From a phage, in sequence record PX068455.1: a stretch of 64,000 nt of DNA; one strand, given 5' to 3'. The first letter of the stretch is position 1; every line of letters starts with the position of its first letter. Of the stretch, positions 1 through 64,000 are shown one piece after another. The translations under genes and the position numbers were made by a program. The notes beneath the pieces were generated by a model, which was given only the letters and a program-made list of their open reading frames with translations, had not been told where the DNA came from and did not search any database.

Positions 1-128
1 GGCGGACGAAATGGGAATACTTCTCATTCTTATAACAATTCTCAAATATCAAGGCAGTGAGGCAAATTAATAGGTGAGGCCGTTCACACAGTGGCACAAC
101 ATTTGCAACCTATCTTGTGTGGAGGAAT

Positions 129-162
129 GAGAATACCTATCATTGTGAGAACCATTATCATT
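129..162. repeat. Two tandem copies of 16-bp motif GAGAAnnnnTATCATT
   Basis: gagaatacctatcatt and gagaaccattatcatt read directly; same motif recurs near 12357 and 12493. Confidence 0.5.
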
Positions 163-434
163 ACGGGCAATTTAACATAATACCCATTATGCGCACCACT
201 GGCGATACATACAGGGATTGATAACATGAGTTACTGTTTACGCATATAACAATTATATTTCTTACTATTTGTGTGGGATATAGTTAGCAACCAATAGATT
301 AGATATTGACCTGCAGACTTCTGACCGTCCAGACGTCTAAACGCCCACACACCAAGGGTTATACATACATTCCTGAATGTAAACAGGGCCGCAAAAATGC
401 TACCATACCAGTTTGTAAATTTTTCATGCAGCAC

Positions 435-546
435 TTGACAAAGAGGAGAAAAACTTGTCTGACACTTTTGCCACTTTTGACACTTTTACCTTTGACACAA
501 TGTCACACAATATGCCATAATCTGACACCTTATACACTTTCGACAC
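435..546. repeat. Cluster of imperfect direct repeats (T)TTGACAC / TGACAC
   Basis: About six copies (ttgacaa, ctgacac, tttgccac, tttgacac x2, tctgacac, ttcgacac) spaced 10-20 bp in a gene-free region. Confidence 0.5.
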
Positions 547-585
547 AATAACGACTGTTATTATTTCATGTTTCATTGTTCACGT

Positions 586-645
586 ATAGACTATTCCCGC
601 ATAGACTGTTTACGCCTGGATAGTTTACACCTTGACAGTTTACAC
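586..645. repeat. Direct repeats GTTTAC(A/G)C with TAGACT repeats
   Basis: gtttacgc, gtttacac x2 at ~15-bp spacing; two further copies near 1047 and 1090. Confidence 0.45.
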
Positions 646-663
646 AAAGATGATAAGCCATGA

Positions 664-889
664 CATTCGTTTGCATGATAACAATTAACAAGTTAATAAT
701 ATATGACATAATATAAAAGCAGGGCAACTATTAGCAGATCTATAGTTGCCTTGCTTGTTATGTCATGATTAACTAAATACAAGGCAACTATGATCTGATT
801 AATAGATTGCAGACAAACTATCACGGGGGTGATTGTTACTGCTTTTATATTATGTCGCGACTCCGTCGCGCCATGCCATTCGTTTGCAT
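664..889. repeat. Nested direct and inverted repeats (palindromic structure)
   Basis: 13-mer cattcgtttgcat at ~664 and ~877; 18-bp inverted arms gacataatataaaagcag (~705) / ctgcttttatattatgtc (~839); inner 9-bp inverted repeat ggcaactat..atagttgcc (~723-750). Confidence 0.5.
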
Positions 890-1504
890 AGTTGCCTTAT
901 TGTTACAGGTAAAACAATTACATTGTTAACTATTTCTTATCTTTCTCTTAGTCATCTAATGATTCCAGTCAGTATAGTTATGTGCAGTAAACATTAGACG
1001 ACTAAAGATTTCTCTGATTATAGTAACCTATCGTGACAATTTAGGACTGTTTACGAAAAATGTTGACACTTGAGCTGATTTATGTTATGCAGTTTACACG
1101 AATAATTATTTTATGCAGGTATTGACTATTCCGTTATTCTGTGGTTGGAATAAATACTTTGCAGGCTATAGAATGATGTGCGTACGTGAATTCTGAGATC
1201 TGGCGGCTATAGTTACACCCGATTTTTCACGTAGGACACGCTTTTGTGGTTGTGTAAGTGTATGACTTATAAGGGTTTTTAATTGTTGACAGTATACTGA
1301 AGATGTGTATCAGGTTAAATTTTGTGCAATAGTTGCATTACGTGCATTTTTGGAAGGAAAAACGTGTAAAAATGGCCCTGCTACCACACAATGAAAGATT
1401 ATGCAATAGTTATTTTCCATGTATATTTGTACAGTATGTGGGATTGATGGCTAGTCAATTATTCCACTTGCCAGGTAGGGCCGTTTATGGTAGGAGAAGA
1501 GCAG

Positions 1505-1532
1505 ACAAAAAGAAAGGGGCCTTTAAGCCCCT
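1505..1532 (-). terminator. Rho-independent terminator closing the minus-strand early array
   Basis: Hairpin aggggc-ctttaa-gcccct followed on minus strand by TTCTTTTTG; lies just 3' of the 1552 stop. Confidence 0.55.
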
Positions 1533-1551
1533 TGATAATTCAGTTAAGAAA

Positions 1552-1971
1552 TTATAATGATTCGTATATTTCAAAAATCCGATTTGCCAGGTCGTTACGG
1601 TAGCGGAATTTTTCCTCACGTTTGATCATAAGATCTTTATAGCCGTACTCTTTAAGCACTTCATTAACTTTATGGCGGCATACTTTCATATTATCCTGCG
1701 CGTCACCAATAAATCTGTTGCTATGGTGCATGGCTTTAATTTCTTCTTCCAGGACCAGGGCAACTATGCGGACCGGATCAAGCTGATAGGCGGTAACATC
1801 CATGCGGCATTGTAAACGGCTTTTTACGTCTGCCACCGGATATACTGCAACCTCTTCCCCGTCAACATTGACAATAATTAGTTTACCATCGATTTCGAAT
1901 CCTTTCGCCGCCGGACCGTGACAAAAAGCGTTATCAAAGCTATATGCCGGATTATTAGATTTAATGTTCAT
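1552..1971 (-). CDS. hypothetical protein (139 aa)
   Basis: ORF track; last gene of co-directional minus array, followed by terminator. Confidence 0.5.
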   Translation of the reverse strand: MNIKSNNPAYSFDNAFCHGPAAKGFEIDGKLIIVNVDGEEVAVYPVADVKSRLQCRMDVTAYQLDPVRIVALVLEEEIKAMHHSNRFIGDAQDNMKVCRHKVNEVLKEYGYKDLMIKREEKFRYRNDLANRIFEIYESL

Positions 1972-2115
1972 GGTGTTTTTACCTCTTAGTTAATTTTCTT
2001 ACAACTTCCCTTCAAAAAAGAATATAGCAAAACTGCCGATCCCTGTCAACCAGGGATAGCATAATTTTTATGTGATCAAGGGGCTTTATTGCCCCTGACC
2101 ATGTAACTTGTTGTA

Positions 2116-2379
2116 TTATTTGTTGCTCATCCAGTTTTCCCAAGCTGCCTGATAATCTGCCTCACTACGGCGGATCTCTTCTTGCTCTTCAAGGCGGATC
2201 TCTTCTTCCAGGTACCCCAAGATGTCAGCCTTTTTAGTCTGGCGTAGCATCCAGTCATCTTTTTTGCGAGTGAAGATCTTATAAGCTTTCTCGCAAACCT
2301 CTTTTTTGCTACCTTTCTGGACTTCAAGAACACGATAAGCCATATATTGAACTAATTTGAGCTGATCAAGACGTTTCAT
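2116..2379 (-). CDS. hypothetical protein (87 aa)
   Basis: ORF track; upstream TTGAAT-N17-TAAGAT promoter, GGGCC-aaaa-GGCCC leader hairpin, SD AAAGAGG. Confidence 0.5.
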   Translation of the reverse strand: MKRLDQLKLVQYMAYRVLEVQKGSKKEVCEKAYKIFTRKKDDWMLRQTKKADILGYLEEEIRLEEQEEIRRSEADYQAAWENWMSNK

Positions 2380-2439
2380 GATGTTTACCTCTTTGTGCGG
2401 TTCTGATTAGTGGGCCTTTTGGCCCGTGTCATTATCTTA

Positions 2440-2712
2440 TTACTTATGGCGGCAGAATTCAAGCGTTTTTAATTGATAATCTTCCTCAGCCTGGAGTACG
2501 ACCGCCTCGATCATTTCGTTGGCATTGTTAAAGCCATAACCTTTAGCGAACTCATCCGCGCCACCTTCGTGATCATGTTCTGCGTTCATCGCTTCCACAA
2601 AATGGAATTCCAAATTGTTGAGGTAGGGGCTTGATGTTCCGTCCTCTTTTTCGATGAGATCCCAAATAGCATTAAAACGTGATTCGACTTCTTGATTAAT
2701 CCAGCTTGACAT
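2440..2712 (-). CDS. hypothetical acidic protein (90 aa)
   Basis: ORF track; preceded by promoter, hairpin and SD AGGAGAGAGG. Confidence 0.5.
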   Translation of the reverse strand: MSSWINQEVESRFNAIWDLIEKEDGTSSPYLNNLEFHFVEAMNAEHDHEGGADEFAKGYGFNNANEMIEAVVLQAEEDYQLKTLEFCRHK

Positions 2713-2766
2713 AGTGTTTTCCTCTCTCCTGGTTGTTGTGTGGGCACTTTTGCCCCTTCAAGATAA

Positions 2767-2795
2767 ATGTTACCTCACCCCATGGCAGATGTCAA
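2767..2795 (-). promoter_or_regulatory. sigma70-like promoter TTGACA-N17-TAACAT
   Basis: Hexamers read on minus strand upstream of the 2712 start; coordinates approximate. Confidence 0.45.
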
Positions 2796-2826
2796 CGGTT
2801 TTTATAGTTCTTATATGACAGGCAGG

Positions 2827-2843
2827 CCCGGTGATTGTCTCCC
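2827..2843 (-). repeat. Third copy of core motif GGGAGACAAyCACCGGG (minus orientation)
   Basis: Plus strand reads cccggtgattgtctccc, the reverse complement of cores at 12321 and 12455; intergenic. Confidence 0.5.
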
Positions 2844-2929
2844 CCTGTTCCCAAGTGCCGCCCGTTTAATAAGAATAGCAAAAGGGGCCGAACAAGTCAA
2901 CCCCAAAATCAGTACCAAAACACTTTTAT

Positions 2930-3241
2930 TTATACGGTCCGATCATTGGCCTTTGTCCAGGACCTGGCGATCCGTTTCCCGGTCACCTGGAACGGAGGCT
3001 GCATTGTGTGTAATGAGTCCAGAGTAAGGGAGGACCGTTTACGGCGTATCTTCAGGATCGCTAACGTATTGTCCATCTCACGGCCAGGTCCTGGGCGGTA
3101 TGGTGTGCCTCCAGCGTTAAGGTTGATGATCTCATGTATTGAGATCCGGCGTTGTTTTGCTTCCGCATCTTTGAAGATAGCCAGCGGAGGCGCTATGCGT
3201 TGCCGATACCAATCTAAAACGGTTGGCGTAATAGCGATCAT
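2930..3241 (-). CDS. hypothetical protein (103 aa)
   Basis: ORF track; start overlaps upstream stop (ATGA coupling). Confidence 0.4.
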   Translation of the reverse strand: MIAITPTVLDWYRQRIAPPLAIFKDAEAKQRRISIHEIINLNAGGTPYRPGPGREMDNTLAILKIRRKRSSLTLDSLHTMQPPFQVTGKRIARSWTKANDRTV

Positions 3242-3429
3242 ATTTTACCCCCTATGTAGTCCGGTCGGTTTTTCTCTGTCATACGCTTAAGCAATTCTTG
3301 CATGTTGCTTATGGCTTGTAGTGTATCCTCTTCAAGGGATGAATCAAGATAATCAGGATCATTCTTCACCTTGCAATGATTATGATAACGCAGTACCGCC
3401 AGTACTTTTTTAACTTCTTCCGCTGTCAT
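3238..3429 (-). CDS. hypothetical protein (63 aa)
   Basis: ORF track; co-directional, coupled to downstream ORF. Confidence 0.45.
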   Translation of the reverse strand: MTAEEVKKVLAVLRYHNHCKVKNDPDYLDSSLEEDTLQAISNMQELLKRMTEKNRPDYIGGKI

Positions 3430-3437
3430 TATCGCGC

Positions 3438-3572
3438 CTAAAACAATGAGTTAATATATAACACCAGATCGCTGACTACCAGGACAACATTAATCAGCAC
3501 ATACCTAACCATAAAGGGAAAGATCGCCAACATTGCCGCCACGATCCCCATGGTAATAATTATCTTTCTCAT
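3438..3572 (-). CDS. small hydrophobic protein (44 aa), not in ORF track
   Basis: ATG 2 nt after upstream stop; translation MRKIIITMGIVAAMLAIFPFMVRYVLINVVLVVSDLVLYINSLF read manually; no clear SD. Confidence 0.3.
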   Translation of the reverse strand: MRKIIITMGIVAAMLAIFPFMVRYVLINVVLVVSDLVLYINSLF

Positions 3573-3574
3573 GG

Positions 3575-3859
3575 TTAACGGTTCACGTAAGTTTTCCCGT
3601 TCACGGTTATGGGCAGATCCTCCAGGTCTGGATCTTCCTTAAGGTCGCGAGCAAGCTCACCGCACCGGATACCCTCGAATCCGTAGTACTCTGTTGTGCC
3701 GTCCTTAAAAGTTTTAGCGGCAAGGCATAAGCGATAAGTAACCCCGATTTGATTGACGGCATGAATATCCGTTAGATTAACCTCTTTTGCCAGCTCTTTA
3801 GCCATTACAGGCGCATTAAGTCCAACAACCAGGGTAACCACTGCGATCATCTTTTTCAT
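3575..3859 (-). CDS. secreted protein with N-terminal signal peptide (94 aa)
   Basis: MKKMIAVVTLVVGLNAPVMA signal-peptide-like N-terminus. Confidence 0.5.
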   Translation of the reverse strand: MKKMIAVVTLVVGLNAPVMAKELAKEVNLTDIHAVNQIGVTYRLCLAAKTFKDGTTEYYGFEGIRCGELARDLKEDPDLEDLPITVNGKTYVNR

Positions 3860-3950
3860 TGTGTCTATCCTCTTTCTGCTACGTTTAAGGCGGCGGTAAC
3901 CGCCTGTTTATGCTTTGTTGGTTAATTTTCAGGTATCTGTATAAATTAAA

Positions 3951-4166
3951 CTATGCTGTACGCTCAACTATAACAACGGTTTGGGGGATCTCCCCTTCCA
4001 CCACTAGTAAGGCCTTTTTCTGCGTGATAGATATCTTTACCCGTTGCAGCGTGGCGGTGAAGTCTTTCATTTCGTCACGCGGTGTTTTAGTGCAGTACCA
4101 GATCTCAGGCTTGCCGATCTGTAAGTTGCGTAAAAATTCCGTTTTGCCTGTTTTGTTAGTGATCAT
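3951..4166 (-). CDS. hypothetical protein (71 aa)
   Basis: ORF track; consistent with minus array; antisense ORF 3910..4302 rejected. Confidence 0.45.
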   Translation of the reverse strand: MITNKTGKTEFLRNLQIGKPEIWYCTKTPRDEMKDFTATLQRVKISITQKKALLVVEGEIPQTVVIVERTA

Positions 4167-4175
4167 TTGCCAACC

Positions 4176-4280
4176 TCACCCGATACCGTTGGAAGACAAG
4201 ATCATATTAGACATGGTTGCAATCAGGCCAATACCCAGGGCAATAACCAAGATCACTGCATCGATTAATTTCTGTTTCAT
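4176..4280 (-). CDS. small membrane peptide (34 aa), not in ORF track
   Basis: MKQKLIDAVILVIALGIGLIATMSNMILSSNGIG read manually; stop 9 nt before next ATG. Confidence 0.3.
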   Translation of the reverse strand: MKQKLIDAVILVIALGIGLIATMSNMILSSNGIG

Positions 4281-4357
4281 GGTGTTTATTCTCTTCTGTT
4301 AGTAACCTTATTCATGGGGCCGCTACCACAGCCCCAGGGTAAGGCAGCTATGTGCTT

Positions 4358-4603
4358 TTAGTGTTTCATTCCAACCATCGCGGCACGGATCGCCGTAGTG
4401 CTGTACTTGAAGCCGTCCGGGGTCTTATCTTGTCCGGTTAGCTCCAGAAAAAGCATCATATCCCGCGCCGCATCATTACGATTAGCATTGGCGTTAATAA
4501 AGCCTTGGGCCAACCGGTACAATGACTCATCGTTATTAATCCAAAGGCTTACATTCCAATGAGTTTTGTTTTTGTAACCGTTATAACCTTTATTGCTTTT
4601 CAT
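4358..4603 (-). CDS. hypothetical protein (81 aa)
   Basis: ORF 4358..4684 trimmed to internal ATG (residue 28) preceded by SD AAGAGG; TTGACA-N17-CATAAT promoter and GC hairpin lie inside the longer ORF. Confidence 0.5.
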   Translation of the reverse strand: MKSNKGYNGYKNKTHWNVSLWINNDESLYRLAQGFINANANRNDAARDMMLFLELTGQDKTPDGFKYSTTAIRAAMVGMKH

Positions 4604-4690
4604 GGTGTTTACCTCTTCTTTGTTCCAGGTGGCGGACCATTCCACCGCCTTATGTATTATGCTTTGTAAGATGGCTGTTGTCAAACTATT

Positions 4691-4870
4691 TTAACGATAA
4701 TCATCGTACGCTTTATTAACCTGGCGGATATAACATTCAAAAGCCAGATCAATAGATTTATATTCACGGATATACTCACCATAGGAAACCACATACATTT
4801 CTATAGCTTCCTCATATGCGAGGAGAATAGAATCTAAGCCTACGATCTCAGTCTTTGCAATAATAGCCAT
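4691..4870 (-). CDS. hypothetical protein (59 aa), below ORF-track threshold
   Basis: ATG preceded by SD AGAGGAT; MAIIAKTEIVGLDSILLAYEEAIEMYVVSY... read manually. Confidence 0.4.
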   Translation of the reverse strand: MAIIAKTEIVGLDSILLAYEEAIEMYVVSYGEYIREYKSIDLAFECYIRQVNKAYDDYR

Positions 4871-4945
4871 GATTTTTATCCTCTTTGTAGTTGGTGGGGT
4901 TCGTTGCCCCCTTTGATTTATATATTACAGTCTTATATGGTCATG

Positions 4946-5179
4946 TCAACTATTTTCAAAAAATTTTTCTGCTGTGATATTCTTCCCGGTAGGGTTCGCT
5001 ACTTTCAAAATTTTATCATGCACTGGACGCCCAAAAGAATAAGCGCCGTACACAGTAAACCAATAATCGCCGTCAGGTTGTACTATTACTGCCGCATATG
5101 GTACGCCTTTTTCGTTTTTGCTGACAAAATAGATCACGTTGCCATTAATAGCCTCGGCGCGTTTAATTTGTTCCATCAT
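4946..5179 (-). CDS. hypothetical protein (77 aa)
   Basis: ORF track; SD AGAGAGG upstream; antisense 4904..5245 rejected. Confidence 0.5.
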   Translation of the reverse strand: MMEQIKRAEAINGNVIYFVSKNEKGVPYAAVIVQPDGDYWFTVYGAYSFGRPVHDKILKVANPTGKNITAEKFFENS

Positions 5180-5234
5180 GATGATTTGCCTCTCTTTATT
5201 TTCATAATTGGGGGCCTTTTCGGCCCCGCCAGGT

Positions 5235-5519
5235 TTATTTATTGATAGCGTGCAGCGGGAAAGCTACGCCAGGTTGATAAATAACCTTTACAACCTCATC
5301 AGGACAAAAGAAGTTGCAGAACTCACCGCAATAGGCCTCATCCTCTTTCAACTCTTCATCAACATACTCAAAAAAGTAGTCGATGCTTGGATAATCCTGG
5401 CCGTGATTATAGTCAACCATCGTTAATAATAACTCTTGATCATTCCGTAGGATGTGCATACCCGCTTTTAAGTATTTTGCTTCCATTTCTACTACATTGC
5501 CAGCGGTAACAATAGCCAT
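5235..5519 (-). CDS. hypothetical acidic protein (94 aa)
   Basis: ORF track; co-directional. Confidence 0.5.
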   Translation of the reverse strand: MAIVTAGNVVEMEAKYLKAGMHILRNDQELLLTMVDYNHGQDYPSIDYFFEYVDEELKEDEAYCGEFCNFFCPDEVVKVIYQPGVAFPLHAINK

Positions 5520-5721
5520 GATTTTAACTCCTATCTATCTGGTCAACGATTGGGGGCCTCCCCCTCGACAACTCTTATTATCCATATTGTCGGGAATGAT
5601 GCAAGTACTTCTTTAAAAATTTTTTAAGCGCCCCGTATGCCGTTGTAACGCCAAAATAATAAAGGCCATGCAACCGCATGGCCTTTATGTGATTATATTG
5701 CTGTAGGCCCTGCCTGGGGCC

Positions 5722-6072
5722 TTATTTTGCATTCTTGCCTGTATTGCCGCCACGGTACCAGCGTTTGCGGTGAAAATGGTAATAATCACCCTCGGCATTA
5801 AACATCAGATGATTTTCAATAACCAGCTTACGAAGGTGGGCCGGATCTTGTTCCATTCTTGCCAGATTCCGGCGGCTGTTACGTAAGCGTATAAATTCCA
5901 TATTCAGGCCGTTGATTGCAGCATGGATGTCAAAGTAACCACCTTTGAGACGTTCACGCATGGCGTTAAGCTCAACACAATATACAGATTTCTCACAAAT
6001 CAAGGTATTAGCTAGGGCGCGGACCTGGGCAAGGGGGTTAAGCTCATTAAGGTAATATAGTTTGACTTTCAT
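5722..6072 (-). CDS. hypothetical protein (116 aa)
   Basis: ORF track. Confidence 0.5.
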   Translation of the reverse strand: MKVKLYYLNELNPLAQVRALANTLICEKSVYCVELNAMRERLKGGYFDIHAAINGLNMEFIRLRNSRRNLARMEQDPAHLRKLVIENHLMFNAEGDYYHFHRKRWYRGGNTGKNAK

Positions 6073-6089
6073 AAAATCGCCTGCTGAAA

Positions 6090-6410
6090 TTAGTTTGAGA
6101 AAACATCGTTCACAATAGCGATCACAATGCCGCCCACCTTGTCACGGTCAGCAATGCACAAATCACCATGGATCATGCGGTAGTCTGGATGATCTTTCAC
6201 AGAATAGTCAATAAGTGTTTTCTTGTCGTCCAGCTTCGTAACTTCCATTCTCATAACGATATGAGAATCATCAAAGGCATTATTCCGAAAAGTCATAGCC
6301 TGACCGCCAGGGCACCCGGTGATCTCAACTTCCACGCCGTCTACGATCTGACCATCAAAGAAATAGAGATTATTGGCGGGTATAAACATGATCATTGCTC
6401 CTTTTTGCAC
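6090..6410 (-). CDS. hypothetical protein (106 aa)
   Basis: ORF track; preceded by SD AAAGGAG and conserved 45-bp module. Confidence 0.5.
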   Translation of the reverse strand: MQKGAMIMFIPANNLYFFDGQIVDGVEVEITGCPGGQAMTFRNNAFDDSHIVMRMEVTKLDDKKTLIDYSVKDHPDYRMIHGDLCIADRDKVGGIVIAIVNDVFSN

Positions 6411-6433
6411 TGATTATTTTAACAGGGTTTAAA

Positions 6434-6478
6434 TTTACTTTATTGATGGCCCTGGAGTCAAGGCCATCTAAAAATAAA
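6434..6478 (-). promoter_or_regulatory. Conserved 45-bp promoter/operator module, copy 1
   Basis: Identical 45-mer in 3 copies; minus strand reads TTGACT within inverted repeat GATGGCC..GGCCATC, then TAAATT 18 bp downstream. Confidence 0.5.
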
Positions 6479-6480
6479 TT

Positions 6481-6681
6481 TTACAGATCTACAATCTCTT
6501 TAATTCGTTTTACTGCTGCCTCAGCGCCTTGAGGGTAGAAATTATGATAACCAATCACGCGGGTAATACTGATCGCCGCTTGGTGGTCCTCGTAGTCGCC
6601 TTTGAATATTTCTTGACCATCAACCAGCACAGCAATTTTTTCTTCTTTTTTGAAGTTAATAACGCGGATATTGTTGCTCAT
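6481..6681 (-). CDS. hypothetical protein (66 aa)
   Basis: ORF track. Confidence 0.45.
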   Translation of the reverse strand: MSNNIRVINFKKEEKIAVLVDGQEIFKGDYEDHQAAISITRVIGYHNFYPQGAEAAVKRIKEIVDL

Positions 6682-6780
6682 TTTGTTTCTCCTTTTGGAA
6701 CTTTGTCTGTGTGGTGGGGAGTGTCTCCCCGTTGATTGTTATTATCCATATTCTGGACCGGATTGCAACACTCAGGAAGA

Positions 6781-6826
6781 AAAATTTTTTGAAAAAAGTT
6801 AGGCCCCCAGGGATCGGGGGCCGTTA
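6781..6826 (-). terminator. Rho-independent terminator
   Basis: GGCCCCC-gatccct-GGGGGCC hairpin followed on minus strand by TAACTTTTTTCAAAAAATTTTT. Confidence 0.55.
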
Positions 6827-6946
6827 TCAGTTGCTTACAGCGATAAAATACATCCCTACGCCTAACAATATTTCAAGGGCGATGATCTCAAGCCATACCA
6901 TAACACGGCGCGCCTTATCGGTGCGGGGCTTATCCTTGGTTGTCAT
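6827..6946 (-). CDS. small membrane peptide (39 aa), not in ORF track
   Basis: ATG preceded by GGGGGAG; MTTKDKPRTDKARRVMVWLEIIALEILLGVGMYFIAVSN read manually. Confidence 0.3.
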   Translation of the reverse strand: MTTKDKPRTDKARRVMVWLEIIALEILLGVGMYFIAVSN

Positions 6947-7055
6947 CGTCTCCCCCTTCCCTCCTGCTAGCAGTTACGTGGTTTGCAATGGCCCCCAGTA
7001 GTCCGATCACGACACACATCGCAAGAAAAATTATCTCTCCCGTTGTTCGATCCAT
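6930..7055 (-). CDS. small membrane peptide (41 aa), internal start of ORF 6930..7115
   Basis: Internal ATG with SD GAGAGG; hydrophobic IIFLAMCVVIGLLGAI; longer form would start at GTG without SD. Confidence 0.25.
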   Translation of the reverse strand: MDRTTGEIIFLAMCVVIGLLGAIANHVTASRREGGDDDNQG

Positions 7056-7165
7056 TGTTATAAAACCTCTCAAGATCAGGCCTAAAAGTAAATCTTTCGT
7101 TATTGAATCCGTCACGCCAGGCGGCTGGCTTCAAATCTTCACTAAATGGATTAATTAACGTGGCA

Positions 7166-7537
7166 TTATTTAAACGGTTGGCCCACATATTTTCTATTCC
7201 TCTCAAATAAGCGATCCGCCTCAGTTAAACAAATCTCATGGGCGTGATCTCTGGTTTTAGCTTCATCGAAAACCTGTTGTGCAAGGCTGCAACGTAGGGA
7301 GACTGGGAGATCACTATAATAGGCGTTGACAAACGTTTGAGCGTCGTACAGGTCTGAAAATACTTTACCCTTTCTATTATTCCCCTTGTCAACAATTGCA
7401 AGGATAACCAATACAATAGTTGCAACCACCCCCAGGAAAATAGATATAATAAACCATAAAAAGGCGGATCTCCCCATCTTGCCAGCGATCCAGGCGTTAA
7501 ACAAGGCAACCAATATAGCCAAAATAATAAATTCCAT
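7166..7537 (-). CDS. membrane protein (123 aa)
   Basis: ORF 7166..7570 trimmed to ATG (residue 12) with SD AAGAGG; two hydrophobic helices (MEFIILAILVALFNAWIAG, FLWFIISIFLGVVATIVLVILAIV). Confidence 0.5.
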   Translation of the reverse strand: MEFIILAILVALFNAWIAGKMGRSAFLWFIISIFLGVVATIVLVILAIVDKGNNRKGKVFSDLYDAQTFVNAYYSDLPVSLRCSLAQQVFDEAKTRDHAHEICLTEADRLFERNRKYVGQPFK

Positions 7538-7601
7538 TCTATGTACCTCTTTTACAGTTCTGATCAACAATAAGGCGGCAAATATGCCGCCTGTTACCTG
7601 A

Positions 7602-7982
7602 TTAAAAATTATCGCCGTAAATCTTTCCGCTTTCTACCCATACCACCACGCGAGGCATACTATCCCACACGTCTTGTTTTAGATTGAGCGCGTGCAATTC
7701 TTCGGTGGTGCTCATACCGGGCACGGGCTGATTGTATACTGCAAAACGACCACCCGCATAATCATAGGCCAGGGTTAAATCACACTGGATCATCTTTTTG
7801 ATCATGGCATTAAGCATGGCGTTAGCCGCATACTGATCACGTTTTAAAGGCAACTCTTTGATTAGTTTGCGATAGTTTTCGATATGGTCGCACACTGTTT
7901 CACGCGGAAGATCTTTCATATCTTCACGGAATGTAACCAGGTTAAACATAACGGTGTCAATAGCCTTGGTAGTGGTTTTCAT
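7602..7982 (-). CDS. hypothetical protein (126 aa)
   Basis: ORF track; own promoter and leader hairpin. Confidence 0.5.
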   Translation of the reverse strand: MKTTTKAIDTVMFNLVTFREDMKDLPRETVCDHIENYRKLIKELPLKRDQYAANAMLNAMIKKMIQCDLTLAYDYAGGRFAVYNQPVPGMSTTEELHALNLKQDVWDSMPRVVVWVESGKIYGDNF

Positions 7983-8035
7983 GATTTTATCCTCTTTGTT
8001 TTGTGTGGGGCAAGACGTTTGCCCCTTGAGTTTTT

Positions 8036-8063
8036 AATATAGCAGGTTTTTAGATTATTGCAA
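8036..8063 (-). promoter_or_regulatory. sigma70-like promoter TTGCAA-N16-TATATT
   Basis: Read on minus strand; followed by leader hairpin GGGGCAAACGTCTTGCCCC, SD AAGAGGA and the 7982 start. Confidence 0.5.
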
Positions 8064-8071
8064 CACTTTAT

Positions 8072-8695
8072 TTATGAAAAACTCATCTCCCCATATTCAT
8101 CCACATCAAACCGCCAATCATTGGCCTCGATAAGGCCGATCAAGTATTCTGCGGTGAACTGTTCTAGATAGGCCTCCTCCAGGTCTACGTAAACCTTGCG
8201 GGATAGCTCCCGTACCGTCTCGGTGATCAGTTCTTCCAGGTCTTCCACTTTGTTTTCTTGTTTGGCGGTCAGATCTAGCCAAGTGGTATCAATGTACCCG
8301 CTTACAGTGTTTTCATGGCTGTAATGGCTGTACTTGTCGCGTTCAACACTGGCTGATAACTCGCCATCGTGCATTGTGCCGAACAAGTGACGAATTGATC
8401 TGAACTTGGTCAGGGCCTTGACTTTACGCAAAAATTTTTCTAAATCCACGTTTTCAGCACTGATTGACGCGCCGTCACCCTGGCACCAAAAGCCGGACCA
8501 ATGTACTTCGGTATCTTCAAGGCCGTACTCTGGAAAAACTTGTTCTTTATAGTATTCAATTACATTTTCTGCGAAAAAATCATCCCCGCTGCGTTCTTCT
8601 CTTTCGCGGACCATTTCAATGGCTTTTTCTTTTTGTTCGTCGGTTAGCACGTCGAAAGATAAATTGTAACCTGTGGTAATGTTAACGGTGGTCAT
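8072..8695 (-). CDS. hypothetical acidic protein (207 aa)
   Basis: ORF track; high Asp/Glu content; function unknown. Confidence 0.55.
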   Translation of the reverse strand: MTTVNITTGYNLSFDVLTDEQKEKAIEMVREREERSGDDFFAENVIEYYKEQVFPEYGLEDTEVHWSGFWCQGDGASISAENVDLEKFLRKVKALTKFRSIRHLFGTMHDGELSASVERDKYSHYSHENTVSGYIDTTWLDLTAKQENKVEDLEELITETVRELSRKVYVDLEEAYLEQFTAEYLIGLIEANDWRFDVDEYGEMSFS

Positions 8696-8752
8696 GATAT
8701 TTTCTCCTGTTTTCTTTGTTAGTGGCGGGAAGTTTTCCCGCCTGTGTGTTTA

Positions 8753-8780
8753 ATTATACTTATTGAGATTTACTTGTCAA
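8753..8780 (-). promoter_or_regulatory. Consensus sigma70 promoter TTGACA-N16-TATAAT
   Basis: Perfect consensus hexamers on minus strand; -35 overlaps last codons of upstream gene; followed by hairpin GGCGGGAAAACTTCCCGCC and SD AGGAG. Confidence 0.6.
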
Positions 8781-9030
8781 CACTATTTTTTAAATTATTG
8801 TGGCGCAAAATGTTTAAAATCTCCTCAACGTCATCAACACGGCGGCAATTTTTAAACGCTACCAATTGCCCCATGATTTTAATCACTGGGCGGCCTTGCC
8901 AGTGACCCTGGAGAAAGCGCGCCTTGACTTTATCGGTGGAACTATCACGCCACCAAATAGCCTTGTTGTTGCAGTAGTAAAAATTATTCAGGATAACATC
9001 AACTTTATCAAAATTTTTTAATTTACGCAT
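8770..9030 (-). CDS. hypothetical protein (86 aa)
   Basis: ORF track; own promoter upstream. Confidence 0.5.
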   Translation of the reverse strand: MRKLKNFDKVDVILNNFYYCNNKAIWWRDSSTDKVKARFLQGHWQGRPVIKIMGQLVAFKNCRRVDDVEEILNILRHNNLKNSVDK

Positions 9031-9062
9031 GGCGTTTACTCCTTTCTCTCTTTGATGTGGTT

Positions 9063-9090
9063 AGTATAGCTAACCTGTTGACGATGTCAA
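9063..9090 (-). promoter_or_regulatory. sigma70-like promoter TTGACA-N16-TATACT
   Basis: Read on minus strand upstream of the 9030 start. Confidence 0.55.
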
Positions 9091-9210
9091 TGATATTTTT
9101 AACGCCATAAAACGGCCCTGGGCGATGTTTTCAGGTTAAGGGGGGCGATTGCATAGGTGGGGGCCTTTTTGGCGCTTACAGGGCCAACCAGGGGCGCTAT
9201 TAGTAGGATA

Positions 9211-9240
9211 GAAATAAAAAGCCCCGCACAATGGCGGGGC
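9211..9240 (-). terminator. Rho-independent terminator
   Basis: Perfect 7-bp stem GCCCCGC/GCGGGGC followed on minus strand by TTTTTATTT, directly after the 9249 stop. Confidence 0.6.
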
Positions 9241-9248
9241 GTTGGTTG

Positions 9249-9446
9249 TTATTTGTCTTTATGGCGATATCGTTCTGCCTGTCGTTCACGTTCCAAAAGT
9301 AGGCCGGGCAATTTACGATCATAATGATTGCGCCAGATCTTCCCAAACCTTTTTGGCTTATTCAGTTTATTGTTACGCTGGCGGCGTTCTGGCAGCTCTT
9401 CGGAATCATGAGGGCGCTTTACAATTTTCTCGAAATTAATTTTCAT
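9249..9446 (-). CDS. small highly basic protein (65 aa), possible nucleic-acid binder
   Basis: ORF 9249..9470 trimmed to internal ATG (residue 9); Arg/Lys-rich. Confidence 0.4.
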   Translation of the reverse strand: MKINFEKIVKRPHDSEELPERRQRNNKLNKPKRFGKIWRNHYDRKLPGLLLERERQAERYRHKDK

Positions 9447-9789
9447 ATCTTCCCCCCTTGCTAACTTCAATATTGGCCTGAATAGCCCGGATGCGGCGCT
9501 TTATAACTTCCTGATCTGTGTGGTCGTATCCCCAAAAGTCTACAATTTTTGCGCCACCCGCTTCCAGGCGGTATAGTGTTTCCTGCATTTTGTAAGCCGG
9601 GATCGGTCGCGGTGTTACTTGGTCGCCTTCTTTATTTTTATACTTTATAATATAATCTTCGTTATCGTTGAATGCCCAAAATGGATATTCTGCAAGGGCG
9701 GTACTTCCTCTTTCCTTTTTATCCTGGATCTTATTTACAATTAAAGCCGTAGCAATAGCGCCAATAATAAAACTAGCCCCGCTAATCAT
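9436..9789 (-). CDS. membrane-anchored protein (117 aa)
   Basis: N-terminal hydrophobic helix ISGASFIIGAIATALIV. Confidence 0.5.
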   Translation of the reverse strand: MISGASFIIGAIATALIVNKIQDKKERGSTALAEYPFWAFNDNEDYIIKYKNKEGDQVTPRPIPAYKMQETLYRLEAGGAKIVDFWGYDHTDQEVIKRRIRAIQANIEVSKGGRYEN

Positions 9790-9865
9790 GTGTACTTTCT
9801 CCTTTCATGGTGTTAATAAATTATCTTTATAGATGGCCCTGCAACCAGGACCACCGAAAAAATAA

Positions 9866-10111
9866 CTATTTCACAATGCCTACAAAACAGATCCCGCCTT
9901 CACCTATGTAAGCAATATCGGTAACTTTATAATTTGTCAAGATCTGTTTATTTAGTTCATTAATAAAATCGGTCATTGCGTTGGTGTAGTTGTCTTCCAT
10001 ATCTAAGGCATAATCCCAGGCGTAAGCCTTTTTACGTCCGAAGCCTTTTACCATGATACGGGCGCTTTTGGTGTTGGTGGGCGCATAATATTTGGTGATT
10101 AGTGCTGCCAT
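9866..10111 (-). CDS. hypothetical protein (81 aa)
   Basis: ORF track; preceded by 45-bp module copy 2 and SD GAGGAG. Confidence 0.5.
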   Translation of the reverse strand: MAALITKYYAPTNTKSARIMVKGFGRKKAYAWDYALDMEDNYTNAMTDFINELNKQILTNYKVTDIAYIGEGGICFVGIVK

Positions 10112-10151
10112 GGTTTTAACTCCTCATTAGTTCAGTGTTAACAGTGTAAAG

Positions 10152-10196
10152 TTTACTTTATTGATGGCCCTGGAGTCAAGGCCATCTAAAAATAAA
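10152..10196 (-). promoter_or_regulatory. Conserved 45-bp promoter/operator module, copy 2
   Basis: Identical to copies at 6434 and 10773; TTGACT-N18-TAAACT on minus strand. Confidence 0.5.
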
Positions 10197-10197
10197 T

Positions 10198-10539
10198 TTA
10201 CTCGTTTTCTTCCAGCTCTGAAAGCTCTTCTTTCACTTCTTCGAGCTCTGTCTGCAATTCTTGGTACTCTTCATCGTCCTCAATATCCAGGCTGTCGATG
10301 TAGTCGCTAAATCCGCAGCGGTAAGCGATAGGATCTAGCTCCTTGAGGATACGCGACGGAAGAAAAGAAATGTTTCCGATCATAATTTCGCCGTAGATCT
10401 CGTCTAACCATTCATCATAGTTTTCGTCGTACTTGTCCTCGTCGATTTCAAAGTTATCGATCTTGTTCTCAAGGTCTGCGATCTGTTTTTTCAGCGCGGC
10501 GATCTGCATAGCTTTTTCTGCGGCGGTCATAGTAGTCAT
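10198..10539 (-). CDS. highly acidic coiled-coil protein (113 aa), possible DNA mimic
   Basis: Very high Asp/Glu content (EEVKEELSELEENE tail); own promoter and leader hairpin. Confidence 0.5.
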   Translation of the reverse strand: MTTMTAAEKAMQIAALKKQIADLENKIDNFEIDEDKYDENYDEWLDEIYGEIMIGNISFLPSRILKELDPIAYRCGFSDYIDSLDIEDDEEYQELQTELEEVKEELSELEENE

Positions 10540-10590
10540 GGTGTTTTCTCCTTTTGTGTGTTCTGGGAAGTTTTCCCGTTTACGTGTTTA

Positions 10591-10618
10591 AGTATACCGA
10601 TTTGGGTTAGCTTGTCAA
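10591..10618 (-). promoter_or_regulatory. sigma70-like promoter TTGACA-N16-TATACT
   Basis: Read on minus strand; followed by hairpin GGGAAAACTTCCC and SD AAAGGAGA. Confidence 0.55.
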
Positions 10619-10738
10619 TTAAAAATTTAAGAAAAATTTTGCAAAACTGTTGGCGCTACTCATTAACATTTGCGCCAGGATGTAACCGACAACGCAAACG
10701 ATAATAGTTACCTTTGTGTATTGGCGTGTAGTGCTCAT
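10619..10738 (-). CDS. small membrane peptide (39 aa), not in ORF track
   Basis: ATG preceded by AAAGGGGG, just downstream of module copy 3; MSTTRQYTKVTIIVCVVGYILAQMLMSS... read manually. Confidence 0.35.
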   Translation of the reverse strand: MSTTRQYTKVTIIVCVVGYILAQMLMSSANSFAKFFLNF

Positions 10739-10772
10739 CTTAAAGCCCCCTTTTTCGCTTAGTTGAGACTAG

Positions 10773-10817
10773 TTTACTTTATTGATGGCCCTGGAGTCAA
10801 GGCCATCTAAAAATAAA
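10773..10817 (-). promoter_or_regulatory. Conserved 45-bp promoter/operator module, copy 3
   Basis: Identical 45-mer; TTGACT within inverted repeat GATGGCC/GGCCATC. Confidence 0.5.
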
Positions 10818-10818
10818 C

Positions 10819-11223
10819 TTAGTAAGTTTTCAGTACTTTACCGTCCAACCTGTCAAGCTGGATCTCGATAGCTGCAGAAAACCTATTGTACACCACGTCG
10901 CCCATAGAATCCAACCAATCTATGACGTTATACACCTGCTCTTTGTTCTTACAGGTCCGGATCCGTTTCATGATGTAAGCCGGATCAATATTGGTACTCT
11001 CGTCGGTGTTCCCCTGTACCTGGTTTGCCGTATTAGTTACATCTTTAATGGCCTTTACCACCACCTGGAAGGGCTTTAAGGTACCTTTTGCGTTCATCTC
11101 ACGCGCTTTTGCGGCGCGGTTGTTATATGTTACACAACGGCGGCAAATGTTGATCAAATGCATGTCAATAATTTTTTCATCGTTTGCCAGTTCATTCATG
11201 ATGCGGCGTACGTTCTTATTCAT
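10819..11223 (-). CDS. hypothetical protein (134 aa)
   Basis: ORF 10819..11322 trimmed to ATG at residue 34; the in-frame upstream part contains promoter and leader hairpin. Confidence 0.5.
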   Translation of the reverse strand: MNKNVRRIMNELANDEKIIDMHLINICRRCVTYNNRAAKAREMNAKGTLKPFQVVVKAIKDVTNTANQVQGNTDESTNIDPAYIMKRIRTCKNKEQVYNVIDWLDSMGDVVYNRFSAAIEIQLDRLDGKVLKTY

Positions 11224-11272
11224 GATCTTTTTTCCTTTGTGTTGGCGGGAAACATTCCCGCCTTTTGTGCCC

Positions 11273-11300
11273 AGTTTACTTGAATTTTGCAGCGTGTCAA
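11273..11300 (-). promoter_or_regulatory. sigma70-like promoter TTGACA-N16-TAAACT
   Basis: Read on minus strand; followed by hairpin GGCGGGAATGTTTCCCGCC and SD AGGAAAAAAG. Confidence 0.5.
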
Positions 11301-11306
11301 CAATTT

Positions 11307-11705
11307 TTATTCGTGGGCGCATGTTACAATGTGCTTTTTATAGCCCAGGCGGTCAGCAAGTGCCGACAAAAACTCTTCTTCGTAGATCCAGCCGTCGGCA
11401 GTGATCCCCATAGCATTTAATGCGCTCTCAAGTGCTGCGTTGGCTTTATCATAACCGTGACCGCTCGCCTTGCCTCCAGTATAGCCGTACTTATTGTTCT
11501 TGTTGTCGTGTATCCAAAAAACGCAGTAGTGAGTGTTCCCGCTGGCGGCGGCATAATACCGGATCTCAGCTACTTCGTGCAAATTATTGTCATCGTCCAG
11601 GCCCACCAGATTATAAGCCTTGTAAAATCCACGATCACGGCGGCAGTTCTTGACATCAGAAAAAGAAAAGTCCGCATTATCAAAATTAAAGGTAGTGGTT
11701 TTCAT
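11307..11705 (-). CDS. hypothetical protein (132 aa)
   Basis: ORF track. Confidence 0.5.
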   Translation of the reverse strand: MKTTTFNFDNADFSFSDVKNCRRDRGFYKAYNLVGLDDDNNLHEVAEIRYYAAASGNTHYCVFWIHDNKNNKYGYTGGKASGHGYDKANAALESALNAMGITADGWIYEEEFLSALADRLGYKKHIVTCAHE

Positions 11706-11769
11706 GATTTTATCCTCTTAGTGTCTTTTGTGCTTTTAGTGTATTTGGTGTCGGACTGTATGTCAATAC

Positions 11770-11967
11770 TTATTTTTTATTAAACCAGTGGTTGATCTGG
11801 CCTTTTGTCAGGGCGCAACGATTAAGCTGTTGCCGAGTATAGCTCTGACCGCGACGGAATTTATAAAGGCCTTGCCCGTTGTTGATGGTTACATCCACCC
11901 GGCAAACCATTTGATCGGTGACCACCTGGCGAGTGTTGCGACGTACTTTGATTCCGTAGGCGTTCAT
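11770..11967 (-). CDS. small basic protein (65 aa)
   Basis: ORF track; SD AGAGAGGAT upstream; weak TTGACA-N17-TATTCT promoter. Confidence 0.45.
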   Translation of the reverse strand: MNAYGIKVRRNTRQVVTDQMVCRVDVTINNGQGLYKFRRGQSYTRQQLNRCALTKGQINHWFNKK

Positions 11968-12320
11968 GATTTTTTATCCTCTCTGTTAATTGGTGTGGTG
12001 TTGTTCACCTTGCGAGGATAAGAATAACAATAACTGTACGAGCTGTCAACCATTAGTTAGAATTATTTTTTTTGGGCAGAATTCTCCAGCCGCCGCCCCT
12101 ACCAGGTTAACCATCGTTTTTTCGTACTCTTCTTTATGTTCCAACGCTCCCGCCATAGCCTTTTCAACCAGGGCGATAGCCTCAGCGTCATTAATCGCTA
12201 CATTTCCAGGGGATCAAATTACCTTTCATTTTTGTACCTCCTCTTCAATTGTTACCTGCCCTATAGCATAGGCCTACCAGGTTTGCAAGCTTTCACTCTC
12301 ACGGCAGGCACCGGTGACGG

Positions 12321-12372
12321 GGGAGACAACCACCGGGGATGGGCGCTGCATAAAATGAGAACGGTTATCATT
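12321..12372 (+). repeat. Bipartite repeat unit A: core GGGAGACAACCACCGGG plus GAGAACGGTTATCATT
   Basis: Read directly; core sits inside palindrome CCGGTG..CACCGG; gene-free region. Confidence 0.5.
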
Positions 12373-12454
12373 ATCATTTAAAAATTTATGCAAAAAATCC
12401 TTGCTTTCTTTGTCCTGTGTGATACTATAATAACAAGCCGGGGCAACAGGGGCC

Positions 12455-12508
12455 GGGAGACAATCACCGGGGGTGCCCGTTATTCTGCAAACGAGAATGA
12501 TTATCATT
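12455..12508 (+). repeat. Bipartite repeat unit B: core GGGAGACAATCACCGGG plus GAGAATGATTATCATT
   Basis: Second copy ~134 bp after unit A with the same ~20-bp core-to-module spacing. Confidence 0.5.
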
Positions 12509-12638
12509 CAAAATTCTAAATGAGAACTTTTCGCATTTCATAAATTTAGTTAGCATGCTAATTACCTACCGTGACAATTCTATATAAAATAATACCTCCT
12601 TAAATATTTCCATATACAAATTTTAAAAATCCATTTCC

Positions 12639-12802
12639 GAAAACGAAAAATCGATTTCGTCCCCAAAAATTTCAGGTCGAGCTCCGGAACGATTTCCAGA
12701 AAATCTGATTCAGAAAACGAAAAACAGATCGAGTACTAAGAAATTTATCGAGAAAAATTTTCAGAAAATTCAATCTTTGAAACGAAAAACAGATCGAGTA
12801 CT
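12639..12802. repeat. Iteron-like direct repeats ACGAAAAACAGATCGAGTACT
   Basis: Two exact 21-bp copies (~12717 and ~12782) plus a partial copy (~12639), in AT-rich non-coding DNA. Confidence 0.55.
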
Positions 12803-13040
12803 GAGAGAGATGTATCAAAACCTACTGAGAATAATGGGCTTATTGTTATAAAAGGTCAAAGGTAAGCTGGGAAAGTTCTGGTAGAAGGGTGAGGGTATGT
12901 GCGGAAAATCTGGAATAGTAACTTAAAGTACGGTGCGAACGATAGAATGAGCAGCACATCTTATCGCGCCTGTCTTGAAAAATCCATTTTAGTTTTCGAT
13001 CCATTTTCTGATTTTCTAAGAATTTTAAAATATCCGGCCA

Positions 13041-13082
13041 GGTAAAATATCAAAAGGAGGAAATCCATTTTAGAAATCCTCC
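13041..13082 (-). terminator. Rho-independent terminator
   Basis: GGAGGA..TCCTCC hairpin followed on minus strand by TTTTGATATTTT, ~30 nt after the 13114 stop. Confidence 0.45.
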
Positions 13083-13113
13083 TTATACTTGATGTGCCAG
13101 GGATTTTCAAGTA

Positions 13114-13443
13114 TCAACTGTCTTTGTTTTTAGGCTTGTGCATACGTAGAGGTATGGTCTTTATAACATTCCATCTACCCAACCCCTCCCAGTTCCAATT
13201 GTGAGCGTGATACCCGGTTATGCATGCACTGCTGGCGTGATCATAAGCATAAGAGAACGCTATGCGAACCAAGTGGGGCCAGTCCCTCCACGGCTGTGGA
13301 CCGTAAGCCTTCCTCCAACACCGACACAAACTAATTGTCTCAAGAATAGGTAGAATAACAAATCCATATACCGCCACCAAAATGGTCAGAGCAATGATTG
13401 TCAGGAATACATACCCTGCAGTTGAAATAATGATCTCTGTCAT
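13114..13443 (-). CDS. membrane protein (109 aa)
   Basis: Hydrophobic N-terminal segments (FLTIIALTILVAVYGFVILPIL). Confidence 0.5.
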   Translation of the reverse strand: MTEIIISTAGYVFLTIIALTILVAVYGFVILPILETISLCRCWRKAYGPQPWRDWPHLVRIAFSYAYDHASSACITGYHAHNWNWEGLGRWNVIKTIPLRMHKPKNKDS

Positions 13444-13643
13444 TTGTCATCCCCTTTCTTACGGATATAGATGTGAGAGCCTGCTTGTACATAAATTTCC
13501 AGACCATCTTCTGCAAAGATGTGGAATACACGGTCGCCTTCGTATTCAATACGGGATATCTTCATAACGGTCTTCCCACCCGGAATGCGGATCTCATCAC
13601 CCACAGCAATGTTCCATGCAGATTTAAGCTTAAACATCTGCAC
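13440..13643 (-). CDS. hypothetical protein (67 aa)
   Basis: ORF track; ATGA overlap with downstream gene. Confidence 0.45.
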   Translation of the reverse strand: MQMFKLKSAWNIAVGDEIRIPGGKTVMKISRIEYEGDRVFHIFAEDGLEIYVQAGSHIYIRKKGDDK

Positions 13644-13875
13644 CCTCCTTTGGGAGCTCTAACTCTGGCATAGCCATATACGCCACAACAGGGTTGTAAT
13701 CAAAGTAGAAATGACCGTTAATTATCCCAGTTTTGTGGGCATAGTCACCAGATCCTGCAAGAACAATCTCGCAAACTCCGAAATCCACCTTGCCATTCTC
13801 ATCTGCCATGGCTACAATATACTTTCCTAGAGGCATGTTTTTAACGCCGTCTACAAATGTCCACCCTTTGTTCAT
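13630..13875 (-). CDS. hypothetical protein (81 aa)
   Basis: ORF track. Confidence 0.45.
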   Translation of the reverse strand: MNKGWTFVDGVKNMPLGKYIVAMADENGKVDFGVCEIVLAGSGDYAHKTGIINGHFYFDYNPVVAYMAMPELELPKEGADV

Positions 13876-13895
13876 ACTTTATCTCCTGCACTTTC

Positions 13896-14228
13896 TTAAG
13901 GTAACCAGTAAACAATTTCGCCTTTCAGTTCCATGTCGTTACCGACATAGATTTTCCAGCCATCCATTTTAGCCACTGCAGGAGTGAAGTCCGTAGAACC
14001 ACTAACCTCTTTCCAAGTCCCGTAGTCAGGTTGCCAGATATAGAATCCACCTTCCTTGTCCCATGCTCCATATACCACATCGAGCAGGTTGCCCATTGCA
14101 ACAATAGTAGGCCGTGGGAATAATACATCTACAGATGCGCCACAATTTCGGGTAGATTTTAAATTACAATCCCAAAAGATGTCTGCCAGTGTGGCGGCGA
14201 TAGCTTTACGTCTTTCTAATGTTACCAT
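13896..14228 (-). CDS. hypothetical protein (110 aa)
   Basis: ORF track. Confidence 0.5.
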   Translation of the reverse strand: MVTLERRKAIAATLADIFWDCNLKSTRNCGASVDVLFPRPTIVAMGNLLDVVYGAWDKEGGFYIWQPDYGTWKEVSGSTDFTPAVAKMDGWKIYVGNDMELKGEIVYWLP

Positions 14229-14238
14229 GGTACGATAC

Positions 14239-14430
14239 TCACTTGTTGTTAAGAAGTTCTAAAACTTTCTGTTTTACTTTATCAAGGTCTGTTGATTCAA
14301 AAACTGTGCGATATCCCCAACTTTGCCCATAGGAATGACTGCAATCCCCGTAACACCATTGCTCAACTTGATAGTATTCAAGGAATGGGTGCTGTCTAAC
14401 TATGATGCCGTCTCGATTAAAAATTACCAT
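14239..14430 (-). CDS. hypothetical protein (63 aa)
   Basis: ORF track. Confidence 0.4.
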   Translation of the reverse strand: MVIFNRDGIIVRQHPFLEYYQVEQWCYGDCSHSYGQSWGYRTVFESTDLDKVKQKVLELLNNK

Positions 14431-14493
14431 AATTTATCCCTCTCTGCTAGTCTATGTTTGTATTATATACTGCAGTTTTCAGATGTCAACCTT

Positions 14494-14688
14494 TTACAGG
14501 TTACTCCAGTATAATCGGCATTTGCATTTTGGGCAATGAGGTTCTTTTATGTAGTAACCATCAGTCTTTGGAACACTTTTTGGTGCAGTTTTAAGATTGT
14601 ACCGAGTAAAGCACCGGAAGCAGGTTACCTCTCCTACCTGTTGATCGTTTATCCACTCACCAGAGTAAAGCTCTTTCTTGTTTCTCAT
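14494..14688 (-). CDS. zinc-ribbon-like small protein (64 aa)
   Basis: ORF 14494..14745 trimmed to ATG with SD GGGAGA; CxxC..(27)..CxxC pattern. Confidence 0.45.
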   Translation of the reverse strand: MRNKKELYSGEWINDQQVGEVTCFRCFTRYNLKTAPKSVPKTDGYYIKEPHCPKCKCRLYWSNL

Positions 14689-14690
14689 AA

Positions 14691-14885
14691 TTATCTCCCT
14701 AGTCCTCTGCAATCTTCTACCAGAATCTCCAGCCAGAAAGCACACGGGAACACTTTGAGGATTGAATCTTTACTCGGCTCGGAAGTTCTTTTTCCATAGG
14801 GCAGGTAGAAATACCCTCCTGCAGATTCAAACATGGCTCCTTCTGTTGTATCTATCACAGCTAGAATTAGGATTTTAGTCTCCAT
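14691..14885 (-). CDS. hypothetical protein (64 aa)
   Basis: ORF track; abuts downstream gene. Confidence 0.4.
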   Translation of the reverse strand: METKILILAVIDTTEGAMFESAGGYFYLPYGKRTSEPSKDSILKVFPCAFWLEILVEDCRGLGR

Positions 14886-14939
14886 AGTGCTCCCCTGTCT
14901 TAATCGTTGTGGTGACTATACCACCTTAAAATATAGCTG

Positions 14940-15398
14940 TCAACACCCTTTGTACTCCACCACGATAATATCTATATCAAAAGTGGCAAGGTTAATAATG
15001 TCCTCTACATGTTCCCACTTCAAACCGCCTATGCCGCACCCGATCTTAGGGATGTAGAATGGTAAAATCGACCCCTCAAATACTTCATTGACTCGCTCAA
15101 ATCCTTTCAGTATTGAGAAATATTCAGCATTAGGTCCTGGATAGAACTGAGTATACAGATTTATTCCGTAGACAATACCTCTCGGAGATAAGTGCTCCCA
15201 ACGGGAGAACGCGCCCAGTTTACTTAGGCAACCGTGCATAGTCATTTTATCAGCTTCCAATGCTTGAGGGAATTCACGAGCAATCTGCTTTGCTACACCC
15301 TTCCCCATTGTGTGGAAGCAGTTACAACCGTGGATCAGGTGACCAGCACCGCTCTTAAAAAGGGAGATTAAATCTCCCTCTACAGTATCAATAATCAC
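14940..15398 (-). CDS. macro-domain (ADP-ribose-binding/processing) protein
   Basis: VEGDLISL..GAGHLIHGCNCFHTMGKGVAKQIAREFP resembles macro-domain signature; GTG start with SD AGGAG chosen, 11-nt overlap with upstream gene. Confidence 0.55.
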   Translation of the reverse strand: MIIDTVEGDLISLFKSGAGHLIHGCNCFHTMGKGVAKQIAREFPQALEADKMTMHGCLSKLGAFSRWEHLSPRGIVYGINLYTQFYPGPNAEYFSILKGFERVNEVFEGSILPFYIPKIGCGIGGLKWEHVEDIINLATFDIDIIVVEYKGC

Positions 15399-15813
15399 GA
15401 TATTCCAGCTCCTCTTCCACAATTTCAAAAAACTCAGTCCAGCACTGCGGCATATTGGAGTTACCGAAGTGGCTTTCATAGTAAAGGTTTTTACCGCTCG
15501 GAAGATAGAAATCTGTTACCTCATAAAATCCACAATCGTCGCACTCTCCCTCTTCAAACTTGGCCTTAATCTTAATACCAAGGAAGGTGAAAAGTTTATG
15601 GATATCTTCGGTCTCGAACTCCCAACTAATGTTGTTTTCCGCATCGGTGTAAAACTGGATCAGTAGGCCATCATCCATTTTTCCAAAATATTCTGTGAAG
15701 TAGCTCCCTTCCCAGAAGTCTTTGTGACAAATAATATCCATGCGCTTGCCCATAATAAAGGTGTGGGCGTTTCGTGCATCGTCACGAATCAGTTTTGGCA
15801 TTTCATAAATCAT
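15388..15813 (-). CDS. hypothetical protein (141 aa)
   Basis: ORF track. Confidence 0.5.
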   Translation of the reverse strand: MIYEMPKLIRDDARNAHTFIMGKRMDIICHKDFWEGSYFTEYFGKMDDGLLIQFYTDAENNISWEFETEDIHKLFTFLGIKIKAKFEEGECDDCGFYEVTDFYLPSGKNLYYESHFGNSNMPQCWTEFFEIVEEELEYRDY

Positions 15814-15878
15814 CGTAGTTCTCCAGGATCAATAGGTGGTGCTACAGGAAGATCATAAAACATGGCGATCACATTCTC

Positions 15879-16076
15879 TTACGCAGGAATTGCTTCAAAC
15901 AGGCCGTTATCGATACCATCTTTCAAGTAAAGATTATACTCTATGTCGGTATCTGTGTAAAGGGCAGCATCCAGCATTCTATCTGTGAGTCCATCCATTG
16001 GGTGGAGAAACCACCACCCACGCCAGTCAAAGTAACAACCTGGTGCATCTTCTCTCACACGGATTCGATAAATCAT
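15879..16076 (-). CDS. hypothetical protein (65 aa)
   Basis: ORF track. Confidence 0.4.
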   Translation of the reverse strand: MIYRIRVREDAPGCYFDWRGWWFLHPMDGLTDRMLDAALYTDTDIEYNLYLKDGIDNGLFEAIPA

Positions 16077-16172
16077 GGGCAGTGGCCTCCTGTTAGTTAC
16101 ACATCCCAGTTTTCTTCGTTCATCACATCCTCCAGCTCTACAAGGTTATAATTGCACACCTTACAACCTGTG

Positions 16173-16589
16173 TCAACAGAAAACTTCAACAAATTCTTCC
16201 ACAGTTTTAATGTCGTGGGAAAAAGGTTTACGGCTATAACGAGCAATAGCACTGTCAACCACCGCCCGGTACTCCAAATCTTCAGAATATTTCATGAAGC
16301 ATTGCAATGTCTCTGGACAGATAGCCAGATAGCTCCACCACCCCTCTTCAGATTGGTAGTCAAATCCCATACTCTCTAGCCACGAAGCGTATACACCTGC
16401 ACCTTCCAGCCAGTGAGTATTTTCATCAAGGAACTTGTTCACAGTCATGTGAGCTTCTAAGCATTTATCCAACTCTTTTCCGTTAACCAGCCACGCACTG
16501 ACAGTGGCGCATCCAAGGTCCACAGATTGGGTTGATAGATTGTATTGGTCATAGTTCTCAGGTTTAACAATGATATCTTCTAATGTCAT
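16173..16589 (-). CDS. hypothetical protein (138 aa)
   Basis: ORF track; follows GAAA-tetraloop terminator; SD AGAGAGGA. Confidence 0.5.
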   Translation of the reverse strand: MTLEDIIVKPENYDQYNLSTQSVDLGCATVSAWLVNGKELDKCLEAHMTVNKFLDENTHWLEGAGVYASWLESMGFDYQSEEGWWSYLAICPETLQCFMKYSEDLEYRAVVDSAIARYSRKPFSHDIKTVEEFVEVFC

Positions 16590-16604
16590 TTTTCAGTCCT
16601 CTCT

Positions 16605-16636
16605 ATACAAAAATGCCCCACCCTTTCGGGTAGGGC
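16605..16636 (-). terminator. Rho-independent terminator with GAAA tetraloop
   Basis: GCCCTACCC-GAAA-GGGTGGGGC followed by ATTTTTG on minus strand; near-identical element near 26774. Confidence 0.55.
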
Positions 16637-16651
16637 TATGTTAACTAGATG

Positions 16652-17878
16652 TTAAAAAGGTATGTCATCATCAAAGGCGTACTGTGCCGGATTCTGATCC
16701 ATCGGGTCGTCTTCCGCATCATCTACAGGAGGAGCGTCTACAGTGTTTTGCTGTGGGGCGGCTTCCTGTTTGGCAGCTTGAGGCTCTTGATGGTCAGTGG
16801 CTCCAGCACCGTTCTTGATCCAATCATACAACGGTTCAGCAAGATTAGTCAAGACATCTTTTGCCTCTGCAGTAATTGCTACTGCAAAATCATCAACTTT
16901 CGTTTTCTTGTCAATACGGCGACAAGCGTTCAATACCGCATTACCAACACTGGCACCTACTTCATCTTCAGTTCGGTTAGTGGCTTGAGCGTACTCTTTC
17001 TTAAGCTCGATGGTGACCACGTGCAGTGTTTTAGCCACATCTAAAGGGCTGTCAATCTTAAACCCGCGATCCAGGATGATCTGCAATGCATTGATACTGT
17101 GCCCTGTCTCTACACCGATGGGGTCGTAAGAGGATTTACGCTTACCACCAGAACCTTGTGTACCGTTCTCTGCTTTAGGCGGGTAGGCCTTGAAGCCGCT
17201 GATAATATTCCCGGTGTCTTTGTCAACAATAGCTGCAACACGACCGCCAACCACCAGGTCTTTAAGCTGCTCATCAGAGACAACCATAGCACCTTCACCA
17301 ATCTTGTGATCATTGACAGTAACCACGTTGCCAACAATCTGAGTCACATCACCATAGATGCGTAAAACGTCCTGATTGGCATTCTGCTGAGGTTTCTGCT
17401 TCTGGCCTTGTGATTGTGTGCCTTGTTGCTGTTTTTGTTGCTGTGGAGCTGCTGGAGCCTCTCCTGCCCCCAACTTAACCATTTTAGCCAGTGAGCCTTT
17501 GTAGTAGGTCTTGCCGTTATGCTCGTTTGCCTTCAAAGGGATATTTACGATCCATCCTGGCGTTACGGTTTCCCACTTGTCGTCAATTTTAACAGAGACG
17601 GAGTCTTGATGACCAGGCTTAAGCAGCTTATCACCCATACTGATCCAAACTTCTTCACCACCTTGGAGCAGGTTATCAGAGGAGTCCAGTTCAGAAATCA
17701 GTAAAGAGATGGTGTGGCTGGATTCAATTTTCTTACCTTGCCACACAGTGGTTTTAATACCTGTTGTAGGATCAGCACCTTTAATGGGCTTGATGCTGAC
17801 ACGTTTAATCATACCGTGAGCCAGTAAAACAGTTTCACGCGGATTCATCGGGTTGGCAAATTGTTGAATAACGCTCAT
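16652..17878 (-). CDS. ssDNA-binding-like protein with SSB-type acidic C-terminal tail (408 aa)
   Basis: C-terminus ...AFDDDIPF; Gln-rich linker QQQKQQQGTQSQGQKQKPQQ; ATG after SD AAGGAGA overlapping upstream stop (TAATG). Confidence 0.5.
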   Translation of the reverse strand: MSVIQQFANPMNPRETVLLAHGMIKRVSIKPIKGADPTTGIKTTVWQGKKIESSHTISLLISELDSSDNLLQGGEEVWISMGDKLLKPGHQDSVSVKIDDKWETVTPGWIVNIPLKANEHNGKTYYKGSLAKMVKLGAGEAPAAPQQQKQQQGTQSQGQKQKPQQNANQDVLRIYGDVTQIVGNVVTVNDHKIGEGAMVVSDEQLKDLVVGGRVAAIVDKDTGNIISGFKAYPPKAENGTQGSGGKRKSSYDPIGVETGHSINALQIILDRGFKIDSPLDVAKTLHVVTIELKKEYAQATNRTEDEVGASVGNAVLNACRRIDKKTKVDDFAVAITAEAKDVLTNLAEPLYDWIKNGAGATDHQEPQAAKQEAAPQQNTVDAPPVDDAEDDPMDQNPAQYAFDDDIPF

Positions 17879-18288
17879 TATTTGTCTCCTTGTTCTTCGT
17901 TGGTGTTTGCTGTGTGTGCAAACCCTGCTTGAATTAATTTGTCCTGCACTTGAGCCAACAGGCCCATTGCAAAACTTGTCGTCCCAGAAAGGGCCATTAG
18001 CATATCTCGTTGCTGAGCTACCCAACCTAAGGCATAATCTAAACGACGATATTTTTCTTCTTCGCGCAGAGCCTGAAATAACTGTTCAGCCTCTGGTTGT
18101 TGTGTGAGCTCCTGAAGTCTTCCCATAAAAGAAGAAAGTACCAGCAGAAGAGACACTTGATCTTTGCTTAACCCTAAGAAAAATTCTTGAGGTTGTTCTT
18201 GCTCGTTCATCGCAACCGACGCTTGATCGTTCATTTGTTCCATTGTGGAATCTCCGATTTTATTTGAACAACATAAAGGAGACACCAT
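17878..18288 (-). CDS. hypothetical protein (136 aa)
   Basis: ORF track; SD AGGAGA before ATG. Confidence 0.5.
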   Translation of the reverse strand: MVSPLCCSNKIGDSTMEQMNDQASVAMNEQEQPQEFFLGLSKDQVSLLLVLSSFMGRLQELTQQPEAEQLFQALREEEKYRRLDYALGWVAQQRDMLMALSGTTSFAMGLLAQVQDKLIQAGFAHTANTNEEQGDK

Positions 18289-18325
18289 TTTAGCATCTCC
18301 TTCTGTAAATTACAACAGCTATTTA

Positions 18326-18571
18326 TTAGCCAATTACTTCGAAAGTGCCCCAACTCCCGTTCAGCAGGCAGGTGATCGGATCACCATCATCGTCAATTAT
18401 TTCAAAGTTTTCAACATCCAGAATATGGTCATCGAACACAATACTTTCGTCACCACCACCAGAAACAACAGTGTATTCCTTACCTTGAGTCAAGTTTTGA
18501 CACCCTTTGCCACCAAAACCTACTTCAACACAACGTACTTTCTGTCCTGCGCGAGCAACTACTTCAGCCAT
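18326..18571 (-). CDS. small DDxGD-motif protein, paralogue family member 1
   Basis: Contains IDDDGDPITC; see tandem family finding. Confidence 0.5.
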   Translation of the reverse strand: MAEVVARAGQKVRCVEVGFGGKGCQNLTQGKEYTVVSGGGDESIVFDDHILDVENFEIIDDDGDPITCLLNGSWGTFEVIG

Positions 18572-18588
18572 CTTAAGGTCTCCTGATA

Positions 18589-18909
18589 TTAATCGTCAAG
18601 TTCAAAATAGATTTTAACAGCTTCATCAAAGATTGGAATCCCGATGTTGTTGATAAGCTGCCAAACTACCATATCTTTTCCTGGATCTGGGAGAATGTCA
18701 ACCTTTCTCCATGCGCTGTATATCCAGTTCGGACCGCCTTCTGCACTAACTGGTAGATTTTCACCAGCTTCCTGTAGATACTTATACAGCAAAAGGTATT
18801 CTGGATACTCTAGAACACTGTCCTCTGTAGTATACAGCAGTTCACGGTATACTTTCAAGAATCCTGTTGGGTTGATGTTTTCAGTCTTCATTTGCTGCTT
18901 CTCCTGCAT
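18589..18909 (-). CDS. hypothetical protein (106 aa)
   Basis: ORF track. Confidence 0.5.
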   Translation of the reverse strand: MQEKQQMKTENINPTGFLKVYRELLYTTEDSVLEYPEYLLLYKYLQEAGENLPVSAEGGPNWIYSAWRKVDILPDPGKDMVVWQLINNIGIPIFDEAVKIYFELDD

Positions 18910-19285
18910 TCATCAGATCTGCCATAGCGTCACCAACGAAGAGGACAACCACGTCGTTGACAGCGTCAGCATCATCTTTATTGATGTTGCTGAATTTGGG
19001 GCACACTGCAATGACCATATAGACCCCGTTGCCCAACTGAACAGTGCGTGTAGTGCACATCAGTGTGGTGCTTGTGCCTTCTTTAAAGGCAAATCCTTGC
19101 AGACGTTCTTCCAGAGAGCCACCTGTGGATTTCAACAAGGCAAGATCTCCCAGTGCGTAGGTAGTGTCCTCATAGGTCAGTCCAGAGGTCAATGTTGCCT
19201 TTCCATCAGAGACTATAATAACTCCATCGGCACCGTCAAGCTCAGAGGCTTCAAAGATATTAATATCCCAAATGTTTTTCATCAC
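18881..19285 (-). CDS. hypothetical protein (134 aa)
   Basis: ORF track; antisense 18644..19306 rejected. Confidence 0.5.
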   Translation of the reverse strand: MMKNIWDINIFEASELDGADGVIIVSDGKATLTSGLTYEDTTYALGDLALLKSTGGSLEERLQGFAFKEGTSTTLMCTTRTVQLGNGVYMVIAVCPKFSNINKDDADAVNDVVVLFVGDAMADLMNAGEAANED

Positions 19286-19554
19286 GCTTCCTCGTCATCT
19301 AAGTAATCATCAAGAGAGGTGAAGATTTCACCGAAGTATTCTAATACCTCCAGCTCTCTGGTGGTGCAACAAACATAATCTCCCTGGTCATCCTTGATAG
19401 TAGCCTCCTTACCTAGCACATCCACTTCAAATTCATCGTTTAGCAGGACGGCCCCTGTGTAAATTTTGTCTGCTGTGCAGTCCCGAAAAGCAGAGTCCTT
19501 CTCCAGATAGTCTGGCTTAACCTTGGCTTTAATTCGTTGATATTGTTTGGTCAT
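19282..19554 (-). CDS. small DDxGD-motif protein, family member 2
   Basis: ORF 19282..19614 trimmed to ATG with SD AAGGAG; KPDYLEKDSAFRDCT..IKDDQGDYVCCT parallels next gene. Confidence 0.5.
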   Translation of the reverse strand: MTKQYQRIKAKVKPDYLEKDSAFRDCTADKIYTGAVLLNDEFEVDVLGKEATIKDDQGDYVCCTTRELEVLEYFGEIFTSLDDYLDDEEA

Positions 19555-19617
19555 TGCTGTGGTCTCCTTTCGTTTTGATAGGGCCATTATATTAGACCCC
19601 ATCTCTATTGTCAAGTA

Positions 19618-19872
19618 TTAATGCTCAGGTTTTACAAAAACTACTTCGTTAACAGTGCACCAGACAGAATCCCCTTCATCATCTTTAAAGGTAAGACACT
19701 GGGCCGAGTTTTCCAACTCATCAAGTTCTTCTTGTGATAAACAGGTTCCTTCTTCCAGAAGGGCTTTTACCAAAGGGTTCTCACAAAACTCTGCTTCATA
19801 AATTGCACCGAGTGTGCAATCTTTAAAAGCTCGGTCATTTGCAACGCATTCTGGCTTCAAAGTGATTTGCAT
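19618..19872 (-). CDS. small DDxGD-motif protein, family member 3
   Basis: KPECVANDRAFKDCT..FKDDEGDSVWCT. Confidence 0.5.
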   Translation of the reverse strand: MQITLKPECVANDRAFKDCTLGAIYEAEFCENPLVKALLEEGTCLSQEELDELENSAQCLTFKDDEGDSVWCTVNEVVFVKPEH

Positions 19873-19948
19873 CTTAGCAGTCTCCTCAATTATTTAAAAA
19901 TCAAATCTCTGTTTGTGTGAAGTATCTTATATCCAATCTTACTTCTTG

Positions 19949-20347
19949 TCAATGGCTATTTTCAATCATCCACACAGGGTCGAGGTAAATTTGTTGGCGT
20001 TTTGCCCAATGACAAACTTCATTGTACATCTGAATCTCTTTGTCTGTCAATTCACGAATAGGCTCATCTATACCCTCATTTTTGTGGTAATCCCAGTCGG
20101 CATCGATTTCCCACAACCATGACTTACGATCTTCACGCTTACGCACACAGAAGTCCCCAGGACGGCCTGCCAGTGCATTTAAGAACTCGTTCTCCGCTCG
20201 CTCCTGAAGAATACTAAGGAGCAAAACGTTGGAGCATGACCGTAAAATATGCTTCAGCTCACAATCATCAATCTCAACTTCAATACGTTGCTTGACTGTG
20301 TGGGTACCTTTTACTAACATTCTACCTCCTCTATACAAACTCTGCAA
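19949..20347 (-). CDS. hypothetical protein (132 aa)
   Basis: ORF track. Confidence 0.5.
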   Translation of the reverse strand: MQSLYRGGRMLVKGTHTVKQRIEVEIDDCELKHILRSCSNVLLLSILQERAENEFLNALAGRPGDFCVRKREDRKSWLWEIDADWDYHKNEGIDEPIRELTDKEIQMYNEVCHWAKRQQIYLDPVWMIENSH

Positions 20348-20525
20348 GGGTTGTGTTGTTCACCGCACCGCAGTAGATGGAATATCCCAACCCATTAGGG
20401 TGCAGAAACCACGGCACACCTTGGTCATCCTTCACGTATACATCTCCATTTTTCGTGAAGGGCCAATACTCTTCCCCAAGGGTAAAATACCTACTCATAC
20501 CTTCAGCCAGATACTTTACTTTCAT
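20331..20525 (-). CDS. small DDxG-motif protein, family member 4
   Basis: VKDDQGVPWFLHPNG. Confidence 0.5.
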   Translation of the reverse strand: MKVKYLAEGMSRYFTLGEEYWPFTKNGDVYVKDDQGVPWFLHPNGLGYSIYCGAVNNTTLAEFV

Positions 20526-20749
20526 AGATCCTCTTCAACAGCTACAAACTTGGCAAGTAGGGTGGTTCCATAGATATGATACTCACCGTTTGCCAGATGG
20601 GAGATATACCAGGAGATACCGTCCTCGTCTTCGATCATATTGTTTCTGCGATCCTTATCGTAATAAACCTTGTAGACCTTACCTTCTTCAAAGAATGATA
20701 AATCTGTCATCTTCTCTTCTACAAACGTCGCTTTAACCAAAGTTGTCAT
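20522..20749 (-). CDS. small DDxG-motif protein, family member 5
   Basis: FFEEGKVYKVYY..IEDEDGISWYI. Confidence 0.5.
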   Translation of the reverse strand: MTTLVKATFVEEKMTDLSFFEEGKVYKVYYDKDRRNNMIEDEDGISWYISHLANGEYHIYGTTLLAKFVAVEEDL

Positions 20750-21030
20750 TGATCTGCCTCCTTCTTGTTAAGCCGGAACACTGCAATAATAGCATTTCCA
20801 AGATGCAGTGTCAAATCATTTCCCAGATACCACAGCATTCCACGGTCATCTTTAATGAAAGGGTAACAGTCTGGTGCCTTCCAGACATTATACACTTTGC
20901 CGACCTGAAAGAAATCAGGCCCTGTTGGAATTTTAGTACCGGGCCACACTTGAGACACCTGAACGCACTCTACCTGCATAATAACAGGAATAGTCATGGA
21001 GGTAAATGTTTTTGTCGGTTCTACTACCAT
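20746..21030 (-). CDS. small DDxG-motif protein, family member 6
   Basis: FFQVGKVYNVW..IKDDRGMLWYL. Confidence 0.5.
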   Translation of the reverse strand: MVVEPTKTFTSMTIPVIMQVECVQVSQVWPGTKIPTGPDFFQVGKVYNVWKAPDCYPFIKDDRGMLWYLGNDLTLHLGNAIIAVFRLNKKEADQ

Positions 21031-21081
21031 AAAAGTCTCCTCTCTTTGTCTAGCAACACTTCCGTGTGTTGATAGTTTACA

Positions 21082-23859
21082 TTAGTGACAATCGCCCCAG
21101 TTACGACCGCACAAGTATTCACCTGTGATCTGGAACGGAACGCCCATCATTTTAGAAGCCTGCCAGAAGCAATGCACCACCATTTCGCCCACAGGGCTCC
21201 AGATAAGTTCAAGCTTTCCGTCATCGTTCAAGATAGGATCGTATACCGTATTTCCGTCCTTGTCAACCATTTCGTTTCCATCCTCATCTTTGCGTGCCTT
21301 TTTGTACTTATGACCGTCGAACACATGAAGTTTAGCCTCCTGCTTGGCCTTAAATGTTTCCAGCTCTTCAATTGTGTCGAAGGTGTATACGGTTTTATAC
21401 TTAGGTGTGTCAGGCACTTGAAGCTGATATTCGTCATGGTAATAAATAATACGACGAACACCTTCATCATACCATCCACGCTTCACCATTTGGTGGTGCA
21501 TGAGGATTCCGACCAAGTCGCACAACGATGCACCGCCATTTTGCTGATATGCATTAAGCAAAGAGTGTTTAGAGCGGGTCCAAATGGCATGCCCGTCAAA
21601 AGAGTAGATAAATTTCTTACCTGTTGCTTCCCAGAATTTCTCCAGATCCTCTTTACGCCCCTTAAGGCCTGGGTTGGCATCCCAGAGAGCATCAATTACT
21701 CTCTGTCCAAGTTCTGGAGAGATATCTAGCATATCTGCAACTTTATCTTTTTGTGCCCCGTACATAACCCCATATGTGACAGGCTTACCATCGTTACGAG
21801 ACACCTCTCTACCTGCTACTTTTGTATATGCCTCAGCATTGTTTTGGTGCGCGTCCCCGTTACTTACAACATCATAATACAGACCGTTGTCAAACTCAAA
21901 GGCACCCCAGGCCCCGATGAGCTGCTCTAAGTTGGACCCGTCAATACCGATCTCAAAGTATCCCGGAGGAACACCCCACAGACTACGCATCTCTTTACCC
22001 ATAACCACTTTAGGAGATGGTTTAGGCATGTTTGCACAAATACTATGTTTCTGTCTGGAAGTGTTTGTTAATCCAGAACTTTTAGCAGGAAGCTTGTGGT
22101 CAATCTTCAAACGTGGATGATTAAGAAGACCAGTATCAACCTTATCTTCCTTGATTGGATCAAGGACCGATCTGCGGTTTCGCAATGATAACCACAAAAC
22201 GATATCTTTAGCCATCTCTCCGTTCAATTTTTCAAGATTCGGGCACAGGTGTCCAAACGTATCTTTCAGTTGCGGAGAAGTAATAAGCGCTCTGGCTTTT
22301 CTACGTATCTTCCCAAACACTTCCTTTTTAATCCTTTCTGAGTTAGGGAAGCTTCGGAACTTATGCACAGTTGTCTGGAACTTGGCATCAGTTTTGTTCC
22401 AGAAGTTGATAATTAGATCACAATACTCTGACTCTAAAAGCTCGTCCATATATGCATATACTCGTGCATCAACATCTGCATCAGGTAAAGCTTTCTTCTT
22501 ACTATCCTTAGTTACATCCTTAGTTCTCCACATTGTTGGGAGCCAACCAGCACTGATCAGGTATCGCTTGATGTCGTCCTGATTGCTGATTTTCATAGGT
22601 ATCTTGCAGTCAGGCATTCGCTTCTGCTGTAGGTCACTTATCGCCTGATCCATCAGCTCTTTAGGTAAAGGGTGTGGTGTAGAAGTTCCTTTGATATACC
22701 CCCTCAAGAAATCAGCCATCTTATCGGGGTCTTTACAGCCCATCTCTTCACACCATTTTATCCCCATCTTACTTACATCCCCTGTGGAGGTAAATGCTCG
22801 CTTAGGAGGGGCTTTAAATTCTAAAGCACTCATGTCTACAGGATAGCCAAGCTTGTCTTTTAACCATTTCCAACCATTATTGGAGATTGTCCCATCTTGG
22901 TTAAACGGCTTTTCAGGGAACTTAGGCCGTTGAGACATTGATAGCTCTTTTAAAGGAAGTTGTGGTTCAACACGATCAGCGATCTCTTTCATCCACGCAT
23001 CGCAGCGGTCACGTAAAGCAATAGCCCCATCTATGTCGAAATACACCCCCTGTCGAGCCTGCAGCTCCATCAGGAAGTGCTGTAACATGCCTCGGCGTAA
23101 TGCGTTCTTCCAGGTGATCTTCTTGAAGCCTTTCGGCTTCTCTTTGGCAGGATCGTACATAAAGTTCTGCATGTCAGATTTGCCGTAGAATACACCTTTT
23201 GATTCAGCTACCAACTCCTTCCAGAGCAACTCCTGAATGATAACGTCCTCGAACACACGATCCACATACTTCCACAGCGGAAGCTCACGCCAGTCATCGA
23301 TTTGAACTTTCTGGTTACCAAGGGCATAGCCCCATGCCATAAGGCCATGAGGCCCAACAGGCTGCATTTTCTTGGTAACTGGATTGAATACTGCGTCCGG
23401 ACAACCTTTTGGCAAAGGGCGGTCAGGCCACAAGATTCGACTCATCGCTAACGTATCAAACAGATTAACCTGGTGGTCGTTGATAGTTCCCATGCATTTA
23501 GGATCACGGAACATATCAAAATGAATACCGGATAATCTTTCCATCAGCATAAAGTCGTAACTGTAGCAGTTATGGCAGTTCAAAGCCGTAGGTGACCAGT
23601 CTGAATTGCCTGTAAGCCAGCCTTCCAACTCTGAAAAATCTGCTATGCGAGCCTCAAAATCTGTATAAAGGGTCTTCTTTGCCAGAATGAAGTTCTTAGC
23701 TTTCTCCACATCCTCTTCAGAGTAGTGTGTGCGGTCATTTAGGGGAAGGAACAGCATAAAACGGTTCTTATTCAGCTCTTTAAACAAACCGCAGTGATAA
23801 TAAAGATCTGGGTCTTCCAGCAAGCCAGAGGCCTCAAAATCGAACGACCACATGCTCAT
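21082..23859 (-). CDS. DNA polymerase, family A (Pol I-like) with 3'-5' exonuclease domain (925 aa)
   Basis: N-terminal exo motif SFDFEASG; Pol A motif B KPVTYGVMYGAQ; motif C YHDE; ATG with SD AAGGAGA. Confidence 0.85.
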   Translation of the reverse strand: MSMWSFDFEASGLLEDPDLYYHCGLFKELNKNRFMLFLPLNDRTHYSEEDVEKAKNFILAKKTLYTDFEARIADFSELEGWLTGNSDWSPTALNCHNCYSYDFMLMERLSGIHFDMFRDPKCMGTINDHQVNLFDTLAMSRILWPDRPLPKGCPDAVFNPVTKKMQPVGPHGLMAWGYALGNQKVQIDDWRELPLWKYVDRVFEDVIIQELLWKELVAESKGVFYGKSDMQNFMYDPAKEKPKGFKKITWKNALRRGMLQHFLMELQARQGVYFDIDGAIALRDRCDAWMKEIADRVEPQLPLKELSMSQRPKFPEKPFNQDGTISNNGWKWLKDKLGYPVDMSALEFKAPPKRAFTSTGDVSKMGIKWCEEMGCKDPDKMADFLRGYIKGTSTPHPLPKELMDQAISDLQQKRMPDCKIPMKISNQDDIKRYLISAGWLPTMWRTKDVTKDSKKKALPDADVDARVYAYMDELLESEYCDLIINFWNKTDAKFQTTVHKFRSFPNSERIKKEVFGKIRRKARALITSPQLKDTFGHLCPNLEKLNGEMAKDIVLWLSLRNRRSVLDPIKEDKVDTGLLNHPRLKIDHKLPAKSSGLTNTSRQKHSICANMPKPSPKVVMGKEMRSLWGVPPGYFEIGIDGSNLEQLIGAWGAFEFDNGLYYDVVSNGDAHQNNAEAYTKVAGREVSRNDGKPVTYGVMYGAQKDKVADMLDISPELGQRVIDALWDANPGLKGRKEDLEKFWEATGKKFIYSFDGHAIWTRSKHSLLNAYQQNGGASLCDLVGILMHHQMVKRGWYDEGVRRIIYYHDEYQLQVPDTPKYKTVYTFDTIEELETFKAKQEAKLHVFDGHKYKKARKDEDGNEMVDKDGNTVYDPILNDDGKLELIWSPVGEMVVHCFWQASKMMGVPFQITGEYLCGRNWGDCH

Positions 23860-23917
23860 ATACAGTTCTCCTTAAAGGGGAGGCGGTTGTACTACCCCTC
23901 CCACTCTTGGTTAAACA

Positions 23918-25996
23918 TTAAAAAGGTGTTTCGTCGTCTTCAAAACCAGGAACGTGGTTAGAGGACGGATCATCATACTGAAGATCTTCCTGTGTGTCAA
24001 CAGGGTTAACAGCAGGAGTTATAACCTTATCAGCCACAACCTTGCCCACAGGTGTTTCTACAACTGCATGCTCCTGATCCTCAAACATAGCTTGAGGTCT
24101 CCAAACAACCTCTCCACCTTCCCCGTCTGTAAACATCTGCATCTCTTTATCCCAATACCAATTGCTGGCATCGTGGAACTTGCCTGTGTGGGGATCCATA
24201 ACTAGGGTGTCCGCAATACCTAAGGTTTTTGCTGGGCGGTTTTTAAGACCTACCAGCCGGACACGTCCACGGGAACGATCCACCATCTCCTCTGCCTCTA
24301 CCCCGACAACCACCCAGCTAAGTTGCTCCAATCCGGCACTACCGCGAAGGTTCTCTTTTCGCACAGGGTACCAGAAAGGTAACGGATTTCCATCCTTATC
24401 CTTCGGAGGTACAATCTCTGTGCGCTTCAGGTGAGCAATCACCAAGATAAACACATTAAACTGCTTACAGAACGCGGCTAGTTGAGTCATAGCCATGTCA
24501 AGCTCTTTACGCTCATCCTTAACATTAAGCCCTGAAATCACCATAGACAAGTGATCCAGCACAATGTAACGGCAGTGATACAGGCACACCATTTGTTTAA
24601 GCTTAGTGATCAGCTCATCTACAGGGATGGAGCCGAAATGCTTGAACACTTTGATTTTTCCGGCCTTGGCCCAAGATTGATGAATCTCAGCGTGCTCCTG
24701 ATCGGTCAGGAACTGACTGGGGTCTTCAACAAACTCTTTAACATCAAACCCCAGCTGGTTAGCGTACAGAGAGTTGATTGCTTCCTCAGGATCCTCTTCA
24801 AGGTGAATCAGGCACAGGCGATCATCCTCTTCATAATCATCAGCTTTAGGGCATGTTGGGTCCATCAAGTATCTTGCAATGCAATGTTCCAGCTTCTTGG
24901 CTACAGTTGTTTTACCACCGCCAGACGGGCCTGTCAGCATCATCAAGGTGCCTTTGTGGAGTCCTTTCAGCATCTTCTGCAGTTTAGGGAACTCTGCACT
25001 AATATCCACGCCATTGGAAGTCTTCTTACGAAGAGATTCAATGGAGAAGTCTTCTAAATCAGATACAGCATCAGGCACATATTTGACTGGGTGACGGAAC
25101 ATGTTGACAATATCTTCCAGCTTTTTAGCCTTCAGCATGTCACGAATATCTTTTACACCATCAGGGTCGTTTACCTCACCTGGGTATTCCACGTGGTAAA
25201 CGTTGTCAGCCATCAAAAATGCTGCGATATTATGCGTAGCTTCAACACCTTTGATAACGTGTTTTTGCTTCTCTACCTCGTTAGCTGCATCGTTGTCCAT
25301 TGCAAGGACTACTGTTCCGTAGCTACGGATAAATTTCTCATTGTTCGCAAAAGTGTCTACGGCGTTTGCACACCCGCAGTTAATTCCGACAAAAGGCAGG
25401 CATGGTTTTCCTGCCAGATCACCGCCGTTGATAACTGCATCAATCCCATCCTGGACTTCTTTAGCCCACTGCTTCACCTTCGCTGGGGCTTTAGCATTGG
25501 TGAGAATACCTTTTACTTGTACCTGATATGCAGCCTGCCACGCTGCAATAACATCTCCTTCCCCCTCACAAACGTTAATCTGCTTGCGGTTGTTGGAGGA
25601 TGCACACAGCTTTTGACCAAACATCTGGGAGTTGGCCTTTACTATGCCGACAACCGAGAAATGGCCCCTTTGCTCTTTAGGGATTGTCCAGTCACGCTTT
25701 TTAAAGCCAGATAGATTACCGTAGCGGTCATAATACGGAAAGTAGGTGGCAGTAACAGTTACGCCATCCTCTTGGGATAGCGATGATCGTACACCAAAAT
25801 ATTGTGCAGCCATCAGTCCAATATTTTGTTGTGGAACAGGGACAATTTTAGTATTTTCTAAAACAGTCTCTACAGTTTCAACTTCTTTTTCATCACGATA
25901 GTCTCGTTTCACACTTCCCCCACTTTTATACTTAGTTGCTTTCGGGTTTGGCTCACCGAAACGGTTGTATGCAGATGCCATGAATTTACTGCCCAT
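23918..25996 (-). CDS. primase-helicase fusion (TOPRIM primase plus DnaB-like helicase; 692 aa)
   Basis: TOPRIM-like EGEGDV; Walker A GPSGGGKTT; Walker B-like ILVIAH. Confidence 0.8.
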   Translation of the reverse strand: MGSKFMASAYNRFGEPNPKATKYKSGGSVKRDYRDEKEVETVETVLENTKIVPVPQQNIGLMAAQYFGVRSSLSQEDGVTVTATYFPYYDRYGNLSGFKKRDWTIPKEQRGHFSVVGIVKANSQMFGQKLCASSNNRKQINVCEGEGDVIAAWQAAYQVQVKGILTNAKAPAKVKQWAKEVQDGIDAVINGGDLAGKPCLPFVGINCGCANAVDTFANNEKFIRSYGTVVLAMDNDAANEVEKQKHVIKGVEATHNIAAFLMADNVYHVEYPGEVNDPDGVKDIRDMLKAKKLEDIVNMFRHPVKYVPDAVSDLEDFSIESLRKKTSNGVDISAEFPKLQKMLKGLHKGTLMMLTGPSGGGKTTVAKKLEHCIARYLMDPTCPKADDYEEDDRLCLIHLEEDPEEAINSLYANQLGFDVKEFVEDPSQFLTDQEHAEIHQSWAKAGKIKVFKHFGSIPVDELITKLKQMVCLYHCRYIVLDHLSMVISGLNVKDERKELDMAMTQLAAFCKQFNVFILVIAHLKRTEIVPPKDKDGNPLPFWYPVRKENLRGSAGLEQLSWVVVGVEAEEMVDRSRGRVRLVGLKNRPAKTLGIADTLVMDPHTGKFHDASNWYWDKEMQMFTDGEGGEVVWRPQAMFEDQEHAVVETPVGKVVADKVITPAVNPVDTQEDLQYDDPSSNHVPGFEDDETPF

Positions 25997-26750
25997 TAAT
26001 TCTTCTCCTTACTGCAGGCTCGTTTGCTAAGAATACAGCTCTTGCCCAGCCACGTGGTGTAAGGCTTCGAATCATCTTCGTCCTTGCACTCTTTCCACCT
26101 AGCTTAGCGTGTTGCATGGAATAACCACTAACCACATCAACTATTTGCGGGACAGGTTTTGTGGCGGGGATTATAAATCCATTGCCTATCCAACCGCAAG
26201 TTATTTTTGGGTAGGCATCACGTGGAGCTATAAATTCAGGAAACCATGGGTTTACATCATCCTCTGGTAGATACCCACCATAATCCGAAGGATGAAAACG
26301 GTAATCAGGTTTTCGCCACAGTGTTGACATAACTCCTACAGGGTTCTCTACATGCCACGGGCAATCGTAAATCTCTCCCAACTCTTCTGCAACCCGAGCA
26401 TCTTTCACAGCATCAATTTGGATCAGAGGATCCTTAGCCAGCTTTTTCTTAAAGTGTGCAGCTCCGGATACTGCTAAATGCGTGCACGGAGGAAATGCAA
26501 GAATAAAGTCTGGAGCTGGGTACATGCAAAAAGTTTCTTGAGGGAACCACGGGTCAATCCAATAATCCACGTAGTGAATGTTGGAATGATCGGTTATCAC
26601 CTCTGCATAACTGCCATGGTCAGCACCTTCTGCGTTAAAGCACAGGCACAGATATCCAGCTTTTGCCCAGTCAATAACTGCACCACCAGACCCGTCAAAT
26701 AGACTCCACACAACACCTTTGTGGTAGTGTTCTTTGTAGATAAATTTCAA
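25986..26750 (-). CDS. C5-cytosine methyltransferase-like protein, short and divergent (254 aa)
   Basis: Motif I-like LFDGSGG, motif IV-like FPPCTHLAVSGA (PCT not PCQ), motif VI-like HVENPVG; TTG start after SD AGGAGG chosen because the ORF-track GTG lies inside a terminator hairpin. Confidence 0.5.
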   Translation of the reverse strand: MKFIYKEHYHKGVVWSLFDGSGGAVIDWAKAGYLCLCFNAEGADHGSYAEVITDHSNIHYVDYWIDPWFPQETFCMYPAPDFILAFPPCTHLAVSGAAHFKKKLAKDPLIQIDAVKDARVAEELGEIYDCPWHVENPVGVMSTLWRKPDYRFHPSDYGGYLPEDDVNPWFPEFIAPRDAYPKITCGWIGNGFIIPATKPVPQIVDVVSGYSMQHAKLGGKSARTKMIRSLTPRGWARAVFLANEPAVRRRINGQ

Positions 26751-26765
26751 TTTGCTGCCTCCTAA

Positions 26766-26795
26766 TGCAAAAAGCCCCACCCTTTCGGGCAGGGC
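26766..26795 (-). terminator. Rho-independent terminator with GAAA tetraloop
   Basis: GCCCTGCCC-GAAA-GGGTGGGGC followed by TTTTTG on minus strand; twin of element at 16615. Confidence 0.55.
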
Positions 26796-26801
26796 CTAGT
26801 G

Positions 26802-27284
26802 TTAAACCCGGATACCTATTGTATACTCGGTGGATACCAATGTCAAATCTAAATTTAAAATTTCTTGCATCTCATAGTATGCATCCAGAGTGAGATACAT
26901 TTCCCCATCCTCTTCTACATACTTGTCGAGATGTTTGAGGCACTTTGGATAACTATCAAGGGCAGCTTTTAAGCACTCAAACTCCGTGCTGTTGATGAAT
27001 CCTTCCATCTTGGCTACCCGTTCTGGAGTAACAATAGCACTGTAGTGAGATTTAGCTTCCTGAATGCAATGGGTCCAAGCATCAACTTTCTCTTCAAAAA
27101 GCCCGAAGAATTTCTTTTTGGTAAGTTTCAGATTTTTTAAGTGCTTAAGCACTCGGTTGCCGATTACAGCCACATCACGAAACTTAAAGATAACTTTGTC
27201 GATATCCTCGCGGCCTATTTTCACAAAGCAGGCCTTGCACATCTCGGGAGCAGCGTAGCCTACCTTCCACATAAAATCTGACAT
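26802..27284 (-). CDS. hypothetical protein (160 aa)
   Basis: ORF track. Confidence 0.5.
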   Translation of the reverse strand: MSDFMWKVGYAAPEMCKACFVKIGREDIDKVIFKFRDVAVIGNRVLKHLKNLKLTKKKFFGLFEEKVDAWTHCIQEAKSHYSAIVTPERVAKMEGFINSTEFECLKAALDSYPKCLKHLDKYVEEDGEMYLTLDAYYEMQEILNLDLTLVSTEYTIGIRV

Positions 27285-27296
27285 AACACTCCCTCC

Positions 27297-27695
27297 TTAT
27301 TCTTGAAAAGCAACGATATCGTATGAGCTTGCAGACGAGCCGGGTGAAGAGTGGCTCCAGTCTAGATCATCAGAATAGTCAGCATACTGTGCACCACTCC
27401 GCAGTTTATATTTTACCCACTTACCTGGTGCAGGGTTTTCACCACCTTCCCATACTTCCCAACCTTCTGGCAATCCGTCGTCCTGAGAGTTGTCGTCCAC
27501 CTCACTAATAATCTTAGGGTTTGGAACCAAGATCCATGCAGGCTCTTCCTTCTTAGCAAGTGTCCACACAATGTATGTGTCTGAGCAGGAGCATGTCAGT
27601 AAAGTATACCCACTGTTCAGAGCTTCTGCAAGCTCTTTTTCAGCATCTTCTAATTTGGTTAGGTGGTATTGGATAATCTTCACATCTGTAATCAT
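27297..27695 (-). CDS. hypothetical protein (132 aa)
   Basis: ORF track. Confidence 0.5.
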   Translation of the reverse strand: MITDVKIIQYHLTKLEDAEKELAEALNSGYTLLTCSCSDTYIVWTLAKKEEPAWILVPNPKIISEVDDNSQDDGLPEGWEVWEGGENPAPGKWVKYKLRSGAQYADYSDDLDWSHSSPGSSASSYDIVAFQE

Positions 27696-28000
27696 CAGAA
27701 ACCTCCTGTCTCTTCAGCAAATGCAGCCGCTGTTGTTGCTGCATCCAGATAGGACTCTAGTTCACGTGCTGCCCGTTTGTAAATCGAGTGGCGCATATCG
27801 TTCGGCAGTTGGTGAAAATCCACCTCTTCTCCGTTGTGGTAAACATGCACATCAGTAATCTGTCTAAATCCATAATAATCAACATCAGAATCACGGCACT
27901 CTGGATCTGGCAACTGGACAACTGCCTGAGCCTCTACAGTGAGCATATTGTCAAGTTCGAAATCGATTTCAAAAGTATATGGTTTATAACGCTTCATCAT
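27695..28000 (-). CDS. hypothetical protein (101 aa)
   Basis: ORF track. Confidence 0.5.
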   Translation of the reverse strand: MMKRYKPYTFEIDFELDNMLTVEAQAVVQLPDPECRDSDVDYYGFRQITDVHVYHNGEEVDFHQLPNDMRHSIYKRAARELESYLDAATTAAAFAEETGGF

Positions 28001-28056
28001 TCGGTGTTCTCCTTGTCTTGTGTGAAGAGTAGACCTCTCCTTCGATATTTTAAATA

Positions 28057-29400
28057 TTACTCTAAATCTTCTTCTGAGTCAAGCCTATCTTTCACAACTA
28101 AGTTCTGGGCAAGTTTGTAATAACGAAAGCCCCCACCACCTTGCCAGTTTACAGATTTAGAAATACCACTTTGATCTTCACCATCGATCACTTTTTGCAA
28201 GCGTGGAATAATATGGGTATGACAATGATCTCCTAGCTCAACCGAGATCCAACGTCTTTTCATCTTGTGAGCTACAGCAGCAGTAGTTCCCGAACCGCCG
28301 AATGAATCCAATACTAAATCTCCTTCTCGCGTACACATTTCTAAAATCCGCTTCAAAAGCGCTTCAGGTTTTTTTCCATTTTTGAAACTAACGCCCCCTT
28401 CATTTGCTATTCCATTCCAACTAATGTCAGTCCAAACATCAGTTATTAGTTCAGCAGGCTGCATCTCACCGTCAATTTCCAAAAGCCTATTGGAATAAAA
28501 GACCATTTGCCTACCATTTGCGATATAAAAGCCTTCGACATCCTCATTTGGATGTACATAAACCTTATCCCTATCTTTCTTTGACTTCTCGATAGTTTCT
28601 TTTCTCTTTATTTTGGCACCACCGCCAATTGCAACGGATTGAAATACACGTTCTGCATTATCAATTGCAAATTGTGCTAATTCATAATCAAATGTATCAG
28701 GCAGTTTTTTCTTGGCTTCTTTTGTATCTTTATAGCCATTGGCCTTTGCAAACGCATCGGCAATACCGCACCACGTCCAACTTTTATAATGGTCATCTGG
28801 GTTTAATAGATATTTGTTATATCCCGTATCATACTCTTTAGGTATATAGATTTTGTTAAGTGGTTTCTTGGTACGATCTTTTGCATATACAAGCAAAAAG
28901 TTTGCTGTGGAGAAAACTGTAGTTCCTGTTGCTTTAAAGCCTGAAGGGCAATTTGTAGTCATCGATATGGTATTTAACTGATTTGCACGACCAAAAATCT
29001 CGTCCATCAAGACTTTTAAATAAGCCATTTCGCAGTCATCTAAGTGAACGAATATCACTCCATCATCGCTTAGCAGATTACGAATTATTTCTAATCTGTC
29101 CCGCATTAAGCCCAGCCAAATGGAGTGCTCCAGGCTATCATCGTAGTGCTCAAAATCCCTTCCGGTATTGAATGGCGGGTCTATGTAAACACACTTCACT
29201 TTGCCTGCATACTCTTGCTCTAGTGCCTTCAATGCCAGTAAGTTATCTCCAAAAATCAGTTTATTATCAAAAATATCGTTTTCGGTCACCTTTTTACTGG
29301 CGTGATAAGACTTGCTCGAATCTTCTAACAAAATGTGAGGCTCTAGCTTTTTGCGCTCGTTCTTACCTATCCAGGTAAGTTCTAATTTGGTTTTACTCAT
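28057..29400 (-). CDS. DNA methyltransferase, N6-adenine/N4-cytosine class (beta motif order; 447 aa)
   Basis: Catalytic motif DPPF (IDPPFNTGRDF) near N-terminus; SAM motif FGGSGTT near C-terminus. Confidence 0.8.
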   Translation of the reverse strand: MSKTKLELTWIGKNERKKLEPHILLEDSSKSYHASKKVTENDIFDNKLIFGDNLLALKALEQEYAGKVKCVYIDPPFNTGRDFEHYDDSLEHSIWLGLMRDRLEIIRNLLSDDGVIFVHLDDCEMAYLKVLMDEIFGRANQLNTISMTTNCPSGFKATGTTVFSTANFLLVYAKDRTKKPLNKIYIPKEYDTGYNKYLLNPDDHYKSWTWCGIADAFAKANGYKDTKEAKKKLPDTFDYELAQFAIDNAERVFQSVAIGGGAKIKRKETIEKSKKDRDKVYVHPNEDVEGFYIANGRQMVFYSNRLLEIDGEMQPAELITDVWTDISWNGIANEGGVSFKNGKKPEALLKRILEMCTREGDLVLDSFGGSGTTAAVAHKMKRRWISVELGDHCHTHIIPRLQKVIDGEDQSGISKSVNWQGGGGFRYYKLAQNLVVKDRLDSEEDLE

Positions 29401-29461
29401 CGTTTGGTGCTCTCCTTAATTTTTGTGGGGAGGAGTGCCTCCCCTTTATACTCACATCTTA

Positions 29462-29803
29462 CTACTCAAGGTCTTCAGAGTCAAGCTCAAAAAGAATCAA
29501 ACTGTGCATGCCTGCAGAGAGATCAACACACCCTGCAACAATAAGGGTTTGATAGTAAGGTTCAGCACCCTCAATATCTTCGTTAAAATCCACAACAAGG
29601 TAGTCACCTTTGTTAAAGGTGTATTTGTCCGATGTAAACGCAAAACCTGCCCAGTCACCTACTGCAGGATCTTTATCAGTCACCTTTGTTAGCAGTAGAT
29701 CTTTTTCACGAGATCTTTTAGTAAAATCGTGAATCACAACATCCTTCTCTTCAGGAGTCGGATTGCCACACACGTAGTTAACGATATTTCTCCACAAACT
29801 CAT
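29462..29803 (-). CDS. hypothetical protein (113 aa)
   Basis: ORF track; coupled to helicase gene. Confidence 0.5.
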   Translation of the reverse strand: MSLWRNIVNYVCGNPTPEEKDVVIHDFTKRSREKDLLLTKVTDKDPAVGDWAGFAFTSDKYTFNKGDYLVVDFNEDIEGAEPYYQTLIVAGCVDLSAGMHSLILFELDSEDLE

Positions 29804-31170
29804 ACGTCCCCCTTTTCTGCTCTAGTTTCAAAATCTTTCCTGACTTTCTCGTCTAAGCCAGGAAAAGTTGTATTATAAAACTCTACGACTCTCGGGTCAA
29901 CAATAATATCCACCTCTCTTAATGGACGCAACAAGTTTATTCCTTGTATCGTCTTAACCCGACTCAAGGCAACATACGTCATTCCGGGAGAGAAAGCTCC
30001 GTTCTTTCCGAGGTCCAGGTTGTAACAATCTAGCGTAAGTCCTTGACTTTTATGTGATGTTACTGCGTACCCTGATTTCAAAGGGAGTTGCTCATAAGAC
30101 CCGATCACAACCCTCTCTATGAACTTCTCCATCTTCCTTTCGGCAATATTGTACCTCTGGGAAGGTTTGTACTCGTTATTCTCCCACAATCTCGGCTCAA
30201 TTTCAACCTGTGCCCCGTCTTCCAGCTCAACTACTACAGATTTGGTCTTGAATTTTACCACTGTGGCGCGTGTCCCGTTGACATAGTACGGAACTTTGTG
30301 GGTAGGGTCAACATCGTTTGAGGTTATCATAACCTTCATCCCTATCTTCAGCCTCATTTCCTGCTCCACAGGCAGTGTGGAAGGGAACTTACCTTTCATT
30401 TTACCAATGTAGGTCTTCTCTGGGGCCTTGATGGCATCATAGAAACGTCTGTTCACCTCCTCTGCTTGCTTATTGGTGGCACAGATGGTCAAGGCATCTG
30501 TTGGGACACCACCATGATAGCAACGAGTGTTAAGCTCTGCTACAACCTCTTTTATGCGACGACCTTCACGAACACAGTTCAACATTGTGGCGAAGCGAAC
30601 AGATTCCTGACGGAACTGGTCTACTAAGGCTATATTGTGAAGATTAAGATCCTCCCAAGATTTTGTATAGCAACACAGATCTGTGTGGTAGAAGTTGAAG
30701 TAGGCCTCCTTCTCCATAGAAGAGACAACTGGAGGTGCTTGGTAGAAGTCTCCAAACAATAACACCTGAATGCCTCCGAAAGGCTTGTCATTTTTCCGAA
30801 GAAAGCGGAGTTTTCTATCCATCTCTATGAACTTGTCAGCACGGATCATGGAGATTTCATCGATAATTAGGATGGTAAATGCCTTGCTTTTCAGAGGCTT
30901 TGCTGTTTTTGCCCTTATTGCTGTCCAGTCTGACTCCATGCTCACACCTGCGGCAAGATCGAAAGTTCGGTGAGCTGTTGCTCCATTAACGTTTAAAGCG
31001 GCTACCCCTGTCGGGGCAACCGTTATGCAAGAGTCTCCATACATGGACTGGATTATGTTGATAAGATATGTCTTCCCTGTTCCACCAGGTCCACTTACGA
31101 AGACATTCTCACCGCTCATGATTGCAACAAGGGCAGCATCTGTGCCTACATCGTACTGCCCTTTTTCCAT
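29800..31170 (-). CDS. SF1 DNA helicase, Dda/PIF1/RecD-like (456 aa)
   Basis: Walker A GPGGTGKTY; Walker B ILIIDEISM. Confidence 0.75.
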   Translation of the reverse strand: MEKGQYDVGTDAALVAIMSGENVFVSGPGGTGKTYLINIIQSMYGDSCITVAPTGVAALNVNGATAHRTFDLAAGVSMESDWTAIRAKTAKPLKSKAFTILIIDEISMIRADKFIEMDRKLRFLRKNDKPFGGIQVLLFGDFYQAPPVVSSMEKEAYFNFYHTDLCCYTKSWEDLNLHNIALVDQFRQESVRFATMLNCVREGRRIKEVVAELNTRCYHGGVPTDALTICATNKQAEEVNRRFYDAIKAPEKTYIGKMKGKFPSTLPVEQEMRLKIGMKVMITSNDVDPTHKVPYYVNGTRATVVKFKTKSVVVELEDGAQVEIEPRLWENNEYKPSQRYNIAERKMEKFIERVVIGSYEQLPLKSGYAVTSHKSQGLTLDCYNLDLGKNGAFSPGMTYVALSRVKTIQGINLLRPLREVDIIVDPRVVEFYNTTFPGLDEKVRKDFETRAEKGDV

Positions 31171-32375
31171 TACGCCTCCTCGTAGATAATGTCGATAGTG
31201 TTACCGTCGCGGTCAACCACGTACTCAATTGGGTCGCCATCTTTGCGTGATTCTGGAGCTACTACGATTTCGTAGCGGCATGCACGGCACTTGGCACTGT
31301 TGTGTTGGTAAGGCACACTAACTACATCAGCAGGGTCAACCATAACCGTCATCACAGTTCCATAGCTCTTTGCATACTCTTTGCTGGCACAGTGCAGGCC
31401 ATAAGAGCATGCAGCTTCCGGATCATCCTCTACAAAGTTACGGGGCATGGATACAAAAGCCCCCTGGTATTGTGGGACTTTACCACTGTGCCAATCCACC
31501 CACTTGTCGCCGTTAAACTGAACCCCTTTGTAGCAAATGATTCGACCATCTTCTGCAATCTGAATGTCGTTTGCCTGCATAAAATCGTAGAGCATGTTTA
31601 CAGATTTTGCAGAAGGATTGCGTAGCAGGCGAACGAGGAATTTCACATAGCGGTCATCCAGTGTTCCGTCTGCATAATCTTTCTCAATTTTCTTTGCAAT
31701 GGTGGATCGCATCTCTACACCGTAGTAGTAGAGCTTACCATCTTTCATGATCAGGTTGTCTGCAAGTGTGGTGAACTCATTCTTGCGTTCCAGCCAGACA
31801 AGGATTTCACCAATTGCCTCGTCATATTCCTGAACAGAGATATGTTCGAAGACTTTCTGGTAAACTTCCTCGCTTTCACTGCGGCGAATTTCAAAAATAC
31901 CTTCGTTGCAGGTGATCTGGAGGAGTTCCCCGCAAATAACCACCAAAGGCTCGATGCTTCGGGTCTGTTGCTGAGACACACTGCTCACCACCTCCAGCAC
32001 CGGGTCTTTGACTTCTACTAAAGGTTCTTCTGACTTGATTGCTACCCCAGTGAACCCTACACCGTGAACAACACACAGCGGATATACCACGCCCCAACGT
32101 TTAACGGAACCTTCTCCTAAATCTAAGATCATGGCGTACTTACCGTTATCTTCCAGCCCATATCGAAATAAACGGGCCTCTTCACGGGTTTCAAAATCCT
32201 CACGGGTGTAGCAGACGCTGTCACGGTCAGGATCGAACAACTCTGGGGCACCTACTGCCAGTGTCCAGGTTGTGTTACCTTTCTCAATAGCGCATGTGAA
32301 ACCCTTCTTCTCAAGCTCTGCACGGCGGTCACGTGCTTCTTTACGAGTTTTGAAATGTTCGTAGATGAAAATCAT
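31170..32375 (-). CDS. rIIB-like protein (401 aa; tentative)
   Basis: Directly downstream of the rIIA-like GHKL gene; ATG with SD AAGGAGA; no catalytic motif; named from gene order and size only. Confidence 0.4.
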   Translation of the reverse strand: MIFIYEHFKTRKEARDRRAELEKKGFTCAIEKGNTTWTLAVGAPELFDPDRDSVCYTREDFETREEARLFRYGLEDNGKYAMILDLGEGSVKRWGVVYPLCVVHGVGFTGVAIKSEEPLVEVKDPVLEVVSSVSQQQTRSIEPLVVICGELLQITCNEGIFEIRRSESEEVYQKVFEHISVQEYDEAIGEILVWLERKNEFTTLADNLIMKDGKLYYYGVEMRSTIAKKIEKDYADGTLDDRYVKFLVRLLRNPSAKSVNMLYDFMQANDIQIAEDGRIICYKGVQFNGDKWVDWHSGKVPQYQGAFVSMPRNFVEDDPEAACSYGLHCASKEYAKSYGTVMTVMVDPADVVSVPYQHNSAKCRACRYEIVVAPESRKDGDPIEYVVDRDGNTIDIIYEEA

Positions 32376-32385
32376 CTTGGTCTCC

Positions 32386-34368
32386 TTATTTGATGTTATT
32401 CTTTGTATCAATCAGTTCACGGTATTCAATCATAGCAGGAGTGTCCCAATATTTCAAGCCTACATGCTTCAAAAGTGGATATTTCTTTTCCAATCTTGCA
32501 ATATAGGCCTTCCCGCACTTAACCCGGTTGGCGATTAAGATTTTGGCACGATGATTTAGCTCACCGTACTTCCACGTGGTGCTACCTTCCCACTTGTGAA
32601 AATGTGGCCGATAACTTCCAAAATCCTGCATGGGGATAATTTTACCTAACTGTCTGTACAGGCTGTCATATGAAGTTTCATTTGCTGCGCGAGTTAGTAA
32701 GAATTTCCAAGCATCCTCTTTCAACAAATGTTCCACATTCTTCTCTGTAACATATTGGCAATCAGGATCAGTCCAAAGCAGACGAGATTCCGACACCAGG
32801 TACAGATCTTCCCCTTCAGGAATCTGGAGTGCCGCACGCACACGGTCATAATCTTGCTGGTAGATGTTGCTCATCTGCCCTAGCCAACAACTTCCGCGTT
32901 GGATATCCCCCTCATACGGTATGCAGTGCTTAATCTTCCTGAACTCTGCCTTAGTAATACGCTCACGCCGGAAGTAACCATCCTTCTCAAGTTTTTTAAC
33001 CCAATAGCCTGGTTCGTAACGGGTTTTGGTTTCACCTTTCTTCGTAGGTCGGCGTGGAAGCTCCGATAACAATTTGACCGTATCTGCAAAAAACGGATGG
33101 TGTGCCGCCTCTTTAAACTCTTTCACCAGATCCGTGTTACGGCAATAGAAAACGTTGCGTCCGGTAATCTCGCTTAAGTAGTTACACTTATTCCGGTTAT
33201 ATTTGCCGTCTCCGTCGTTAAATACTAAATAAACTCCCCGTAAGAATTCTACCTTTCCGTAGCAGGCGTAACCTATGCGGCCTTTATTTAAGCCGCCAGC
33301 GAAGATCTCGCAGTCCCCCAAATTTCCTAGCCCTGTTTCTTCCCAGCGGTCATACATAAAATTCTTACCGAAGATGTGCCCGAACACTCCACTGTTCTTC
33401 ATCATCTCGCGTGCTTCTGAGGATGTTTTTGCTGTCTCCAGTTCTGCAACAACTTCTGCTCCACGAAGGCGAATGCCTTCTTTGACAAAAGCTTCCAAAC
33501 GCTCTTGGAATCCACCATCGTCGTGACCTTCTATGGTCCATTCACGCCCTGGGTTAATATTGCAATCTCCGATAGGGATCTCTACACAAATTGCAGGATA
33601 ATCTATTAGTGTCTCCAGGAACTTAGAACGGTAAGGTTGGTGACCCATTACCACACGACTCTCGTCAGAGCTGGTATAACCCTTCAGGATGGTCATTTTC
33701 CAACCATCCTTCTCGTAGTGATACTGCGCCTCAACCTTGTCACCTTCCAGCATCTTACTGGTCATAGGGTCGGTAACGGTAAACGGAAACTTTGCATAGC
33801 GTAGGCATGACGCAATAGCAGTGCGATATTTCAGGACATGCTCTTTCTTAACATGGAACTGAACTTTTACCCCGTTGTGCTCTTCAGTCTTCCGCTCGCG
33901 GATCTTGGTAACGTTTGGGATACCCTGATCCAAGAACAATAGATATGTGCTTTCAACACCATTGTGCACACTGATAACATCGAAAGTGTCCACCATGCTG
34001 AACGGAGCCTTTGAACCAACACCTTTATTACCTACCAGAGCGTTGCTGTTGCGCTTGGTTGACTCCCCGAGGTTCATGAAAGTGTTGCGGACCATCTCTT
34101 CTGACATGCCCAATCCAACGTCCTGCACAAAGAAGTATGGTTCAAGGTCTGTAGGGGAGTGAATGATGATCGGTACATCACCCCGTCCAGACTCAACATG
34201 AGAGTCCACAGCATTGAAGATTGGTTCACGGCAGCTTGCCAGCACCTTATCTTCGTAAATCCCTTTAATGATTAGCCCAAAAGTCTCTTTGTTCAGAGAA
34301 ATTGAGCCCCTGGTGACCTCCATATTTCCGGTTAGTACTGCTTTAGTTTCATTACTGTTTACAATCAT
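32386..34368 (-). CDS. rIIA: GHKL-family ATPase, rIIA-like (660 aa)
   Basis: Bergerat-fold motifs EPIFNAVD (N box), DVGLGM (G1), GNKGVGSKAPFS (G2); no TOPRIM seen; recalled rIIA similarity. Confidence 0.55.
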   Translation of the reverse strand: MIVNSNETKAVLTGNMEVTRGSISLNKETFGLIIKGIYEDKVLASCREPIFNAVDSHVESGRGDVPIIIHSPTDLEPYFFVQDVGLGMSEEMVRNTFMNLGESTKRNSNALVGNKGVGSKAPFSMVDTFDVISVHNGVESTYLLFLDQGIPNVTKIRERKTEEHNGVKVQFHVKKEHVLKYRTAIASCLRYAKFPFTVTDPMTSKMLEGDKVEAQYHYEKDGWKMTILKGYTSSDESRVVMGHQPYRSKFLETLIDYPAICVEIPIGDCNINPGREWTIEGHDDGGFQERLEAFVKEGIRLRGAEVVAELETAKTSSEAREMMKNSGVFGHIFGKNFMYDRWEETGLGNLGDCEIFAGGLNKGRIGYACYGKVEFLRGVYLVFNDGDGKYNRNKCNYLSEITGRNVFYCRNTDLVKEFKEAAHHPFFADTVKLLSELPRRPTKKGETKTRYEPGYWVKKLEKDGYFRRERITKAEFRKIKHCIPYEGDIQRGSCWLGQMSNIYQQDYDRVRAALQIPEGEDLYLVSESRLLWTDPDCQYVTEKNVEHLLKEDAWKFLLTRAANETSYDSLYRQLGKIIPMQDFGSYRPHFHKWEGSTTWKYGELNHRAKILIANRVKCGKAYIARLEKKYPLLKHVGLKYWDTPAMIEYRELIDTKNNIK

Positions 34369-34865
34369 TTATTGCGCTCCTTGTAGTAGATATGACTCCC
34401 GAACTGAGCTGTCCTCTGCATCTTTTTTGCCCATTTCGGTCGTACTTTGGTTGTATGGTAGTGTGTTGCTCCACCTGTTATGTCCATAGCCATGTATGCA
34501 ACATGGTTGTTATTATAGACCTTTAGAAGCATCTTTGCAAGACTTTTAGCGTGATCCCATGAATCTTTTTCTGTCACCTTAAAAGTTTTGCCGTGGTTTG
34601 TCCACGAAAACTGGTTAGGTTGGTAGACAATCTTTCTTATGGTGTCTGGGTATTTGGGGTGAGATTTCCTGTTTAGGGTGGCAAACCCAGATGCCAGCAT
34701 ACCCATCGTGCCATCCCCTCTAGCTTCCCTGTAGATATTGCATGCTAGAATGTTTTCCTTAGTATCTGATGGCTTGCAAGTATGGTATACTTTTTGTTTT
34801 GGTGCTGCAACAACAGGCAGCGATAAAAATGCGCTCAAAATAATAGCAAAGATCTTAATTTTCAC
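34365..34865 (-). CDS. secreted cell-wall hydrolase, SleB/Hydrolase_2-like (166 aa)
   Basis: Signal peptide MKIKIFAIILSAFLSLPVVAAP; NIYREARGDG..ATLNRKSHPKYPDTIRKIVYQPNQFSW matches SleB-family pattern. Confidence 0.6.
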   Translation of the reverse strand: MKIKIFAIILSAFLSLPVVAAPKQKVYHTCKPSDTKENILACNIYREARGDGTMGMLASGFATLNRKSHPKYPDTIRKIVYQPNQFSWTNHGKTFKVTEKDSWDHAKSLAKMLLKVYNNNHVAYMAMDITGGATHYHTTKVRPKWAKKMQRTAQFGSHIYYKERNK

Positions 34866-34914
34866 AATAACTCCAAATAGAAAATCCCCGCCGAAGCGGG
34901 GGAGGTCTTAGAAA

Positions 34915-35295
34915 TTAATCGTAGTGTGCCAAAATCTCTCCATCGTTGCAAGTTCCCTCTACAAAGTTATGAAGATTCATGCACTCATCTTGATAGAAGA
35001 ATTTACCGCTTTTCAGCCGTAAGCCAAACAACTCCGCATCTCCACGATGGCAAGCCTCTACAAGTTCATAGATTTCATACGGCAACTCTCCGTCGTCATG
35101 GAAGAACCCAGCCTTATCGTTGACATAGATGAAGAAATAATCACTGCTGTCGCAAGCGTCCAATATTTTAAACCAGATTTCATCTACATCTTTTTCTCGG
35201 ATATCGATCACGCAAGTGGAGCTGCATTCGTACTCCTTCTCCGGCTCCTCGGTCAATACCACCAGGTAGTTTCCCCGCTTACCTACTTTAGCCAT
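34915..35295 (-). CDS. hypothetical protein (126 aa)
   Basis: ORF track. Confidence 0.5.
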   Translation of the reverse strand: MAKVGKRGNYLVVLTEEPEKEYECSSTCVIDIREKDVDEIWFKILDACDSSDYFFIYVNDKAGFFHDDGELPYEIYELVEACHRGDAELFGLRLKSGKFFYQDECMNLHNFVEGTCNDGEILAHYD

Positions 35296-35304
35296 ACAAC
35301 CTCC

Positions 35305-36489
35305 TTAAGCTTTAGCCAAAATGGCGCTAAACTCTTCACCAAACTCTTTTACAATCTTCATCAGGTTTGGGTATGCTTTGATCAGCTGAGCAACGATCTT
35401 GTCACGACCTTTACCGATAAGCAAGGCATTTCCTAAGGCATTAGGTTTCATCATCGCCATAAAGACTGAAAATACAAAATCTCGGTTCTCGTCCTTGAAG
35501 TTTTCCCAAAGGAAATCGAGAAAGTTTGCCACACAGCTAACAAGATCTTCGTCGGAGATACTTGCATTTTCCATCATATTACGAATAGCGATGCAACCTT
35601 CAGATCCAAGAATCCACAAGATGTCTGGCTGTTTAGGACCTACGTATTCTTTGCAACCTCCTGCCATAATCCGACCGATTTCCGGTAAGTTGCGTTTCTT
35701 GGTGTGGTAAGTCCAGATCTCTACCGCTGCAGTGTGACCAATAGCACCTTGCAGAAGAACACGGGCCATAGCGTCAGAAATAATACCGCTGTCAAAATCG
35801 TGCAAGATATCAGATGCAGCAACCCAAGATCGCGGTGTGGCAAAAGATGGACAATTAATCTCAGCCATGGCCTCATAATTATCGATAGCTGATGGAACTC
35901 TTTTCAGATATCCAATTACAGAGGAGTGCACCCCATTAAGGAATGCGTAGTCCTCAATAAACACCTCTGCATTGCTTGTAACCTCTACAATGATAAAACG
36001 GTTAGCCAGAGGGGCTTCGAGCGCCGAAAGAACCGCACCATCTGTAGAACGGTTACCAGCAGCCACAAAAACAGACCCCTTAGGGAATGCATAAGTACCG
36101 CACTTGTGGTCAAGCATAATTTGCATTGCAACCTTTTGTAGGTAGTTATCTGCATGAGTGAGCTCATCCAGAAAGATAATTCCGCTCCAGTCAGGATCCG
36201 CAGGCCAAAATTCTGGAATTGCAAACACTGTACGTGTAGTTCCATCCGCTTCTACAGGGATAGGTAGCCCAGATAAGTCGGCAGGATCTTTATCTGACAG
36301 CCGCACGTCAACAAGGTTGTCATCTCGCTCACCGAACATATTATCAGCGATCTGCTTCATCACCTGGCTTTTACCTACACCCATTGGTCCCAAAATTAGG
36401 ACAGATCGGCTATGACGTTGGGCAAACTGAATAATAGCTGGCAACTCACGGACAGTGATTTGACCACTTTCGAATACGTTTCTTGACAT
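35305..36489 (-). CDS. AAA+ ATPase, MoxR-like (394 aa)
   Basis: Walker A GPMGVGKS; Walker B IIFLDELTHA; sensor-like AAGNRS. Confidence 0.75.
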   Translation of the reverse strand: MSRNVFESGQITVRELPAIIQFAQRHSRSVLILGPMGVGKSQVMKQIADNMFGERDDNLVDVRLSDKDPADLSGLPIPVEADGTTRTVFAIPEFWPADPDWSGIIFLDELTHADNYLQKVAMQIMLDHKCGTYAFPKGSVFVAAGNRSTDGAVLSALEAPLANRFIIVEVTSNAEVFIEDYAFLNGVHSSVIGYLKRVPSAIDNYEAMAEINCPSFATPRSWVAASDILHDFDSGIISDAMARVLLQGAIGHTAAVEIWTYHTKKRNLPEIGRIMAGGCKEYVGPKQPDILWILGSEGCIAIRNMMENASISDEDLVSCVANFLDFLWENFKDENRDFVFSVFMAMMKPNALGNALLIGKGRDKIVAQLIKAYPNLMKIVKEFGEEFSAILAKA

Positions 36490-36758
36490 TAGTAAAAGTC
36501 CTCTACTTGTGTGTAAGTGTTTTCAAAGTTTTCCAAAACAGATATCACATCGGATCTGTCAATATCATACGTGACTCTCCAGTTGTACGCAACCCTTTCT
36601 GCTGTTGCCTCTTCTGGCGCTAGTCGTCTGCTGGCATAAAAGAGTGTTGGAGTACACTTTCTTGCTTGCCCTCTAACTTTCCCATAATAATATCTGTGAA
36701 TATCTTTGTCAAAATTTAACTCTTTTTCTGCACGAAGTTCATATTGCTGGTATAACAT
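36489..36758 (-). CDS. hypothetical protein (89 aa)
   Basis: ORF track. Confidence 0.5.
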   Translation of the reverse strand: MLYQQYELRAEKELNFDKDIHRYYYGKVRGQARKCTPTLFYASRRLAPEEATAERVAYNWRVTYDIDRSDVISVLENFENTYTQVEDFY

Positions 36759-36802
36759 CTCTACTACTCCTTAAGCAGCATCCTTGCCGCCATTCCTGCC
36801 CA

Positions 36803-37183
36803 CTAAAATGCAGTCCGAATCCAGACAAGGTTCTTATCTGCCCAATCATAGAGGCAAGTCATTGCACTATTGAATTGCTCACACGGAGGATAATCTTCTT
36901 CCATCTGACGCATAGCAGAGCCTTGTGGGTAAAGCTCCCGTGCTGCAAACCACGCGTCGTAGTCATCAACGGTGTCGAAGTAGTATACAACATCCTCCAA
37001 CTCAGGATCGAACTTTGAACTATCAGGATCCAGTTGTTCAGGGAACTTGGAGCGTAACTTGCCAGCCACAATACTTGCCAACTCGCTAACATGCTTATTG
37101 TCCCACTCCATTAGCTTCCCGTCTTCAGTGATGCGTCCTAACCACTGATCATGAAGGTCAACTGTTGTCTTCCACCGGGCCAT
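36803..37183 (-). CDS. hypothetical protein (126 aa)
   Basis: ORF track. Confidence 0.5.
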   Translation of the reverse strand: MARWKTTVDLHDQWLGRITEDGKLMEWDNKHVSELASIVAGKLRSKFPEQLDPDSSKFDPELEDVVYYFDTVDDYDAWFAARELYPQGSAMRQMEEDYPPCEQFNSAMTCLYDWADKNLVWIRTAF

Positions 37184-37185
37184 TA

Positions 37186-37443
37186 TCAGTCCACCTCTTC
37201 TTCTCGTTGTAGTTCAAGATACCCGTAGGTCTGGACATCTTCAAGGGTGTGGAACTCCCCATCTGCCGCTAATGCACGAACAACTTGGCACAAAACCTTA
37301 TGAGGAACTTCATCCAGACCAAGATTCAGTGCAGGGAACACCTTATCTAAGTCAACAAAATAAATGAACTGTAGCTCACCAGCTTCAAAAGGTGTATCTT
37401 CAATAAACATCTTCTCGGCATTAGTCAAGATCTGCACTTTCAT
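37186..37443 (-). CDS. hypothetical protein (85 aa)
   Basis: ORF track. Confidence 0.5.
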   Translation of the reverse strand: MKVQILTNAEKMFIEDTPFEAGELQFIYFVDLDKVFPALNLGLDEVPHKVLCQVVRALAADGEFHTLEDVQTYGYLELQREEEVD

Positions 37444-37799
37444 TATTCTACCTCCTCTTCTTTTTCTTCGGCATTAGTTTCATGGCTACCCCACTCTGGA
37501 GTTTCCACCTCGATAGTAAACTCACGCACTACACGGTAATTGCCCATGAAGCGCTCCACTTCGTCAAGGCTTATGGAGAGGCCATTGGCAACCAGGTCTG
37601 CAGCACCCTCTTCTACCAGGTAGTCCAGATTGGCTTCCAGAGCTTCAGGTTCAAACCCTGTCAATGCAATCAGATAACCTTTCCCTTCATCAGGGAGGAC
37701 AATACATCCCAACTGATTTTCTTTAAAAAGGCAGTGACCATCATTATTGATTGGGTGTTCATTGCAGTAAATAGCTGCACGATAAGTAACTTTAGACAT
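37443..37799 (-). CDS. hypothetical protein (118 aa)
   Basis: ORF 37443..37820 trimmed to ATG with SD AGGAGA. Confidence 0.5.
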   Translation of the reverse strand: MSKVTYRAAIYCNEHPINNDGHCLFKENQLGCIVLPDEGKGYLIALTGFEPEALEANLDYLVEEGAADLVANGLSISLDEVERFMGNYRVVREFTIEVETPEWGSHETNAEEKEEEVE

Positions 37800-37812
37800 C
37801 GGCAAGGTCTCC

Positions 37813-38091
37813 TTAGGCAATTGTCATTTTACATTCTTGAAATTTTAACACAAGACGGTGATTGTGTCTAGTGTCTAAAAAGATTTTTTCAACCATCAGG
37901 CACACGGTATAACCGTCCATCTTGTTGACAACAAAATCTCCAGGGTAAGGGAGAGTGTCCCCTGGGCTGGGAAAGCATAACCCGCTCAGAAAGGCATCAT
38001 CGGTGGTGGACTTAATGGATTTCCACACACTATCTGCCTGAACATTCTCACCAACATAATATACACTACCACATGACTTCATCATAGTCAA
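37813..38091 (-). CDS. hypothetical protein (92 aa)
   Basis: ORF track. Confidence 0.5.
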   Translation of the reverse strand: MTMMKSCGSVYYVGENVQADSVWKSIKSTTDDAFLSGLCFPSPGDTLPYPGDFVVNKMDGYTVCLMVEKIFLDTRHNHRLVLKFQECKMTIA

Positions 38092-38987
38092 ATCTCCGCG
38101 TAAATTAAACTGGAATCAGTATACTTCTTTAATGGGTAAATATCCTGTCCATAGATGCAATCATTAAACACCTCATCTACCCAAAGGCTACGCTTATATC
38201 CCATCATTTCTAAAACACTCATCTCTTCTTCGGTAAACTTATCACCACTCTTGCAAGATGTCAATACCTCATTTTGAACTCTTGCTACCTCGAATCGGTT
38301 ATTGGCAATATCGCTATTGGCGATCAAATACTCACCTAGAGGGTGTGCGGCATTAAAGATGCACAGTGGACGGCTGACGTAATAGTCTCCGGGTGTATAA
38401 AAATTGTTGAGGTCTTTCACTAGAACATTCTTATCAGTCACTTCATTTATAACATCATGCATATCGCACATCTTTATATGTTTGAGGATTCCATCTCCCA
38501 TCACAAAATAAAAACTTGCTGAGACACTTTCGGCATAGATCTTACTAGATCCGTTGTAGTTGTATTTTACTCGGATGCTAACGGGGGTTTTTCCTGTCGC
38601 GTTAGCCATCATCCAAAGAAATGGCAGCTCATACTTCTCCTCTGAGGAAACAAAAGGTGAGGTAGCCAGAGATCGAAAACCTCCAGAGAAGTTGAAAGTT
38701 ACAGAACCGCTCCGGCGGTATGATACCGCGTATTCTACTTTTATATCGACGTACCCATTGGAATAGGTGTGTCCTTCATTATCTAAATATGTCCACTTAT
38801 CAGACCCAGATACCAATCTACGCTCAATAACCTTCATCACTACAGGAATTAGTGGGTTGGTACAAACCGCTTTTGAAGTAGCTTTATCATCTAAAGCCTC
38901 GTAAATTGCAGAAAGGATGTCCCCAGCTGAAAGATTGGTTGTTATGTCCTGTTTCCACCGCGTACTAAAACTGTTAAGATTTGCCAT
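38088..38987 (-). CDS. hypothetical protein (299 aa); first gene of minus operon at divergent junction
   Basis: ORF track; TTGACT-N17-TATAGT promoter upstream. Confidence 0.55.
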   Translation of the reverse strand: MANLNSFSTRWKQDITTNLSAGDILSAIYEALDDKATSKAVCTNPLIPVVMKVIERRLVSGSDKWTYLDNEGHTYSNGYVDIKVEYAVSYRRSGSVTFNFSGGFRSLATSPFVSSEEKYELPFLWMMANATGKTPVSIRVKYNYNGSSKIYAESVSASFYFVMGDGILKHIKMCDMHDVINEVTDKNVLVKDLNNFYTPGDYYVSRPLCIFNAAHPLGEYLIANSDIANNRFEVARVQNEVLTSCKSGDKFTEEEMSVLEMMGYKRSLWVDEVFNDCIYGQDIYPLKKYTDSSLIYAEI

Positions 38988-39027
38988 AAGTAAGTGCTCC
39001 TATGTTAGTTTTCTTTCGAATGGGTGC

Positions 39028-39056
39028 ACTATATTGTGGAGTTAGAGTAAAGTCAA
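39028..39056 (-). promoter_or_regulatory. sigma70-like promoter TTGACT-N17-TATAGT (divergent, minus)
   Basis: Read on minus strand upstream of the 38987 start. Confidence 0.5.
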
Positions 39057-39069
39057 CACGTTTTTGATG

Positions 39070-39098
39070 TTGACATCTGTTGAGACAATTGATACGAT
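39070..39098 (+). promoter_or_regulatory. sigma70-like promoter TTGACA-N17-TACGAT (divergent, plus)
   Basis: Read on plus strand upstream of the HNH gene. Confidence 0.45.
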
Positions 39099-39129
39099 TT
39101 CTTCACTTACAGAGCACGAGAGACGACGC

Positions 39130-39609
39130 ATGAATCTTGAAAAATATTATACACCAGAAGAGTTAGAGCGCTTGCTCAAAAAATATAGACGCAAACAGAA
39201 TAACGCACGGAAACGAGATATAGAGTTCGACCTGTCATGGGAAGAATACCTCCTATTTGGTAAAAAACTTTTAGGAGATGGAGTATGCGACTATACCCTT
39301 ATACCTTTTGACATGCACACAGATGAAAACGGGCTGGGGAATCCTTTCTACCCATCTTTGGAGCGTATAGATGATGAAGGTCCTTACGCAATTGACAATT
39401 GTTGTGTGGTAGGGTTGAGGTGCAATGCTCTGAAAGACTGTCTGGTAGATAAAAAGACTGCAATCCTGATTAAAGACAAAACTGATCGAAAAATTGTCCA
39501 GCAGATGATGCTCCACCTGAGTGAAGAGCGTATGGAGAAGTTGAAAGGTGATTATACTTTTGAAGATTTCATCTTGCAATACGGGACAGAAGAAGACAGA
39601 AGAAATTGA
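39130..39609 (+). CDS. HNH-family endonuclease-like protein (homing-endonuclease-like; 159 aa)
   Basis: ERIDDEGPYAIDNCCVVGLRCNALK resembles HNH_3-type motif; ORF 39064..39609 trimmed to first ATG downstream of promoter. Confidence 0.45.
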   Translation: MNLEKYYTPEELERLLKKYRRKQNNARKRDIEFDLSWEEYLLFGKKLLGDGVCDYTLIPFDMHTDENGLGNPFYPSLERIDDEGPYAIDNCCVVGLRCNALKDCLVDKKTAILIKDKTDRKIVQQMMLHLSEERMEKLKGDYTFEDFILQYGTEEDRRN

Positions 39610-39988
39610 AGAACAGACATCTGAAGAGGAAAAAGAGCCTCAGGTGGTTGAAGAGGAGATTGCAGAAGAGGTTCCTGCACTGCCTGATGATGTTGAGATT
39701 GCTAAGGCTTACACTTTCTATTGTCAAACGTTCTACGATGCAGGTATGAAAGTTGACCTGTCGTTCAGCCAATTTAAGAGTTCGTATATTCGCAAATGCT
39801 GTGCTTTAACTGGTGAACGTCTCGGAGCTGGACTTAAACCACTGTTGGTGACCGACTGGAATAAAGGTTTCACTAAAGGAAACTTTATGGTAGTATCTCC
39901 AATTATGGAGAAAGCTATGACAGATCTTATGAAGACCACCCGCATGACAATGACCGAGTTGGCAGGTATTTTCAAACACGTTAAATAA
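39548..39988 (+). CDS. hypothetical protein, acidic N-terminus; start uncertain
   Basis: ORF-track coordinates overlap HNH gene by 60 nt; true start probably downstream (GTG ~39653 or ATG ~39746). Confidence 0.35.
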   Translation: MIILLKISSCNTGQKKTEEIEEQTSEEEKEPQVVEEEIAEEVPALPDDVEIAKAYTFYCQTFYDAGMKVDLSFSQFKSSYIRKCCALTGERLGAGLKPLLVTDWNKGFTKGNFMVVSPIMEKAMTDLMKTTRMTMTELAGIFKHVK

Positions 39989-40021
39989 TGACAGGGGCCA
40001 TTGGCCCCTTCTGGAGTTTTA

Positions 40022-41482
40022 ATGGATAGCAGAAGTTCAGAAATCATTGCCTCACAGAAAGATGATGCCCTGAGAATGTTGCAGGCTGCACGTATGTATC
40101 TCCTTGAAAAGCTGCCGTTTTATGGCACACTGCTGTCAGGATTGCAGTTCGTAGAAAACCACACATGGTGCTCCACCATGGCAACCGACCATAAACGCAT
40201 CTATTACAGCCCTGAGTTCATTATGGGATTGGCTGATGAACGCAAGGTTATTCTTAAGGCTTCTCTAACTGACGAACAGTTTGAGATGGCTGAGGTTTTC
40301 TATTCCCTCAAATCTGTGAAAGAGGTGGCTTTTCTTCTGTCACACGAGGTGGGGCATATTATCTGTGATCACCTGGTCCGTGGTAAAAGCTTCGAGCCGG
40401 AACTGTTTAATATTGCTTGTGATCATGTTATCAACACAGGTCTTGTGGTTGACTTTAGCAAGCCTCCCTGTGTTTTCTTCCCGAAGGGGAAAAGCACTAC
40501 GTTCGTGAAAGGTAAGCCTTTTGGTTTCTTAGCCAGCTGCTACTGCGACATGAGGTTTCATGGATGGATTGCTGAGAACGTCTATGCGGTTCTTGATAAG
40601 CAAAGAGATCAGAATAACGGTAAAAGTAAGAGCGGTAAAGGTGAGAACTCTCAAGGGGATAAGCGACAAACCGATGATCACATGAGTGGGAACGGTGGCA
40701 CCAGCGATGATCTTGGAAAGGCTATGGGGTATGATCAGCCACAACCTGTAATCAGCCAATCTGATAAAGATCAGGCCATGCAAGACTCTGGTGACATGCT
40801 GGAAGCAGCAATGCAAGCTTCCGGAGGTCGTTGCCCCGAGGCGGTGCGTGAGTTTGTCAAGAACAGAGGTAAGCCTGTAATCAACTATATAGACATCATT
40901 AAGCAACGCATGTTGTCTAAACGAAAGGCCGAACTGACCTACAGAAAACCTGGTCGCCGATCTGGGTCTTTGACCAGCACAATGCGAAAAGTTGGGGCTA
41001 TAAACAAGAACCAGCACGTTATTGTTCCTGGTCGTAATCCGGAAAACACCATAGATATTGTGGTAGCTTTAGACGTTTCTGGCTCGATATCTCAAAGAAC
41101 TTTAAAGAAAATGTTCAATGAAATCACCGGATTGTGCAATCTGTATAAAGAGTTTAAGGTTACAATGTTCTGTTGGTCAACTGAAGTCGGAGAGGTTAAA
41201 GTATATACTCGCGGCAACATAGACGAAATGATCAACTATGAGGTCCACTCAACATGGGGCACAACAGCTGCTTGCGTGTTCGAGTATCTGGATGCCAACA
41301 TACCAAATGCAAAAGATGTCATCGTCCTGACCGACCTATACTTTGAGCATAACTTTGAACAAAAGGCTGTTGACAACAAGTGGAAAAAGTACGATACTTT
41401 ATGGGTTCTCACCGAAGGGTATAATAAAAATTATATCCCTAGCTTTGGTAAAACTGTGGAATTAATCGAGTACGCTAAGTAA
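40022..41482 (+). CDS. metallopeptidase-like plus VWA domain protein (DUF2201-like; 486 aa)
   Basis: HExxH motif LSHEVGHIICDH; MIDAS motif VVALDVSGSIS; ATG at residue 8 of ORF 40001..41482. Confidence 0.7.
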   Translation: MDSRSSEIIASQKDDALRMLQAARMYLLEKLPFYGTLLSGLQFVENHTWCSTMATDHKRIYYSPEFIMGLADERKVILKASLTDEQFEMAEVFYSLKSVKEVAFLLSHEVGHIICDHLVRGKSFEPELFNIACDHVINTGLVVDFSKPPCVFFPKGKSTTFVKGKPFGFLASCYCDMRFHGWIAENVYAVLDKQRDQNNGKSKSGKGENSQGDKRQTDDHMSGNGGTSDDLGKAMGYDQPQPVISQSDKDQAMQDSGDMLEAAMQASGGRCPEAVREFVKNRGKPVINYIDIIKQRMLSKRKAELTYRKPGRRSGSLTSTMRKVGAINKNQHVIVPGRNPENTIDIVVALDVSGSISQRTLKKMFNEITGLCNLYKEFKVTMFCWSTEVGEVKVYTRGNIDEMINYEVHSTWGTTAACVFEYLDANIPNAKDVIVLTDLYFEHNFEQKAVDNKWKKYDTLWVLTEGYNKNYIPSFGKTVELIEYAK

Positions 41483-41497
41483 GAGAGGATGTTATTT

Positions 41498-41755
41498 ATG
41501 GCAACAGAGGTAGTAATTAAAGCTGAACGCCCAGTTAAAAAAGCTATCAACACGTTCCCTGTGGGGACCATTGTGAGCATGATCACAGAGTCAGGTCGTG
41601 TATCTACGCTGCTGATTGTGAAATCTGCATGTTCTTCTTGTGTGTGGGCTTACGATCTGGACGAGAAAGAACTAAAAGATTTTGTTGGGGAGCTGAAAGC
41701 AACCGAGCTCGATGCTCGTATCGAAGTATTTGGTGAAACTATGGAGGAAGAGTAA
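41498..41755 (+). CDS. hypothetical protein (85 aa)
   Basis: ATG with SD GAGAGGA. Confidence 0.5.
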   Translation: MATEVVIKAERPVKKAINTFPVGTIVSMITESGRVSTLLIVKSACSSCVWAYDLDEKELKDFVGELKATELDARIEVFGETMEEE

Positions 41756-42018
41756 TGACCACGAAAATCACTATTGCAGAACCGAAAGCTAACACGCAAC
41801 CTATCGAAAAGTTTAAATGCGGCGAGGTGGTAACATTCACACCAGATAATGAAGATGCTAAGATTTTCGCAATGGTCACAGCTGAGTGGATGTGTGACAA
41901 CACCACACAGGTTCTGCGTTTTGACACCTATCTTACCGATGAAATCAGGAACGACAAGATTGTGACTGGTGTGGATACTGAGATTGTTTTCTACAAGAGC
42001 TTTTTAGAGGGTTTCTGA
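41755..42018 (+). CDS. hypothetical protein (87 aa)
   Basis: ORF track; coupled start. Confidence 0.5.
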   Translation: MTTKITIAEPKANTQPIEKFKCGEVVTFTPDNEDAKIFAMVTAEWMCDNTTQVLRFDTYLTDEIRNDKIVTGVDTEIVFYKSFLEGF

Positions 42019-42019
42019 T

Positions 42020-42253
42020 ATGGCAAAAATTCGAAAATTATCTAGCAATCAGGTTGTGAAAGACTTCGAATCTGGAGAGATTCTTTATGTTCGTGATGCA
42101 GATGACGAAGGTGAAGATCTCGTTATGTTGGTGGGGCACGCTGAGGACGGATGCATCCAAGCTGTTTTTCTTGAAACAGCTATGGTGCACTGGATAGAGC
42201 TGGACTTGAAAGCACGAAAACCTAAAGCAGAAATCCTGATTTACGAAGATTAA
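42020..42253 (+). CDS. hypothetical protein (77 aa)
   Basis: ORF track. Confidence 0.5.
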   Translation: MAKIRKLSSNQVVKDFESGEILYVRDADDEGEDLVMLVGHAEDGCIQAVFLETAMVHWIELDLKARKPKAEILIYED

Positions 42254-42269
42254 CAAAAAGGAGATAGCC

Positions 42270-42719
42270 GTGTTGAGCAAGCGTGAATGCGACAGCATTA
42301 GCCTGAATTCTTATAAGAAACAATGGTTTGGGGTAGAAGTTTGCCGACTGCGGCTAGGCTCCTACCTGAACTTCGTTTATTATGAGAGCGATAGTCGTAT
42401 CGTTTCTTATGAAGTGTTCTACACTAAGAACACCTTCGAACTGCGCCGTAAAGTGGATGGCGGGAGAACTACCGCTCAGAATAATTGGGAAACTATCCTA
42501 CCTACAGATGTTATAGGAAGTCCCCTGAATGTATCTGAAGATGAAAATCTTATGGTTCATGCTATGATGGGACTTGACAGCTTAGAGCTGGCAATCTATG
42601 ATATGTCCATCGAAGCAGTTAAGCTGGACTACATCGAAAACACTTTAGAGGAAGGTATCAAGAAGTTTCTCAGTGAGAAATTAAAAGACCACTTTCATAA
42701 GGAGCTATACCTGTTATGA
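42270..42719 (+). CDS. hypothetical protein (149 aa)
   Basis: GTG start 5 nt after SD AAGGAGA. Confidence 0.5.
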   Translation: MLSKRECDSISLNSYKKQWFGVEVCRLRLGSYLNFVYYESDSRIVSYEVFYTKNTFELRRKVDGGRTTAQNNWETILPTDVIGSPLNVSEDENLMVHAMMGLDSLELAIYDMSIEAVKLDYIENTLEEGIKKFLSEKLKDHFHKELYLL

Positions 42720-42961
42720 AGACCCGTAAAGAACGTAACAAAATTTTACCTGGAGCTCTCGAACACCTGATGAAGTGCAGATCTATTTGGCACTCTGCCA
42801 AGGAAGGGCAGAAGGTGGTTGTGGTTAGTGACAATACCAACCCGTTTGGAGATTATACCACTATGATGGCCCCGTATGTCCGTGATGGTGTTGTGGAAGT
42901 GGTCCCTTACAACGGTCTGCATGAACGGCACTTTGAAAGCACTTTGCTAGTGGAGCTATAG
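42716..42961 (+). CDS. hypothetical protein (81 aa)
   Basis: ORF track. Confidence 0.5.
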   Translation: MKTRKERNKILPGALEHLMKCRSIWHSAKEGQKVVVVSDNTNPFGDYTTMMAPYVRDGVVEVVPYNGLHERHFESTLLVEL

Positions 42962-42963
42962 TC

Positions 42964-43530
42964 ATGGCGGTCAATGTGGCTTACAACACAGGAAAGCTTG
43001 ACAGAGACATTGGGTGTCTTGTCCTTTCAGATACAGAAGAGTATTGGGGTTATGGGTTGCTGTCAGACCCACACCCGAGCAACCTTGTATCAACAGTGCT
43101 ATACCGCTACGACCCTGTGCCAACGGTACACGACAAAGACATTCACGACCTTCGGATCAAGTGTCTGGAAGATCTGCTGAACAATGGTTGCAATGATCTG
43201 AGGGTAGCCAAAGAGAAGCTTACAAACATTCACAAAGAGGAAGTGATGAGCACCCTCAGTAAGAGATCAGTGCACAAAAAGATGATGCTGAACTTTGCAA
43301 TGGGTATCTACATGGACGGGTATAAGGGAGGTGATCCGATTCTCAAGCTTCGCTGCCCAACACTGTGGGAAAGGGTGGTTGACAGTAAGGACGGCACTGC
43401 CCTGCTTGAGCTTCACACTGCAGGTTGGATATGGCGGTATGTTGATGGATACCCTCTATGGGCATGTGGGCCTGGGGAATTTGTTGACAGGCCTAGTGCG
43501 GTGGTGGACCTGCTATTGCAGTTTGAATAA
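42964..43530 (+). CDS. hypothetical protein (188 aa)
   Basis: ORF track. Confidence 0.5.
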   Translation: MAVNVAYNTGKLDRDIGCLVLSDTEEYWGYGLLSDPHPSNLVSTVLYRYDPVPTVHDKDIHDLRIKCLEDLLNNGCNDLRVAKEKLTNIHKEEVMSTLSKRSVHKKMMLNFAMGIYMDGYKGGDPILKLRCPTLWERVVDSKDGTALLELHTAGWIWRYVDGYPLWACGPGEFVDRPSAVVDLLLQFE

Positions 43531-43585
43531 AAGTGAGATATAAGGTGTTCATGCACCTACTAACAATACAACAAGAGAGACTGAG

Positions 43586-43861
43586 ATGACGAAAGAAGAA
43601 GCTGACGTATTAGACTTTGCACTGGAGGCTACGCAAGAGGCTCTGGTGTTAGCTTGGAAAATGAACCAGCGTGCTGCAGAATGCAACCGCCGAATCAATG
43701 AGATCCTGGGCATGTCTATGTATGATTTCACCATGCATGCTGGAGAGATTCCTGAATTAACTGCTGAGATGAATGATCTTGACGATAAAATTAATATCAT
43801 TCTGAAGACAGCAGAAACAACTCACCAAACCGCCCGTAAATTTATCAACGAGAAGGTGTGA
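43586..43861 (+). CDS. hypothetical protein (91 aa)
   Basis: ORF track. Confidence 0.5.
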   Translation: MTKEEADVLDFALEATQEALVLAWKMNQRAAECNRRINEILGMSMYDFTMHAGEIPELTAEMNDLDDKINIILKTAETTHQTARKFINEKV

Positions 43862-44328
43862 ATATGGACTACAGCTACTGCGGGGAAGAGGTCCCTTTTA
43901 ACTACAGCAATCTTACCACAAGCAATCCATATGAGACACGCCACGGCACACACATCATTGCCATTGACTTTGATGGAACATTTAATGCGAGTCCTTTCAT
44001 CTTCTCCCGCCTGATCAGGGACCTGAAGAAGGAGAGGTGGACAGTATACCTTGTGACTTTCCGATTCATTACTCAAGACAATGTGGACATTGAGTATTGG
44101 CGCAAGGAGCTTGATGTTGGTGTGTTTTATACTGGAGGTATTCAGAAGGCAGCCTATCTGGCGCAGTTTGATATCTACCCAGATATTTGGATTGATGATT
44201 CTCCGGCATGTATTCCGGCTAAAAATCAGTTAGAGTTTGCAATGAAGGAGATCGAGTATAAGTCTGAGGCTAAGCGGAACGGATGGCCTTTTATTATTGA
44301 AGATTACCCAGATCCTGAACCGGAGTAA
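43858..44328 (+). CDS. HAD-superfamily phosphatase-like protein (156 aa)
   Basis: HAD motif I IAIDFDGT; later IWIDDSP. Confidence 0.55.
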   Translation: MNMDYSYCGEEVPFNYSNLTTSNPYETRHGTHIIAIDFDGTFNASPFIFSRLIRDLKKERWTVYLVTFRFITQDNVDIEYWRKELDVGVFYTGGIQKAAYLAQFDIYPDIWIDDSPACIPAKNQLEFAMKEIEYKSEAKRNGWPFIIEDYPDPEPE

Positions 44329-44333
44329 GAGCC

Positions 44334-44504
44334 ATGAGGCGAAGATATCATTACCTGATGTGGAAGTTATATCATGGTGCTGCTAAAGCTTACCGCACCG
44401 TGTTTAGTAATGACAATCACTGCATTATGTTACGCCTTGCCGCCATTGGACATCACAATGAGTGGATTCGTGCAATCGTAATAGGTGACAAAGATTTTAA
44501 GTAA
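44334..44504 (+). CDS. small protein (56 aa), not in ORF track
   Basis: ATG after GGAG; MRRRYHYLMWKLYHGAAKAYRTVF... read manually. Confidence 0.35.
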   Translation: MRRRYHYLMWKLYHGAAKAYRTVFSNDNHCIMLRLAAIGHHNEWIRAIVIGDKDFK

Positions 44505-44534
44505 AGTATTGCTTTCTAGATGGAGACTGATTAA

Positions 44535-44915
44535 ATGTGCAAGTGTAAATCCTATAATTGGAAAGTGAAAGGTGCCAAGCATCAAAATGTTATCGTTGAT
44601 GTGCCTAAAAAGCTCCGTGACGGCAAAAAACGTGTGTGCCTTGATAAGTGCATGGCTAAGCCTATCATGAGTCTATGGGCGGCAGGATTGAAAACTCTAA
44701 ACTGCTGCTGTGGTCATAACAAAGATGTTCCAAGTATCATTATCCCAGAAGATGCAGACCCTAAAGCTTATGCAAAAATACTGACCCGCTACCCCAGCAC
44801 CTTCCTGATCGGAAAATGGTGTCACGATGAACTTCAATGGTGGGTAGCATACGGTAGTATAGGTACTGCTTTTGGCTTTCCAGCCCTGTCAGAGCGCTAC
44901 GTAAAAGTGTCATAA
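44535..44915 (+). CDS. cysteine-rich protein (126 aa)
   Basis: ORF track; CKCK..C..C..CCC pattern. Confidence 0.5.
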   Translation: MCKCKSYNWKVKGAKHQNVIVDVPKKLRDGKKRVCLDKCMAKPIMSLWAAGLKTLNCCCGHNKDVPSIIIPEDADPKAYAKILTRYPSTFLIGKWCHDELQWWVAYGSIGTAFGFPALSERYVKVS

Positions 44916-45080
44916 TCGATTTTAAGGCCTCAAACGAGGCCTGTGCCTTCATAAATTGTCCTACCCTATGTGATTACCCACCCTGAACAAAATACCTCTC
45001 CAAAATCGTTTAAAATTAAGCTTGACCCCAACATCAGATCTATGTATGATTACCTCACCAACCAAACAGAGGAGATCGTC

Positions 45081-45488
45081 ATGAACAATCTTGCAGATGT
45101 AAATGTCGAAATTGTTAAACTAAAGTTCTTGGGCTTTCGAGACCCTTATTCTTTAACAGCTATACTAATGGACACTCACTTCACACCAGGTAAAGAGTAC
45201 ACAGCCTTCCGTTATATTTGTGGAGATCACGAATCAGCTTATAGTGTGAATACAAACCTCGGCGAGGGATATTTCATCAGAGATATCACAGATCACTTAT
45301 GGGGAATGTGGGAGTTGGTGGAAGAAGAGAATAAATCCCTTCCTAAAGAGATTTGGGTGCACACCTTCCACACAGGTAAGTTTGGAGGTACGGAACATAA
45401 GTCTATCCACTATGATGAAGAAAGTGCCATCAAACAACAAGCTGTGCTTGGTGGATCTGTAGAAAAATTTTTTAAATGCGAGGACTGA
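45081..45488 (+). CDS. hypothetical protein (135 aa)
   Basis: ORF 44970..45488 trimmed to ATG with SD GAGGAG. Confidence 0.5.
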   Translation: MNNLADVNVEIVKLKFLGFRDPYSLTAILMDTHFTPGKEYTAFRYICGDHESAYSVNTNLGEGYFIRDITDHLWGMWELVEEENKSLPKEIWVHTFHTGKFGGTEHKSIHYDEESAIKQQAVLGGSVEKFFKCED

Positions 45489-45491
45489 GAA

Positions 45492-45692
45492 ATGGCTGAT
45501 TTTTGTAAAGATTGCTCTGAAGAGTTGTTTGGCTTTGACTGCAAAGATTTGGAAGGTCTGATCACTGAGGATCAGTGGAAGGAAGGCTATGCAGCACCTG
45601 TTATTTGTGAAGGTTGTGGCTATACCTATGTTGACCATAAAGGTAAGCGCGTCAAGCCGTCTGAAGATGGGGCATGTTGGGAGTATTACTAA
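45492..45692 (+). CDS. zinc-ribbon-like small protein (66 aa)
   Basis: CxxC..CxxC..C pattern; SD GAGGA. Confidence 0.5.
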   Translation: MADFCKDCSEELFGFDCKDLEGLITEDQWKEGYAAPVICEGCGYTYVDHKGKRVKPSEDGACWEYY

Positions 45693-45696
45693 CTAT

Positions 45697-45730
45697 AAAA
45701 AGAAAGGGGCCGTTTGGCCCCTTTTTATTT
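45697..45730. terminator. Bidirectional rho-independent terminator between convergent modules
   Basis: GGGGCC-gttt-GGCCCC flanked by AAAAAGAAA and TTTTTATTT. Confidence 0.7.
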
Positions 45731-45738
45731 ACCCCTTG

Positions 45739-48700
45739 TTAACGAGAAAAGGTTGCGTAGGCTTCTAGACGATACTGCTGGTCACCAGGGAACATAACAC
45801 CTATAGAGGCTGTCCCTAGAATCCTGCCTTCCCTTCCAGACTCCATTCTGAACCCTACCCATCCTGAACTCCTTGCAGCCTCGATGTTGTCGCTATACCC
45901 GAAAGTGGCAAGATCGTCAACACCAGCCCCAAACAGCAACTGAAGCTGACTTCTCGGAAGCCCTATAATTTCAGGAATATACGCACCAAAGTACACCATC
46001 TGCCCTACCTTAGGACCGCTGCCGTACTCCATCGGTTTGCTTGTAGAGAAAGTCTTCATACCAGAAGTACCTGCCGGATTAGGGTATGCCCCGTTTGTTG
46101 CTGTACCTATCCACATTCTCCACTGTGGTGCCATCTGTTTAACAGTAAAAGATGTTGAGGACGTTTTGCGGCCTGCATCATCTGTAACTACAAACTTTAT
46201 GGTGACATTCCCAGTAGCTTTAAATGTTACCAGTCCTGTGGTAGCATCCACTGTTGCAATGTTGGTATTGCTACTTTCCCAAGTCTTTCTAATCCCAGAT
46301 ACGTTGGAAGGGGTAATAGAAGGTTCCTGCATCTGCAGTTTACCGCCCACAATCCCTATGCCGTTGCCAGGATTATACAGTGCACCAACCTCGTCTATAA
46401 TGTTCCCTGCTTTGAGACTATACTTCCTTGAGAAATTGTAGGTTCCGTTATAAGTGTGTGTCCCTGAGAAGGTGACATCTGCCTTCCCGTAAGAGATGCA
46501 AACCAACGCATACTTCCTGTCAGGCAACGTTTCTCCAGTCTCTGGGTGAGTTTTACCTACCTGGAACACACTCGGGTCAGTAGAGTCGTGACTATCACTA
46601 ACGGAGCTTGGACCGCCCATCAACTGTGACAAACAATTCCTTACCCATGTCCAGTTATTATCGCTGGAGAAGTCCACAGTCAAATCAAACACAACCCACT
46701 CATTTGGCTTCCACACAGGTGTTGTAATGGACTTGCCTACACCACCTCCTTGGAGTGTTGCCGACTGTTCAGTGATCAGGGCCGCATAGGCCAGAGTTCC
46801 TAAACTCAGAGTCTGGCTTGCTGTCCTCACTACCTTAGAATCAGCATCTGTGAAGTTGTTGATGATTTGGAATGTGCCATAAGTGTTTTTACAGGTAATT
46901 CTGGCGTTCAGTGTGTCAATCTTCCTCACATCTGCCATAGCAGTGTTAGACACAGAGAAGTCAGAAGCTTTAGCTGAGTTTGCCGCAACAGCAGGATCAA
47001 CGTTAAGAGTTGCGTTGAACTGACAAGCAGGAGTAACCAGTAGCTTGTTATCACCTATTTGCTTCCATGAAACACTTTGAACAGGGAGATTCCATTTAAT
47101 ACCTGAGAAAACCTTAGCAACCCTTGGCCCCAAAGCTCCAGTCCTGTTGTCTTTACAGCACATAGACATGGTGATCGTTGACGGAGTGGCCTGACCAAAT
47201 AATTGCTGTGCTTTTGCAGAGGACATAGTGTAGAAATTGTCCTTAACAAACTCATCAGCAGCTAAAGATCCATCAGCTCTCCACCACTGAACCTGATACC
47301 CTGTTTTGTCCCAACCACCGACCTGCTTCAAGTCCTCCCAGGAGATTTCCAGATCCCCGGTGGTAGGATTGATTGCAGCAGTTCCTGGTGTTCCAGATGA
47401 CCATATTGGAATATCGAACCACGCTGGTTTAACCGACTGCACTGCGCTGGGACCTATTGCGGCAGCAAGTTGCTGGCCCATCAATACGCGAGCATCTTTC
47501 ACCAGACCCCACTCAATCATAGACCCAGAGTAACCTTCTTTCTTGTAGGCTGAGGATCCGTTCAAATGGATGAGTCGGCTTGTGCCAAAGTTATGTGCTC
47601 CACCACCGTTGTCGTCTGCAAAATTGGTTATGATTCTGTCCCTGATATTTTTCCATGCCCTGCCTCCAATCTCGTAGTCATGGTCATAACATCTTTGCAG
47701 TGTTGTCCAGCAAATGATCGCCATCCTTCTACCATTGCTGAAGCCAAAGGCCTGATCGTTAAGCTCTCTCCACAAGTAGCAGTTGGTGGTCCACATGGCC
47801 CTATGAATGTTAAACCAGTTTATAGATTTGGCTGAGTTGTTCCACTGAGTCCCAGGTAATTCAGGCCATACTGCATTAACCAGCATGTCTTCTGTTCCTG
47901 CATCAACCAAGAACCCTCTCACCTTCTTACCCATGCCTACCCTATCTTTTGCAATCCAACTGCCAAACAATCTCAGTTTTGGACCGTAGACAACATCTTC
48001 CGGATGCTCAAAAGAAATATATTTTAGGTATATTGTAGGGTCACCATAGGTGCCATCACAAACAGCTTTGTGCATGTTCTCACCAAGGTCTAGACGAAGT
48101 CCTGTTACAACTCTAGACGTGTCGGTGAATTTGTCTGTTAAATCAAACTCATACCACCACCAACCTGCACCCAACAATACTTTCTTACAACGCTGTGCAT
48201 CTGTATCAGATATTCTCTTATCGCCTGCAAAAGGTGAGTCAGCAAACTGATAGTGCAGAGCAACCTCAAAAGGATGTGTGGATGTCCCGTTTTCTGCAAG
48301 AACTTGTTTACCTATCAGGTCGCACTTAATGATCATCACAACACGTTTGTATCCGTTTGTTACCGGAATTTGCATGGACATGGATGTCCCATCCATGTTT
48401 GATCTCAGTGCAGTCATGATGATATAAGGGTCAACGGCATTGCCCAAAGTCTCAGGACCGGGGATTATCTTATACTTCTTGACCTGCCCCATGATGTAGT
48501 CACTTGCGTAAGTTGCCTCATTCAAGCAAGATCCTCCACCAGGTAACTCACCAGGTCCCCAGAAAAATGCGCCGTAACAGTTGTAGAACCACTTGTTAGG
48601 ATCGTATTTATTCTTGAAGGTCTGAACCTCGTTGGCCTGTTTTGTCAAGAAAACCTGCGTGTCTGTGAAGATTGCAGGGTTTACTCTCGCCTGTCTTGGA

Positions 48701-51375
48701 GGGTAACCTGTAGTTTGGTTAAACCACAAATTACAAGAGTAATCCCTCATATAGTCATAATCAGAGTATTTGTTTACATCTTCGTTCCAACACATGTTTA
48801 GGTTGGTACCGCCCATGCATACAATATATTCTGCGACATACTTATCACTTCTGGTAGGAATACCTATGAACCATCTGTTAACAGGCTCATCCCAAGCTGT
48901 GCGCTCATCTTTAACGCAGATAGCAATCCAGTCATGTGTTCCTGTTTTCTTGCACACATCTCGCTTCATACCATAGTAGAACTCTTTAGTATTCGGCTCA
49001 GGTGCATTTATCAGGTAACTCCATGCCTGATTTGCATAAGTTCCATTGGTGCGTGGATCATGATCAAAGGCATACATGATGATCCTTTCCCCACCAAGAT
49101 GTTCGCCAAGAGTAACTTTGACATTCACATCGCCGTAACCATTGCGAACAACATCCATATTGTCAATAGAGATGCCTCTGGGAGTGTAGGCAATCTTCAG
49201 CGAGTTATCCTCACTAGTGCCACCAAGTGTAATCCCTATGTTGTTTGTTGTCCCGTCGGCATATCTTACTGTGGCTTCCCAGCGTATTCCGAAATATCCT
49301 GCATCATGGCTAACAATTTTCAGTGTACGAGCACCAGAGTTAGGTTTTCCAGGATCAGGCCAAGGATTTGGATGTTCATGGACAGTCAACGATGTCCCGT
49401 TTTGCTCGTTGACCTGCAACATTTTACCGCCTCTGCCGTTAGGGTTGAACTCCCACAAGGCTTGTGTTTTCACAATATTGTCATACGTGGTACGTCTCTG
49501 ATCGTAGATCTCCTGAGTCACATCGTAGGTTACAGACCCGGCATCCATTCTATGGAGTCGTACTATATACGATGTATCGCCTTCTACAGCAGGTTGAGCT
49601 GCGTTAAGCCCGAAGTATACAGTATCGTTGACATGGAACTGTTTGTTTCTACCGACAGTATGCCACTTGCCGTTGGACGGGTACGCTGGGACGATAGTGT
49701 TCCAGTTCAAAGTCCTTGTTGTGTGGGTTCTGCCTGTGCCATGTTTGTCATGATAGGTTATTTTTACAGAGTACAGTCCACGTCTGTTAACATTTCTGTT
49801 ATATTGGGTAACAACAACTTCGTTGGCCCCGCCGTGGTTCCAGTTGGTGGAGAATTGGTAATTTGCATCTGTAACAACCGTGCCTGCAGCATTTACCAGT
49901 TCAATCTTGTCAATAATGAACGTAGCCCCCTCTGGCTGAGGCTTCAATTTCATCTTGACCGTGTCACCAATGTAAATATTGCTAACGCTGCTAACACCGT
50001 TAACTTCGAAAATATCATCAACACCCCAACTGTCTACTGGGACATTTTTATACCAATTCTCAGGAACCTCTGTGAACCCCTGGCTATTAAGTCTGCCGCC
50101 AAACAGGTTGTTAGATCCTGCAAAACTTCCCCTTGGGATGCCTGACCACCAAAGTTTACCATTAACAACAGTAAAGGTTCCTAAGAAACCTTCTCTGTGG
50201 ATGCCTTGGAAATAAACACTCTCTGTCCAGCTAACTGGCAGGCGTTGCTCAACATATTTAGCTGTAGCAAGAGCTTGATAGTGGATAAAATTAGCCCTAG
50301 GGCTATTGTTTGCAGATTGTGCACCAATATCATTACACAAGTTGCGAGAGAATCCACGATACTGTTTAGTGCCATTATTGAAGAAAATGCCACTTGTGCC
50401 ATATCCACGAGCCATTATCACCTCATGGGTGTAGGTGATATTTAAGGAACGCCATGTGTCATCTCCCCAGACGTCTTGCCCGTAGAATACGTTAACAAGC
50501 TGCTGGTCATTGGGTTTGTGCATCCTCTGTGTGGCAATTATTGCCCCGTTAGGGCCACACATAAACCCTTTCCACTCCTCATCTGCAGGAATGCCCCTCA
50601 AATCGTTACGAGTAATCTGCACAGGGGGCCAAACAAGGTCGTTTCTACTGTTATTTCTCAGAAAGTCGTATCCAGCAATCCAGAAACCCCTAGGACCACC
50701 GAAAATAACAGAATTGTCATGCACCTCGCAGTTGATGCTTGGGTTTTTCCAAGGTCCTGTTTCAGGATTTTCCGATGTCTCACCAATCTTCACAGGGGTT
50801 GCATGCTGATTTTTATCTACATGTAAAGATCCGTAGGTGTTGTTACCAGATCCATACAGGTTAAGTATGCCAGTACCTTCTGCCTCTGCAATAACCCAGA
50901 CAGTGTTGTTAATACCGCCCATCACCTCAATAAGGCGTTCTGGGTGGGTGTCAAGGTGCAATCCTTTAACAATCTGCTCTGGGAGTGGTGTCCACTCGTT
51001 TACGCAAACATCATTACCGCCTGCAGCAGTGGATCCGATAAGACCTGCAGTGCAGCCGATGTAGAAAAACTGGTTATCAAAAGTCCGGATCACAAACGCG
51101 CGGTCTGCTCTCCACACATGATCAACATTCCAGGCTGTTTCGCTCGGATAGTTTATAGGGCTACGATCCCCAGTGCGGCACTCTCCGAACTTGTTATAGC
51201 CGGTAATATTAAGCTGACCATCATCAAAAAGTATAGCTAAGCTATTTACATAGGATACTGTGTTGCTTGTACCATCACTGTTGTCTATTGGGTATGACAG
51301 AACAGCAAGTTCCTTAATTCCACCCCTCTTATCGAGGAAATGACGACCAAGTTTTAGCAAAGGGATTGGAAGCAT
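45739..51375 (-). CDS. large virion structural protein, putative tail fibre/tailspike with Ig-like (Big_2-type) domain (1878 aa)
   Basis: Location in tail module; Big_2-like segment NIATVDATTGLVTFKATGNVTIKFVVTDDAG near C-terminus. Confidence 0.6.
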   Translation of the reverse strand: MLPIPLLKLGRHFLDKRGGIKELAVLSYPIDNSDGTSNTVSYVNSLAILFDDGQLNITGYNKFGECRTGDRSPINYPSETAWNVDHVWRADRAFVIRTFDNQFFYIGCTAGLIGSTAAGGNDVCVNEWTPLPEQIVKGLHLDTHPERLIEVMGGINNTVWVIAEAEGTGILNLYGSGNNTYGSLHVDKNQHATPVKIGETSENPETGPWKNPSINCEVHDNSVIFGGPRGFWIAGYDFLRNNSRNDLVWPPVQITRNDLRGIPADEEWKGFMCGPNGAIIATQRMHKPNDQQLVNVFYGQDVWGDDTWRSLNITYTHEVIMARGYGTSGIFFNNGTKQYRGFSRNLCNDIGAQSANNSPRANFIHYQALATAKYVEQRLPVSWTESVYFQGIHREGFLGTFTVVNGKLWWSGIPRGSFAGSNNLFGGRLNSQGFTEVPENWYKNVPVDSWGVDDIFEVNGVSSVSNIYIGDTVKMKLKPQPEGATFIIDKIELVNAAGTVVTDANYQFSTNWNHGGANEVVVTQYNRNVNRRGLYSVKITYHDKHGTGRTHTTRTLNWNTIVPAYPSNGKWHTVGRNKQFHVNDTVYFGLNAAQPAVEGDTSYIVRLHRMDAGSVTYDVTQEIYDQRRTTYDNIVKTQALWEFNPNGRGGKMLQVNEQNGTSLTVHEHPNPWPDPGKPNSGARTLKIVSHDAGYFGIRWEATVRYADGTTNNIGITLGGTSEDNSLKIAYTPRGISIDNMDVVRNGYGDVNVKVTLGEHLGGERIIMYAFDHDPRTNGTYANQAWSYLINAPEPNTKEFYYGMKRDVCKKTGTHDWIAICVKDERTAWDEPVNRWFIGIPTRSDKYVAEYIVCMGGTNLNMCWNEDVNKYSDYDYMRDYSCNLWFNQTTGYPPRQARVNPAIFTDTQVFLTKQANEVQTFKNKYDPNKWFYNCYGAFFWGPGELPGGGSCLNEATYASDYIMGQVKKYKIIPGPETLGNAVDPYIIMTALRSNMDGTSMSMQIPVTNGYKRVVMIIKCDLIGKQVLAENGTSTHPFEVALHYQFADSPFAGDKRISDTDAQRCKKVLLGAGWWWYEFDLTDKFTDTSRVVTGLRLDLGENMHKAVCDGTYGDPTIYLKYISFEHPEDVVYGPKLRLFGSWIAKDRVGMGKKVRGFLVDAGTEDMLVNAVWPELPGTQWNNSAKSINWFNIHRAMWTTNCYLWRELNDQAFGFSNGRRMAIICWTTLQRCYDHDYEIGGRAWKNIRDRIITNFADDNGGGAHNFGTSRLIHLNGSSAYKKEGYSGSMIEWGLVKDARVLMGQQLAAAIGPSAVQSVKPAWFDIPIWSSGTPGTAAINPTTGDLEISWEDLKQVGGWDKTGYQVQWWRADGSLAADEFVKDNFYTMSSAKAQQLFGQATPSTITMSMCCKDNRTGALGPRVAKVFSGIKWNLPVQSVSWKQIGDNKLLVTPACQFNATLNVDPAVAANSAKASDFSVSNTAMADVRKIDTLNARITCKNTYGTFQIINNFTDADSKVVRTASQTLSLGTLAYAALITEQSATLQGGGVGKSITTPVWKPNEWVVFDLTVDFSSDNNWTWVRNCLSQLMGGPSSVSDSHDSTDPSVFQVGKTHPETGETLPDRKYALVCISYGKADVTFSGTHTYNGTYNFSRKYSLKAGNIIDEVGALYNPGNGIGIVGGKLQMQEPSITPSNVSGIRKTWESSNTNIATVDATTGLVTFKATGNVTIKFVVTDDAGRKTSSTSFTVKQMAPQWRMWIGTATNGAYPNPAGTSGMKTFSTSKPMEYGSGPKVGQMVYFGAYIPEIIGLPRSQLQLLFGAGVDDLATFGYSDNIEAARSSGWVGFRMESGREGRILGTASIGVMFPGDQQYRLEAYATFSR

Positions 51376-51423
51376 TGTGTTCTCCAGATAAGAAAACCGC
51401 CCCGTCAGGAGCGGTTAGATATA

Positions 51424-53169
51424 TTAACGTTGTGCAATTACTACGTCTACGATATCACCAACACCACAATACGTTAATTGCAGCAAGGTAACACTGTTAG
51501 CCTTGTTGTTAATAACAGGTGTTGCCGACAGGATAGCATACTTATCGTGCAAAGTCACGTTGTGACCTACAGCATCCTGAATTACATAGATAACCGCAGT
51601 GAATGGATAAGGTTTATCTTCCGCTGATGTCCCAGGCCACTGTCCTATTGTAAAATCCCCTTTCGCGTGAACAACATACATACTGGCCTGCCCGTTAGGT
51701 GTCCATGTCCCACTGGACGCGTCAACCTCCTCTAAATCAAAATCTACCTTTCCTGCGTGGAAAGTAGGGGCAGTAATGGTTTTACCCGCCTCAATTTCTT
51801 GAGAGGTGGTTATCTTGCCACTGGAGTTAATGCCATTACAGACAAAGTTGACATTAGAGAAGTCAGGCAACCACCCAGTCACCGTGCCGGATATTTCAAG
51901 GTTGTGAACAGAGGTGGTGCCAGTCCCTGCTGCGTTTAAACTGACATCTCCATTTACCTGCAAGTTGCGGGTAACGTTGCAGTTTTCAGAGTTTGCAGTT
52001 GTTGCAGTTAAAGTGGTTGTTGTCAGCTCGGTAATTACACCTTTGTTGGCTGTAAGCCCTTCTCCTTCAAAAGTTGCACGCTCATTGACTCTTAAGGTAT
52101 TCAGAGCTATGTTTTGGATAGAGGCCGTACCTCGAATAACTACAGACCCGCCAATCTCCAAATCGCCATTTATCAATGCATCACCAGTGCTTTCAATATA
52201 GCTAGGATAGATCATGGTGCCATCGACAGAGTATGTTATCCCTGTAACGGTACCTGTCACCTCAAGGTTCTTAACCCTGGTGGTCCCATCGACCTGCAAT
52301 GTCGGTTCGGTTGCTGCCTTCATGGCATTACCACGAATGTACACGTAGTCAAAAAAGTTATTACCCAGACCATCAAAATGCACATCGTTATTATTAGCCA
52401 CTGGTTTCCCAGAAGTTATAGTGTCAGCTATAACCCTGTGGGTGGACACTTCATGAGGTTGCAGCTCTGTACTTCTCCAGTCTGCATGCTTAGGATCGCT
52501 CCACGCAAAAGTAAGTGTAGAAGTATTTGCCGTGAGGATTAGATTCCTAAAGCGTGCAGTAGAATCTGCCCCATTAACAGGTCCATGTAAGGTAAGGGTG
52601 CCACCAACTATAGTGTTAGCGAGTTCTGTAAGACCTTTTACCACCAAAGATCCTACAGTAACTTTCATCCCCTCCATGGCTTTAAATATGCTATCAACAT
52701 AGTCAACAACAAACTCTGTGTTTGCTATGGACTCTGACTTATCGTCCATTGGAGGTGTAGGTACTCGCGGGTCACCTTCGAACCTTGGGCTGTTAAGTTT
52801 TGCGTAGTATTTTGCCATTACTGCAGAGTCGGTGTATAATCTCCAGTTTGGAGATTGTGAAGGATCTGCTGGCATTCTAACCGGGTTAGATTTTGATGCT
52901 GCTGGGGCGTACCACCACTGAGTGCCTGTATCCCCTTTAAACTCATACAACTGGTTAAAAACTGTTGTGGATGCACCATACGCCCAAGGGATTGGTGGCG
53001 TTTTAAAATAAAGGGTGTCAAGCATGGCTTTTCGTACCGTAGGGATAGTGGTCCCATCCTCTACGACAACTTCATCCACAGCGTTACCGTTGACAATCAA
53101 GTGCAAACGTTCAGAATCAACAATTACTTGATCTACCGCCTGCTCGAAGCTTGTCATGTCTTGCGCCAT
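51424..53169 (-). CDS. tail fibre / tailspike protein with beta-helix-like repeats (581 aa)
   Basis: Gly/Thr/Asn-rich repetitive segments; tail-module context. Confidence 0.55.
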   Translation of the reverse strand: MAQDMTSFEQAVDQVIVDSERLHLIVNGNAVDEVVVEDGTTIPTVRKAMLDTLYFKTPPIPWAYGASTTVFNQLYEFKGDTGTQWWYAPAASKSNPVRMPADPSQSPNWRLYTDSAVMAKYYAKLNSPRFEGDPRVPTPPMDDKSESIANTEFVVDYVDSIFKAMEGMKVTVGSLVVKGLTELANTIVGGTLTLHGPVNGADSTARFRNLILTANTSTLTFAWSDPKHADWRSTELQPHEVSTHRVIADTITSGKPVANNNDVHFDGLGNNFFDYVYIRGNAMKAATEPTLQVDGTTRVKNLEVTGTVTGITYSVDGTMIYPSYIESTGDALINGDLEIGGSVVIRGTASIQNIALNTLRVNERATFEGEGLTANKGVITELTTTTLTATTANSENCNVTRNLQVNGDVSLNAAGTGTTSVHNLEISGTVTGWLPDFSNVNFVCNGINSSGKITTSQEIEAGKTITAPTFHAGKVDFDLEEVDASSGTWTPNGQASMYVVHAKGDFTIGQWPGTSAEDKPYPFTAVIYVIQDAVGHNVTLHDKYAILSATPVINNKANSVTLLQLTYCGVGDIVDVVIAQR

Positions 53170-53178
53170 GATTTCTCC

Positions 53179-53445
53179 TTAAGCTTTTTGCTCTTCGTTT
53201 TTAACGTGGTCAGGGTGCTGGCAACCCCACCGGAGCGAGATGAATTTGCTAATAAGCTGGGGGCAGGCTACTGAAGGTGCATATATCCACGCATACCATT
53301 CAGGAAGCGTATCATTATACCCCATATGAATAAACACCCCAGTCATCACCGCCATGCCTATGTTCGACCATAGCTTAGATTGGGATACTTTCGTAGGGTC
53401 ATCAGATGCCGCAACCAGTCCCCATAAAAACTGAGTTAGTTTCAT
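53179..53445 (-). CDS. small membrane protein, holin-like (88 aa)
   Basis: Two to three hydrophobic segments with charged C-terminus HVKNEEQKA; function tentative. Confidence 0.3.
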   Translation of the reverse strand: MKLTQFLWGLVAASDDPTKVSQSKLWSNIGMAVMTGVFIHMGYNDTLPEWYAWIYAPSVACPQLISKFISLRWGCQHPDHVKNEEQKA

Positions 53446-53456
53446 TTACCCTCTTT

Positions 53457-54503
53457 TTAAGCATAAGATATAGTGATCCATTGACCGTTTACAAGTTTTT
53501 GGATAGCACCTGTCCAGTAATCACCTTGATAAGGGTGTTTATAAGCGTAGTTACCAGAGCACATCACATGTCCAGGGTAGACTCTTGACTCTCTGTAGGT
53601 GGTTTTGAAACGGTTTGCTATCCTTACATCGTCAACCCCTCTACTGGGCATAGGGACAGTAAGGTTACCACTACCGTCTGCGCTGTTACCGTTTACCCTG
53701 CGGACCACGTTTCTTCCACCAACGGTTGCATATTGGCCTCTAACGGTTTCATCGTTACAATCAACTCTTCCACCTATTTGAGCGCTTCCGCAGGATTGTT
53801 GTCCGTTAACAGTGGCTCTTGGTATCGTGACCGCATTGGCATTTGCAGAGGAACTTTTTGCATCGTTGCATTCAAGATTTCCTTGGATAGCCAGTCTTGC
53901 ACGGTTGGCAGTTATAGCATTGAGCTTCATAGCCGAAAACACAGGCTGCCCACCAGAAGGTTGAAATCTCCAACGGAACCCGTCTATTTGGTGAGAAGGA
54001 TCATCAAGGTCTGTGCCGTCAGCACCACCGATGTTGTCCATAATCCAGAAATCCATCGTCGTCTTGTCTGGCGTTATGGTGGTATATATTGCCGCACTGT
54101 CTGTTGACGCAGATGCAAACTCGATTCTTTGGAGACCTAAAGTTTGAGTCTGAGTCATTATGTCTCCAGACTTGTCAACATATAGATCGTCCATTTCTTC
54201 AGGTGAGTATACATTGAGAACTTGACGTGCAGCAGCTTTGTCTGGAACGTCTGCTAGATTATTAGTGACCCTTAAGAATCTATTATCCCATCCTGGGACA
54301 ACATCTTCTGTTAAATGCTTCAACCACGCAGAAAGCATGTGAAGTTCAAAGTTAACAACTTCACATGCCATTCTTTGTGTCATATCCCAACCTTTCAATC
54401 TCTCTTCTTTTTTTGGTTGAGACTTATTCAACTCTCCCGTATTTTCAAGCACAACATCCTGATTGGCCCAAATATCAAGAGGGATAACTGGTTTAGTCAT
54501 CAC
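53457..54503 (-). CDS. tail fibre protein, paralogue 1 (348 aa)
   Basis: Shares N-terminal pattern (PLDIWANQD) and C-terminal KLVNGQWITISYA with 55515..56555. Confidence 0.6.
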   Translation of the reverse strand: MMTKPVIPLDIWANQDVVLENTGELNKSQPKKEERLKGWDMTQRMACEVVNFELHMLSAWLKHLTEDVVPGWDNRFLRVTNNLADVPDKAAARQVLNVYSPEEMDDLYVDKSGDIMTQTQTLGLQRIEFASASTDSAAIYTTITPDKTTMDFWIMDNIGGADGTDLDDPSHQIDGFRWRFQPSGGQPVFSAMKLNAITANRARLAIQGNLECNDAKSSSANANAVTIPRATVNGQQSCGSAQIGGRVDCNDETVRGQYATVGGRNVVRRVNGNSADGSGNLTVPMPSRGVDDVRIANRFKTTYRESRVYPGHVMCSGNYAYKHPYQGDYWTGAIQKLVNGQWITISYA

Positions 54504-54589
54504 GTTCTCCTGAGAAAATTCCTTAGGACTATTTTAACACTTTAGAGAACAAAATGCAAGAACGGAGTCCTTTCCGTTCTGACCTTTGT

Positions 54590-54904
54590 TTACCTTTTAC
54601 TATGCTCTACGAGCATGTGCAAAATCTTTTGTACATCAGCTCGGATGCCGGAGACATCTGTCCTGACATCCTGCTTAAGGTCGTTAATATCGGCCTCTAG
54701 CTTGCTTAACCGGGTCTCGATAACGGAATCAAGTCTATCTTTTGTAACCATACTGTTTTTCACTAAGATGAGGTCTTTCTCCAGTTCATCCAACCTCTGG
54801 GAAATGCCTTTCCATTTGGTGTGCCACTGGTTGAAAGCCCATACACAGATCGGGACAACGGTACCCATACAGATACCGTACAATGCCGCCAAATCCAACT
54901 CCAC
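54590..54904 (-). CDS. membrane protein with coiled-coil C-terminus (104 aa; spanin- or holin-like)
   Basis: N-terminal TM LAALYGICMGTVVPICVWAF then charged helix. Confidence 0.35.
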   Translation of the reverse strand: MELDLAALYGICMGTVVPICVWAFNQWHTKWKGISQRLDELEKDLILVKNSMVTKDRLDSVIETRLSKLEADINDLKQDVRTDVSGIRADVQKILHMLVEHSKR

Positions 54905-54915
54905 AACACCTCCTC

Positions 54916-55500
54916 TTAGAGGGTAGGTCGCTCCGGGAAGAAAATGTCAGGGGCTTTAGATGTATCTATTTCAAGAAGTTTTACCCTGTACATTTTCAAA
55001 TCTCTGATGTTACGTTTCTGGTCATCAGTAAGATCATATTCAAGGTCAATCATGTCTTGATAGGCACCAATTCTAGCAGTAGCCCAAGCAAGTTCTGTCT
55101 CTATGACACCCTCTGCCTGTTGAACAAAGAATTCATTGTCTGTGACAAATTCATCACCAACTAAACGCAAAGCGTCGTGGTGAAGCATAATGTTTTCTGG
55201 TACCTCTTCTTTTTTGGCGATAACCACACGAAGACCTGGAGCAGGCCATAAGGCATCAGGTTCTTCTGTAGATGTCTTAAGAATTCCCTTCTCGTCAACA
55301 AGTAGGAAGATACAACCTGGATTTTCTTGTCGCAATGTTCGTGACTGCACATACCAATCGCCATCATCATTACGTAAAAAATACCCAGTGTATGCGGTGT
55401 AATCCTCAACCTCTTGAGGGGTCAGCTCCTTGGTTTCCTTGTTGGCGTGGTATTCGCCAGATCCCGGTTGGTAAAGTTTAAACTCTTGAAGTATTTTCAT
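54916..55500 (-). CDS. tail fibre assembly chaperone (Caudo_TAP-like; 194 aa)
   Basis: C-terminal signature LKMYRVKLLEIDTSKAPDIFFPERP; directly downstream of a fibre gene. Confidence 0.7.
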   Translation of the reverse strand: MKILQEFKLYQPGSGEYHANKETKELTPQEVEDYTAYTGYFLRNDDGDWYVQSRTLRQENPGCIFLLVDEKGILKTSTEEPDALWPAPGLRVVIAKKEEVPENIMLHHDALRLVGDEFVTDNEFFVQQAEGVIETELAWATARIGAYQDMIDLEYDLTDDQKRNIRDLKMYRVKLLEIDTSKAPDIFFPERPTL

Positions 55501-55514
55501 GCTAGTCCTCCGAT

Positions 55515-56555
55515 CTATGCATAATTAACAGTGATCCATTGACCGTTTACAAGTTTTTGTAAAGGTCCTGCCCAGTAAGTTGAACCACGCATCTCTTTTT
55601 TGTCACCGAAATGCCAGCCTGTGACAACGTAGCCGTTGCGGATTGGAGATTCAGAAACGCCGTCCACAAGTCTTGCACCGATTCTGATGTCTTGCACACC
55701 TGTCTGCGGGATAGTGATCGTTACATCACCGTTACCGTTAGCCGTCACTCCGTTCACAGAGCGAACCACATTTCTGTTACCGACAACACAGTGCTGGCTT
55801 CTTACAACCATACTGTCACAACTTGCACCACCATTAACATATACTGACCCAGCCGTCAATTGACTAGCCACATTGCAGTTGGTGAATGTTGCTGTATTAC
55901 TGATAGTAAGGTTATTACACCTCATGTTATCGACAACTTCAACATTGCCTACCACTTTCAACAGCGCACGGTTAGCCGTGATCGCGTTAAGGTACATCAA
56001 AGTGAACTCTGGATTAATATCCGGCTGAGTTGGCTGGAATCTCCAACGAAACGCATCTACTGTAGATGTACCGCCATCATCAAACGACCCGGTATTATCA
56101 CTTAACCCAAAGTCGAGAGTTGTCTTATCTGGGCCAATAGTCGTCTCTATCCAAGCCTTATCTGTCTCGGCAGCTTTAAAGTTGATACGTTGCAAACCCA
56201 AGGGGCCTGTCATTGTATCACCTGTAACTTTTACATACCTGGCGTCTGCCTCTTCCTTGGTAATAATCCCAAGGTTTCTACGGGCAACAGGGATGTTCAA
56301 AAGATCACTCAAGTTATTATCACGTACCAGATAACGGCCTTCTTGAGCGGGGATCTGCTCGTCAGCAATATATTTTGCCCAAGTTCCGAGCATATTGAAA
56401 ATATAGTTAAGTTCTTCACATGAGGGCTTTTGACCAAGATCCCAACCTTTTCTCCACAAATCATCAATCGGGCGTAGCCTGTTCTGTCTGTGGGTGTTAG
56501 GCAGAACCTGATCCTCCTCTGCCCAAATCTCTAATGGAAAACTAGGTTTTGACAT
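55515..56555 (-). CDS. tail fibre protein, paralogue 2 (346 aa)
   Basis: N-terminal PLEIWAEED; C-terminal KLVNGQWITVNYA; followed by Tfa-like chaperone. Confidence 0.6.
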   Translation of the reverse strand: MSKPSFPLEIWAEEDQVLPNTHRQNRLRPIDDLWRKGWDLGQKPSCEELNYIFNMLGTWAKYIADEQIPAQEGRYLVRDNNLSDLLNIPVARRNLGIITKEEADARYVKVTGDTMTGPLGLQRINFKAAETDKAWIETTIGPDKTTLDFGLSDNTGSFDDGGTSTVDAFRWRFQPTQPDINPEFTLMYLNAITANRALLKVVGNVEVVDNMRCNNLTISNTATFTNCNVASQLTAGSVYVNGGASCDSMVVRSQHCVVGNRNVVRSVNGVTANGNGDVTITIPQTGVQDIRIGARLVDGVSESPIRNGYVVTGWHFGDKKEMRGSTYWAGPLQKLVNGQWITVNYA

Positions 56556-56567
56556 TTTATCTCCTGA

Positions 56568-58640
56568 TTATGAGAAGTCTGGCGGGACAACATCTTCTAC
56601 ATACCCTTTCAGAGCAACCTGCCCCATATGAAGCACGGTAGAATCTCTAGCGGTAACAGTGATGCTGTCAGACATTACTTGCGGGTATGCCCACACATAC
56701 TGTTTTACCTCAGGGTATCTATACTCTATAGTTGCCATGTTTCCGCAAATACATCTCCATAAAAATTCTTGGTAATTCCTAGTTGGGTCATAGCCATATA
56801 CCGGAGCAAGCTCTTTACTAGGAACGAACCCTGCAAGGTATTGTATTTCAGACGGTTGCCAACCTAACCTAACGATAGGTATGTTTACAGACTCTTTTGC
56901 CTTTTCAATACCTCCCTGCATCACCCAATCGTAGCACTCGGTGCAGAAGAAATCAAGAGCACCTGCTTCCTTTTTATATTGGTCAGCAAGGTTCAGCTTT
57001 TGTGTAAGCTCGGTTTCCATAATGGTTGGGAAAAACAGCAAAGCTGTCATCTGAGCTGATGCAGCGTGTGCCTTTACTGCCTTTGAAATAGCCGCAATAC
57101 GAGCGCCAAGCTTACCACGACAAAATGCCACATACTTGTCGTAAACACCGCCAGTTTTAGGATCGTCAATAGTCCCAATATCTAATGCATACTCACCTGT
57201 CTCATCATAAAACGCCTGCTTTGTAGGGTAATCATAAATACAAGGCCTACGAGTATCGGTATTGTACCACCACCACGGTTCACCAACCTGCATAATCACT
57301 GGCAGGTTGTTTCTCATAGCGGCTGATGCAAAATTCTTAAATACTGCAGTAAGGAAATTCATACCCTCTTCAATGGTTGGAGATAGGAGGTAGCTACAAG
57401 GTGTATACCCTGTTTTAGCGTAGTTATCGTTCCAGTCTCTTTGGGTCCATTCCAACGGGCAGGCATCGCTGAAAAGCTCAAAACTTACAGATTGCATAAC
57501 GTCGAAGTTATGTCGTTTGGCATTGTACATAAAATCATCATGCCATTTATAAGCTGCAGCGTTTAGCGCTCCTGTTCTGTTTATAGACCATTGGGTTCCG
57601 GACCATGTGTAGTCATAATAATGACTCATACCAACATAATGGTTTATGGTTCCGGTATATCCCAGACGCTTGATATTGTTCAACACCCTTAAAGGAGAGA
57701 CGTTCCACATATCGTCATATGCGGTGCAGATCCCAACGTCGTGCTCTCTCACCTGAATATTATTAAGTTGCATCATTTTCCAGCCTGTGTCTGGCTGAAG
57801 CAAATCTAGGCGCAACTCACACTCTACATTTTCCGTTCTCGGGTCTGTGCTATTACTTACCCAGTCTTTAGGCATGAGTGGTATTAAAATCCTTCTCACC
57901 TGCCGAGGATCAACACCCATCATGTTGTTGTTCTGGTCCATCCCGACGCAGTCCTCGAAATCAATATGAATTTCTGCAACATTCTTATCCTCTGAGATGC
58001 TGACAGCATATTGAGCTAAAGGAACATAGATGATTGTGCCATCAACAAGGTCTACAGTCATAATCATCTTTTCAGGAGTGGAGAAGTTGCTGGCGTTGGT
58101 TATTGACATTCTGAACCAAAGTTTGGTGTTTCTCATCTCATAGTGATCATCAAACCCAATACCGAAATGGTCATACTTGTCAACTGTTTCCCAAATGCAT
58201 CCAGCCATACCCCCATATGTTCTTGACACTAAACGGTTAATACAACAGTTGTTATCTGCAACAATACAGGTACTTTCAGTCTGCTGAGTAGTTGTAACCC
58301 AATATCTTGGGTGGAACATTCTCTCCTCGACAGTATCCCAAGATATCCTGTCAAGATTCTCATCTGAAACTATTGTACATTTCGCCCTTTGTGTCCCGAT
58401 CATCACCCCTTGAGATTTTGATGAAAACTCCATAAAGAAGCTTCTTGGCAACCTGTTGGGTAATTTGTCAACAATTTCCACCGGAATCTCAATACTGGTT
58501 GCCCCGACTGGGATAGTTACATCGCCCTCAACATGATCATAATCCCTACCAGGAACGGCAGTATCCTGAACTGTGCGGTAATGAAACTGCGCAGCCATTG
58601 TAGAGTAATCACGGTAAGGTTTAAAAACAGCTGTTGCCAT
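56568..58640 (-). CDS. tail/baseplate-associated protein (690 aa)
   Basis: ORF track; position between baseplate and fibre genes. Confidence 0.5.
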   Translation of the reverse strand: MATAVFKPYRDYSTMAAQFHYRTVQDTAVPGRDYDHVEGDVTIPVGATSIEIPVEIVDKLPNRLPRSFFMEFSSKSQGVMIGTQRAKCTIVSDENLDRISWDTVEERMFHPRYWVTTTQQTESTCIVADNNCCINRLVSRTYGGMAGCIWETVDKYDHFGIGFDDHYEMRNTKLWFRMSITNASNFSTPEKMIMTVDLVDGTIIYVPLAQYAVSISEDKNVAEIHIDFEDCVGMDQNNNMMGVDPRQVRRILIPLMPKDWVSNSTDPRTENVECELRLDLLQPDTGWKMMQLNNIQVREHDVGICTAYDDMWNVSPLRVLNNIKRLGYTGTINHYVGMSHYYDYTWSGTQWSINRTGALNAAAYKWHDDFMYNAKRHNFDVMQSVSFELFSDACPLEWTQRDWNDNYAKTGYTPCSYLLSPTIEEGMNFLTAVFKNFASAAMRNNLPVIMQVGEPWWWYNTDTRRPCIYDYPTKQAFYDETGEYALDIGTIDDPKTGGVYDKYVAFCRGKLGARIAAISKAVKAHAASAQMTALLFFPTIMETELTQKLNLADQYKKEAGALDFFCTECYDWVMQGGIEKAKESVNIPIVRLGWQPSEIQYLAGFVPSKELAPVYGYDPTRNYQEFLWRCICGNMATIEYRYPEVKQYVWAYPQVMSDSITVTARDSTVLHMGQVALKGYVEDVVPPDFS

Positions 58641-59326
58641 TAACCCTCCTGTCTAGTTGCGTTTACTGTAATACTTTCACAATAAATGGTTGTGGTGTCC
58701 CAATCAGGTCTTACGTCAGGAACATACAGCAAAGTAGCCAGCCCACCAACTCCGAATTGGTTTTCTTCCCACACTGATCCGAAGCCAAGAGCTGTATGGT
58801 CCCCTTCAAAACCAAAAGCTTGCCCTTGCGATTCTGTAAGACGCAAATGACAAGGCAATGGTAGCATGTCTAAGATCTGATCGATAGACTGCAATATGTC
58901 AAAGCAAGTTTTTCTAATATTTATGTCAAATCTGAAGTTGTCTCCTTTCCACGTATCGAAATTGTCCCTTCCGAACAATTGTCGCAAGGTGGAGATGACA
59001 TCTTCGCGAGTCCCACCCCTTGATGCTGCGGCCTGCTGAATAATCAGCGTGGCACGAAAATCAGCATCTGAAAGTCCATTCCTAAGAATACCAAGTTGAT
59101 TACCAACTTCGTCAAGGTATCTTCCGCTAGCATTGTTAAGCAATCTTCCTTCAGCCAAACCTACCAGCATCTTATCAACATCCTCCAACCTTTTAAGGTA
59201 CACGGTTAAGAATGTGACCAAATTAACCTTCTCAGCCAGAAAATCTCCAGGCAGGTAGTCAAGACCTCCCTGAACAAAATCTGGCAGAGTGTGGATGTGG
59301 TTAACATCCGACTTAATCTCTGCCAT
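58640..59326 (-). CDS. baseplate component (228 aa)
   Basis: ORF track; ATGA coupling to upstream gene. Confidence 0.45.
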   Translation of the reverse strand: MAEIKSDVNHIHTLPDFVQGGLDYLPGDFLAEKVNLVTFLTVYLKRLEDVDKMLVGLAEGRLLNNASGRYLDEVGNQLGILRNGLSDADFRATLIIQQAAASRGGTREDVISTLRQLFGRDNFDTWKGDNFRFDINIRKTCFDILQSIDQILDMLPLPCHLRLTESQGQAFGFEGDHTALGFGSVWEENQFGVGGLATLLYVPDVRPDWDTTTIYCESITVNATRQEG

Positions 59327-59337
59327 ATCTCGCCGCC

Positions 59338-60828
59338 TTAAATAGTTTGTTGGAAAGTTATATTACTTTCGTCGAGGTCAAACACCTCGGTCATGTTCGC
59401 AACAATATCGTTTGTAGTGTAAGCTTCATCAGAAGCTCCTACTGGTTTAACTTGAATTACCAGTCTATTAAATCTGCCTATTGACACAGCAGCAGATGCA
59501 GCACCGACCAATTGGATATTATACAACGTATCTGCAACATCCAGTCCGTTAACAACCTGTAAAAGAGCCTCTACAATGGCATCTTTTTCGGTTGTGGAAA
59601 GCGCAGCACCAGAGTAGGTAATTCTTACATCCAGGCGGTAGGTATTTGCCTTGGAGTAATAAATTCTTTCAGTTTGACCGTCAGATGTAGTGACATCGTA
59701 GAAAATATTACCATAAGTCCTGTTCGTACAGGCTATAGTTTGGTAAAGTGCTTGGCAAATGTCCTCCGTTGCACCACCAAACACAACCACTTGGAACTTG
59801 TAAGGAGGTATACCTTTAGCATCAGTTTTATCGGTGTTGTTGGAGAACACTCTCACTTTCTCAACACCTTTCACCTCGCTTACAGCGCTAAGGATTGCAG
59901 GACGGGTAGCCTTAGATGTTAACTGTTTTGTGCTGGAAGCTCTTAAGCGATACTCTGAGTCTTTCTCAACATCTCTGCCCTCATTGAATCTTTCTCGGTT
60001 GGTAAGTTTGATAAATCCACTAGGGGTAGGTGACATTGTTGTCACGGTTTCTGCCTCTCTTGACAGCTCACCAGCCTCGTTAGCGATAACATCCAGGGTG
60101 ATAGTTCTTTCTCCTACAATCGGGGATACTCTGAAATCTACCCTGCTATTAAGTCCAACTTGATCAAGATTCGAATTGTACCCTATCCACAACGTTCCTG
60201 TCAACATATCGATCTGAATCAAATCGTCGTTCAACAGGGTTGTATTATCGACAATGAACTGCTTAATCTCTCCGTAAAAGCTTGGCAGATCAGAGGAGTC
60301 CAGAGCCTTATCTGTTAAAACCAGACTTTTTGTTTTGATACTTCCGTCTGTCTGGTTGGTAATTTGAAAGTTGTATTTCCCAATTCTTAGGTCTGGAGCG
60401 TTTATTCTGTGAGCAATAAGATTTCCAGCCACCTGCACATCGTTGCTAAGAACAAAGTTGCCACTGTCCAGCGTATAAGTTTTGGAATCATAAATCATAT
60501 TGTACGGCACAGTTGTGTTGATTGTCAACTGGCAGGTACCTGATGATTTAGAACGGCCTCTTCGGTAAATACCCTGCCTTCCAAGAAGCTCATCCAGGTA
60601 AATACCTTCTGCCCCATACAGCGTCTGTGATGCGTATACAGATGCTGCCATAAGAATAAGTTGATATTCTCGCTCGTTGAAAATAGTGGTCAGCTTATCT
60701 GCAACTGAGTTACTCTGTACGTTGAAGTTTTCGCCAAAAGCACGGATCAGGCTTTGCTTAGTTTCAACGATTAGGTCATTTAGGGTTGGTATAACGAAAC
60801 CAGCCTCTGTCAATCCATACTTAGCCAC
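59338..60828 (-). CDS. baseplate J-like protein (496 aa)
   Basis: GTG start after SD GGAGGAG; N-terminus MAKYGLTEAGFVIPTLNDL recalled as baseplate-J-like. Confidence 0.5.
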   Translation of the reverse strand: MAKYGLTEAGFVIPTLNDLIVETKQSLIRAFGENFNVQSNSVADKLTTIFNEREYQLILMAASVYASQTLYGAEGIYLDELLGRQGIYRRGRSKSSGTCQLTINTTVPYNMIYDSKTYTLDSGNFVLSNDVQVAGNLIAHRINAPDLRIGKYNFQITNQTDGSIKTKSLVLTDKALDSSDLPSFYGEIKQFIVDNTTLLNDDLIQIDMLTGTLWIGYNSNLDQVGLNSRVDFRVSPIVGERTITLDVIANEAGELSREAETVTTMSPTPSGFIKLTNRERFNEGRDVEKDSEYRLRASSTKQLTSKATRPAILSAVSEVKGVEKVRVFSNNTDKTDAKGIPPYKFQVVVFGGATEDICQALYQTIACTNRTYGNIFYDVTTSDGQTERIYYSKANTYRLDVRITYSGAALSTTEKDAIVEALLQVVNGLDVADTLYNIQLVGAASAAVSIGRFNRLVIQVKPVGASDEAYTTNDIVANMTEVFDLDESNITFQQTI

Positions 60829-60861
60829 GTCACTCCTCCGGTATGAAAATCTCTACAAGGT

Positions 60862-60890
60862 ATTTTACCAAATTTTGTAACAATAGTCAA
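60862..60890 (-). promoter_or_regulatory. sigma70-like promoter TTGACT-N17-TAAAAT
   Basis: Read on minus strand between terminator at ~60909 and the 60828 start. Confidence 0.45.
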
Positions 60891-60894
60891 TCTG

Positions 60895-60924
60895 AGCATA
60901 AAAATAAACCCCGCCGAAGCGGGG
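60895..60924 (-). terminator. Rho-independent terminator
   Basis: CCCCGC-ttcg-GCGGGG hairpin followed on minus strand by TTTATTTTTATG, just after the 60934 stop. Confidence 0.55.
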
Positions 60925-60933
60925 CTTTAAAGG

Positions 60934-63900
60934 TTAGTCGTGAGACTCGTTCCAAGGTCCTTGGAAACTAGAGTTAGAACGGCTTACCACAACAGTAGGA
61001 CAGGATATTGCGACCCCTGTTACAGAAGACGTTGACCATGGTGTGTAGATTTCAACAACAATATCTATGGTTTGTTCACCAAGACCCGTTATCCCTACTG
61101 CACACATACCGTTGTTGTCGTTTCCGTACTTCTTACCTGCAAGGATTTGATGTCCGGCTATCCAAACGTTAAGCTGGGAGCCAGACAAGGTTCCGTTTAG
61201 TTTAAAGAAGAATGTTACGTTCTTACCTTGTCCTGAAACGTTGTCCACATATCTCCACCTCCAACGGCAAACCCTCTGCTGTGAGTTATATACTGGAGGA
61301 CAGTCACCGTAGGTTCTGTGTGCAACTATTGCACCTTCGAACTGGTTAGCACGGATAACAGAAGCTTCTACACGCCCACGAAAGGTACCTCCGGTTGCAT
61401 CTATGGTGCCCCTAAAGCTACCATTATTGGCATAAACATCCCCACGGAAGGTACCACTAGTGGCGTTAACTGCCCCTGTGAAGTTACCAGAACTGGCGTT
61501 GATGTTGCCTTTCACCCACACATCCATAAATTGGGCGTGCCCGTTCTTGTTAATATACCAACCGTATTTATGGTACCCGTTGCCATCGTAGTTGTTTGAC
61601 GAAATTTCTTGTGCGATCTTGGCAGATGAAATCGTCCCGTTCTCTATAAAAGCATCTTTCAAGAACGCTTGGTTGTTCTTGATTGCGAAAGCAAGGGTTG
61701 CTGTTCCATTTCCAGGGTTGTATACCGCAAAATTGTTTGCACTAACCATGAAGTAGGATTGAACTTGGCCTCCAGACCCTTCCATCCCCAACTGGATACC
61801 TGCAACATATTTATTCCCTGCGGAGTCTACCTGTATTTTTGTGCCCCATTGAGCATTTACTTTACCCTCTAAGTCGGTTACAGCCTTAGATGTTGTAGCT
61901 ACTGCAGCCCTGATCTCGGACACATCCCCAACATCATCAATGATCTCCTGCTTAGCAACAGCAAGTTCTTGACGAATAGCTGACGCTGTGCCGTTGATAA
62001 GGTCCACAGTAGCTTTGTTGGTATCGGAAATTGTAGCATCCAGCGCTGTTTTTGTGGAAGTCAGTTTTCCATCCAAAGCATCAATCGCCTGCTTGTTGGT
62101 AGAAATCTCCCCACGTGCAGAAGTTATCTGCTCTGACAGTGCAGATGTTTTCTGATTCAACAAGTCAGTGGTGGCCTTGTTGGTATTGGCAATCAAGGTG
62201 TTGAGGTCAGTTTTTGCGGTGGTTATCTTGCCATCCAGGGTGGTATAGTTTTTAGATACCGTCGCGTTTGTCTGACTGATCTTTTGATCCAGAGTTTCAG
62301 ATGTCCTGTTCAAAAGATCCACAGTTGCCTGGTTAGTGCTCAAGATGCTTGCGTCAAGTTCTGTTCTCTGAGTATTGATCTTACCATCCAGAGTTTTATC
62401 TCCGGCTAAATACCCGCTCTCAACTCCCTCTATCTGCTCTACCAGCTCACCTTTGGCGGCAACCAATTTCTCATCTAAAGCCTCTGTCTTTTTGTTCAGA
62501 AGATCAGTAGTTGCTTTATTGGTTGTCTCGATCAGAGATGCCAGTCTGCCACTTTCAGTGTTCAGATCGTTGGTGAATTTGTTCTGTGCAGCAACAAGTT
62601 TCCTATCCAGCGCTGTAATGTTACCATTGACATCTTCAAACTTCTGAGTTGTTTCTGTAACTACCGCACCTATTCTGTCCCCAAGTTGTTGGAACGCTTC
62701 ATCTACCCTACCATCCATGTACCTGTTAAGTTCTGTGACACGATTTTCAACCTCTTCAATAGAGGAATCCAAAGTGCTCATCAACTCTTTATAAGTTTCT
62801 GTCTTTTTGAATTCAGCATCTATCTGAGGCATCAAATCCTCAATAGAGGTATAGCAGCGTGCAGCGCATTCTACAAACTGAGAGCTACCAAAAGCGTTTG
62901 TGGTTCGAATATACCAATAATAAACCTTATCGTTCTGCAGACCTTCAGATGTCCAAGTCGAACCAACACCCATACGGGTGGCTTCTGAAGTAACGGTTGC
63001 ATCACTAGTGTCTGGCAACCTTGTCATACCAGATGTCCAAAAGTCATACTGGGTGCTTACACTTGCTAAATCCCTGCTGTGTGGAATCAAGGTGATAGCA
63101 AAGTATCCTTGCTTAACCTCTACAGAAACAGGAGCTTCAGGTGCCTGAATGTTAAACTCGCAGTACGCTTCTGGAGATACACCACCTTTATAAGATGTTG
63201 CAACCACGGTTGCTGTGTATGACCCTTTGGTCAAGCCTTCTACTCTGACAAACTGCTCAACTGTCTGTGCTGTCCAAACAATCTCTCCGTTCTTTCTTAC
63301 CTGCACAATATTTTGAGCGTAAGTTCCAACGTTGTCCCAAGCCAAAACACCGTGAGTTACTTCCCCAGCTTGGAGAACGGAGTATCTGAAGTTTTGCGGT
63401 TGAGCTACACCGGATGGGGATATCGGAATATCTACATCGCCGGAATCCGGAAGTTGCCCTGTGGCATCATTCCACTCTTTAGCATCTTGACGAAGTTTTA
63501 CCTTGACACCGCCCTTTTTGGTGAACTCCCATTCAAGAACCCTCATTTCTTGGCCCACTATACCAATACTTGGGAGATTCATTGTAACGTAACGGCCAGG
63601 TTTAAATTTAAAACCTCGCATATTGCAGGTGACTTCAATAATCCTGCCAGCTCTAGCACGTCTTAAAAATATTGCAGAAACACGCTGAGCTTGATAAGGG
63701 CTGGTAACAAAGCGGTAGTCTATATCGATTATCTTTCTTTCTCCATCCTTCTCTATCCACTCTGGGACAAACACTGATGGAAAATCTGTTTCAGAATACC
63801 CTTTGGTCGGACTGGTGAATCTGCCAGTTATTGTGTTGGATCTTTTGTCAAACGAGGCTTCCGGATAGATCTTAACCTCACCACAGACACAGTCCTCACT

Positions 63901-64000
63901 CAGTGTCATTGTTGCCGGACCATAATATGCACCTACCAGCAGTCCATACTTACCAGCTACATAGCTGAGATCTGCACCACAAGCTTTCAGCATTTCTGCC
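60934..64000 (-). CDS. tail tip/central fibre protein, J-like with coiled-coil repeats; 5'-truncated at window edge
   Basis: Over 1019 aa; GTKIQVDSAGNKYVAGIQLGMEG..SYFMVSANNFAVY resembles J-type tail-tip motif; ORF open to window end. Confidence 0.6.
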   Translation of the reverse strand, partial: AEMLKACGADLSYVAGKYGLLVGAYYGPATMTLSEDCVCGEVKIYPEASFDKRSNTITGRFTSPTKGYSETDFPSVFVPEWIEKDGERKIIDIDYRFVTSPYQAQRVSAIFLRRARAGRIIEVTCNMRGFKFKPGRYVTMNLPSIGIVGQEMRVLEWEFTKKGGVKVKLRQDAKEWNDATGQLPDSGDVDIPISPSGVAQPQNFRYSVLQAGEVTHGVLAWDNVGTYAQNIVQVRKNGEIVWTAQTVEQFVRVEGLTKGSYTATVVATSYKGGVSPEAYCEFNIQAPEAPVSVEVKQGYFAITLIPHSRDLASVSTQYDFWTSGMTRLPDTSDATVTSEATRMGVGSTWTSEGLQNDKVYYWYIRTTNAFGSSQFVECAARCYTSIEDLMPQIDAEFKKTETYKELMSTLDSSIEEVENRVTELNRYMDGRVDEAFQQLGDRIGAVVTETTQKFEDVNGNITALDRKLVAAQNKFTNDLNTESGRLASLIETTNKATTDLLNKKTEALDEKLVAAKGELVEQIEGVESGYLAGDKTLDGKINTQRTELDASILSTNQATVDLLNRTSETLDQKISQTNATVSKNYTTLDGKITTAKTDLNTLIANTNKATTDLLNQKTSALSEQITSARGEISTNKQAIDALDGKLTSTKTALDATISDTNKATVDLINGTASAIRQELAVAKQEIIDDVGDVSEIRAAVATTSKAVTDLEGKVNAQWGTKIQVDSAGNKYVAGIQLGMEGSGGQVQSYFMVSANNFAVYNPGNGTATLAFAIKNNQAFLKDAFIENGTISSAKIAQEISSNNYDGNGYHKYGWYINKNGHAQFMDVWVKGNINASSGNFTGAVNATSGTFRGDVYANNGSFRGTIDATGGTFRGRVEASVIRANQFEGAIVAHRTYGDCPPVYNSQQRVCRWRWRYVDNVSGQGKNVTFFFKLNGTLSGSQLNVWIAGHQILAGKKYGNDNNGMCAVGITGLGEQTIDIVVEIYTPWSTSSVTGVAISCPTVVVSRSNSSFQGPWNESHD

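Follow-up and report, generated by a model that had tools for sequence, protein, structure and literature searches.

A repeated promoter-like hairpin module as a candidate intercistronic RNA cassette in the early region of an rV5-like coliphage

What is a 45-bp sequence doing in three identical copies, each in front of a small minus-strand gene? The question is raised by a stretch of 64,000 nt (the window) from sequence record PX068455.1, whose phage was identified as an rV5-like coliphage (Vequintavirus, ECP2309/ECP2303). In a first-pass annotation the repeat had been taken for a promoter/operator module under a shared regulator. The analysis described here favours, with a probability of about 0.55, a composite cassette that lies between cistrons in the rV5-like early region and has an RNA element as its conserved core. 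Such a cassette would resemble the PeSLs (promoter-early stem-loops) of T4-like phages (PMC2839356; Comeau et al. 2014, PMC4122927).

Copies, neighbouring genes and folding

The 45-mer was found exactly at 6434-6478, 10152-10196 and 10773-10817, as had been claimed; no further match at up to 3 mismatches was obtained in the window, and any match at all was seen in 0 of 100 shuffles. A diverged fourth copy (repeat family D1, 73% identical) lies at 9818-9868, and the four modules together span 4.4 kb of the window. Scanning of the window and the rest of the 137-kb genome with a covariance model (CM) of the module gave none beyond these four, and no Rfam covariance model matched at the modules (positions 1-22000, E-value up to 1). 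The modules and their surroundings are as follows.

6431..6481, minus strand: module copy 1, exact 45-mer (CM 81.4 bits; MFE -23.6 kcal/mol, z -5.8)
10149..10199, minus strand: module copy 2, exact 45-mer (CM 80.9 bits; MFE -23.0 kcal/mol, z -6.5)
10770..10820, minus strand: module copy 3, exact 45-mer (CM 80.1 bits; MFE -25.9 kcal/mol, z -7.6)
9819..9867, minus strand: hairpin of module copy 4 (CM 69.9 bits; sense MFE -22.4 versus antisense -8.1 kcal/mol)
6090..6389, minus strand: 99-aa ORFan downstream of copy 1, Vequintavirus only
9866..10111, minus strand: 81-aa ORFan between copy 2 (upstream) and copy 4 (downstream)
10198..10539, minus strand: 113-aa ORFan, phrog_9294, which travels with the module in a mobile cassette
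10619..10738, minus strand: 39-aa ORF, phrog_16391, downstream of copy 3
10591..10618, minus strand: P10618, early promoter with consensus TTGACA-N16-TATACT, driving the 113-aa gene upstream of copy 2
9221..9240, minus strand: canonical terminator-like hairpin followed by a U-tract (terminator scan; terminator annotation in phage Murica)

All four copies lie 0-2 nt past the stop codon of the preceding minus-strand gene, an early ORFan. Copy 1 starts at the stop codon of gene 6481-6681, those of genes 10198-10539 and 10819-11223 directly precede copies 2 and 3, respectively, and copy 4 comes after that of gene 9866-10111. The placement upstream of gene starts was likewise borne out, with a gap of 35-45 nt to the next start codon at each of the four. 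According to promoter and terminator scans, each copy follows the first gene of a predicted unit; one such unit would run from P10618 through the 113-aa gene, copy 2, the 81-aa gene, copy 4 and a 117-aa gene to a gp1.1-like gene, and be closed by the hairpin at 9221..9240. No Pfam function was found in the small genes around the copies.

When read as sense (minus-strand) RNA, each copy folds into a hairpin of ~51 nt, consisting of a 10-bp AU lower stem, an internal loop predicted as 2 nt by 3 nt in 4/4 copies, a 10-bp GC upper stem with one G.U pair, and a tetraloop (ACUC in copy 1). The perfect 7-bp inverted repeat noticed earlier is present, and pairing extends well beyond it: the lower helix joins the stop-codon region to the -10 region. 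Copy 4 reproduces this helix geometry, with additional G.U pairs and with GUUG as its loop. Across the four copies, sense MFEs were -22.4 to -25.9 kcal/mol (z -5.8 to -7.6), and the antisense folds were weaker (-8.1 to -18.5 kcal/mol).

Conservation among relatives and recombination joints

The search in related genomes that had been suggested recovered the module, with highly conserved stems, in about 120 genomes, in which the stems are ~20-fold more conserved than the flanks. Relative to the window, the non-loop part of the module had diverged by 1.1% and the loop by 12.8%, compared with about 20% for the sequence immediately on either side. The 99-aa ORFan protein is less conserved than the module, with 83-100% identity among records (83-98% where the adjacent protein was set against module conservation).

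For the helix, 18 genomes or contigs contributed 45 distinct variants to an alignment of closely related sequences with 900 pair cells. Paired cells made up 97.4%, and sliding the partners by 1-3 columns reduced pairing to 35-58%; read as antisense, the same alignment was paired in 86.1%. Non-Watson-Crick cells on the sense strand comprised 114 G.U and 12 A.C, a strand bias that amounts to only about 8 versus 3 events at the column level. Both sides had changed at four lower-stem pairs (for example U-A/A-U swaps and U-A to C-G). Because the upper stem is nearly invariant, the covariation comes from few independent events, mostly the divergence that separates the copy 1-3 paralogues from copy 4. 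Copy 4 holds the helix through G.U substitutions, and its '-35' and loop vary freely, the loops among relatives being GUUG, GCUG, GUAG, GUAA and GUGG. In copies 1-3 the first two loop positions, AC (-35 positions 4-5), are invariant except in the rearranged contig variant GATAAC, which could reflect a constraint on either the promoter or the loop. No single copy is essential, since natural variants alter the -10 (TAAACG in ECML-10 copy 2, with T6 changed) or delete parts of copies (Gotham copy 3, C9 copy 1).

The copies also mark rearrangement points. In one contig (L014) a copy 3/copy 2 chimera was found, the 621 bp between the copies having been deleted. The phi92-like phage KKE7M carries a 468-bp cassette, 98% identical, that consists of P10618, the 113-aa gene and the module; it ends in promoter elements on both sides, P10618 at the left and exactly the 3' end of the module at the other. 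Its empty site is seen in phage muut, with a resident TAAACT -10. Loops were identical in 54% of comparisons between paralogues within a genome versus 32% between orthologues. The near-identity of the copies is best read as the outcome of a dual RNA/promoter constraint together with gene conversion, with the by-product that early-gene cassettes can be deleted or horizontally transferred at the copies.

Promoter-like sequence and competing explanations

The promoter-like elements are listed below.

6456..6461, minus strand: putative -35 TTGACT of copy 1 (direct reading), split between the upper stem (TTG) and the loop (ACT)
6432..6437, minus strand: putative -10 TAAATT of copy 1 (direct reading), in the 3' arm of the lower stem
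10150..10179, minus strand: putative promoter of copy 2, TTGACT-N18-TAAACT, 9/12 match
10771..10800, minus strand: putative promoter of copy 3, TTGACT-N18-TAAACT, 9/12 match
11273..11300, minus strand: P11300, early promoter TTGACA-N16-TAAACT, 10/12, upstream of the gene preceding copy 3

The minus-strand TTGACT, 18-nt spacer and TAAACT/TAAATT described in the first-pass annotation are present in the 3 exact copies; in copy 4 there is no -35-like hexamer, and GATAAT occupies the -10 position. A spacer of 18 nt is suboptimal, and matches of the 9/12 class with this spacer are frequent by chance (80 found versus 44 expected in 20 kb). Within this genome TAAACT is the -10 hexamer of P11300, a promoter-like site, and it is also the -10 of consensus early promoters in phages muut and UAB_1; AATAAAGTAAACT likewise closes a TTGCAA-N16 promoter in UAB_1. 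In KKE7M the TAAATT of the module has taken the exact place of the resident TAAACT, as measured from the 5'-UTR hairpin, RBS and gene that follow, and in phage Gotham copy 1 was called a promoter by PhagePromoter. TTGACN-N18-TAAAYT shares homology with the sequence around the -10 in bona fide early promoters of these phages, and copies 1-3 are probably active as promoters. The promoter half of the earlier proposal is therefore plausible, with comparative support from KKE7M, muut, UAB_1 and P11300, and the operator half is unsupported.

That operator half stated that the dyad GATGGCC..GGCCATC over the -35 of a sigma70 promoter binds a repressor shared by the three genes. The -35/-10-like hexamers exist, the promoter call in Gotham fits, and the half-sites are invariant with a centre that varies at two positions, as would also be expected of an operator. 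However, the helix imperfections are nearly all sense-strand G.U pairs, and compensatory double changes also occur; neither would be neutral for a protein that recognises specific bases. Conservation moreover reaches into the second, AU-rich 10-bp helix between the stop-codon and -10 regions. Copy 4 keeps the dyad as RNA pairs without a -35, its DNA half-sites differing at 2/8 positions; a single copy has moved alone to a different phage subfamily; and no HTH or DNA-binding domain or regulator gene was found among the genes flanking the copies. With the sense fold also stronger than the antisense one, a shared repressor is quite improbable. Better placed, yet still unlikely, is an intrinsic (Rho-independent) terminator or attenuator of the upstream gene, as suggested by the stable GC-rich hairpin straight after the stop codon, by 45-bp 'terminator' annotations at copies 1 and 4 in Murica, and by the lowered read-through caused by PeSL stem-loops in a reporter assay (PMC2839356). 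Against it, the 3' flank has no U-tract (sense strand AAUAAAGUAAA, antisense strand UAAAAAUAAA), none of the 33 sites in a consensus scan of 1-20000 falls at a module, the element is not called a terminator in EdH4, Gotham or the rV5 paper, and a terminator has no need of the further 10-bp helix that selection maintains in the flanks.

A hairpin bound by a phage or host RNA-binding protein that regulates translation or stability of early mRNAs, and is not an RNase III substrate, would account for stems closer to invariance than pairing alone demands and for the conserved first loop nucleotides. This reading is a little less probable than a terminator: no candidate protein was found among the flanking genes, the hairpin ends about 25-35 nt upstream of the downstream RBS and so leaves it clear, and copy 4 has a different loop and three changed positions in the 5' arm. 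A selfish or neutral dispersed repeat (MITE-like or a recombination hotspot), without regulatory role and kept identical by gene conversion only, would agree with the copies at the L014 joint and the KKE7M boundary, with loops more often identical between paralogues than orthologues and with the decay of single copies in some genomes. It is nevertheless very improbable, as the stems are far more conserved than the flanks with the apical loop free to vary, the structure of copy 4 is preserved without sequence identity, position and orientation are fixed relative to stop and start codons, and terminal repeats, target duplications and further copies in the rest of the genome are all absent.

Proposed role and comparison with known systems

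By analogy with T7, the RNA element most likely serves as a cleavage site for host RNase III (or in a related insulation or stabilisation step that depends on dsRNA), given a geometry like that of T7 sites and no U-tract following. Host RNA polymerase would read through from an upstream sigma70-type early promoter, and the 51 nt after the stop codon would then fold into the interrupted ~20-bp helix. The cut would detach the first cistron from the one(s) that follow, with a 3' hairpin then capping the upstream mRNA, and the overlapping TTGACN-N18-TAAAYT of copies 1-3 would probably restart transcription of the downstream gene. Only tentatively can it be proposed that a sigma70 promoter wholly inside a hairpin that RNase III can cleave makes up a self-contained 'cut-and-restart' joint, portable for early ORFan cassettes. 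If so, such a joint would allow ORFan cassettes to be swapped between the unrelated myovirus subfamilies Vequintavirinae and Stephanstirmvirinae with the expression of neighbouring genes undisturbed.

The T7 early RNase III signals are intercistronic hairpins on host RNA polymerase transcripts from the early region of a coliphage, as the module is predicted to be. They were placed with cleavage coordinates attributed to Dunn & Studier (1983), independently of the T7 record. R0.3, R0.5, R1, R1.1 and R1.3 fold to a module-like architecture (-21 to -26 kcal/mol), with a 9-10-bp GC-rich upper stem, a 4-5-nt loop, an AU-rich lower stem and an asymmetric internal loop of 1-2 nt on the 5' side and 3 nt on the 3' side; AAU or UAU occurs in this loop in both, and a U-tract in neither. 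The module's coaxial 10 + 10 bp make about two turns (about 20-22 bp), as in RNase III signals of the T7 R1.1 class, and its internal loop is central and asymmetric (single-cut class), 2x3 as in the R1 fold. RNase III accommodates about 22 bp (PMC6212723). The T7 sites differ in that they do not abut a stop codon and hold no sigma70 promoter inside the helix, whereas the module abuts one and encloses a putative promoter; minor E. coli promoters adjoin some of them in the T7 record annotation. There is no significant sequence or CM similarity between the two: over 7.6 kb of T7 the module CM matched best at the R1 site, with 13.7 bits (E = 1.2, not significant).

The canonical early promoter and 5'-UTR hairpin units of the same genome (for example P10618, P8780 and P11300) share with the module an A/T-rich upstream region, a TTGAC -35, a TAAACT or TATACT -10 and a similar downstream context (TAAACAC or AACCAC). 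Their GC hairpin comes after the -10, as part of the 5'-UTR, whereas the module hairpin covers the putative promoter itself, and they match the consensus at 10-12/12 with a 16-17-nt spacer, compared with 9/12 and 18 nt.

PeSLs are composite promoter/stem-loop cassettes, and in some the stem-loop overlaps the -35 (Arbiol et al. 2010, PMC2839356), a subclass that the module resembles. Their promoters match the consensus, unlike the 9/12 of the module with its 18-nt spacer; their hairpin is short and built on G/C tracts, whereas the module has an interrupted ~20-bp helix that engulfs the entire putative promoter, from a T-run through to the -10; and near-identity of copies over 45 bp is a feature of the module and not of PeSLs. 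The module is an analogue of PeSLs and not a member by descent, since its phage is a Vequintavirus with no sequence relationship to the T4-like phages that carry PeSLs. Both are nonetheless intergenic composites of a sigma70-type promoter (putative in the module) and a stable stem-loop in an ORFan-rich early region, both occur in multiple copies within a few kb, and both are crossover points for the deletion, insertion or replacement of ORFan cassettes, as seen here in the L014 chimera and the KKE7M cassette.

Module copies and their genomic setting

Over positions 6000–11200 the window matched Escherichia phages ECP2303 and ECP2309 at 100% identity and upwards of 100 rV5-like members of the genus Vequintavirus at 93–97%. 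Coordinates are common to the window and PP464953.1, at least across the studied region. Positions 1–22000 are an early ORFan region, a dense row of small minus-strand genes without known function. Seventeen UNVERIFIED records (MG0656xx) labelled 'Campylobacter phage' (Campylobacter jejuni) were 93–96% identical to this E. coli rV5-like genome and further records of the series matched phi92-like phages; the host labels of these phage records look unreliable.

The exact 45-bp module was found at 6434, 10152 and 10773; allowing up to 3 mismatches added no further site, and 100 shuffled sequences gave no match. All three copies described in the first-pass annotation were thereby confirmed, but a fourth, 73% identical, had been missed and was recovered with a repeat finder. 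Run over the whole genome, a covariance model of the family detected these four copies and no others, the 73 kb outside the window included. All four lie on the coding strand:

6434–6478, minus strand, module copy 1 (exact)
10152–10196, minus strand, module copy 2 (exact)
10773–10817, minus strand, module copy 3 (exact)
9818–9868, minus strand, module copy 4 (diverged)
9249–9446, minus strand, gene of a 65-aa protein matching Pfam PF08200 (bacteriophage T7 gene 1.1 protein; E = 2.6e-11, above the family cutoff)

The 65-aa gene closes the predicted operon holding copies 2 and 4; in T7, gene 1.1 comes after the R1.1 RNase III site. Each module lies between two genes, starting 0–2 nt past the stop codon of the first and ending 35–45 nt ahead of the start codon of the second. 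In the sense RNA every copy was predicted to fold into the same 51-nt structure. Its AU-rich lower stem of 10 bp takes in the stop codon with its outermost pairs and is separated from a GC-rich upper stem of 10 bp by an internal loop with 2 nt on the 5' side and 3 nt on the 3' side; a tetraloop caps the upper stem. The 7-bp inverted repeat noted earlier is present but is only part of this upper stem, which has additional U.G, U-A and G-C pairs. Minimum free energies were −22.4 to −25.9 kcal/mol for the sense strand (z −5.8 to −7.6), the antisense strand being far less stable (−8.1 to −18.5 kcal/mol; for copy 4, −22.4 versus −8.1 kcal/mol). An Rfam scan of positions 1–22000 at a permissive threshold gave no match at the modules. 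The module was not found in E. coli complete genomes and is therefore not host- or REP-derived.

Elsewhere in the early region, 934 bp without an annotated gene (12157–13090), the counterpart of the 'non-coding' box on the rV5 map, contain direct repeats of about 55–65 nt (12626–12672, 12687–12741 and 12752–12806); the stretch is a possible origin, iteron array or ncRNA region. Three intergenic occurrences of the 15-nt GC-rich motif CCGGTGRTTGTCTCC were counted, where 0.01 would be expected by chance:

2828–2842, plus strand, intergenic
12322–12336, minus strand, intergenic
12456–12470, minus strand, intergenic

Conservation and pairing in the sense RNA

The module was present in 121 phage records, usually as three BLAST-detectable copies. 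Divergence from the window was 1.1% at non-loop module positions, 12.8% in the apical loop and about 20% in the adjoining flanks, and the protein encoded directly downstream was 83–98% identical among records. An IMG/VR pattern scan with CAGGGCCATCNATAAAG recovered two rV5-like contigs only, the 15 other loci being single chance matches. Diverged orthologous intergenic regions were sought by tblastn of the flanking proteins; the 99-aa gene was confined to the genus, and for the 113-aa gene (10198–10539) the distant homologues sit in unrelated contexts. The module is a real, strongly conserved, genus-restricted and probably regulatory repeat.

For comparative analysis, all copies from 18 genomes or contigs were collected, giving 45 distinct sequences. 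Standard pairs occupied 97.4% of 900 pair cells, compared with 35–58% after the 3' partners were slid by 1–3 columns. Two-sided changes occurred at four lower-stem pairs (A-U/G-C/G.U, U-A/C-G/U.G, U-A/A-U and A-U/U-A); the sequences compared are closely related, independent compensatory events are few and the majority divide copy 4 from copies 1–3. The upper stem is nearly invariant, and its one-sided changes (A-U to G.U, C-G to U.G, U.G to C-G, G-C to G.U) all retain pairing in the sense RNA. Counted per cell, G.U pairs exceeded A.C pairs (114 versus 12), so that, read on the sense strand, the helix was paired in 97.4% of cells and, read on the antisense strand, in 86.1%. The copy 4 loop differs from that of copies 1–3 and varies freely (GUUG, GCUG, GUAG, GUAA, GUGG); this copy has no −35-like hexamer and nonetheless keeps the whole helix.

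Some copies were damaged or rearranged. A 5-nt deletion in Gotham copy 3 (648–690) takes away the 3' arm, C9 copy 1 (9740–9790) has lost the 3' arm of the lower stem and the '−10', and in one contig variant (2775–2821) the loop is 5 nt long (GATAAC). Either real decay or errors of assembly could account for such copies.

Cassette transfer and the promoter, operator and terminator readings

Justusliebigvirus KKE7M, a phi92-like phage, carries a 468-bp block (5581–6048) that is 98% identical to the consensus-type early promoter P10618 (10591–10618) with its 5'-UTR hairpin, the 113-aa gene and the module, and homology ends exactly at the module 3' end. In the phi92-like phage muut the empty site is an ordinary promoter, TTGACA-N16-TAAACT-ATATTCATTAA-hairpin-RBS-ATG. 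The left crossover in KKE7M lies inside the spacer of the resident promoter and the right one in GTAAAYT, so that the module TAAATT now occupies the resident −10 position. The content of this promoter-to-promoter slot differs among phi92-like phages: muut has nothing there, UAB_1 a 72-aa ORF cassette, and KKE7M the rV5-derived 113-aa gene and module. Clearly, cassettes have here been swapped at early promoters across phage subfamilies. Contig L014 has a single module with the left flank of copy 3 on one side and the right flank of copy 2 on the other, the intervening 621 bp being deleted. This fusion and the KKE7M cassette show that modules and promoters serve as joints for crossover. Paralogous copies of one genome had a loop variant in common more often (54%) than orthologues did (32%), a pattern suggestive of gene conversion. 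The evolved rV5 derivative rV5_ev146 is short of about 6.4 kb and 0.5 kb of the early region; module-mediated deletion was considered and rejected, the joints lying at other short homologies (window ~9301/2836 and 11231/10726).

Canonical early promoters (TTGACA-N16/17-TATAAT-like) with a 5'-UTR hairpin were noted at:

8715–8780, minus strand, early promoter with 5'-UTR hairpin
10553–10618, minus strand, early promoter with 5'-UTR hairpin
11244–11262, minus strand, early promoter with 5'-UTR hairpin
8007–8025, minus strand, early promoter with 5'-UTR hairpin
4620–4684, minus strand, early promoter with 5'-UTR hairpin

The real early promoters of the window match the consensus at 10–12 of 12 positions, with spacers of 16–17 nt followed by a GC hairpin in the 5'-UTR. 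This short hairpin (e.g. GGCGGGAAAACUUCCCGCC) regularly lies about 8–12 nt past the −10 and is followed by an ACACAAA-type spacer and the RBS; the same design was seen in muut, UAB_1 and KKE7M. The design is conserved and is possibly a 5' stabiliser.

The interpretation given in the first-pass annotation was partly supported. The hexamers of its proposed promoter are present on the minus strand in copies 1–3 (TTGACT-N18-TAAACT or TAAATT), but they match at 9 of 12 positions across an 18-nt spacer, a class found 80 times versus 44 expected in 20 kb. Among natural variants the sixth −35 base takes all four nucleotides, and T6 of the −10 is rarely altered. The UAB_1 cassette at the KKE7M/muut site ends in TTGCAA-N16(...AATAAAG)-TAAACT and has AATAAAGTAAACT in common with the module, and P11300, a consensus-type early promoter of the window (11273–11300), likewise uses ...AAGTAAACT. 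By this context, shared with the KKE7M, muut, UAB_1 and P11300 promoters, the module 3' part is homologous to genuine −10 regions, and promoter function of copies 1–3 is plausible. The further proposal, that the dyad overlapping the −35 is a repressor operator through which three genes share a regulator, fails because pairing is strand-specific and compensatory, copy 4 keeps the helix, and no HTH or other DNA-binding domain was found in the flanking genes. N4-type hairpin promoters have a 5–7-bp stem and a 3-nt loop and require the virion RNA polymerase; this type was rejected, the geometry being different and no virion RNA polymerase gene being annotated in this genome.

Existing annotation is divided. 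Copies 1 and 4 are 45-bp 'terminators' in Murica, copy 1 is a 'promoter' (PhagePromoter) in Gotham, the modules are unannotated in EdH4 and isim, and Table S4 of the rV5 paper (33 promoters, 20 terminators) does not include the module. The intrinsic-terminator annotation fails because no U-run follows the hairpin on either strand; a consensus terminator scan of positions 1–20000 returned 33 other sites, the modules not among them. On the present analysis, the likeliest role of the module is that of a hairpin for processing or insulation of the sense RNA, with a probable weak early promoter overlapping it.

To our knowledge, early gene regulation of rV5-like phages is essentially unstudied, and these phages are in wide use for E. 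coli O157 biocontrol and therapy. The hairpin/promoter reading gives a concrete testable model of early ORFan operon subdivision and accounts for one case of cassette transfer to a phi92-like phage.

Comparison with T7 RNase III sites and PeSLs

The five T7 early RNase III sites were folded using cleavage coordinates that we take to be those of Dunn & Studier 1983. All five fold like the module, with a GC upper stem of 9–10 bp, a 4–5-nt loop and an AU-rich lower stem, at −21 to −26 kcal/mol; their internal loops are 1–2 by 3 nt, that of the module 2 by 3, and these coordinates place the reported T7 cut within the internal loop, on its 3' side. When the module covariance model was run against 7.6 kb of the T7 early region, the top match was the R1 RNase III site, at a score that was not significant (13.7 bits, E = 1.2). 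The likeness is a resemblance, not a test. RNase III fits about 22 bp and is capable of single cuts (PMC6212723). The chance that RNase III is the specific processing enzyme is put at about even; in that case each of the four copies would be expected to give RNase III-dependent 3' ends near ...GGCCAUCAAU and 5'-P ends at AAAGUAAA.... A literature search returned no transcript maps for Vequintavirus, rV5 or phi92.

Of known concepts, the PeSL (promoter-early stem-loop) of T4-like phages comes nearest. PeSLs combine an early sigma70 promoter with a stem-loop in intergenic DNA, and in some subclasses the stem-loop overlaps the −35; they gather in ORFan-rich regions and mediate modular shuffling (PMC2839356; PMC4122927). 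With a sense-RNA hairpin overlapping a probable weak promoter, the module is a PeSL-like cassette, sharing the structural, positional and recombinational features of PeSLs, and extends the idea of regulatory cassettes doubling as recombination joints past T4-like phages. It differs in its host taxon, which is not T4-like, in its weaker promoter match and in its T7-like interrupted helix of about 20 bp around the whole promoter.

Follow-up and report, generated by a model that had tools for sequence, protein, structure and literature searches.

What a phage gains from the DNA between positions 11968 and 13113 of sequence record PX068455.1, a stretch without a credible gene, is the question considered here. 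A sequence-only reading of the window (the whole stretch of DNA analysed, 64,000 nucleotides in length) listed a number of repeats in this region and put forward a replication origin, a regulatory hub or a non-coding RNA locus. All repeats on that list were found, and its statement that the region contains no credible ORF stands, with the caveat of a disrupted 58-aa ORF at 12053-12229 on the minus strand. The source is an rV5-like E. coli phage of the genus Vequintavirus. Over the 1.7 kb compared (11700-13400), its DNA is 100% identical to that of ECP2303 and ECP2309 except for one 130-bp deletion, which is present in the PX068455.1 stretch alone.

12300-12301, unstranded: junction of the 130-bp deletion

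The missing DNA comprises CCAGGTT repeats, a promoter TTGCAA-17-TAGAAT and the promoter of the first repeat unit, TTGACA-17-(TG)CACAAT. This last promoter is kept in 13 of 13 aligned relatives, and its loss here indicates that at least that copy is dispensable.

The two bipartite units described in the sequence-only reading, at 12321-12372 and 12455-12508, are present. Both halves of the unit are real, but they are separable modules, because a third copy of the first half, missed in that reading, carries no counterpart of the second half (a Fur box, described below). The first half, GGGAGACAAyCACCGGG, is the core of an element of ~55 nt, here called element B, that occurs in exactly three copies per genome.

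12301-12350, plus strand: unit 1, element B copy 1, with core GGGAGACAACCACCGGG at 12321-12337
12429-12485, plus strand: unit 2, element B copy 2, with core GGGAGACAATCACCGGG at 12455-12471 and 3ˊ segment TGCCCGTTATTC
2790-2900, minus strand: element B copy 3, with core at 2827-2843, outside the 11968-13113 region

When up to three mismatches to the core are allowed, there are 3 matches in the window against 0.18 expected. Both units are conserved at 96-100% in 12 relatives, compared to 72-96% for the flanking genes, and unit 1 reaches 99-100% across these 12. Unit 2 is 96-100% identical within the genus. Together with its Fur box it remains 80-89% identical in Seunavirus, Mydovirus, Certrevirus, Henunavirus and Phapecoctavirus, where the flanks have diverged. 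Indeed, both modules and a three-unit repeat array are common to Vequintavirinae and Stephanstirmvirinae at a level above flanking-gene conservation. Alignment with related phages shows that the repeats are conserved across genera, and the sequence-only reading had not recognised that the units and nearly all of its 'iteron' array are shared in this way. A host origin of the unit was rejected, since BLAST against 5426 E. coli genomes found no homologue.

Each copy of element B is located directly downstream of a conserved sigma-70 promoter, except that the promoter of unit 1 has been lost here by deletion. The −35/−10 pair, with invariant A2 and T6 and at a constant distance upstream of element B, is found in every genus and for all three paralogs, and its position is kept in every genus even though the unit 2 spacers have diverged. 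The following promoters or promoter candidates are relevant to this arrangement.

12401-12431, plus strand: sigma-70 promoter of unit 2, read in the sequence
12550-12578, plus strand: weak candidate third promoter, with a palindrome as −35 (TTAGCA), a 17-nt spacer and a −10 GACAAT at 12573-12578
12021-12049, minus strand: sigma-70 promoter of the left operon (gene 11770-11967), scoring 10/12 in the scan, with a TG extension

The unit 2 promoter has its −35 TTGCTT at 12401-12406, a 16-nt spacer and an extended −10 TGaTACTAT at 12423-12428, with an alternative −10 TATAAT at 12426-12431. The candidate third promoter scores 8/12, which is under the scan threshold; its position is that of the third promoter of other genera, and the equivalent is clear in L004-L006. 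Its −35 falls on the perfect 12-bp palindrome TTAGCATGCTAA, which is present as reported, at 12550-12561, and is broken by an uncompensated T>C change in about half of the relatives. The left-operon promoter consists of a −35 TTGACA at 12049-12044, a 17-nt spacer and a −10 TATTCT at 12026-12021, corresponding to L001 1850-1822. At copy 3 of element B, a promoter TTGACT-17-TATTCT precedes the hairpin CUUG-GGAA-CAGG and the core, which is followed, without a Fur box, by a second promoter TTGACA-17-TAACAT (P168 in the rV5 annotation) and the gene 2440-2712. Judged by the conserved promoters upstream, we agree with the plus-strand orientation originally given to the two units. However, another promoter follows 65-80 nt downstream of element B each time, and an upstream regulatory role for the element is equally conceivable.

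The proposal that this is a locus for a structured non-coding RNA is weakly supported. On the positive side, element B has a small 5ˊ hairpin of the form CCYG-GNRA-CRGG. In unit 1 this is the GNRA hairpin CCG-GUGA-CGG at 12311-12320, on a copy with no promoter of its own in this genome, and in unit 2 CCGG at 12438-12441 pairs with CCGG at 12453-12456. When hairpin partners were swapped, 44 of 20000 permutations were as good as the true partners, which makes the signal partner-specific. In addition, unit 1 and the ZCKP1 copy have a stem shortened in step on both sides, and U-G pairs are retained on the plus strand only. Against this, folding compared to dinucleotide shuffles is not significant for unit-2-type copies (z of −0.2 to −1.7; unit 1 gives −2.6), and RNAalifold, given 18 unit-2 sequences aligned with MAFFT, recovers nothing beyond a 3-bp helix and the palindrome of the Fur box.

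Two larger helices were considered and dropped. A hand-built outer helix, AUGGCG/CGUCAU with extensions, yields −11.9 kcal/mol for the true pairs and −13.1 kcal/mol for swapped pairs, and a helix P2 across the conserved core is unsupported, with 3644 of 20000 permutations as good. In the MAFFT alignment, helices fell into three different registers. The Rfam covariance search matched no family: there is no match in the window at the gathering score, and E-value mode gives nothing credible at E≤10 in ECP2303 or at E≤1 in four other genera. Moreover, no plus-strand terminator delimits a discrete small RNA. These data weakly support element B as a structured non-coding RNA. Its 5ˊ and 3ˊ flanks lack covariation, so that element B may function at the DNA level instead of as an RNA.

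Coding readings of the region were also evaluated, beginning with the disrupted ORF.

12053-12229, minus strand: disrupted small ORF, phrog_21957, 58 aa in relatives, with GGAGG at 12237-12241 and ATG at 12229-12227

A 2-nt deletion in this lineage introduces a stop after 12 codons. The ORF is annotated intact (177 nt) in FV3, FFH2, Bas51 and BP9 and at 168 nt in Alma, and is absent in Murica. Even where intact, it exhibits no codon periodicity, with 18/20/19 variable columns by codon position.

A second minus-strand ORF, at 12274-12507, is annotated in FV3, FFH2, Bas51 and rV5_ev147. It matches phrog_14993 with an E-value of 1e-48, and in most genera the minus strand is free of stops for 75-123 codons across the element, so that a protein-coding gene could be proposed here. 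However, the variable columns are distributed 35/43/38 by codon position, indels are mostly of 1-2 nt, and the 130-bp deletion is not divisible by 3. Start codons are inconsistent (ATG, TTG, GTG) and lack a Shine-Dalgarno sequence, and the ATG belongs to the Fur box. Tests for a conserved coding gene were negative for both phrog_14993 and phrog_21957. The same DNA might instead be a tRNA remnant, with the conserved 76 nt as a degenerate tRNA. tRNA-Met, tRNA-Ile and tRNA-Lys are annotated at the homologous place in Klebsiella phage OY978796, but ARAGORN predicts none, either in the window or in seven related loci, of which OY978796 is one, and again there is no Rfam match. Because ARAGORN finds none there, the OY978796 features are probably misplaced. 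We consider a protein-coding gene or a tRNA remnant at this position very improbable. In Klebsiella phage K45PH128C2, the conserved 76 nt are annotated as tRNA-Met.

The minus-strand ORF over the units, a plus-strand 48-aa ORF at 12899-13045 and minus-strand ORFs at 12846-13110 were all set aside: they are annotated inconsistently among genomes, show no periodicity and contain frame-breaking indels. A leaderless peptide from the ACAUGGCG start was likewise rejected, given that half of the genera have no ATG and the frame is not kept.

The second half of each unit, GAGAAnnnTTATCATT, was reported in the sequence-only reading and is indeed present, but was not recognised there as a canonical Fur box. 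It is a 19-bp box of the 9-1-9 type that matches 15-17 of the 18 positions of the published consensus, AATGAgAATcATTctCATT or AATGATAATnATTATCATT (PMC1790865, PMC2189734). Halves of the form GAGAA...TTATCATT occupy 12354-12372, 12490-12508 and, as a third copy, 12519-12537.

12354-12372, unstranded: Fur box 1, AATGAGAACGGTTATCATT, 16/18 consensus match
12360-12378, unstranded: second register overlapping Fur box 1, offset 6 bp from 12354
12490-12508, unstranded: Fur box 2, AACGAGAATGATTATCATT, 17/18 consensus match, invariant in 13 genomes
12519-12537, unstranded: Fur box 3, AATGAGAACTTTTCGCATT, 15/18 consensus match
10-28, 126-144 and 144-162, unstranded: three more Fur boxes, inside the 459-bp direct terminal repeat

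At the site of Fur box 1, GAGAACGGTTATCATTATC agrees in 16 of 19 positions with the classical GATAATGATAATCATTATC box taken in reverse complement. The palindrome AATGAGAATNATTCTCATT, with three or fewer mismatches, has 5 matches in the 64 kb against 0.05 expected. Genome-wide, sites at this threshold are confined to the terminal repeat and this region, apart from two weak coding matches; the box at 10-28, whose first base is 10 nt into the record, lies in the left copy of the repeat. In the PVP-SE1 orthologue, 18 of 18 specified consensus positions are matched and the weakly conserved central base alone differs. Known Fur sites cluster or overlap at 3- or 6-bp offsets (PMC2189734), and here the registers at 12354 and 12360 overlap, with two to four boxes per locus in relatives. 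The half-sites differ (GAGAAT and GATAAT) without compensation, a pattern that fits protein-DNA recognition rather than an RNA hairpin.

Unrelated viral contigs, more than 120 in number, also carry the exact Fur box, mostly within non-coding DNA. Among 115 viral Fur-box loci analysed, 93 are outside ORFs and 57 are in clusters, and in other viral contigs the box is located directly 3ˊ of a −10 element. A literature search for Fur boxes in phage genomes found nothing relevant, and no paper was found that describes the exact box across viral contigs. The phage encodes iron-dependent ribonucleotide reductases, which we count as a link to iron. Judged by their consensus match, the Fur boxes suggest that the phage might read or perturb the iron status of its host.

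The placement of the boxes is unusual for classical repression. Rather than covering the strong −35 and −10 elements, they are located ~60-110 nt downstream of the plus-strand promoters. In contrast, Fur boxes 2 and 3 bracket a weak promoter-like site on the opposite strand.

12541-12513, minus strand: weak promoter ATGAAA-17-TAGAAT, between Fur boxes 2 and 3

This raises the alternative that the minus strand is the functional one and that the boxes are operators of a Fur-repressed leftward promoter from which the left operon and the small ORF are read. The promoter would be the ATGAAA-17-TAGAAT site at 12541-12513 or TTGAAT-18-CAGAAT across box 2, and the units would form a long 5ˊ leader or the antisense partner of plus-strand RNAs. 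Boxes 2 and 3 do bracket the −35, spacer and +1 in the classical Fur layout, TTGAAT-18-nAGAAT recurs in ~7 of 11 sequence types of other genera, and all flanking genes are on this strand. However, the candidate −10 varies at the critical A2 (CAGAAT, CTGAAT, CGGAAT, GGGAAT), and hence looks like a Fur hexamer and not like a conserved −10. Furthermore, the left operon already has a strong promoter at 12021-12049, the third copy of element B is sense-oriented behind a promoter without a Fur box, and the U-G pairs of the hairpin favour the plus strand. This minus-strand alternative is, in our judgement, unlikely.

To the right of the boxes, the region continues with repeats, a spacer and a conserved block that ends in a terminator candidate.

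12620-12806, plus strand: array of three 59-74-bp units, the 'iterons' of the sequence-only reading
12807-12975, unstranded: variable spacer under little constraint, with identity of 64-85% and 1-nt indels
12976-13053, plus strand: nearly invariant AT-rich block with two exact copies of ATCCATTTT, at 12982 and 12999
13040-13084, minus strand: candidate intrinsic terminator of the right operon (gene 13114-13443), read in the sequence

Each array unit is laid out as GAAAA(A)TTTT, an internal hairpin and GAAAACGAAAAACAGATCGAGTACT. As had been reported, the 21-mer ACGAAAAACAGATCGAGTACT has two exact copies, at 12717-12737 and 12782-12802, and a partial third one, which starts at 12643 (units 72-78% identical). 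The exact copies lie within 55-nt units that are 78% identical. In the first array unit, the hairpin is ACGAAA/TTTCGT at 12643-12660. The array is 87-97% conserved within the genus. Seunavirus, Mydovirus and L013 have homologous three-unit arrays that end in GATCGAG(A/T)AC; those of L008 and L010 close with a variant motif. Of the four copies of ATCCATTTT previously claimed, three are exact (12982, 12999, 13063) but the fourth, ATCCATTTC at ~12630, is imperfect; in the 64-kb window there are 6 copies against 1.4 expected. Variable columns in the spacer are distributed 29/31/34 by phase. The block at 12976-13053 resembles the GAAAATCCATTTT part of repeat units in other genera. In the terminator candidate, AAGGAGGA at 13054-13061 pairs with TCCTCCTT at 13077-13084, TTGATATTTT follows on the minus strand, and the loop holds the third exact ATCCATTTT copy. 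A simple terminator scan missed this structure, whose loop exceeds 8 nt. The block is ~100% conserved, and it is probably the intrinsic terminator of the right-hand operon.

A further reading of the region is as a transcription-activated origin of replication. The T7 primary origin and T4 oriF and oriG are transcription-primed, with promoters that fire into an AT-rich segment. By analogy, the tandem promoters might fire into the AT-rich array to provide an R-loop or primer, with the 21-mer units serving as iterons for a phage initiator and Fur as an accessory host factor. In both cases promoters lead into an AT-rich segment with nothing encoded behind them. The T7 and T4 origins, in contrast, have neither Fur boxes nor element B, and the repeat units here are candidate iterons. 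At 12501-12550 and 12601-12650, A and T make up 78-80% of the sequence, and across the array 70-74%, as for an unwinding element. The tandem rightward promoters are followed by these 70-80% AT segments and by three repeat units that are conserved across genera and contain no credible gene. DNA polymerase and primase/helicase genes are in the same 25-kb stretch. Also, 12 of the 115 viral loci pair a Fur box with perfect DnaA boxes in ORF-free DNA of ~0.6-2 kb, T5-sized contigs included.

Several observations weigh against an origin at this site. No DnaA box (TTATCCACA-like) was seen on reading the region's sequence, and no adjacent initiator gene was identified; the neighbours tested belong to PHROGs of unknown function. 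The repeats called iterons are real, but two exact repeats and one partial repeat, each with a variable internal hairpin, do not amount to at least three direct 17-22-bp repeats in helical phase; their start-to-start spacing of 65 and 74 bp differs from one or two helical turns and is atypical for iterons. GC-skew analysis reveals no sign change at 12-13 kb, and the skew is uninformative here because it follows transcription. The rV5 paper likewise reports that GC skew tracks only the direction of transcription. Finally, the transposon-intolerant intergenic region of Bas54, which is free of insertions and separates oppositely transcribed genes, probably lies elsewhere, adjoining the terminal repeat. 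We regard a transcription-activated origin as rather unlikely but still a live rival.

Our best explanation, to which we give about an even chance, is that the region is an iron- and Fur-gated hub of rightward non-coding transcription. Conservation above that of the flanks, the conserved sigma-70 promoters and the negative coding tests all support the regulatory hub among the options first put forward. From left to right, the predicted hub would consist of the left-operon promoter, the disrupted small ORF and tandem rightward sigma-70 promoters, the first of which is lost here. Behind each of these promoters would come the ~55-nt leader element B and then one or two 19-bp Fur boxes, followed by the three-unit repeat array, the spacer and the right-operon terminator. 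Element B would itself comprise the small 5ˊ hairpin, a single-stranded core GAGACAAyCACCGG and a pyrimidine-rich tail.

Presumably, host RNA polymerase would start rightward transcription early, and the resulting non-coding RNAs would have element B at their 5ˊ end and oppose the flanking genes in direction. Fur-Fe2+ might bind the boxes at about +60 to +110, where it could stop the polymerase short of the array, shut down the promoters that alternate with the boxes, or do both, and this would make transcription across the hub dependent on host iron status. Alternatively, the clustered boxes on replicating phage DNA might titrate Fur off host genes. We infer transcription, Fur binding and the role of the transcript from sequence features; literature searches returned no transcript, transcription start site or Fur-binding data for the rV5-like group, and nothing relevant on transcriptomics of Vequintavirinae.

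Some components of the proposed hub have counterparts in known systems. HK022 put RNAs are promoter-proximal, cis-acting antiterminator RNAs with two stable stem-loops. Like put, element B is a short conserved element that directly follows early promoters, recurs a few times per genome and encodes no protein, but it does not resemble put in sequence, its folding is not significantly stable, and only one small hairpin in it is supported. Fur-repressed sRNAs of the RyhB/PrrF type resemble the hub in being non-coding transcription units with Fur boxes. However, in RyhB-type units the box overlaps the promoter and there is a Rho-independent terminator, whereas here the boxes are downstream and no such terminator is present; the unit also differs from this type in lacking an E. 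coli homologue by BLAST and an Rfam match. Temperate phages, for example lambdoid coliphages with boxes upstream of sitABCD, likewise carry 19-bp 9-1-9 Fur boxes of the AATGA(T/G)AATnATT(A/C)TCATT type on phage DNA, presumably read by host Fur as proposed here. The present phage is virulent, in contrast, and no iron-uptake or toxin cargo gene follows its boxes, which are clustered in two non-coding places, the hub and the terminal repeat, and lie behind promoters without ORFs. Host CtrA-binding sites in the genomes of Alphaproteobacteria phages have been linked to 'lytic deferment', according to PMC9437464. These too are sites for a host global regulator in phage control regions, through which the phage would sense host physiology, although regulator and signal there are CtrA and the cell cycle, whereas the present case concerns Fur and iron with no obviously controlled phage gene.

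A broader proposal, which we put forward only tentatively, is that many virulent lineages deliberately carry Fur-operator clusters in their non-coding control regions and genome termini. The rV5-like phages would couple these clusters to element B, which would belong to no known RNA or operator family, as an iron-sensing or Fur-titrating switch that gates non-coding transcription at the early stage and perhaps replication initiation as well, which would couple lytic development to the iron status of the host. The perfect Fur box in more than 120 viral contigs, often behind promoters or beside DnaA boxes, suggests that phages may generally make use of this host global regulator, a use of host Fur boxes that is apparently undescribed. 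With their broad host range, the rV5-like phages are candidates for therapy and biocontrol, and ~70% of their genes and all of their non-coding DNA are unexplained. If Fur binds, it would offer a concrete handle on a conserved non-coding hub common to two phage subfamilies, and the outcome of infection could hinge on iron, a metal that laboratory media supply in plenty but that is in short supply in the gut and in the course of infection.

The best-supported picture of the region at 11968-13113 is that of a putative hub of rightward, non-coding, early transcription. The sequence-only reading had described this stretch as gene-free, and this description stands: the ORFs annotated here by several genomes disagree with one another and the coding tests failed. 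The features relevant to this picture are given below, where element B denotes a conserved element of approximately 55 nt with the core GGGAGACAAyCACCGGG, and a Fur box is a 19-bp inverted repeat (9-1-9) predicted to be a site for the host iron repressor Fur.

Features of the window and of related contigs
12021-12049: strong promoter belonging to the left-hand operon itself
12053-12229, minus strand: counterpart of a 58-aa ORF (intact in FV3, FFH2, Bas51 and BP9)
12274-12507, minus strand: ORF over both units (phrog_14993)
12354, 12360, 12490 and 12519: Fur-box sites of the region (whole-genome scan, at most 3 mismatches)
10, 126 and 144: Fur-box sites, three in each terminal repeat (same scan)
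Two weak places inside genes: further Fur-box sites (same scan)
2790-2900, minus strand: third copy of the GGGAGACAATCACCGGG element, with its own promoter upstream and no Fur box
Approximately 150-230 nt upstream of element B, behind its own promoter: element A (contigs L004-L007, L009, L013-L018, L020, L024, L028 and L031)

Every coding test of the ORF at 12274-12507 as a gene failed. Its start ATG belongs to a Fur box, a Shine-Dalgarno sequence is lacking, and its counterparts in other genera begin with TTG or GTG. In a 14-genome alignment, its variable columns are distributed 35/43/38 over codon positions 1/2/3, and indels are mostly of 1-2 nt. The long stop-free stretches on the minus strand over the units probably reflect GC-rich conserved elements. 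The 58-aa ORF is disrupted by a 2-nt deletion in the window's lineage, is absent altogether from Murica, and shows no codon periodicity even where it is intact. The spacer at 12807-12975 is variable (64-85% identity) and carries 1-nt indels. Both phrog_14993 and phrog_21957 seem to derive from ORF calls over the non-coding units or the doubtful mini-ORF, and may be spurious protein families.

The 136.9-kb genome contains exactly three copies of the element B core, at 12321 (unit 1), 12455 (unit 2) and 2827-2843 on the minus strand. Every copy lies 25-35 nt 3ˊ of a sigma-70 promoter, whose position and critical bases are conserved while the spacer diverges, and is followed 65-80 nt downstream by a further promoter. 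Orthologues of all copies are found across Vequintavirinae (Seunavirus, Mydovirus, Certrevirus, Henunavirus) and in Stephanstirmvirinae (Phapecoctavirus, Justusliebigvirus). The third copy is conserved in both subfamilies; a second promoter (rV5 P168) and then gene 2440-2712 lie downstream of it. As no Fur box accompanies this copy and a protein gene follows it in the same orientation, the two halves of what had been proposed as a single bipartite motif are independent modules. In other genera, a conserved direct repeat (TTGTAAAGAnTTGTAAAGA, in either orientation) lies shortly ahead of these promoters: approximately 10-15 nt before the −35 in the case of element B (L004-L007 and others), and also ahead of the second promoter in L166-L169. 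It may act as an UP-like element or an activator site.

Evidence for structured RNA in the region, one of the options raised earlier, is thin. Rfam yielded no match, RNAalifold found essentially no consensus structure for element B, and folding energies were no better than those of shuffled sequences. A hand-drawn outer helix of element B failed the partner-swap test. What favours RNA is a set of short 5ˊ hairpins. In unit-2-type copies, the stem changes sequence with pairing kept (GCGA/UCGC, GCGC/GCGC, CGCA/UGCG, CGGC/GCCG and CCGG/CCGG), and true partners pair better than swapped ones (44 of 20000 permutations were as good, a figure inflated by sequence relatedness). Unit-1- and unit-3-type copies carry a CCYG-loop-CRGG hairpin, often with a GNRA loop, whose U-G pairs would turn into C·A mismatches on the opposite strand. 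In unit 1 and the ZCKP1 copy, its stem is shortened on both sides together. These hairpins point to a plus-strand RNA, in which the invariant core looks single-stranded. Element B may instead be a DNA site. On this mixture of thin RNA evidence, plus-strand hairpins and an apparently unpaired core, we describe it as a putative promoter-proximal leader.

In the position of unit 1, these other genera have a different element, A. It forms a hairpin, CGCC-ACCCCAC-GGCG, followed by a second, covarying hairpin, and the loop of the first has the potential to pair with GGGG or UUGG further downstream (pseudoknot-like covariation). Its sequence reads CGCCACCCCACGGCG-AAAA-GGCGGGGC...ACCAGG-loop-CCUGGU...GGAUCGCCGGUAG. 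No Rfam family matched, and element A looks like an undescribed phage RNA. In L004 (OY978796.1 10349-11044), annotated tRNA-Lys, tRNA-Ile and tRNA-Met overlap elements A and B and the protein-gene neighbourhood. ARAGORN did not reproduce these tRNAs, and thus the annotated features are probably at wrong coordinates.

The second half of the former bipartite motif, GAGAAnnnTTATCATT, is the inner part of a 19-bp palindrome, AATGAGAATnATT(A/C)TCATT, and is a predicted Fur box. A full-text search with the palindrome sequence retrieved AATGAgAATcATTctCATT, the published Fur-box consensus of Xanthomonas, which shares its 9-1-9 register with the AATGATAATnATTATCATT boxes of Shewanella and Bacillus (PMC1790865). 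In an information-theory model, E. coli Fur likewise has a 19-bp 9-1-9 unit as its minimal site (PMC2189734). Predicted boxes of the window match the consensus at 15-17 of 18 positions, and the unit 1 box agrees at 16 of 19 positions with the classical GATAATGATAATCATTATC box taken as its reverse complement. Box 2 (12490-12508) is invariant in 13 Vequintavirus genomes. Half-sites are often unequal (GAGAAT versus GATAAT) and the difference is uncompensated, as a protein operator, unlike an RNA hairpin, would be expected to show. The first box of the terminal repeat starts 10 nt from the record start.

The exact box AATGAGAATGATTNTCATT is present in more than 120 unrelated IMG/VR viral contigs among the matches listed (L033-L150), whereas a rough estimate of chance expectation is only a few. 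Among 115 loci analysed, the box lies outside ORFs of at least 70 aa in 93, at least two boxes occur within 400 nt in 57, and ORF-free gaps have a median of 419 nt. Many loci share a fixed arrangement, TTGACA-N17-TAAAAT-CGGCGCCnC-box, in which the box comes immediately after the promoter and CGGCGCC. In L037, L083, L087, L090, L108, L118 and L120, the box is located in an ORF-free stretch of approximately 0.6-2 kb beside perfect DnaA boxes TTATCCACA. Except for L083, these contigs are 108-120 kb (T5-sized), with a GC-rich hairpin, GGGGGCGC...GUGCCCCC, preceding the Fur box.

All repeats and motifs listed in the sequence-only reading were found in the window, some with amendments. The 12-bp palindrome is present, but roughly half of the relatives carry a T>C change that breaks it and is not compensated, and three of the four reported ATCCATTTT copies are exact, the fourth being imperfect. 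The exact copies are located in a nearly invariant block (12976-13090) together with a hairpin, AAGGAGGA...TCCTCCTT, which is followed on the minus strand by a T-rich run and is read as a putative terminator of the right-hand operon. The repeats called iterons exist, but they are the ends of three 59-74-bp units (12620-12806), each with an internal hairpin of varying sequence. Homologous three-unit arrays ending GATCGAG(A/T)AC are found in Seunavirus, Mydovirus and the Phapecoctavirus-like contig L013, and similar arrays with a different unit-end motif in Henunavirus-like and Certrevirus-like contigs (L008, L010).

The main rival to a transcriptional hub is a transcription-activated origin of replication. 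Promoters leading into AT-rich repeats resemble the layout of T7 and T4 origins, and the identical Fur box adjoins perfect DnaA boxes in other phage contigs. However, the repeat geometry is atypical for an origin, no DnaA box was seen on reading the region, and GC skew is silent here. In the related phage Bas54, an intergenic region of approximately 2 kb without transposon insertions separates oppositely transcribed genes; this probably corresponds to the area beside the terminal repeat rather than to 11968-13113. That large non-coding area (440-660, 1040-1110) carries repeats of further families, GACACTTTTG-type and (G)TTTACAC-type among them, and, with approximately 1.4 kb at the right genome end, lies between convergently oriented genes.

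Across the 1.7 kb compared (11700-13400), nothing but one deletion distinguishes the window from Escherichia phages ECP2303 and ECP2309 (Vequintavirus, rV5/FV3 group), and identity is otherwise 100%; ECP2309 and window coordinates coincide up to 12300. The left copy of the 459-bp direct terminal repeat is window 1-459, and locus L161 is ECP2309 136405-136863. The 130-bp deletion, at 12300|12301, sets the window apart from all 13 aligned relatives, including ECP2303 and ECP2309. It removes CCAGGTT repeats and two promoters, one of which, a strong TTGACA-17-(TG)CACAAT, precedes unit 1 in every other aligned genome. No obvious microhomology flanks it; it may have arisen naturally or be an artefact of assembly or editing. 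Around the promoters left of unit 1, in a stretch that is indel-prone among relatives, (C)CCAGGTT or CCTGGT occurs at least seven times (12098-12108, 12273-12283, L001 2102-2215), often abutting the −35 as CCAGGTTGCAA; the motif contains the Dcm site CCWGG.

In the hub that we favour, rightward transcription would start at tandem host-type promoters and cross element B and the Fur operators to reach the repeat array. Fur-Fe2+ might gate this transcription, repress the interleaved promoters, or both, and the roughly ten boxes per genome might titrate Fur as phage DNA replicates. The phage encodes its own iron-dependent ribonucleotide reductases, which gives it a plausible reason to care about iron. 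In the literature searched, the only Fur boxes reported on phages precede cargo operons of temperate phages, and nothing was found for virulent phages or non-coding hubs. The nearest concept is that of CtrA sites in phages of Alphaproteobacteria (PMC9437464), which are likewise host-regulator sites on phage DNA. Such sites are a known kind, to which the predicted Fur boxes would add a setting new to that literature, the non-coding hub of a virulent phage.

Follow-up and report, generated by a model that had tools for sequence, protein, structure and literature searches.

What a stand-alone macrodomain does for a large phage of Escherichia coli is the question raised by a short gene on the minus strand of the 64,000-nucleotide stretch of phage DNA analysed here (the window). 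The whole window is 100% identical to sequence of the Vequintavirus phages ECP2303 and ECP2309, which are rV5-like phages of E. coli. The gene already carries the annotation ‘macro domain protein’ in both, and with the family known the gene itself is unsurprising. It is real and intact. The minus-strand open reading frame matches 14940-15398 exactly, with its stop codon at 14940-14942, and since pairwise dN/dS among its Vequintavirus orthologues is 0.09-0.18 it is under purifying selection. The translation includes GDLISL...HLIHGCNCFHTMGKGVAKQIAREFP, the string that a preliminary description, made from the letters of the sequence, had quoted as a macro-domain hallmark. The gene and the elements at and ahead of its start are as follows, in window positions.

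14940..15398, minus strand: macro-domain coding sequence, 152 amino acids, stop included (open reading frame and translation; GenBank WXX18279.1, ‘macro domain protein’, of the identical phage ECP2309; Pfam, PHROG and AlphaFold2)
15388..15398, minus strand: 11-nucleotide overlap, holding the GTG start codon (15396-15398), with the 3′ end of the upstream gene (direct sequence reading)
15409..15414, minus strand: Shine-Dalgarno-like GAGGAG within the upstream gene, with a 10-nucleotide spacer to the GTG (consensus resemblance only)
15388..15813, minus strand: upstream gene for a protein of 141 amino acids and unknown function, PHROG 8157, overlapping the macro-gene start (without a Pfam, NCBIfam or PADLOC match)
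15933..15961, minus strand: sigma-70-like promoter candidate, TTTACA-17-TATAAT, 11 of 12 consensus positions (consensus scan only), upstream of the gene pair that runs from 15813 to 14940

That the macro gene starts at the GTG at 15396-15398, which the preliminary description had placed in an overlap with the upstream gene, is favoured on several counts. Comparison of upstream regions shows both the GTG and the GAGGAG to be kept in Bas50 and Bas55, and two more distant relatives, here termed L009 and L010, have an ATG at the matching codon. The N-termini of Tk.4 of phage T4 and of some 60 homologues align at the GTG, beginning MI(I/V)..., and the GenBank coordinates of the gene agree with it. 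The longest mechanical open reading frame, of 179 amino acids from an ATG at 15479, was rejected because its overlap with the upstream gene would be 92 nucleotides long and its extension is present in no homologue. The 11-nucleotide overlap suggests translational coupling of the macro gene to the upstream gene. The two are probably co-transcribed, and the sequence at 15933..15961 is a candidate for an early promoter serving both, in a region where the consensus scan returns 21 promoter-like sites against 9.6 expected. The upstream gene is nevertheless not a conserved partner: in L009 its homologue lies beyond the macro gene, 1.5 kb downstream of it. The neighbours of the macro gene belong to phage PHROGs of unknown function, and the window gave no match in scans for Rfam families and tRNA genes.

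The product is a macrodomain by a match far beyond chance. The Pfam Macro profile (PF01661) is covered from end to end (1-118 of 118) at 32 bits, the gathering score being 22 (E=1.3e-7), and PHROG 335 is matched with E=1.6e-60. AlphaFold2 models the 152-residue protein with a pLDDT of 96.5 and a pTM of 0.91, and the model has the predicted three-layer alpha/beta/alpha macro fold together with two glycine-rich loops, MGKGVA and IGCGIGG. With this model Foldseek returns solved macrodomains at a probability of 1.00, those at the top being TARG1 (the best), the DarG proteins of Thermus aquaticus (Taq) and Mycobacterium tuberculosis (Mtb), and Poa1p, with TM scores of 0.71-0.79; the TARG1, DarG and Poa1p structures are ADP-ribose-bound. 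In BFVD the closest match is tk.4 from Acinetobacter phage 133, with a TM score of 0.89. The macro-domain assignment that had been made for 14940-15398 is borne out by the profile search, the predicted structure and public annotation.

The subfamily is another matter. The kinship earlier drawn with the VNAAN..GGGV macrodomains of viruses (MacroD/Mac1) was loose and named the wrong branch. The loops of the window protein read HGCNC and MGKGVA, not N-A-A-N and G-G-G-V, and both the profile comparison and the fold ranking go against that class: the family profile reaches coronavirus Mac1 with E about 3e-3 only, while it reaches the TARG1/SCO6735 class at about 1e-16, and viral macro domains are placed below position 26 in the Foldseek ranking. 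Searches of the PDB have as their top match the Mtb DarG macrodomain when a single sequence is used, and SCO6735 and BT1257 (E about 1e-16) when a profile is used. The protein is a small stand-alone macrodomain of the TARG1/DarG/Poa1p (ALC1-like) class and is predicted to be catalytically competent.

Three segments carry the residues expected, from alignments, to form its active site.

15291..15332, minus strand: residues 23-36, HGCNCFHTMGKGVA, substrate-binding loop with His23 and Asn26 (alignments)
15147..15149, minus strand: CAG codon of Gln84, at the position of DarG K80, TARG1 K84 and SCO6735 Gln85 (HMMER and MAFFT alignments)
15024..15050, minus strand: residues 117-125, PKIGCGIGG, glycine-rich diphosphate-binding loop (alignments)

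All 12 signature residues, which are invariant or nearly so in family alignments of 60 and 84 sequences, are present in the window protein (His23, Asn26, Met31, Gly34, Ala36, Asp50, Asn80, Tyr82, Gln84, Pro117, Gly120 and Gly122). Asn26, Met31, Gly34, Ala36, Pro117 and Gly122 are found in every one of the 84 family members, Gly120 in 83 and His23 in 80; position 84 is Gln in 82, the two others having one natural Lys and one Glu. His23 and Asn26 align with His24 and Asn27 of SCO6735 and with His23 and Asn26 of Poa1p, and Asn26 also with Asn22 of DarG. The PKIGCGIGG loop is typical of TARG1/DarG/Poa1p macrodomains and has Gly for TARG1 Asp125, as in DarG. Strict conservation of Asn26 and Gln84 favours catalysis rather than mere binding.

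DarG models are the sole NCBIfam and PADLOC matches of the window protein, and it is the macro half that they match: NF048014 gives 47 bits where its cut-off asks for 250, and the PADLOC model 52 bits over profile positions 4-141 of 329 only. With the DarG proteins of Thermus and M. tuberculosis the window protein has in common the macro class and fold (TM about 0.75), the loop Asn and the predicted removal of ADP-ribose from thymidine of single-stranded DNA. DarG, in contrast, is about 340 amino acids long with a C-terminal DarT-binding domain, adjoins darT, and has a catalytic lysine, Lys80. Here the DarT-binding domain is absent, the 152-residue protein stopping with the macro domain, and Gln84 replaces Lys80 of Taq and Mtb DarG in HMMER and MAFFT alignments. 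A Pfam search of ten neighbouring open reading frames found no darT or other toxin next to the macro gene, one Zn-binding domain being all that was matched. A true DarG was rejected, as was a DarG split between the macro gene and the upstream gene, whose 141-residue product has no database match and whose pairing with the macro gene is lost in L009. AdfM of the chimalliviruses (PhiKZ gp104) shares the macro class and fold, the conserved substrate-loop Asn and the predicted chemistry but has Lys78 where Gln is found here, scores 138 bits on the DarG model and is 24% identical to the window protein. The two phage proteins named ‘AdfM’, those of T4 and PhiKZ, are of different lineages.

SCO6735 of Streptomyces coelicolor and BT1257, both ALC1-like, have, as here, Gln at the catalytic-lysine position and the loop His and Asn, and they too are orphans without a toxin-binding domain. 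SCO6735 strips thymidine-linked ADP-ribose off DNA and rescues cells from DarT; its Q85A mutant is inactive on T-ADPr DNA and N27S has lost nearly all activity, the His24 mutant being misfolded and hence uninformative (PMC9411070). It differs in being cellular, not viral, in an identity of about 24%, and in having Val25 where the window protein has Gly24. A gap of 3-4 residues lies opposite the mobile loop of SCO6735 and BT1257, and the equivalents of Lys89 and Lys94 are absent. The missing DarG lysine, together with the failure to keep Val25 and the lysine-bearing mobile loop of SCO6735, are features that would count against an eraser of DarT marks. Human TARG1/OARD1 and yeast Poa1p, the top structural matches, have the GDL, MGxGIA and PxIGCG loops in common with the window protein, and H23-x-C25-N26-C27 of Poa1p is matched at the same residue numbers. 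Identity to either is 24-25%; the catalytic dyad of TARG1, Lys84/Asp125, corresponds to Gln84/Gly124 here, and Poa1p has a large insertion and what we take to be a Ser at the position of Gln84.

The window protein is a member of the phage Tk.4 family (PHROG 335), and T4 Tk.4, also named AdfM (anti-DarT factor, macrodomain), is its best-scoring characterised relative, BLASTP aligning the two over their full length (residues 1-150) with 41% identity and E=7e-43, at 126 bits as against 74-83 for proteins of the Adpp type discussed below. Both are stand-alone proteins of some 150 amino acids with HGCNCFHTMG, NLYTQF and IG[CA]GIG motifs and Gln at the DarG-lysine position, and both are encoded in a cluster of early genes, in large lytic myoviruses that infect E. 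coli; T4 tk.4 is dispensable on E. coli K-12, as the window gene probably is too. Insertions are tolerated at 45 of 46 TA sites in T4 tk.4, and at 31 of 31 on K-12 in bas54_0092, the syntenic gene of Bas54; the latter tolerance is what a conditional counter-defence gene predicts. The differences are that T4 belongs to the Straboviridae and the present phage to the Vequintavirinae, that the neighbours are other ones, that here a GTG start appears coupled to an unrelated upstream gene, and that Lys33 stands here where the GxG loop of T4 has Ser. An identity of 41% does not guarantee the same substrate. A neighbour-joining tree sets the window protein beside T4-like Tk.4 proteins with a bootstrap of 7/100, and because of that value the placement was not used in choosing between AdfM and Adpp.

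Transposon screening of T4 on a host carrying DarTG2 gave tk.4 as its one significant gene, a clean tk.4 knockout is DarTG2-sensitive, and among the systems screened in T4 only DarTG2 picked up tk.4; the T4 evidence is genetic only, de-ADP-ribosylation by Tk.4 being the inference of the preprint (bioRxiv 10.1101/2025.11.20.689424). The anti-DarTG2 phenotype is that of T4 Tk.4 only, and the searched text of bioRxiv 10.1101/2025.11.20.689424 reports no Bas54 library on a DarTG2 host. By homology we infer that the window gene encodes a counter-defence hydrolase, early and dispensable, that clears phage DNA of DarT2 marks, a reading that we consider probable on balance. The earlier suggestion that the protein reverses an ADP-ribosylation-based host defence agrees with the T4 genetics. 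Small early genes that have promoters of the host type surround the gene, which is probably expressed early and dispensable on laboratory E. coli. Its product is predicted to bind the ADP-ribose moiety via the HGCNC...MGKGVA and PKIGCGIGG loops and to hydrolyse the bond at C1′′ of the distal ribose, the likeliest substrate being ADP-ribose put on thymidine of single-stranded phage DNA by host DarT2; DarTG2 systems occur in E. coli strains. Catalysis would be via Gln84, Asn26 and His23 as in SCO6735, with Gln positioning the distal ribose and the reaction water-mediated, not by a lysine as in DarG. Removal of the ADP-ribose would restore replication, and the protein may then be an ‘antitoxin-like’ eraser of the orphan kind, the role that has been proposed for T4 Tk.4/AdfM.

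The alternative that survives best is that the protein takes the 1′′-phosphate off ADP-ribose-1′′-phosphate to yield ADP-ribose, in the manner of Adpp and Poa1p, the substrate being made by RES-domain NAD+ phosphorylases (aRES defence) or arising as a side product of NAD+-dependent RNA 2′-phosphate removal. This seems unlikely. Cilsick gp173, 98.7% identical to Adpp of Vibrio phage Gary, matches the window protein with 35% identity (74 bits), and Gary Adpp converts ADPR-1P to ADPR by LC-MS and is needed to defeat aRES (bioRxiv 10.64898/2026.01.28.702374). HGCNC corresponds position by position to HSCNC of Poa1p, itself among the top fold matches, and public labels on homologues include ‘phosphatase’ and ‘A1pp motif’. 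In addition the genome has a cluster of genes for RNA ligase, cREC_REC, Sir2 and metallophosphoesterase that could yield ADP-ribose-phosphate species. That RNA-repair cluster, however, does not adjoin the macro gene but is about 85 kb from it, and similarity to Adpp is below that to Tk.4. Moreover, Adpp is the third gene of the NARP1 operon, lying between Adps and Namat. With two proteins each of Adps and Namat as tblastn queries (E<=1e-5), no match was found in the window or the rest of the ECP2309 genome, and no NARP1 gene, NAMPT-like ones included, is annotated in the 137-kb phage genome. Membership of a NARP1-AP operon is ruled out by the genome-wide absence of Adps and Namat, and that absence removes the rationale for an Adpp role, since without the NARP1 genes production of ADP-ribose would not rebuild NAD+ here.

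Gary Adpp and the window protein nevertheless have much in common: the sequence family, the same Asn and Gln, a Poa1p-like macro fold and, as proposed here, counter-defence at C1′′ of ADP-ribose. No residues distinguishing Adpp from Tk.4 were found, Asn26 and Gln84 being common to both and position 30 (Ser30 in Poa1p) variable, and because Adpp has the same family, Gln and Asn, sequence alone cannot tell eraser from phosphatase. Of the further idea in the preliminary description, that ADP-ribose-derived immune signals might be degraded, the action on an ADP-ribose-derived molecule finds a parallel in the use of ADP-ribose-1′′-phosphate by Gary Adpp; the signal does not, this compound being an NAD+ breakdown product. 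The Tk.4-type family has two experimentally supported jobs, anti-DarTG2 activity in T4 and ADP-ribose-1′′-phosphate phosphatase activity in NARP1 operons, with Gln and not the DarG lysine. It is conceivable, at about the same low level of probability as the phosphatase role, that two macrodomain lineages counter DarT2, a Lys-type copy of DarG in chimalliviruses and the Gln-type Tk.4 in many phages, T4-like and rV5-like ones among them, and that Tk.4 is a general C1′′ eraser acting on DNA marks and ADP-ribose-1′′-phosphate alike. If so, one small protein disarms both DNA ADP-ribosylation and RES-type NAD+ phosphorolysis, and the natural Gln84Lys of L010, a 70%-identical homologue, marks a switch of catalytic style. 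Which activity is needed by a phage that lacks NARP1 would show how far function transfers within the Tk.4 family.

Rather less probable is action on some other ADP-ribose conjugate, whether by erasing or binding it: on protein (Glu/Asp-linked), on RNA (CmdTAC-type mRNA, uracil-linked), or by sequestering a signal or inhibiting a toxin. TARG1 and SCO6735 also cleave Glu/Asp-linked ADP-ribose from protein, and SCO6735 Q85A, though inactive, still blocks DarT through interaction (PMC9411070). Reversal of RNA ADP-ribosylation by macrodomains of the TARG1/DarG type is reported in the literature, and degradation of signals had been suggested earlier for the window protein. But no specific pointer to such substrates exists. 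Of the systems on which T4 was screened, DarTG2 alone brought up tk.4, and the strictly conserved Asn26 and Gln84 argue against simple binding.

Least probable of all is an O-acetyl-ADP-ribose deacetylase, or an eraser working with the Sir2-family enzyme that the phage itself encodes: the sirtuin would deacylate or ADP-ribosylate targets at the expense of NAD+, and O-acyl-ADP-ribose would be removed, or the mark reversed, by the macrodomain, as in bacterial SirTM-macrodomain pairs. A genuine Sir2 (PF02146, 94.5 bits) is encoded in the same genome, TARG1/OARD1, the best Foldseek match, is an O-acyl-ADP-ribose deacylase, and homologues are labelled ‘O-acetyl-ADP-ribose deacetylase’ by JGI, but the two genes are far apart (15.1 and 99.3 kb in the record) on oppositely transcribed arms. 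T4 has the macro gene but is not known to encode a sirtuin, so the Tk.4 family would be independent of a Sir2 partner.

If erasure of DarT2 marks, the preferred reading, is correct, rV5-like phages, components of phage cocktails directed against pathogenic E. coli, would come equipped to escape DarTG2, with a bearing on host-range prediction. The Tk.4-type macro family is widespread: of 50,697 phage records, about 2,800 contain it.

The window comes from an rV5-like myovirus of E. coli, a Vequintavirus, and the 2.5 kb surrounding its macro-domain gene show 100% identity to ECP2303 and ECP2309 and 92-98% identity to many other phages. A minus-strand ORF occupies precisely the interval for which the preliminary description claimed a macro-domain protein, its translation contains the peptide quoted there, and it exactly matches the annotation of ECP2309 (window position = PP464953.1 position - 130).

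14940-15398, minus strand: macro-domain CDS, at the same coordinates in ECP2309 as "macro domain protein", WXX18279.1
15388-15813, minus strand: upstream 141-aa gene, overlapping the macro-gene start by 11 nt

The GTG start and its overlap with the upstream gene, proposed at the same time, are borne out: GTG at 15396-15398 gives the same aligned first residue as T4 Tk.4 and about 60 homologues, it is kept in the related phages Bas50 and Bas55 together with a GAGGAG 10 nt upstream, and remoter relatives have ATG in its place. Judged by these alignments it is the correct start of the macro gene. Because pairwise dN/dS among orthologues is 0.09-0.18, the gene is taken to be selected and functional. 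The domain call (GenBank), the family (PHROGs) and recent experimental functions of two members were already known, and the protein is an uncharacterised member of that known family.

The macro fold itself is confirmed by the Pfam Macro score (32 bits against a gathering threshold of 22 bits, with the full profile covered), by an AlphaFold2 model built from a 60-sequence alignment (mean pLDDT 96.5, pTM 0.91) and by Foldseek ranking against the PDB; the match to PHROG 335 ("phosphatase") is at 1.6e-60. The MacroD/viral domains chosen initially as comparators are, however, of the wrong type. TARG1, the Thermus and M. tuberculosis DarG macrodomains and yeast Poa1p head the Foldseek ranks (TM 0.71-0.79), with alphavirus and coronavirus macro domains far lower, and the family profile reaches 1e-13 to 1e-17 against BT1257, SCO6735, TARG1, DarG and Poa1p and only 3e-3 against coronavirus Mac1. 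These rankings therefore place the protein in the TARG1/DarG/Poa1p (ALC1-like) class and rule out a MacroD/viral type. The protein is not a DarG, at 47 bits on the DarG model, and this exclusion, with the correct subclass, is added here to the known domain call. A macro domain fused to a giant-virus SNF2-family protein (BFVD A0A481YV05, Marseillevirus LCMAC103) has TM 0.94 and 40% identity to the model, equalling phage tk.4 proteins in closeness.

The best-supported reading, which we hold to be slightly better than an even bet, is of an early, dispensable counter-defence hydrolase directed against DarT2 marks. The protein would strip the ADP-ribose that DarT2 puts on thymidines of phage ssDNA, acting like the macro half of DarG with chemistry of the SCO6735 type. 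Relatives occur in 2,810 of 50,697 phage records (tblastn), and the Tequatrovirus match adjoins the vs gene and is T4 tk.4, whose product is 41% identical over the full lengths of both proteins (E=7e-43). A 2025 preprint picked out tk.4 as the one T4 gene with significant conditional essentiality on a host that expresses DarTG2, confirmed the result with a clean knockout, named the gene adfM and proposed that the enzyme erases DarT2 marks (bioRxiv 10.1101/2025.11.20.689424). As to dispensability, bas54_0092 of phage Bas54, a putative orthologue from synteny and length only, has the same length, upstream partner and 11-nt overlap (HIDEN-SEQ supplementary tables). In that transposon-insertion dataset it has insertions at 31/31 TA sites and is classed non-essential on K-12, and T4 tk.4 is likewise tolerant (45/46 sites).

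PhiKZ gp104, also named AdfM, has biochemical support as an eraser of DarT2 marks, from a gel-shift de-ADP-ribosylation assay and a dot blot. Though the name is common to gp104 and T4 Tk.4, gp104 and the window protein represent separate lineages: identity is only 24%, and the DarG model gives 138 bits for gp104 against 47 for the window protein. The active sites also differ. Gln84 of the window protein takes the position of the catalytic lysine (DarG Lys80, TARG1 Lys84) in three independent alignments (HMMER to Mtb DarG, profile to TARG1 and SCO6735, and MAFFT), as does a Gln in T4 Tk.4 and Adpp, whereas PhiKZ AdfM has Lys78. Of 84 family members, 82 have Gln here, one has Lys and one has Glu, and Asn26, Met31, Gly34, Ala36, Asp50, Asn80, Tyr82, Pro117 and Gly122 are invariant. 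SCO6735 and BT1257 share the Gln and also the substrate-loop His and Asn, but Val25 and the lysine-bearing mobile loop of SCO6735 are not conserved in the window protein. The orphan macrodomain SCO6735 removes ADP-ribose linked to thymidine in DNA and shields cells against DarT; this activity is lost in the Q85A mutant and almost lost in N27S, and the mechanism proposed for it is water-mediated (PMC9411070). Since this Gln-type enzyme is active, absence of the DarG lysine is no evidence of inactivity. On sequence grounds the Tk.4 family groups with Gln-type enzymes such as SCO6735, an assignment added here along with that of chimallivirus AdfM as Lys-type. A 70%-identical homologue on a 165-kb phage contig (L010 6001-6456) has Lys at position 84 (NLYTKF), recreating the DarG/TARG1-type residue, and another homologue (L080 2249-2638) has Glu there.

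The main rival, an ADPR-1''-phosphate phosphatase of the Adpp/Poa1p type, is unlikely. Adpp of Vibrio phage Gary is the second characterised relative, a macro protein whose gene has Adps and Namat on either side of it in NARP1 operons; LC-MS showed that it dephosphorylates ADPR-1''-phosphate, and it is required for defeat of aRES, a RES-domain NAD+ phosphorylase defence (bioRxiv 10.64898/2026.01.28.702374). It is 98.7% identical to Cilsick gp173, and macro homologues lie inside such Adps-macro-Namat (NARP1-AP) operons in Vibrio phage Cilsick (L005 3132-6138) and Acinetobacter phage Aci05 (L006 904-4474); both have an RNA ligase gene near the operon. The window protein scores 126 bits against Tk.4 and 74 against Adpp (35% identity to Adpp), and a neighbor-joining tree groups it with T4-like Tk.4 with Adpp basal in the phage family, at a support of 7/100 that is given no weight. 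The phosphatase reading is weakened by a phage without any NAD+ reconstitution pathway: tblastn of the whole ECP2309 genome found no homologues of Adps, Namat or NAMPT. The analysis also brings out the question of an AdfM or an Adpp role for NARP1-less phages. On a T4-like contig (L016 3719-5152) a NAMPT/Namat-like gene, with no Adps match, lies ~1 kb upstream of a Tk.4-type macro gene, possibly a NARP2-type context.

Action on other ADPr conjugates, or non-catalytic binding, is rather improbable, and an O-acyl-ADPR deacylase or an eraser paired with the phage Sir2 is more doubtful still, the Sir2-family gene (PF02146, 94.5 bits) lying far from the macro gene.

PP464953.1 96.9-100.8 kb (L007 8923-12048), outside the window: metallophosphoesterase, RNA ligase, cREC_REC (cyclic-phosphate processing receiver) and Sir2 genes, adjoining

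This cluster resembles a module for RNA repair or NAD+ use, and ADP-ribose derivatives could be among its products. The readings are not mutually exclusive, since in each of them the leaving group would sit at C1'' of the distal ribose.

The macro gene belongs to a long series of small leftward genes without known function, where minus-strand matches to sigma-70-like promoters number 21 against 9.6 expected (window 13500-18500; consensus matches only).

Upstream of the two-gene unit (15813 to 14940), minus strand: sigma-70-like match, 11/12, consensus match only
14943-14915, minus strand: TTGACA-17-TATAGT directly after the macro stop codon, consensus match only
14489-14462, minus strand: perfect promoter match TTGACA-16-TATAAT, consensus match only
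16636-16615: strong terminator-like hairpin
14494-14688, minus strand: 64-aa Phage_zn_bind_2 (PF23903) protein, 250 nt downstream of the macro gene
16652-17878, minus strand: 408-aa protein with a Gln-rich linker and the C-terminus ...YAFDDDIPF (PHROG 4477, function unknown)

The 141-aa protein has no match in Pfam, NCBIfam or PADLOC and in a related phage (L009) its homologue and the macro gene lie apart, so it is not taken as a partner and is rejected as a detached DarT-binding domain. A 78%-identical copy of the Zn-binding protein directly abuts the macro gene at L010 6446-6637, and nine T4-like loci (e.g. L011 7559-7678) have weaker Zn-ribbon matches 0.6-1.7 kb downstream; conserved local order, a small cassette or chance could account for this. 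About 930 nt (12027-12960) are without annotated CDS in ECP2309; scans found no tRNA or Rfam family, and ORFs in the region are all short (the longest 93 aa, 11990-12271, plus; 81 aa, 12136-12381, plus; 77 aa, 12274-12507, minus). The YAFDDDIPF terminus of the 408-aa protein, which has no Pfam match, matches the acidic tip through which E. coli SSB brings in host proteins for replication and repair. The protein is possibly a phage SSB or SSB-tip mimic, and bas54_0087, at the syntenic position in Bas54, is in the essential class (HIDEN-SEQ).
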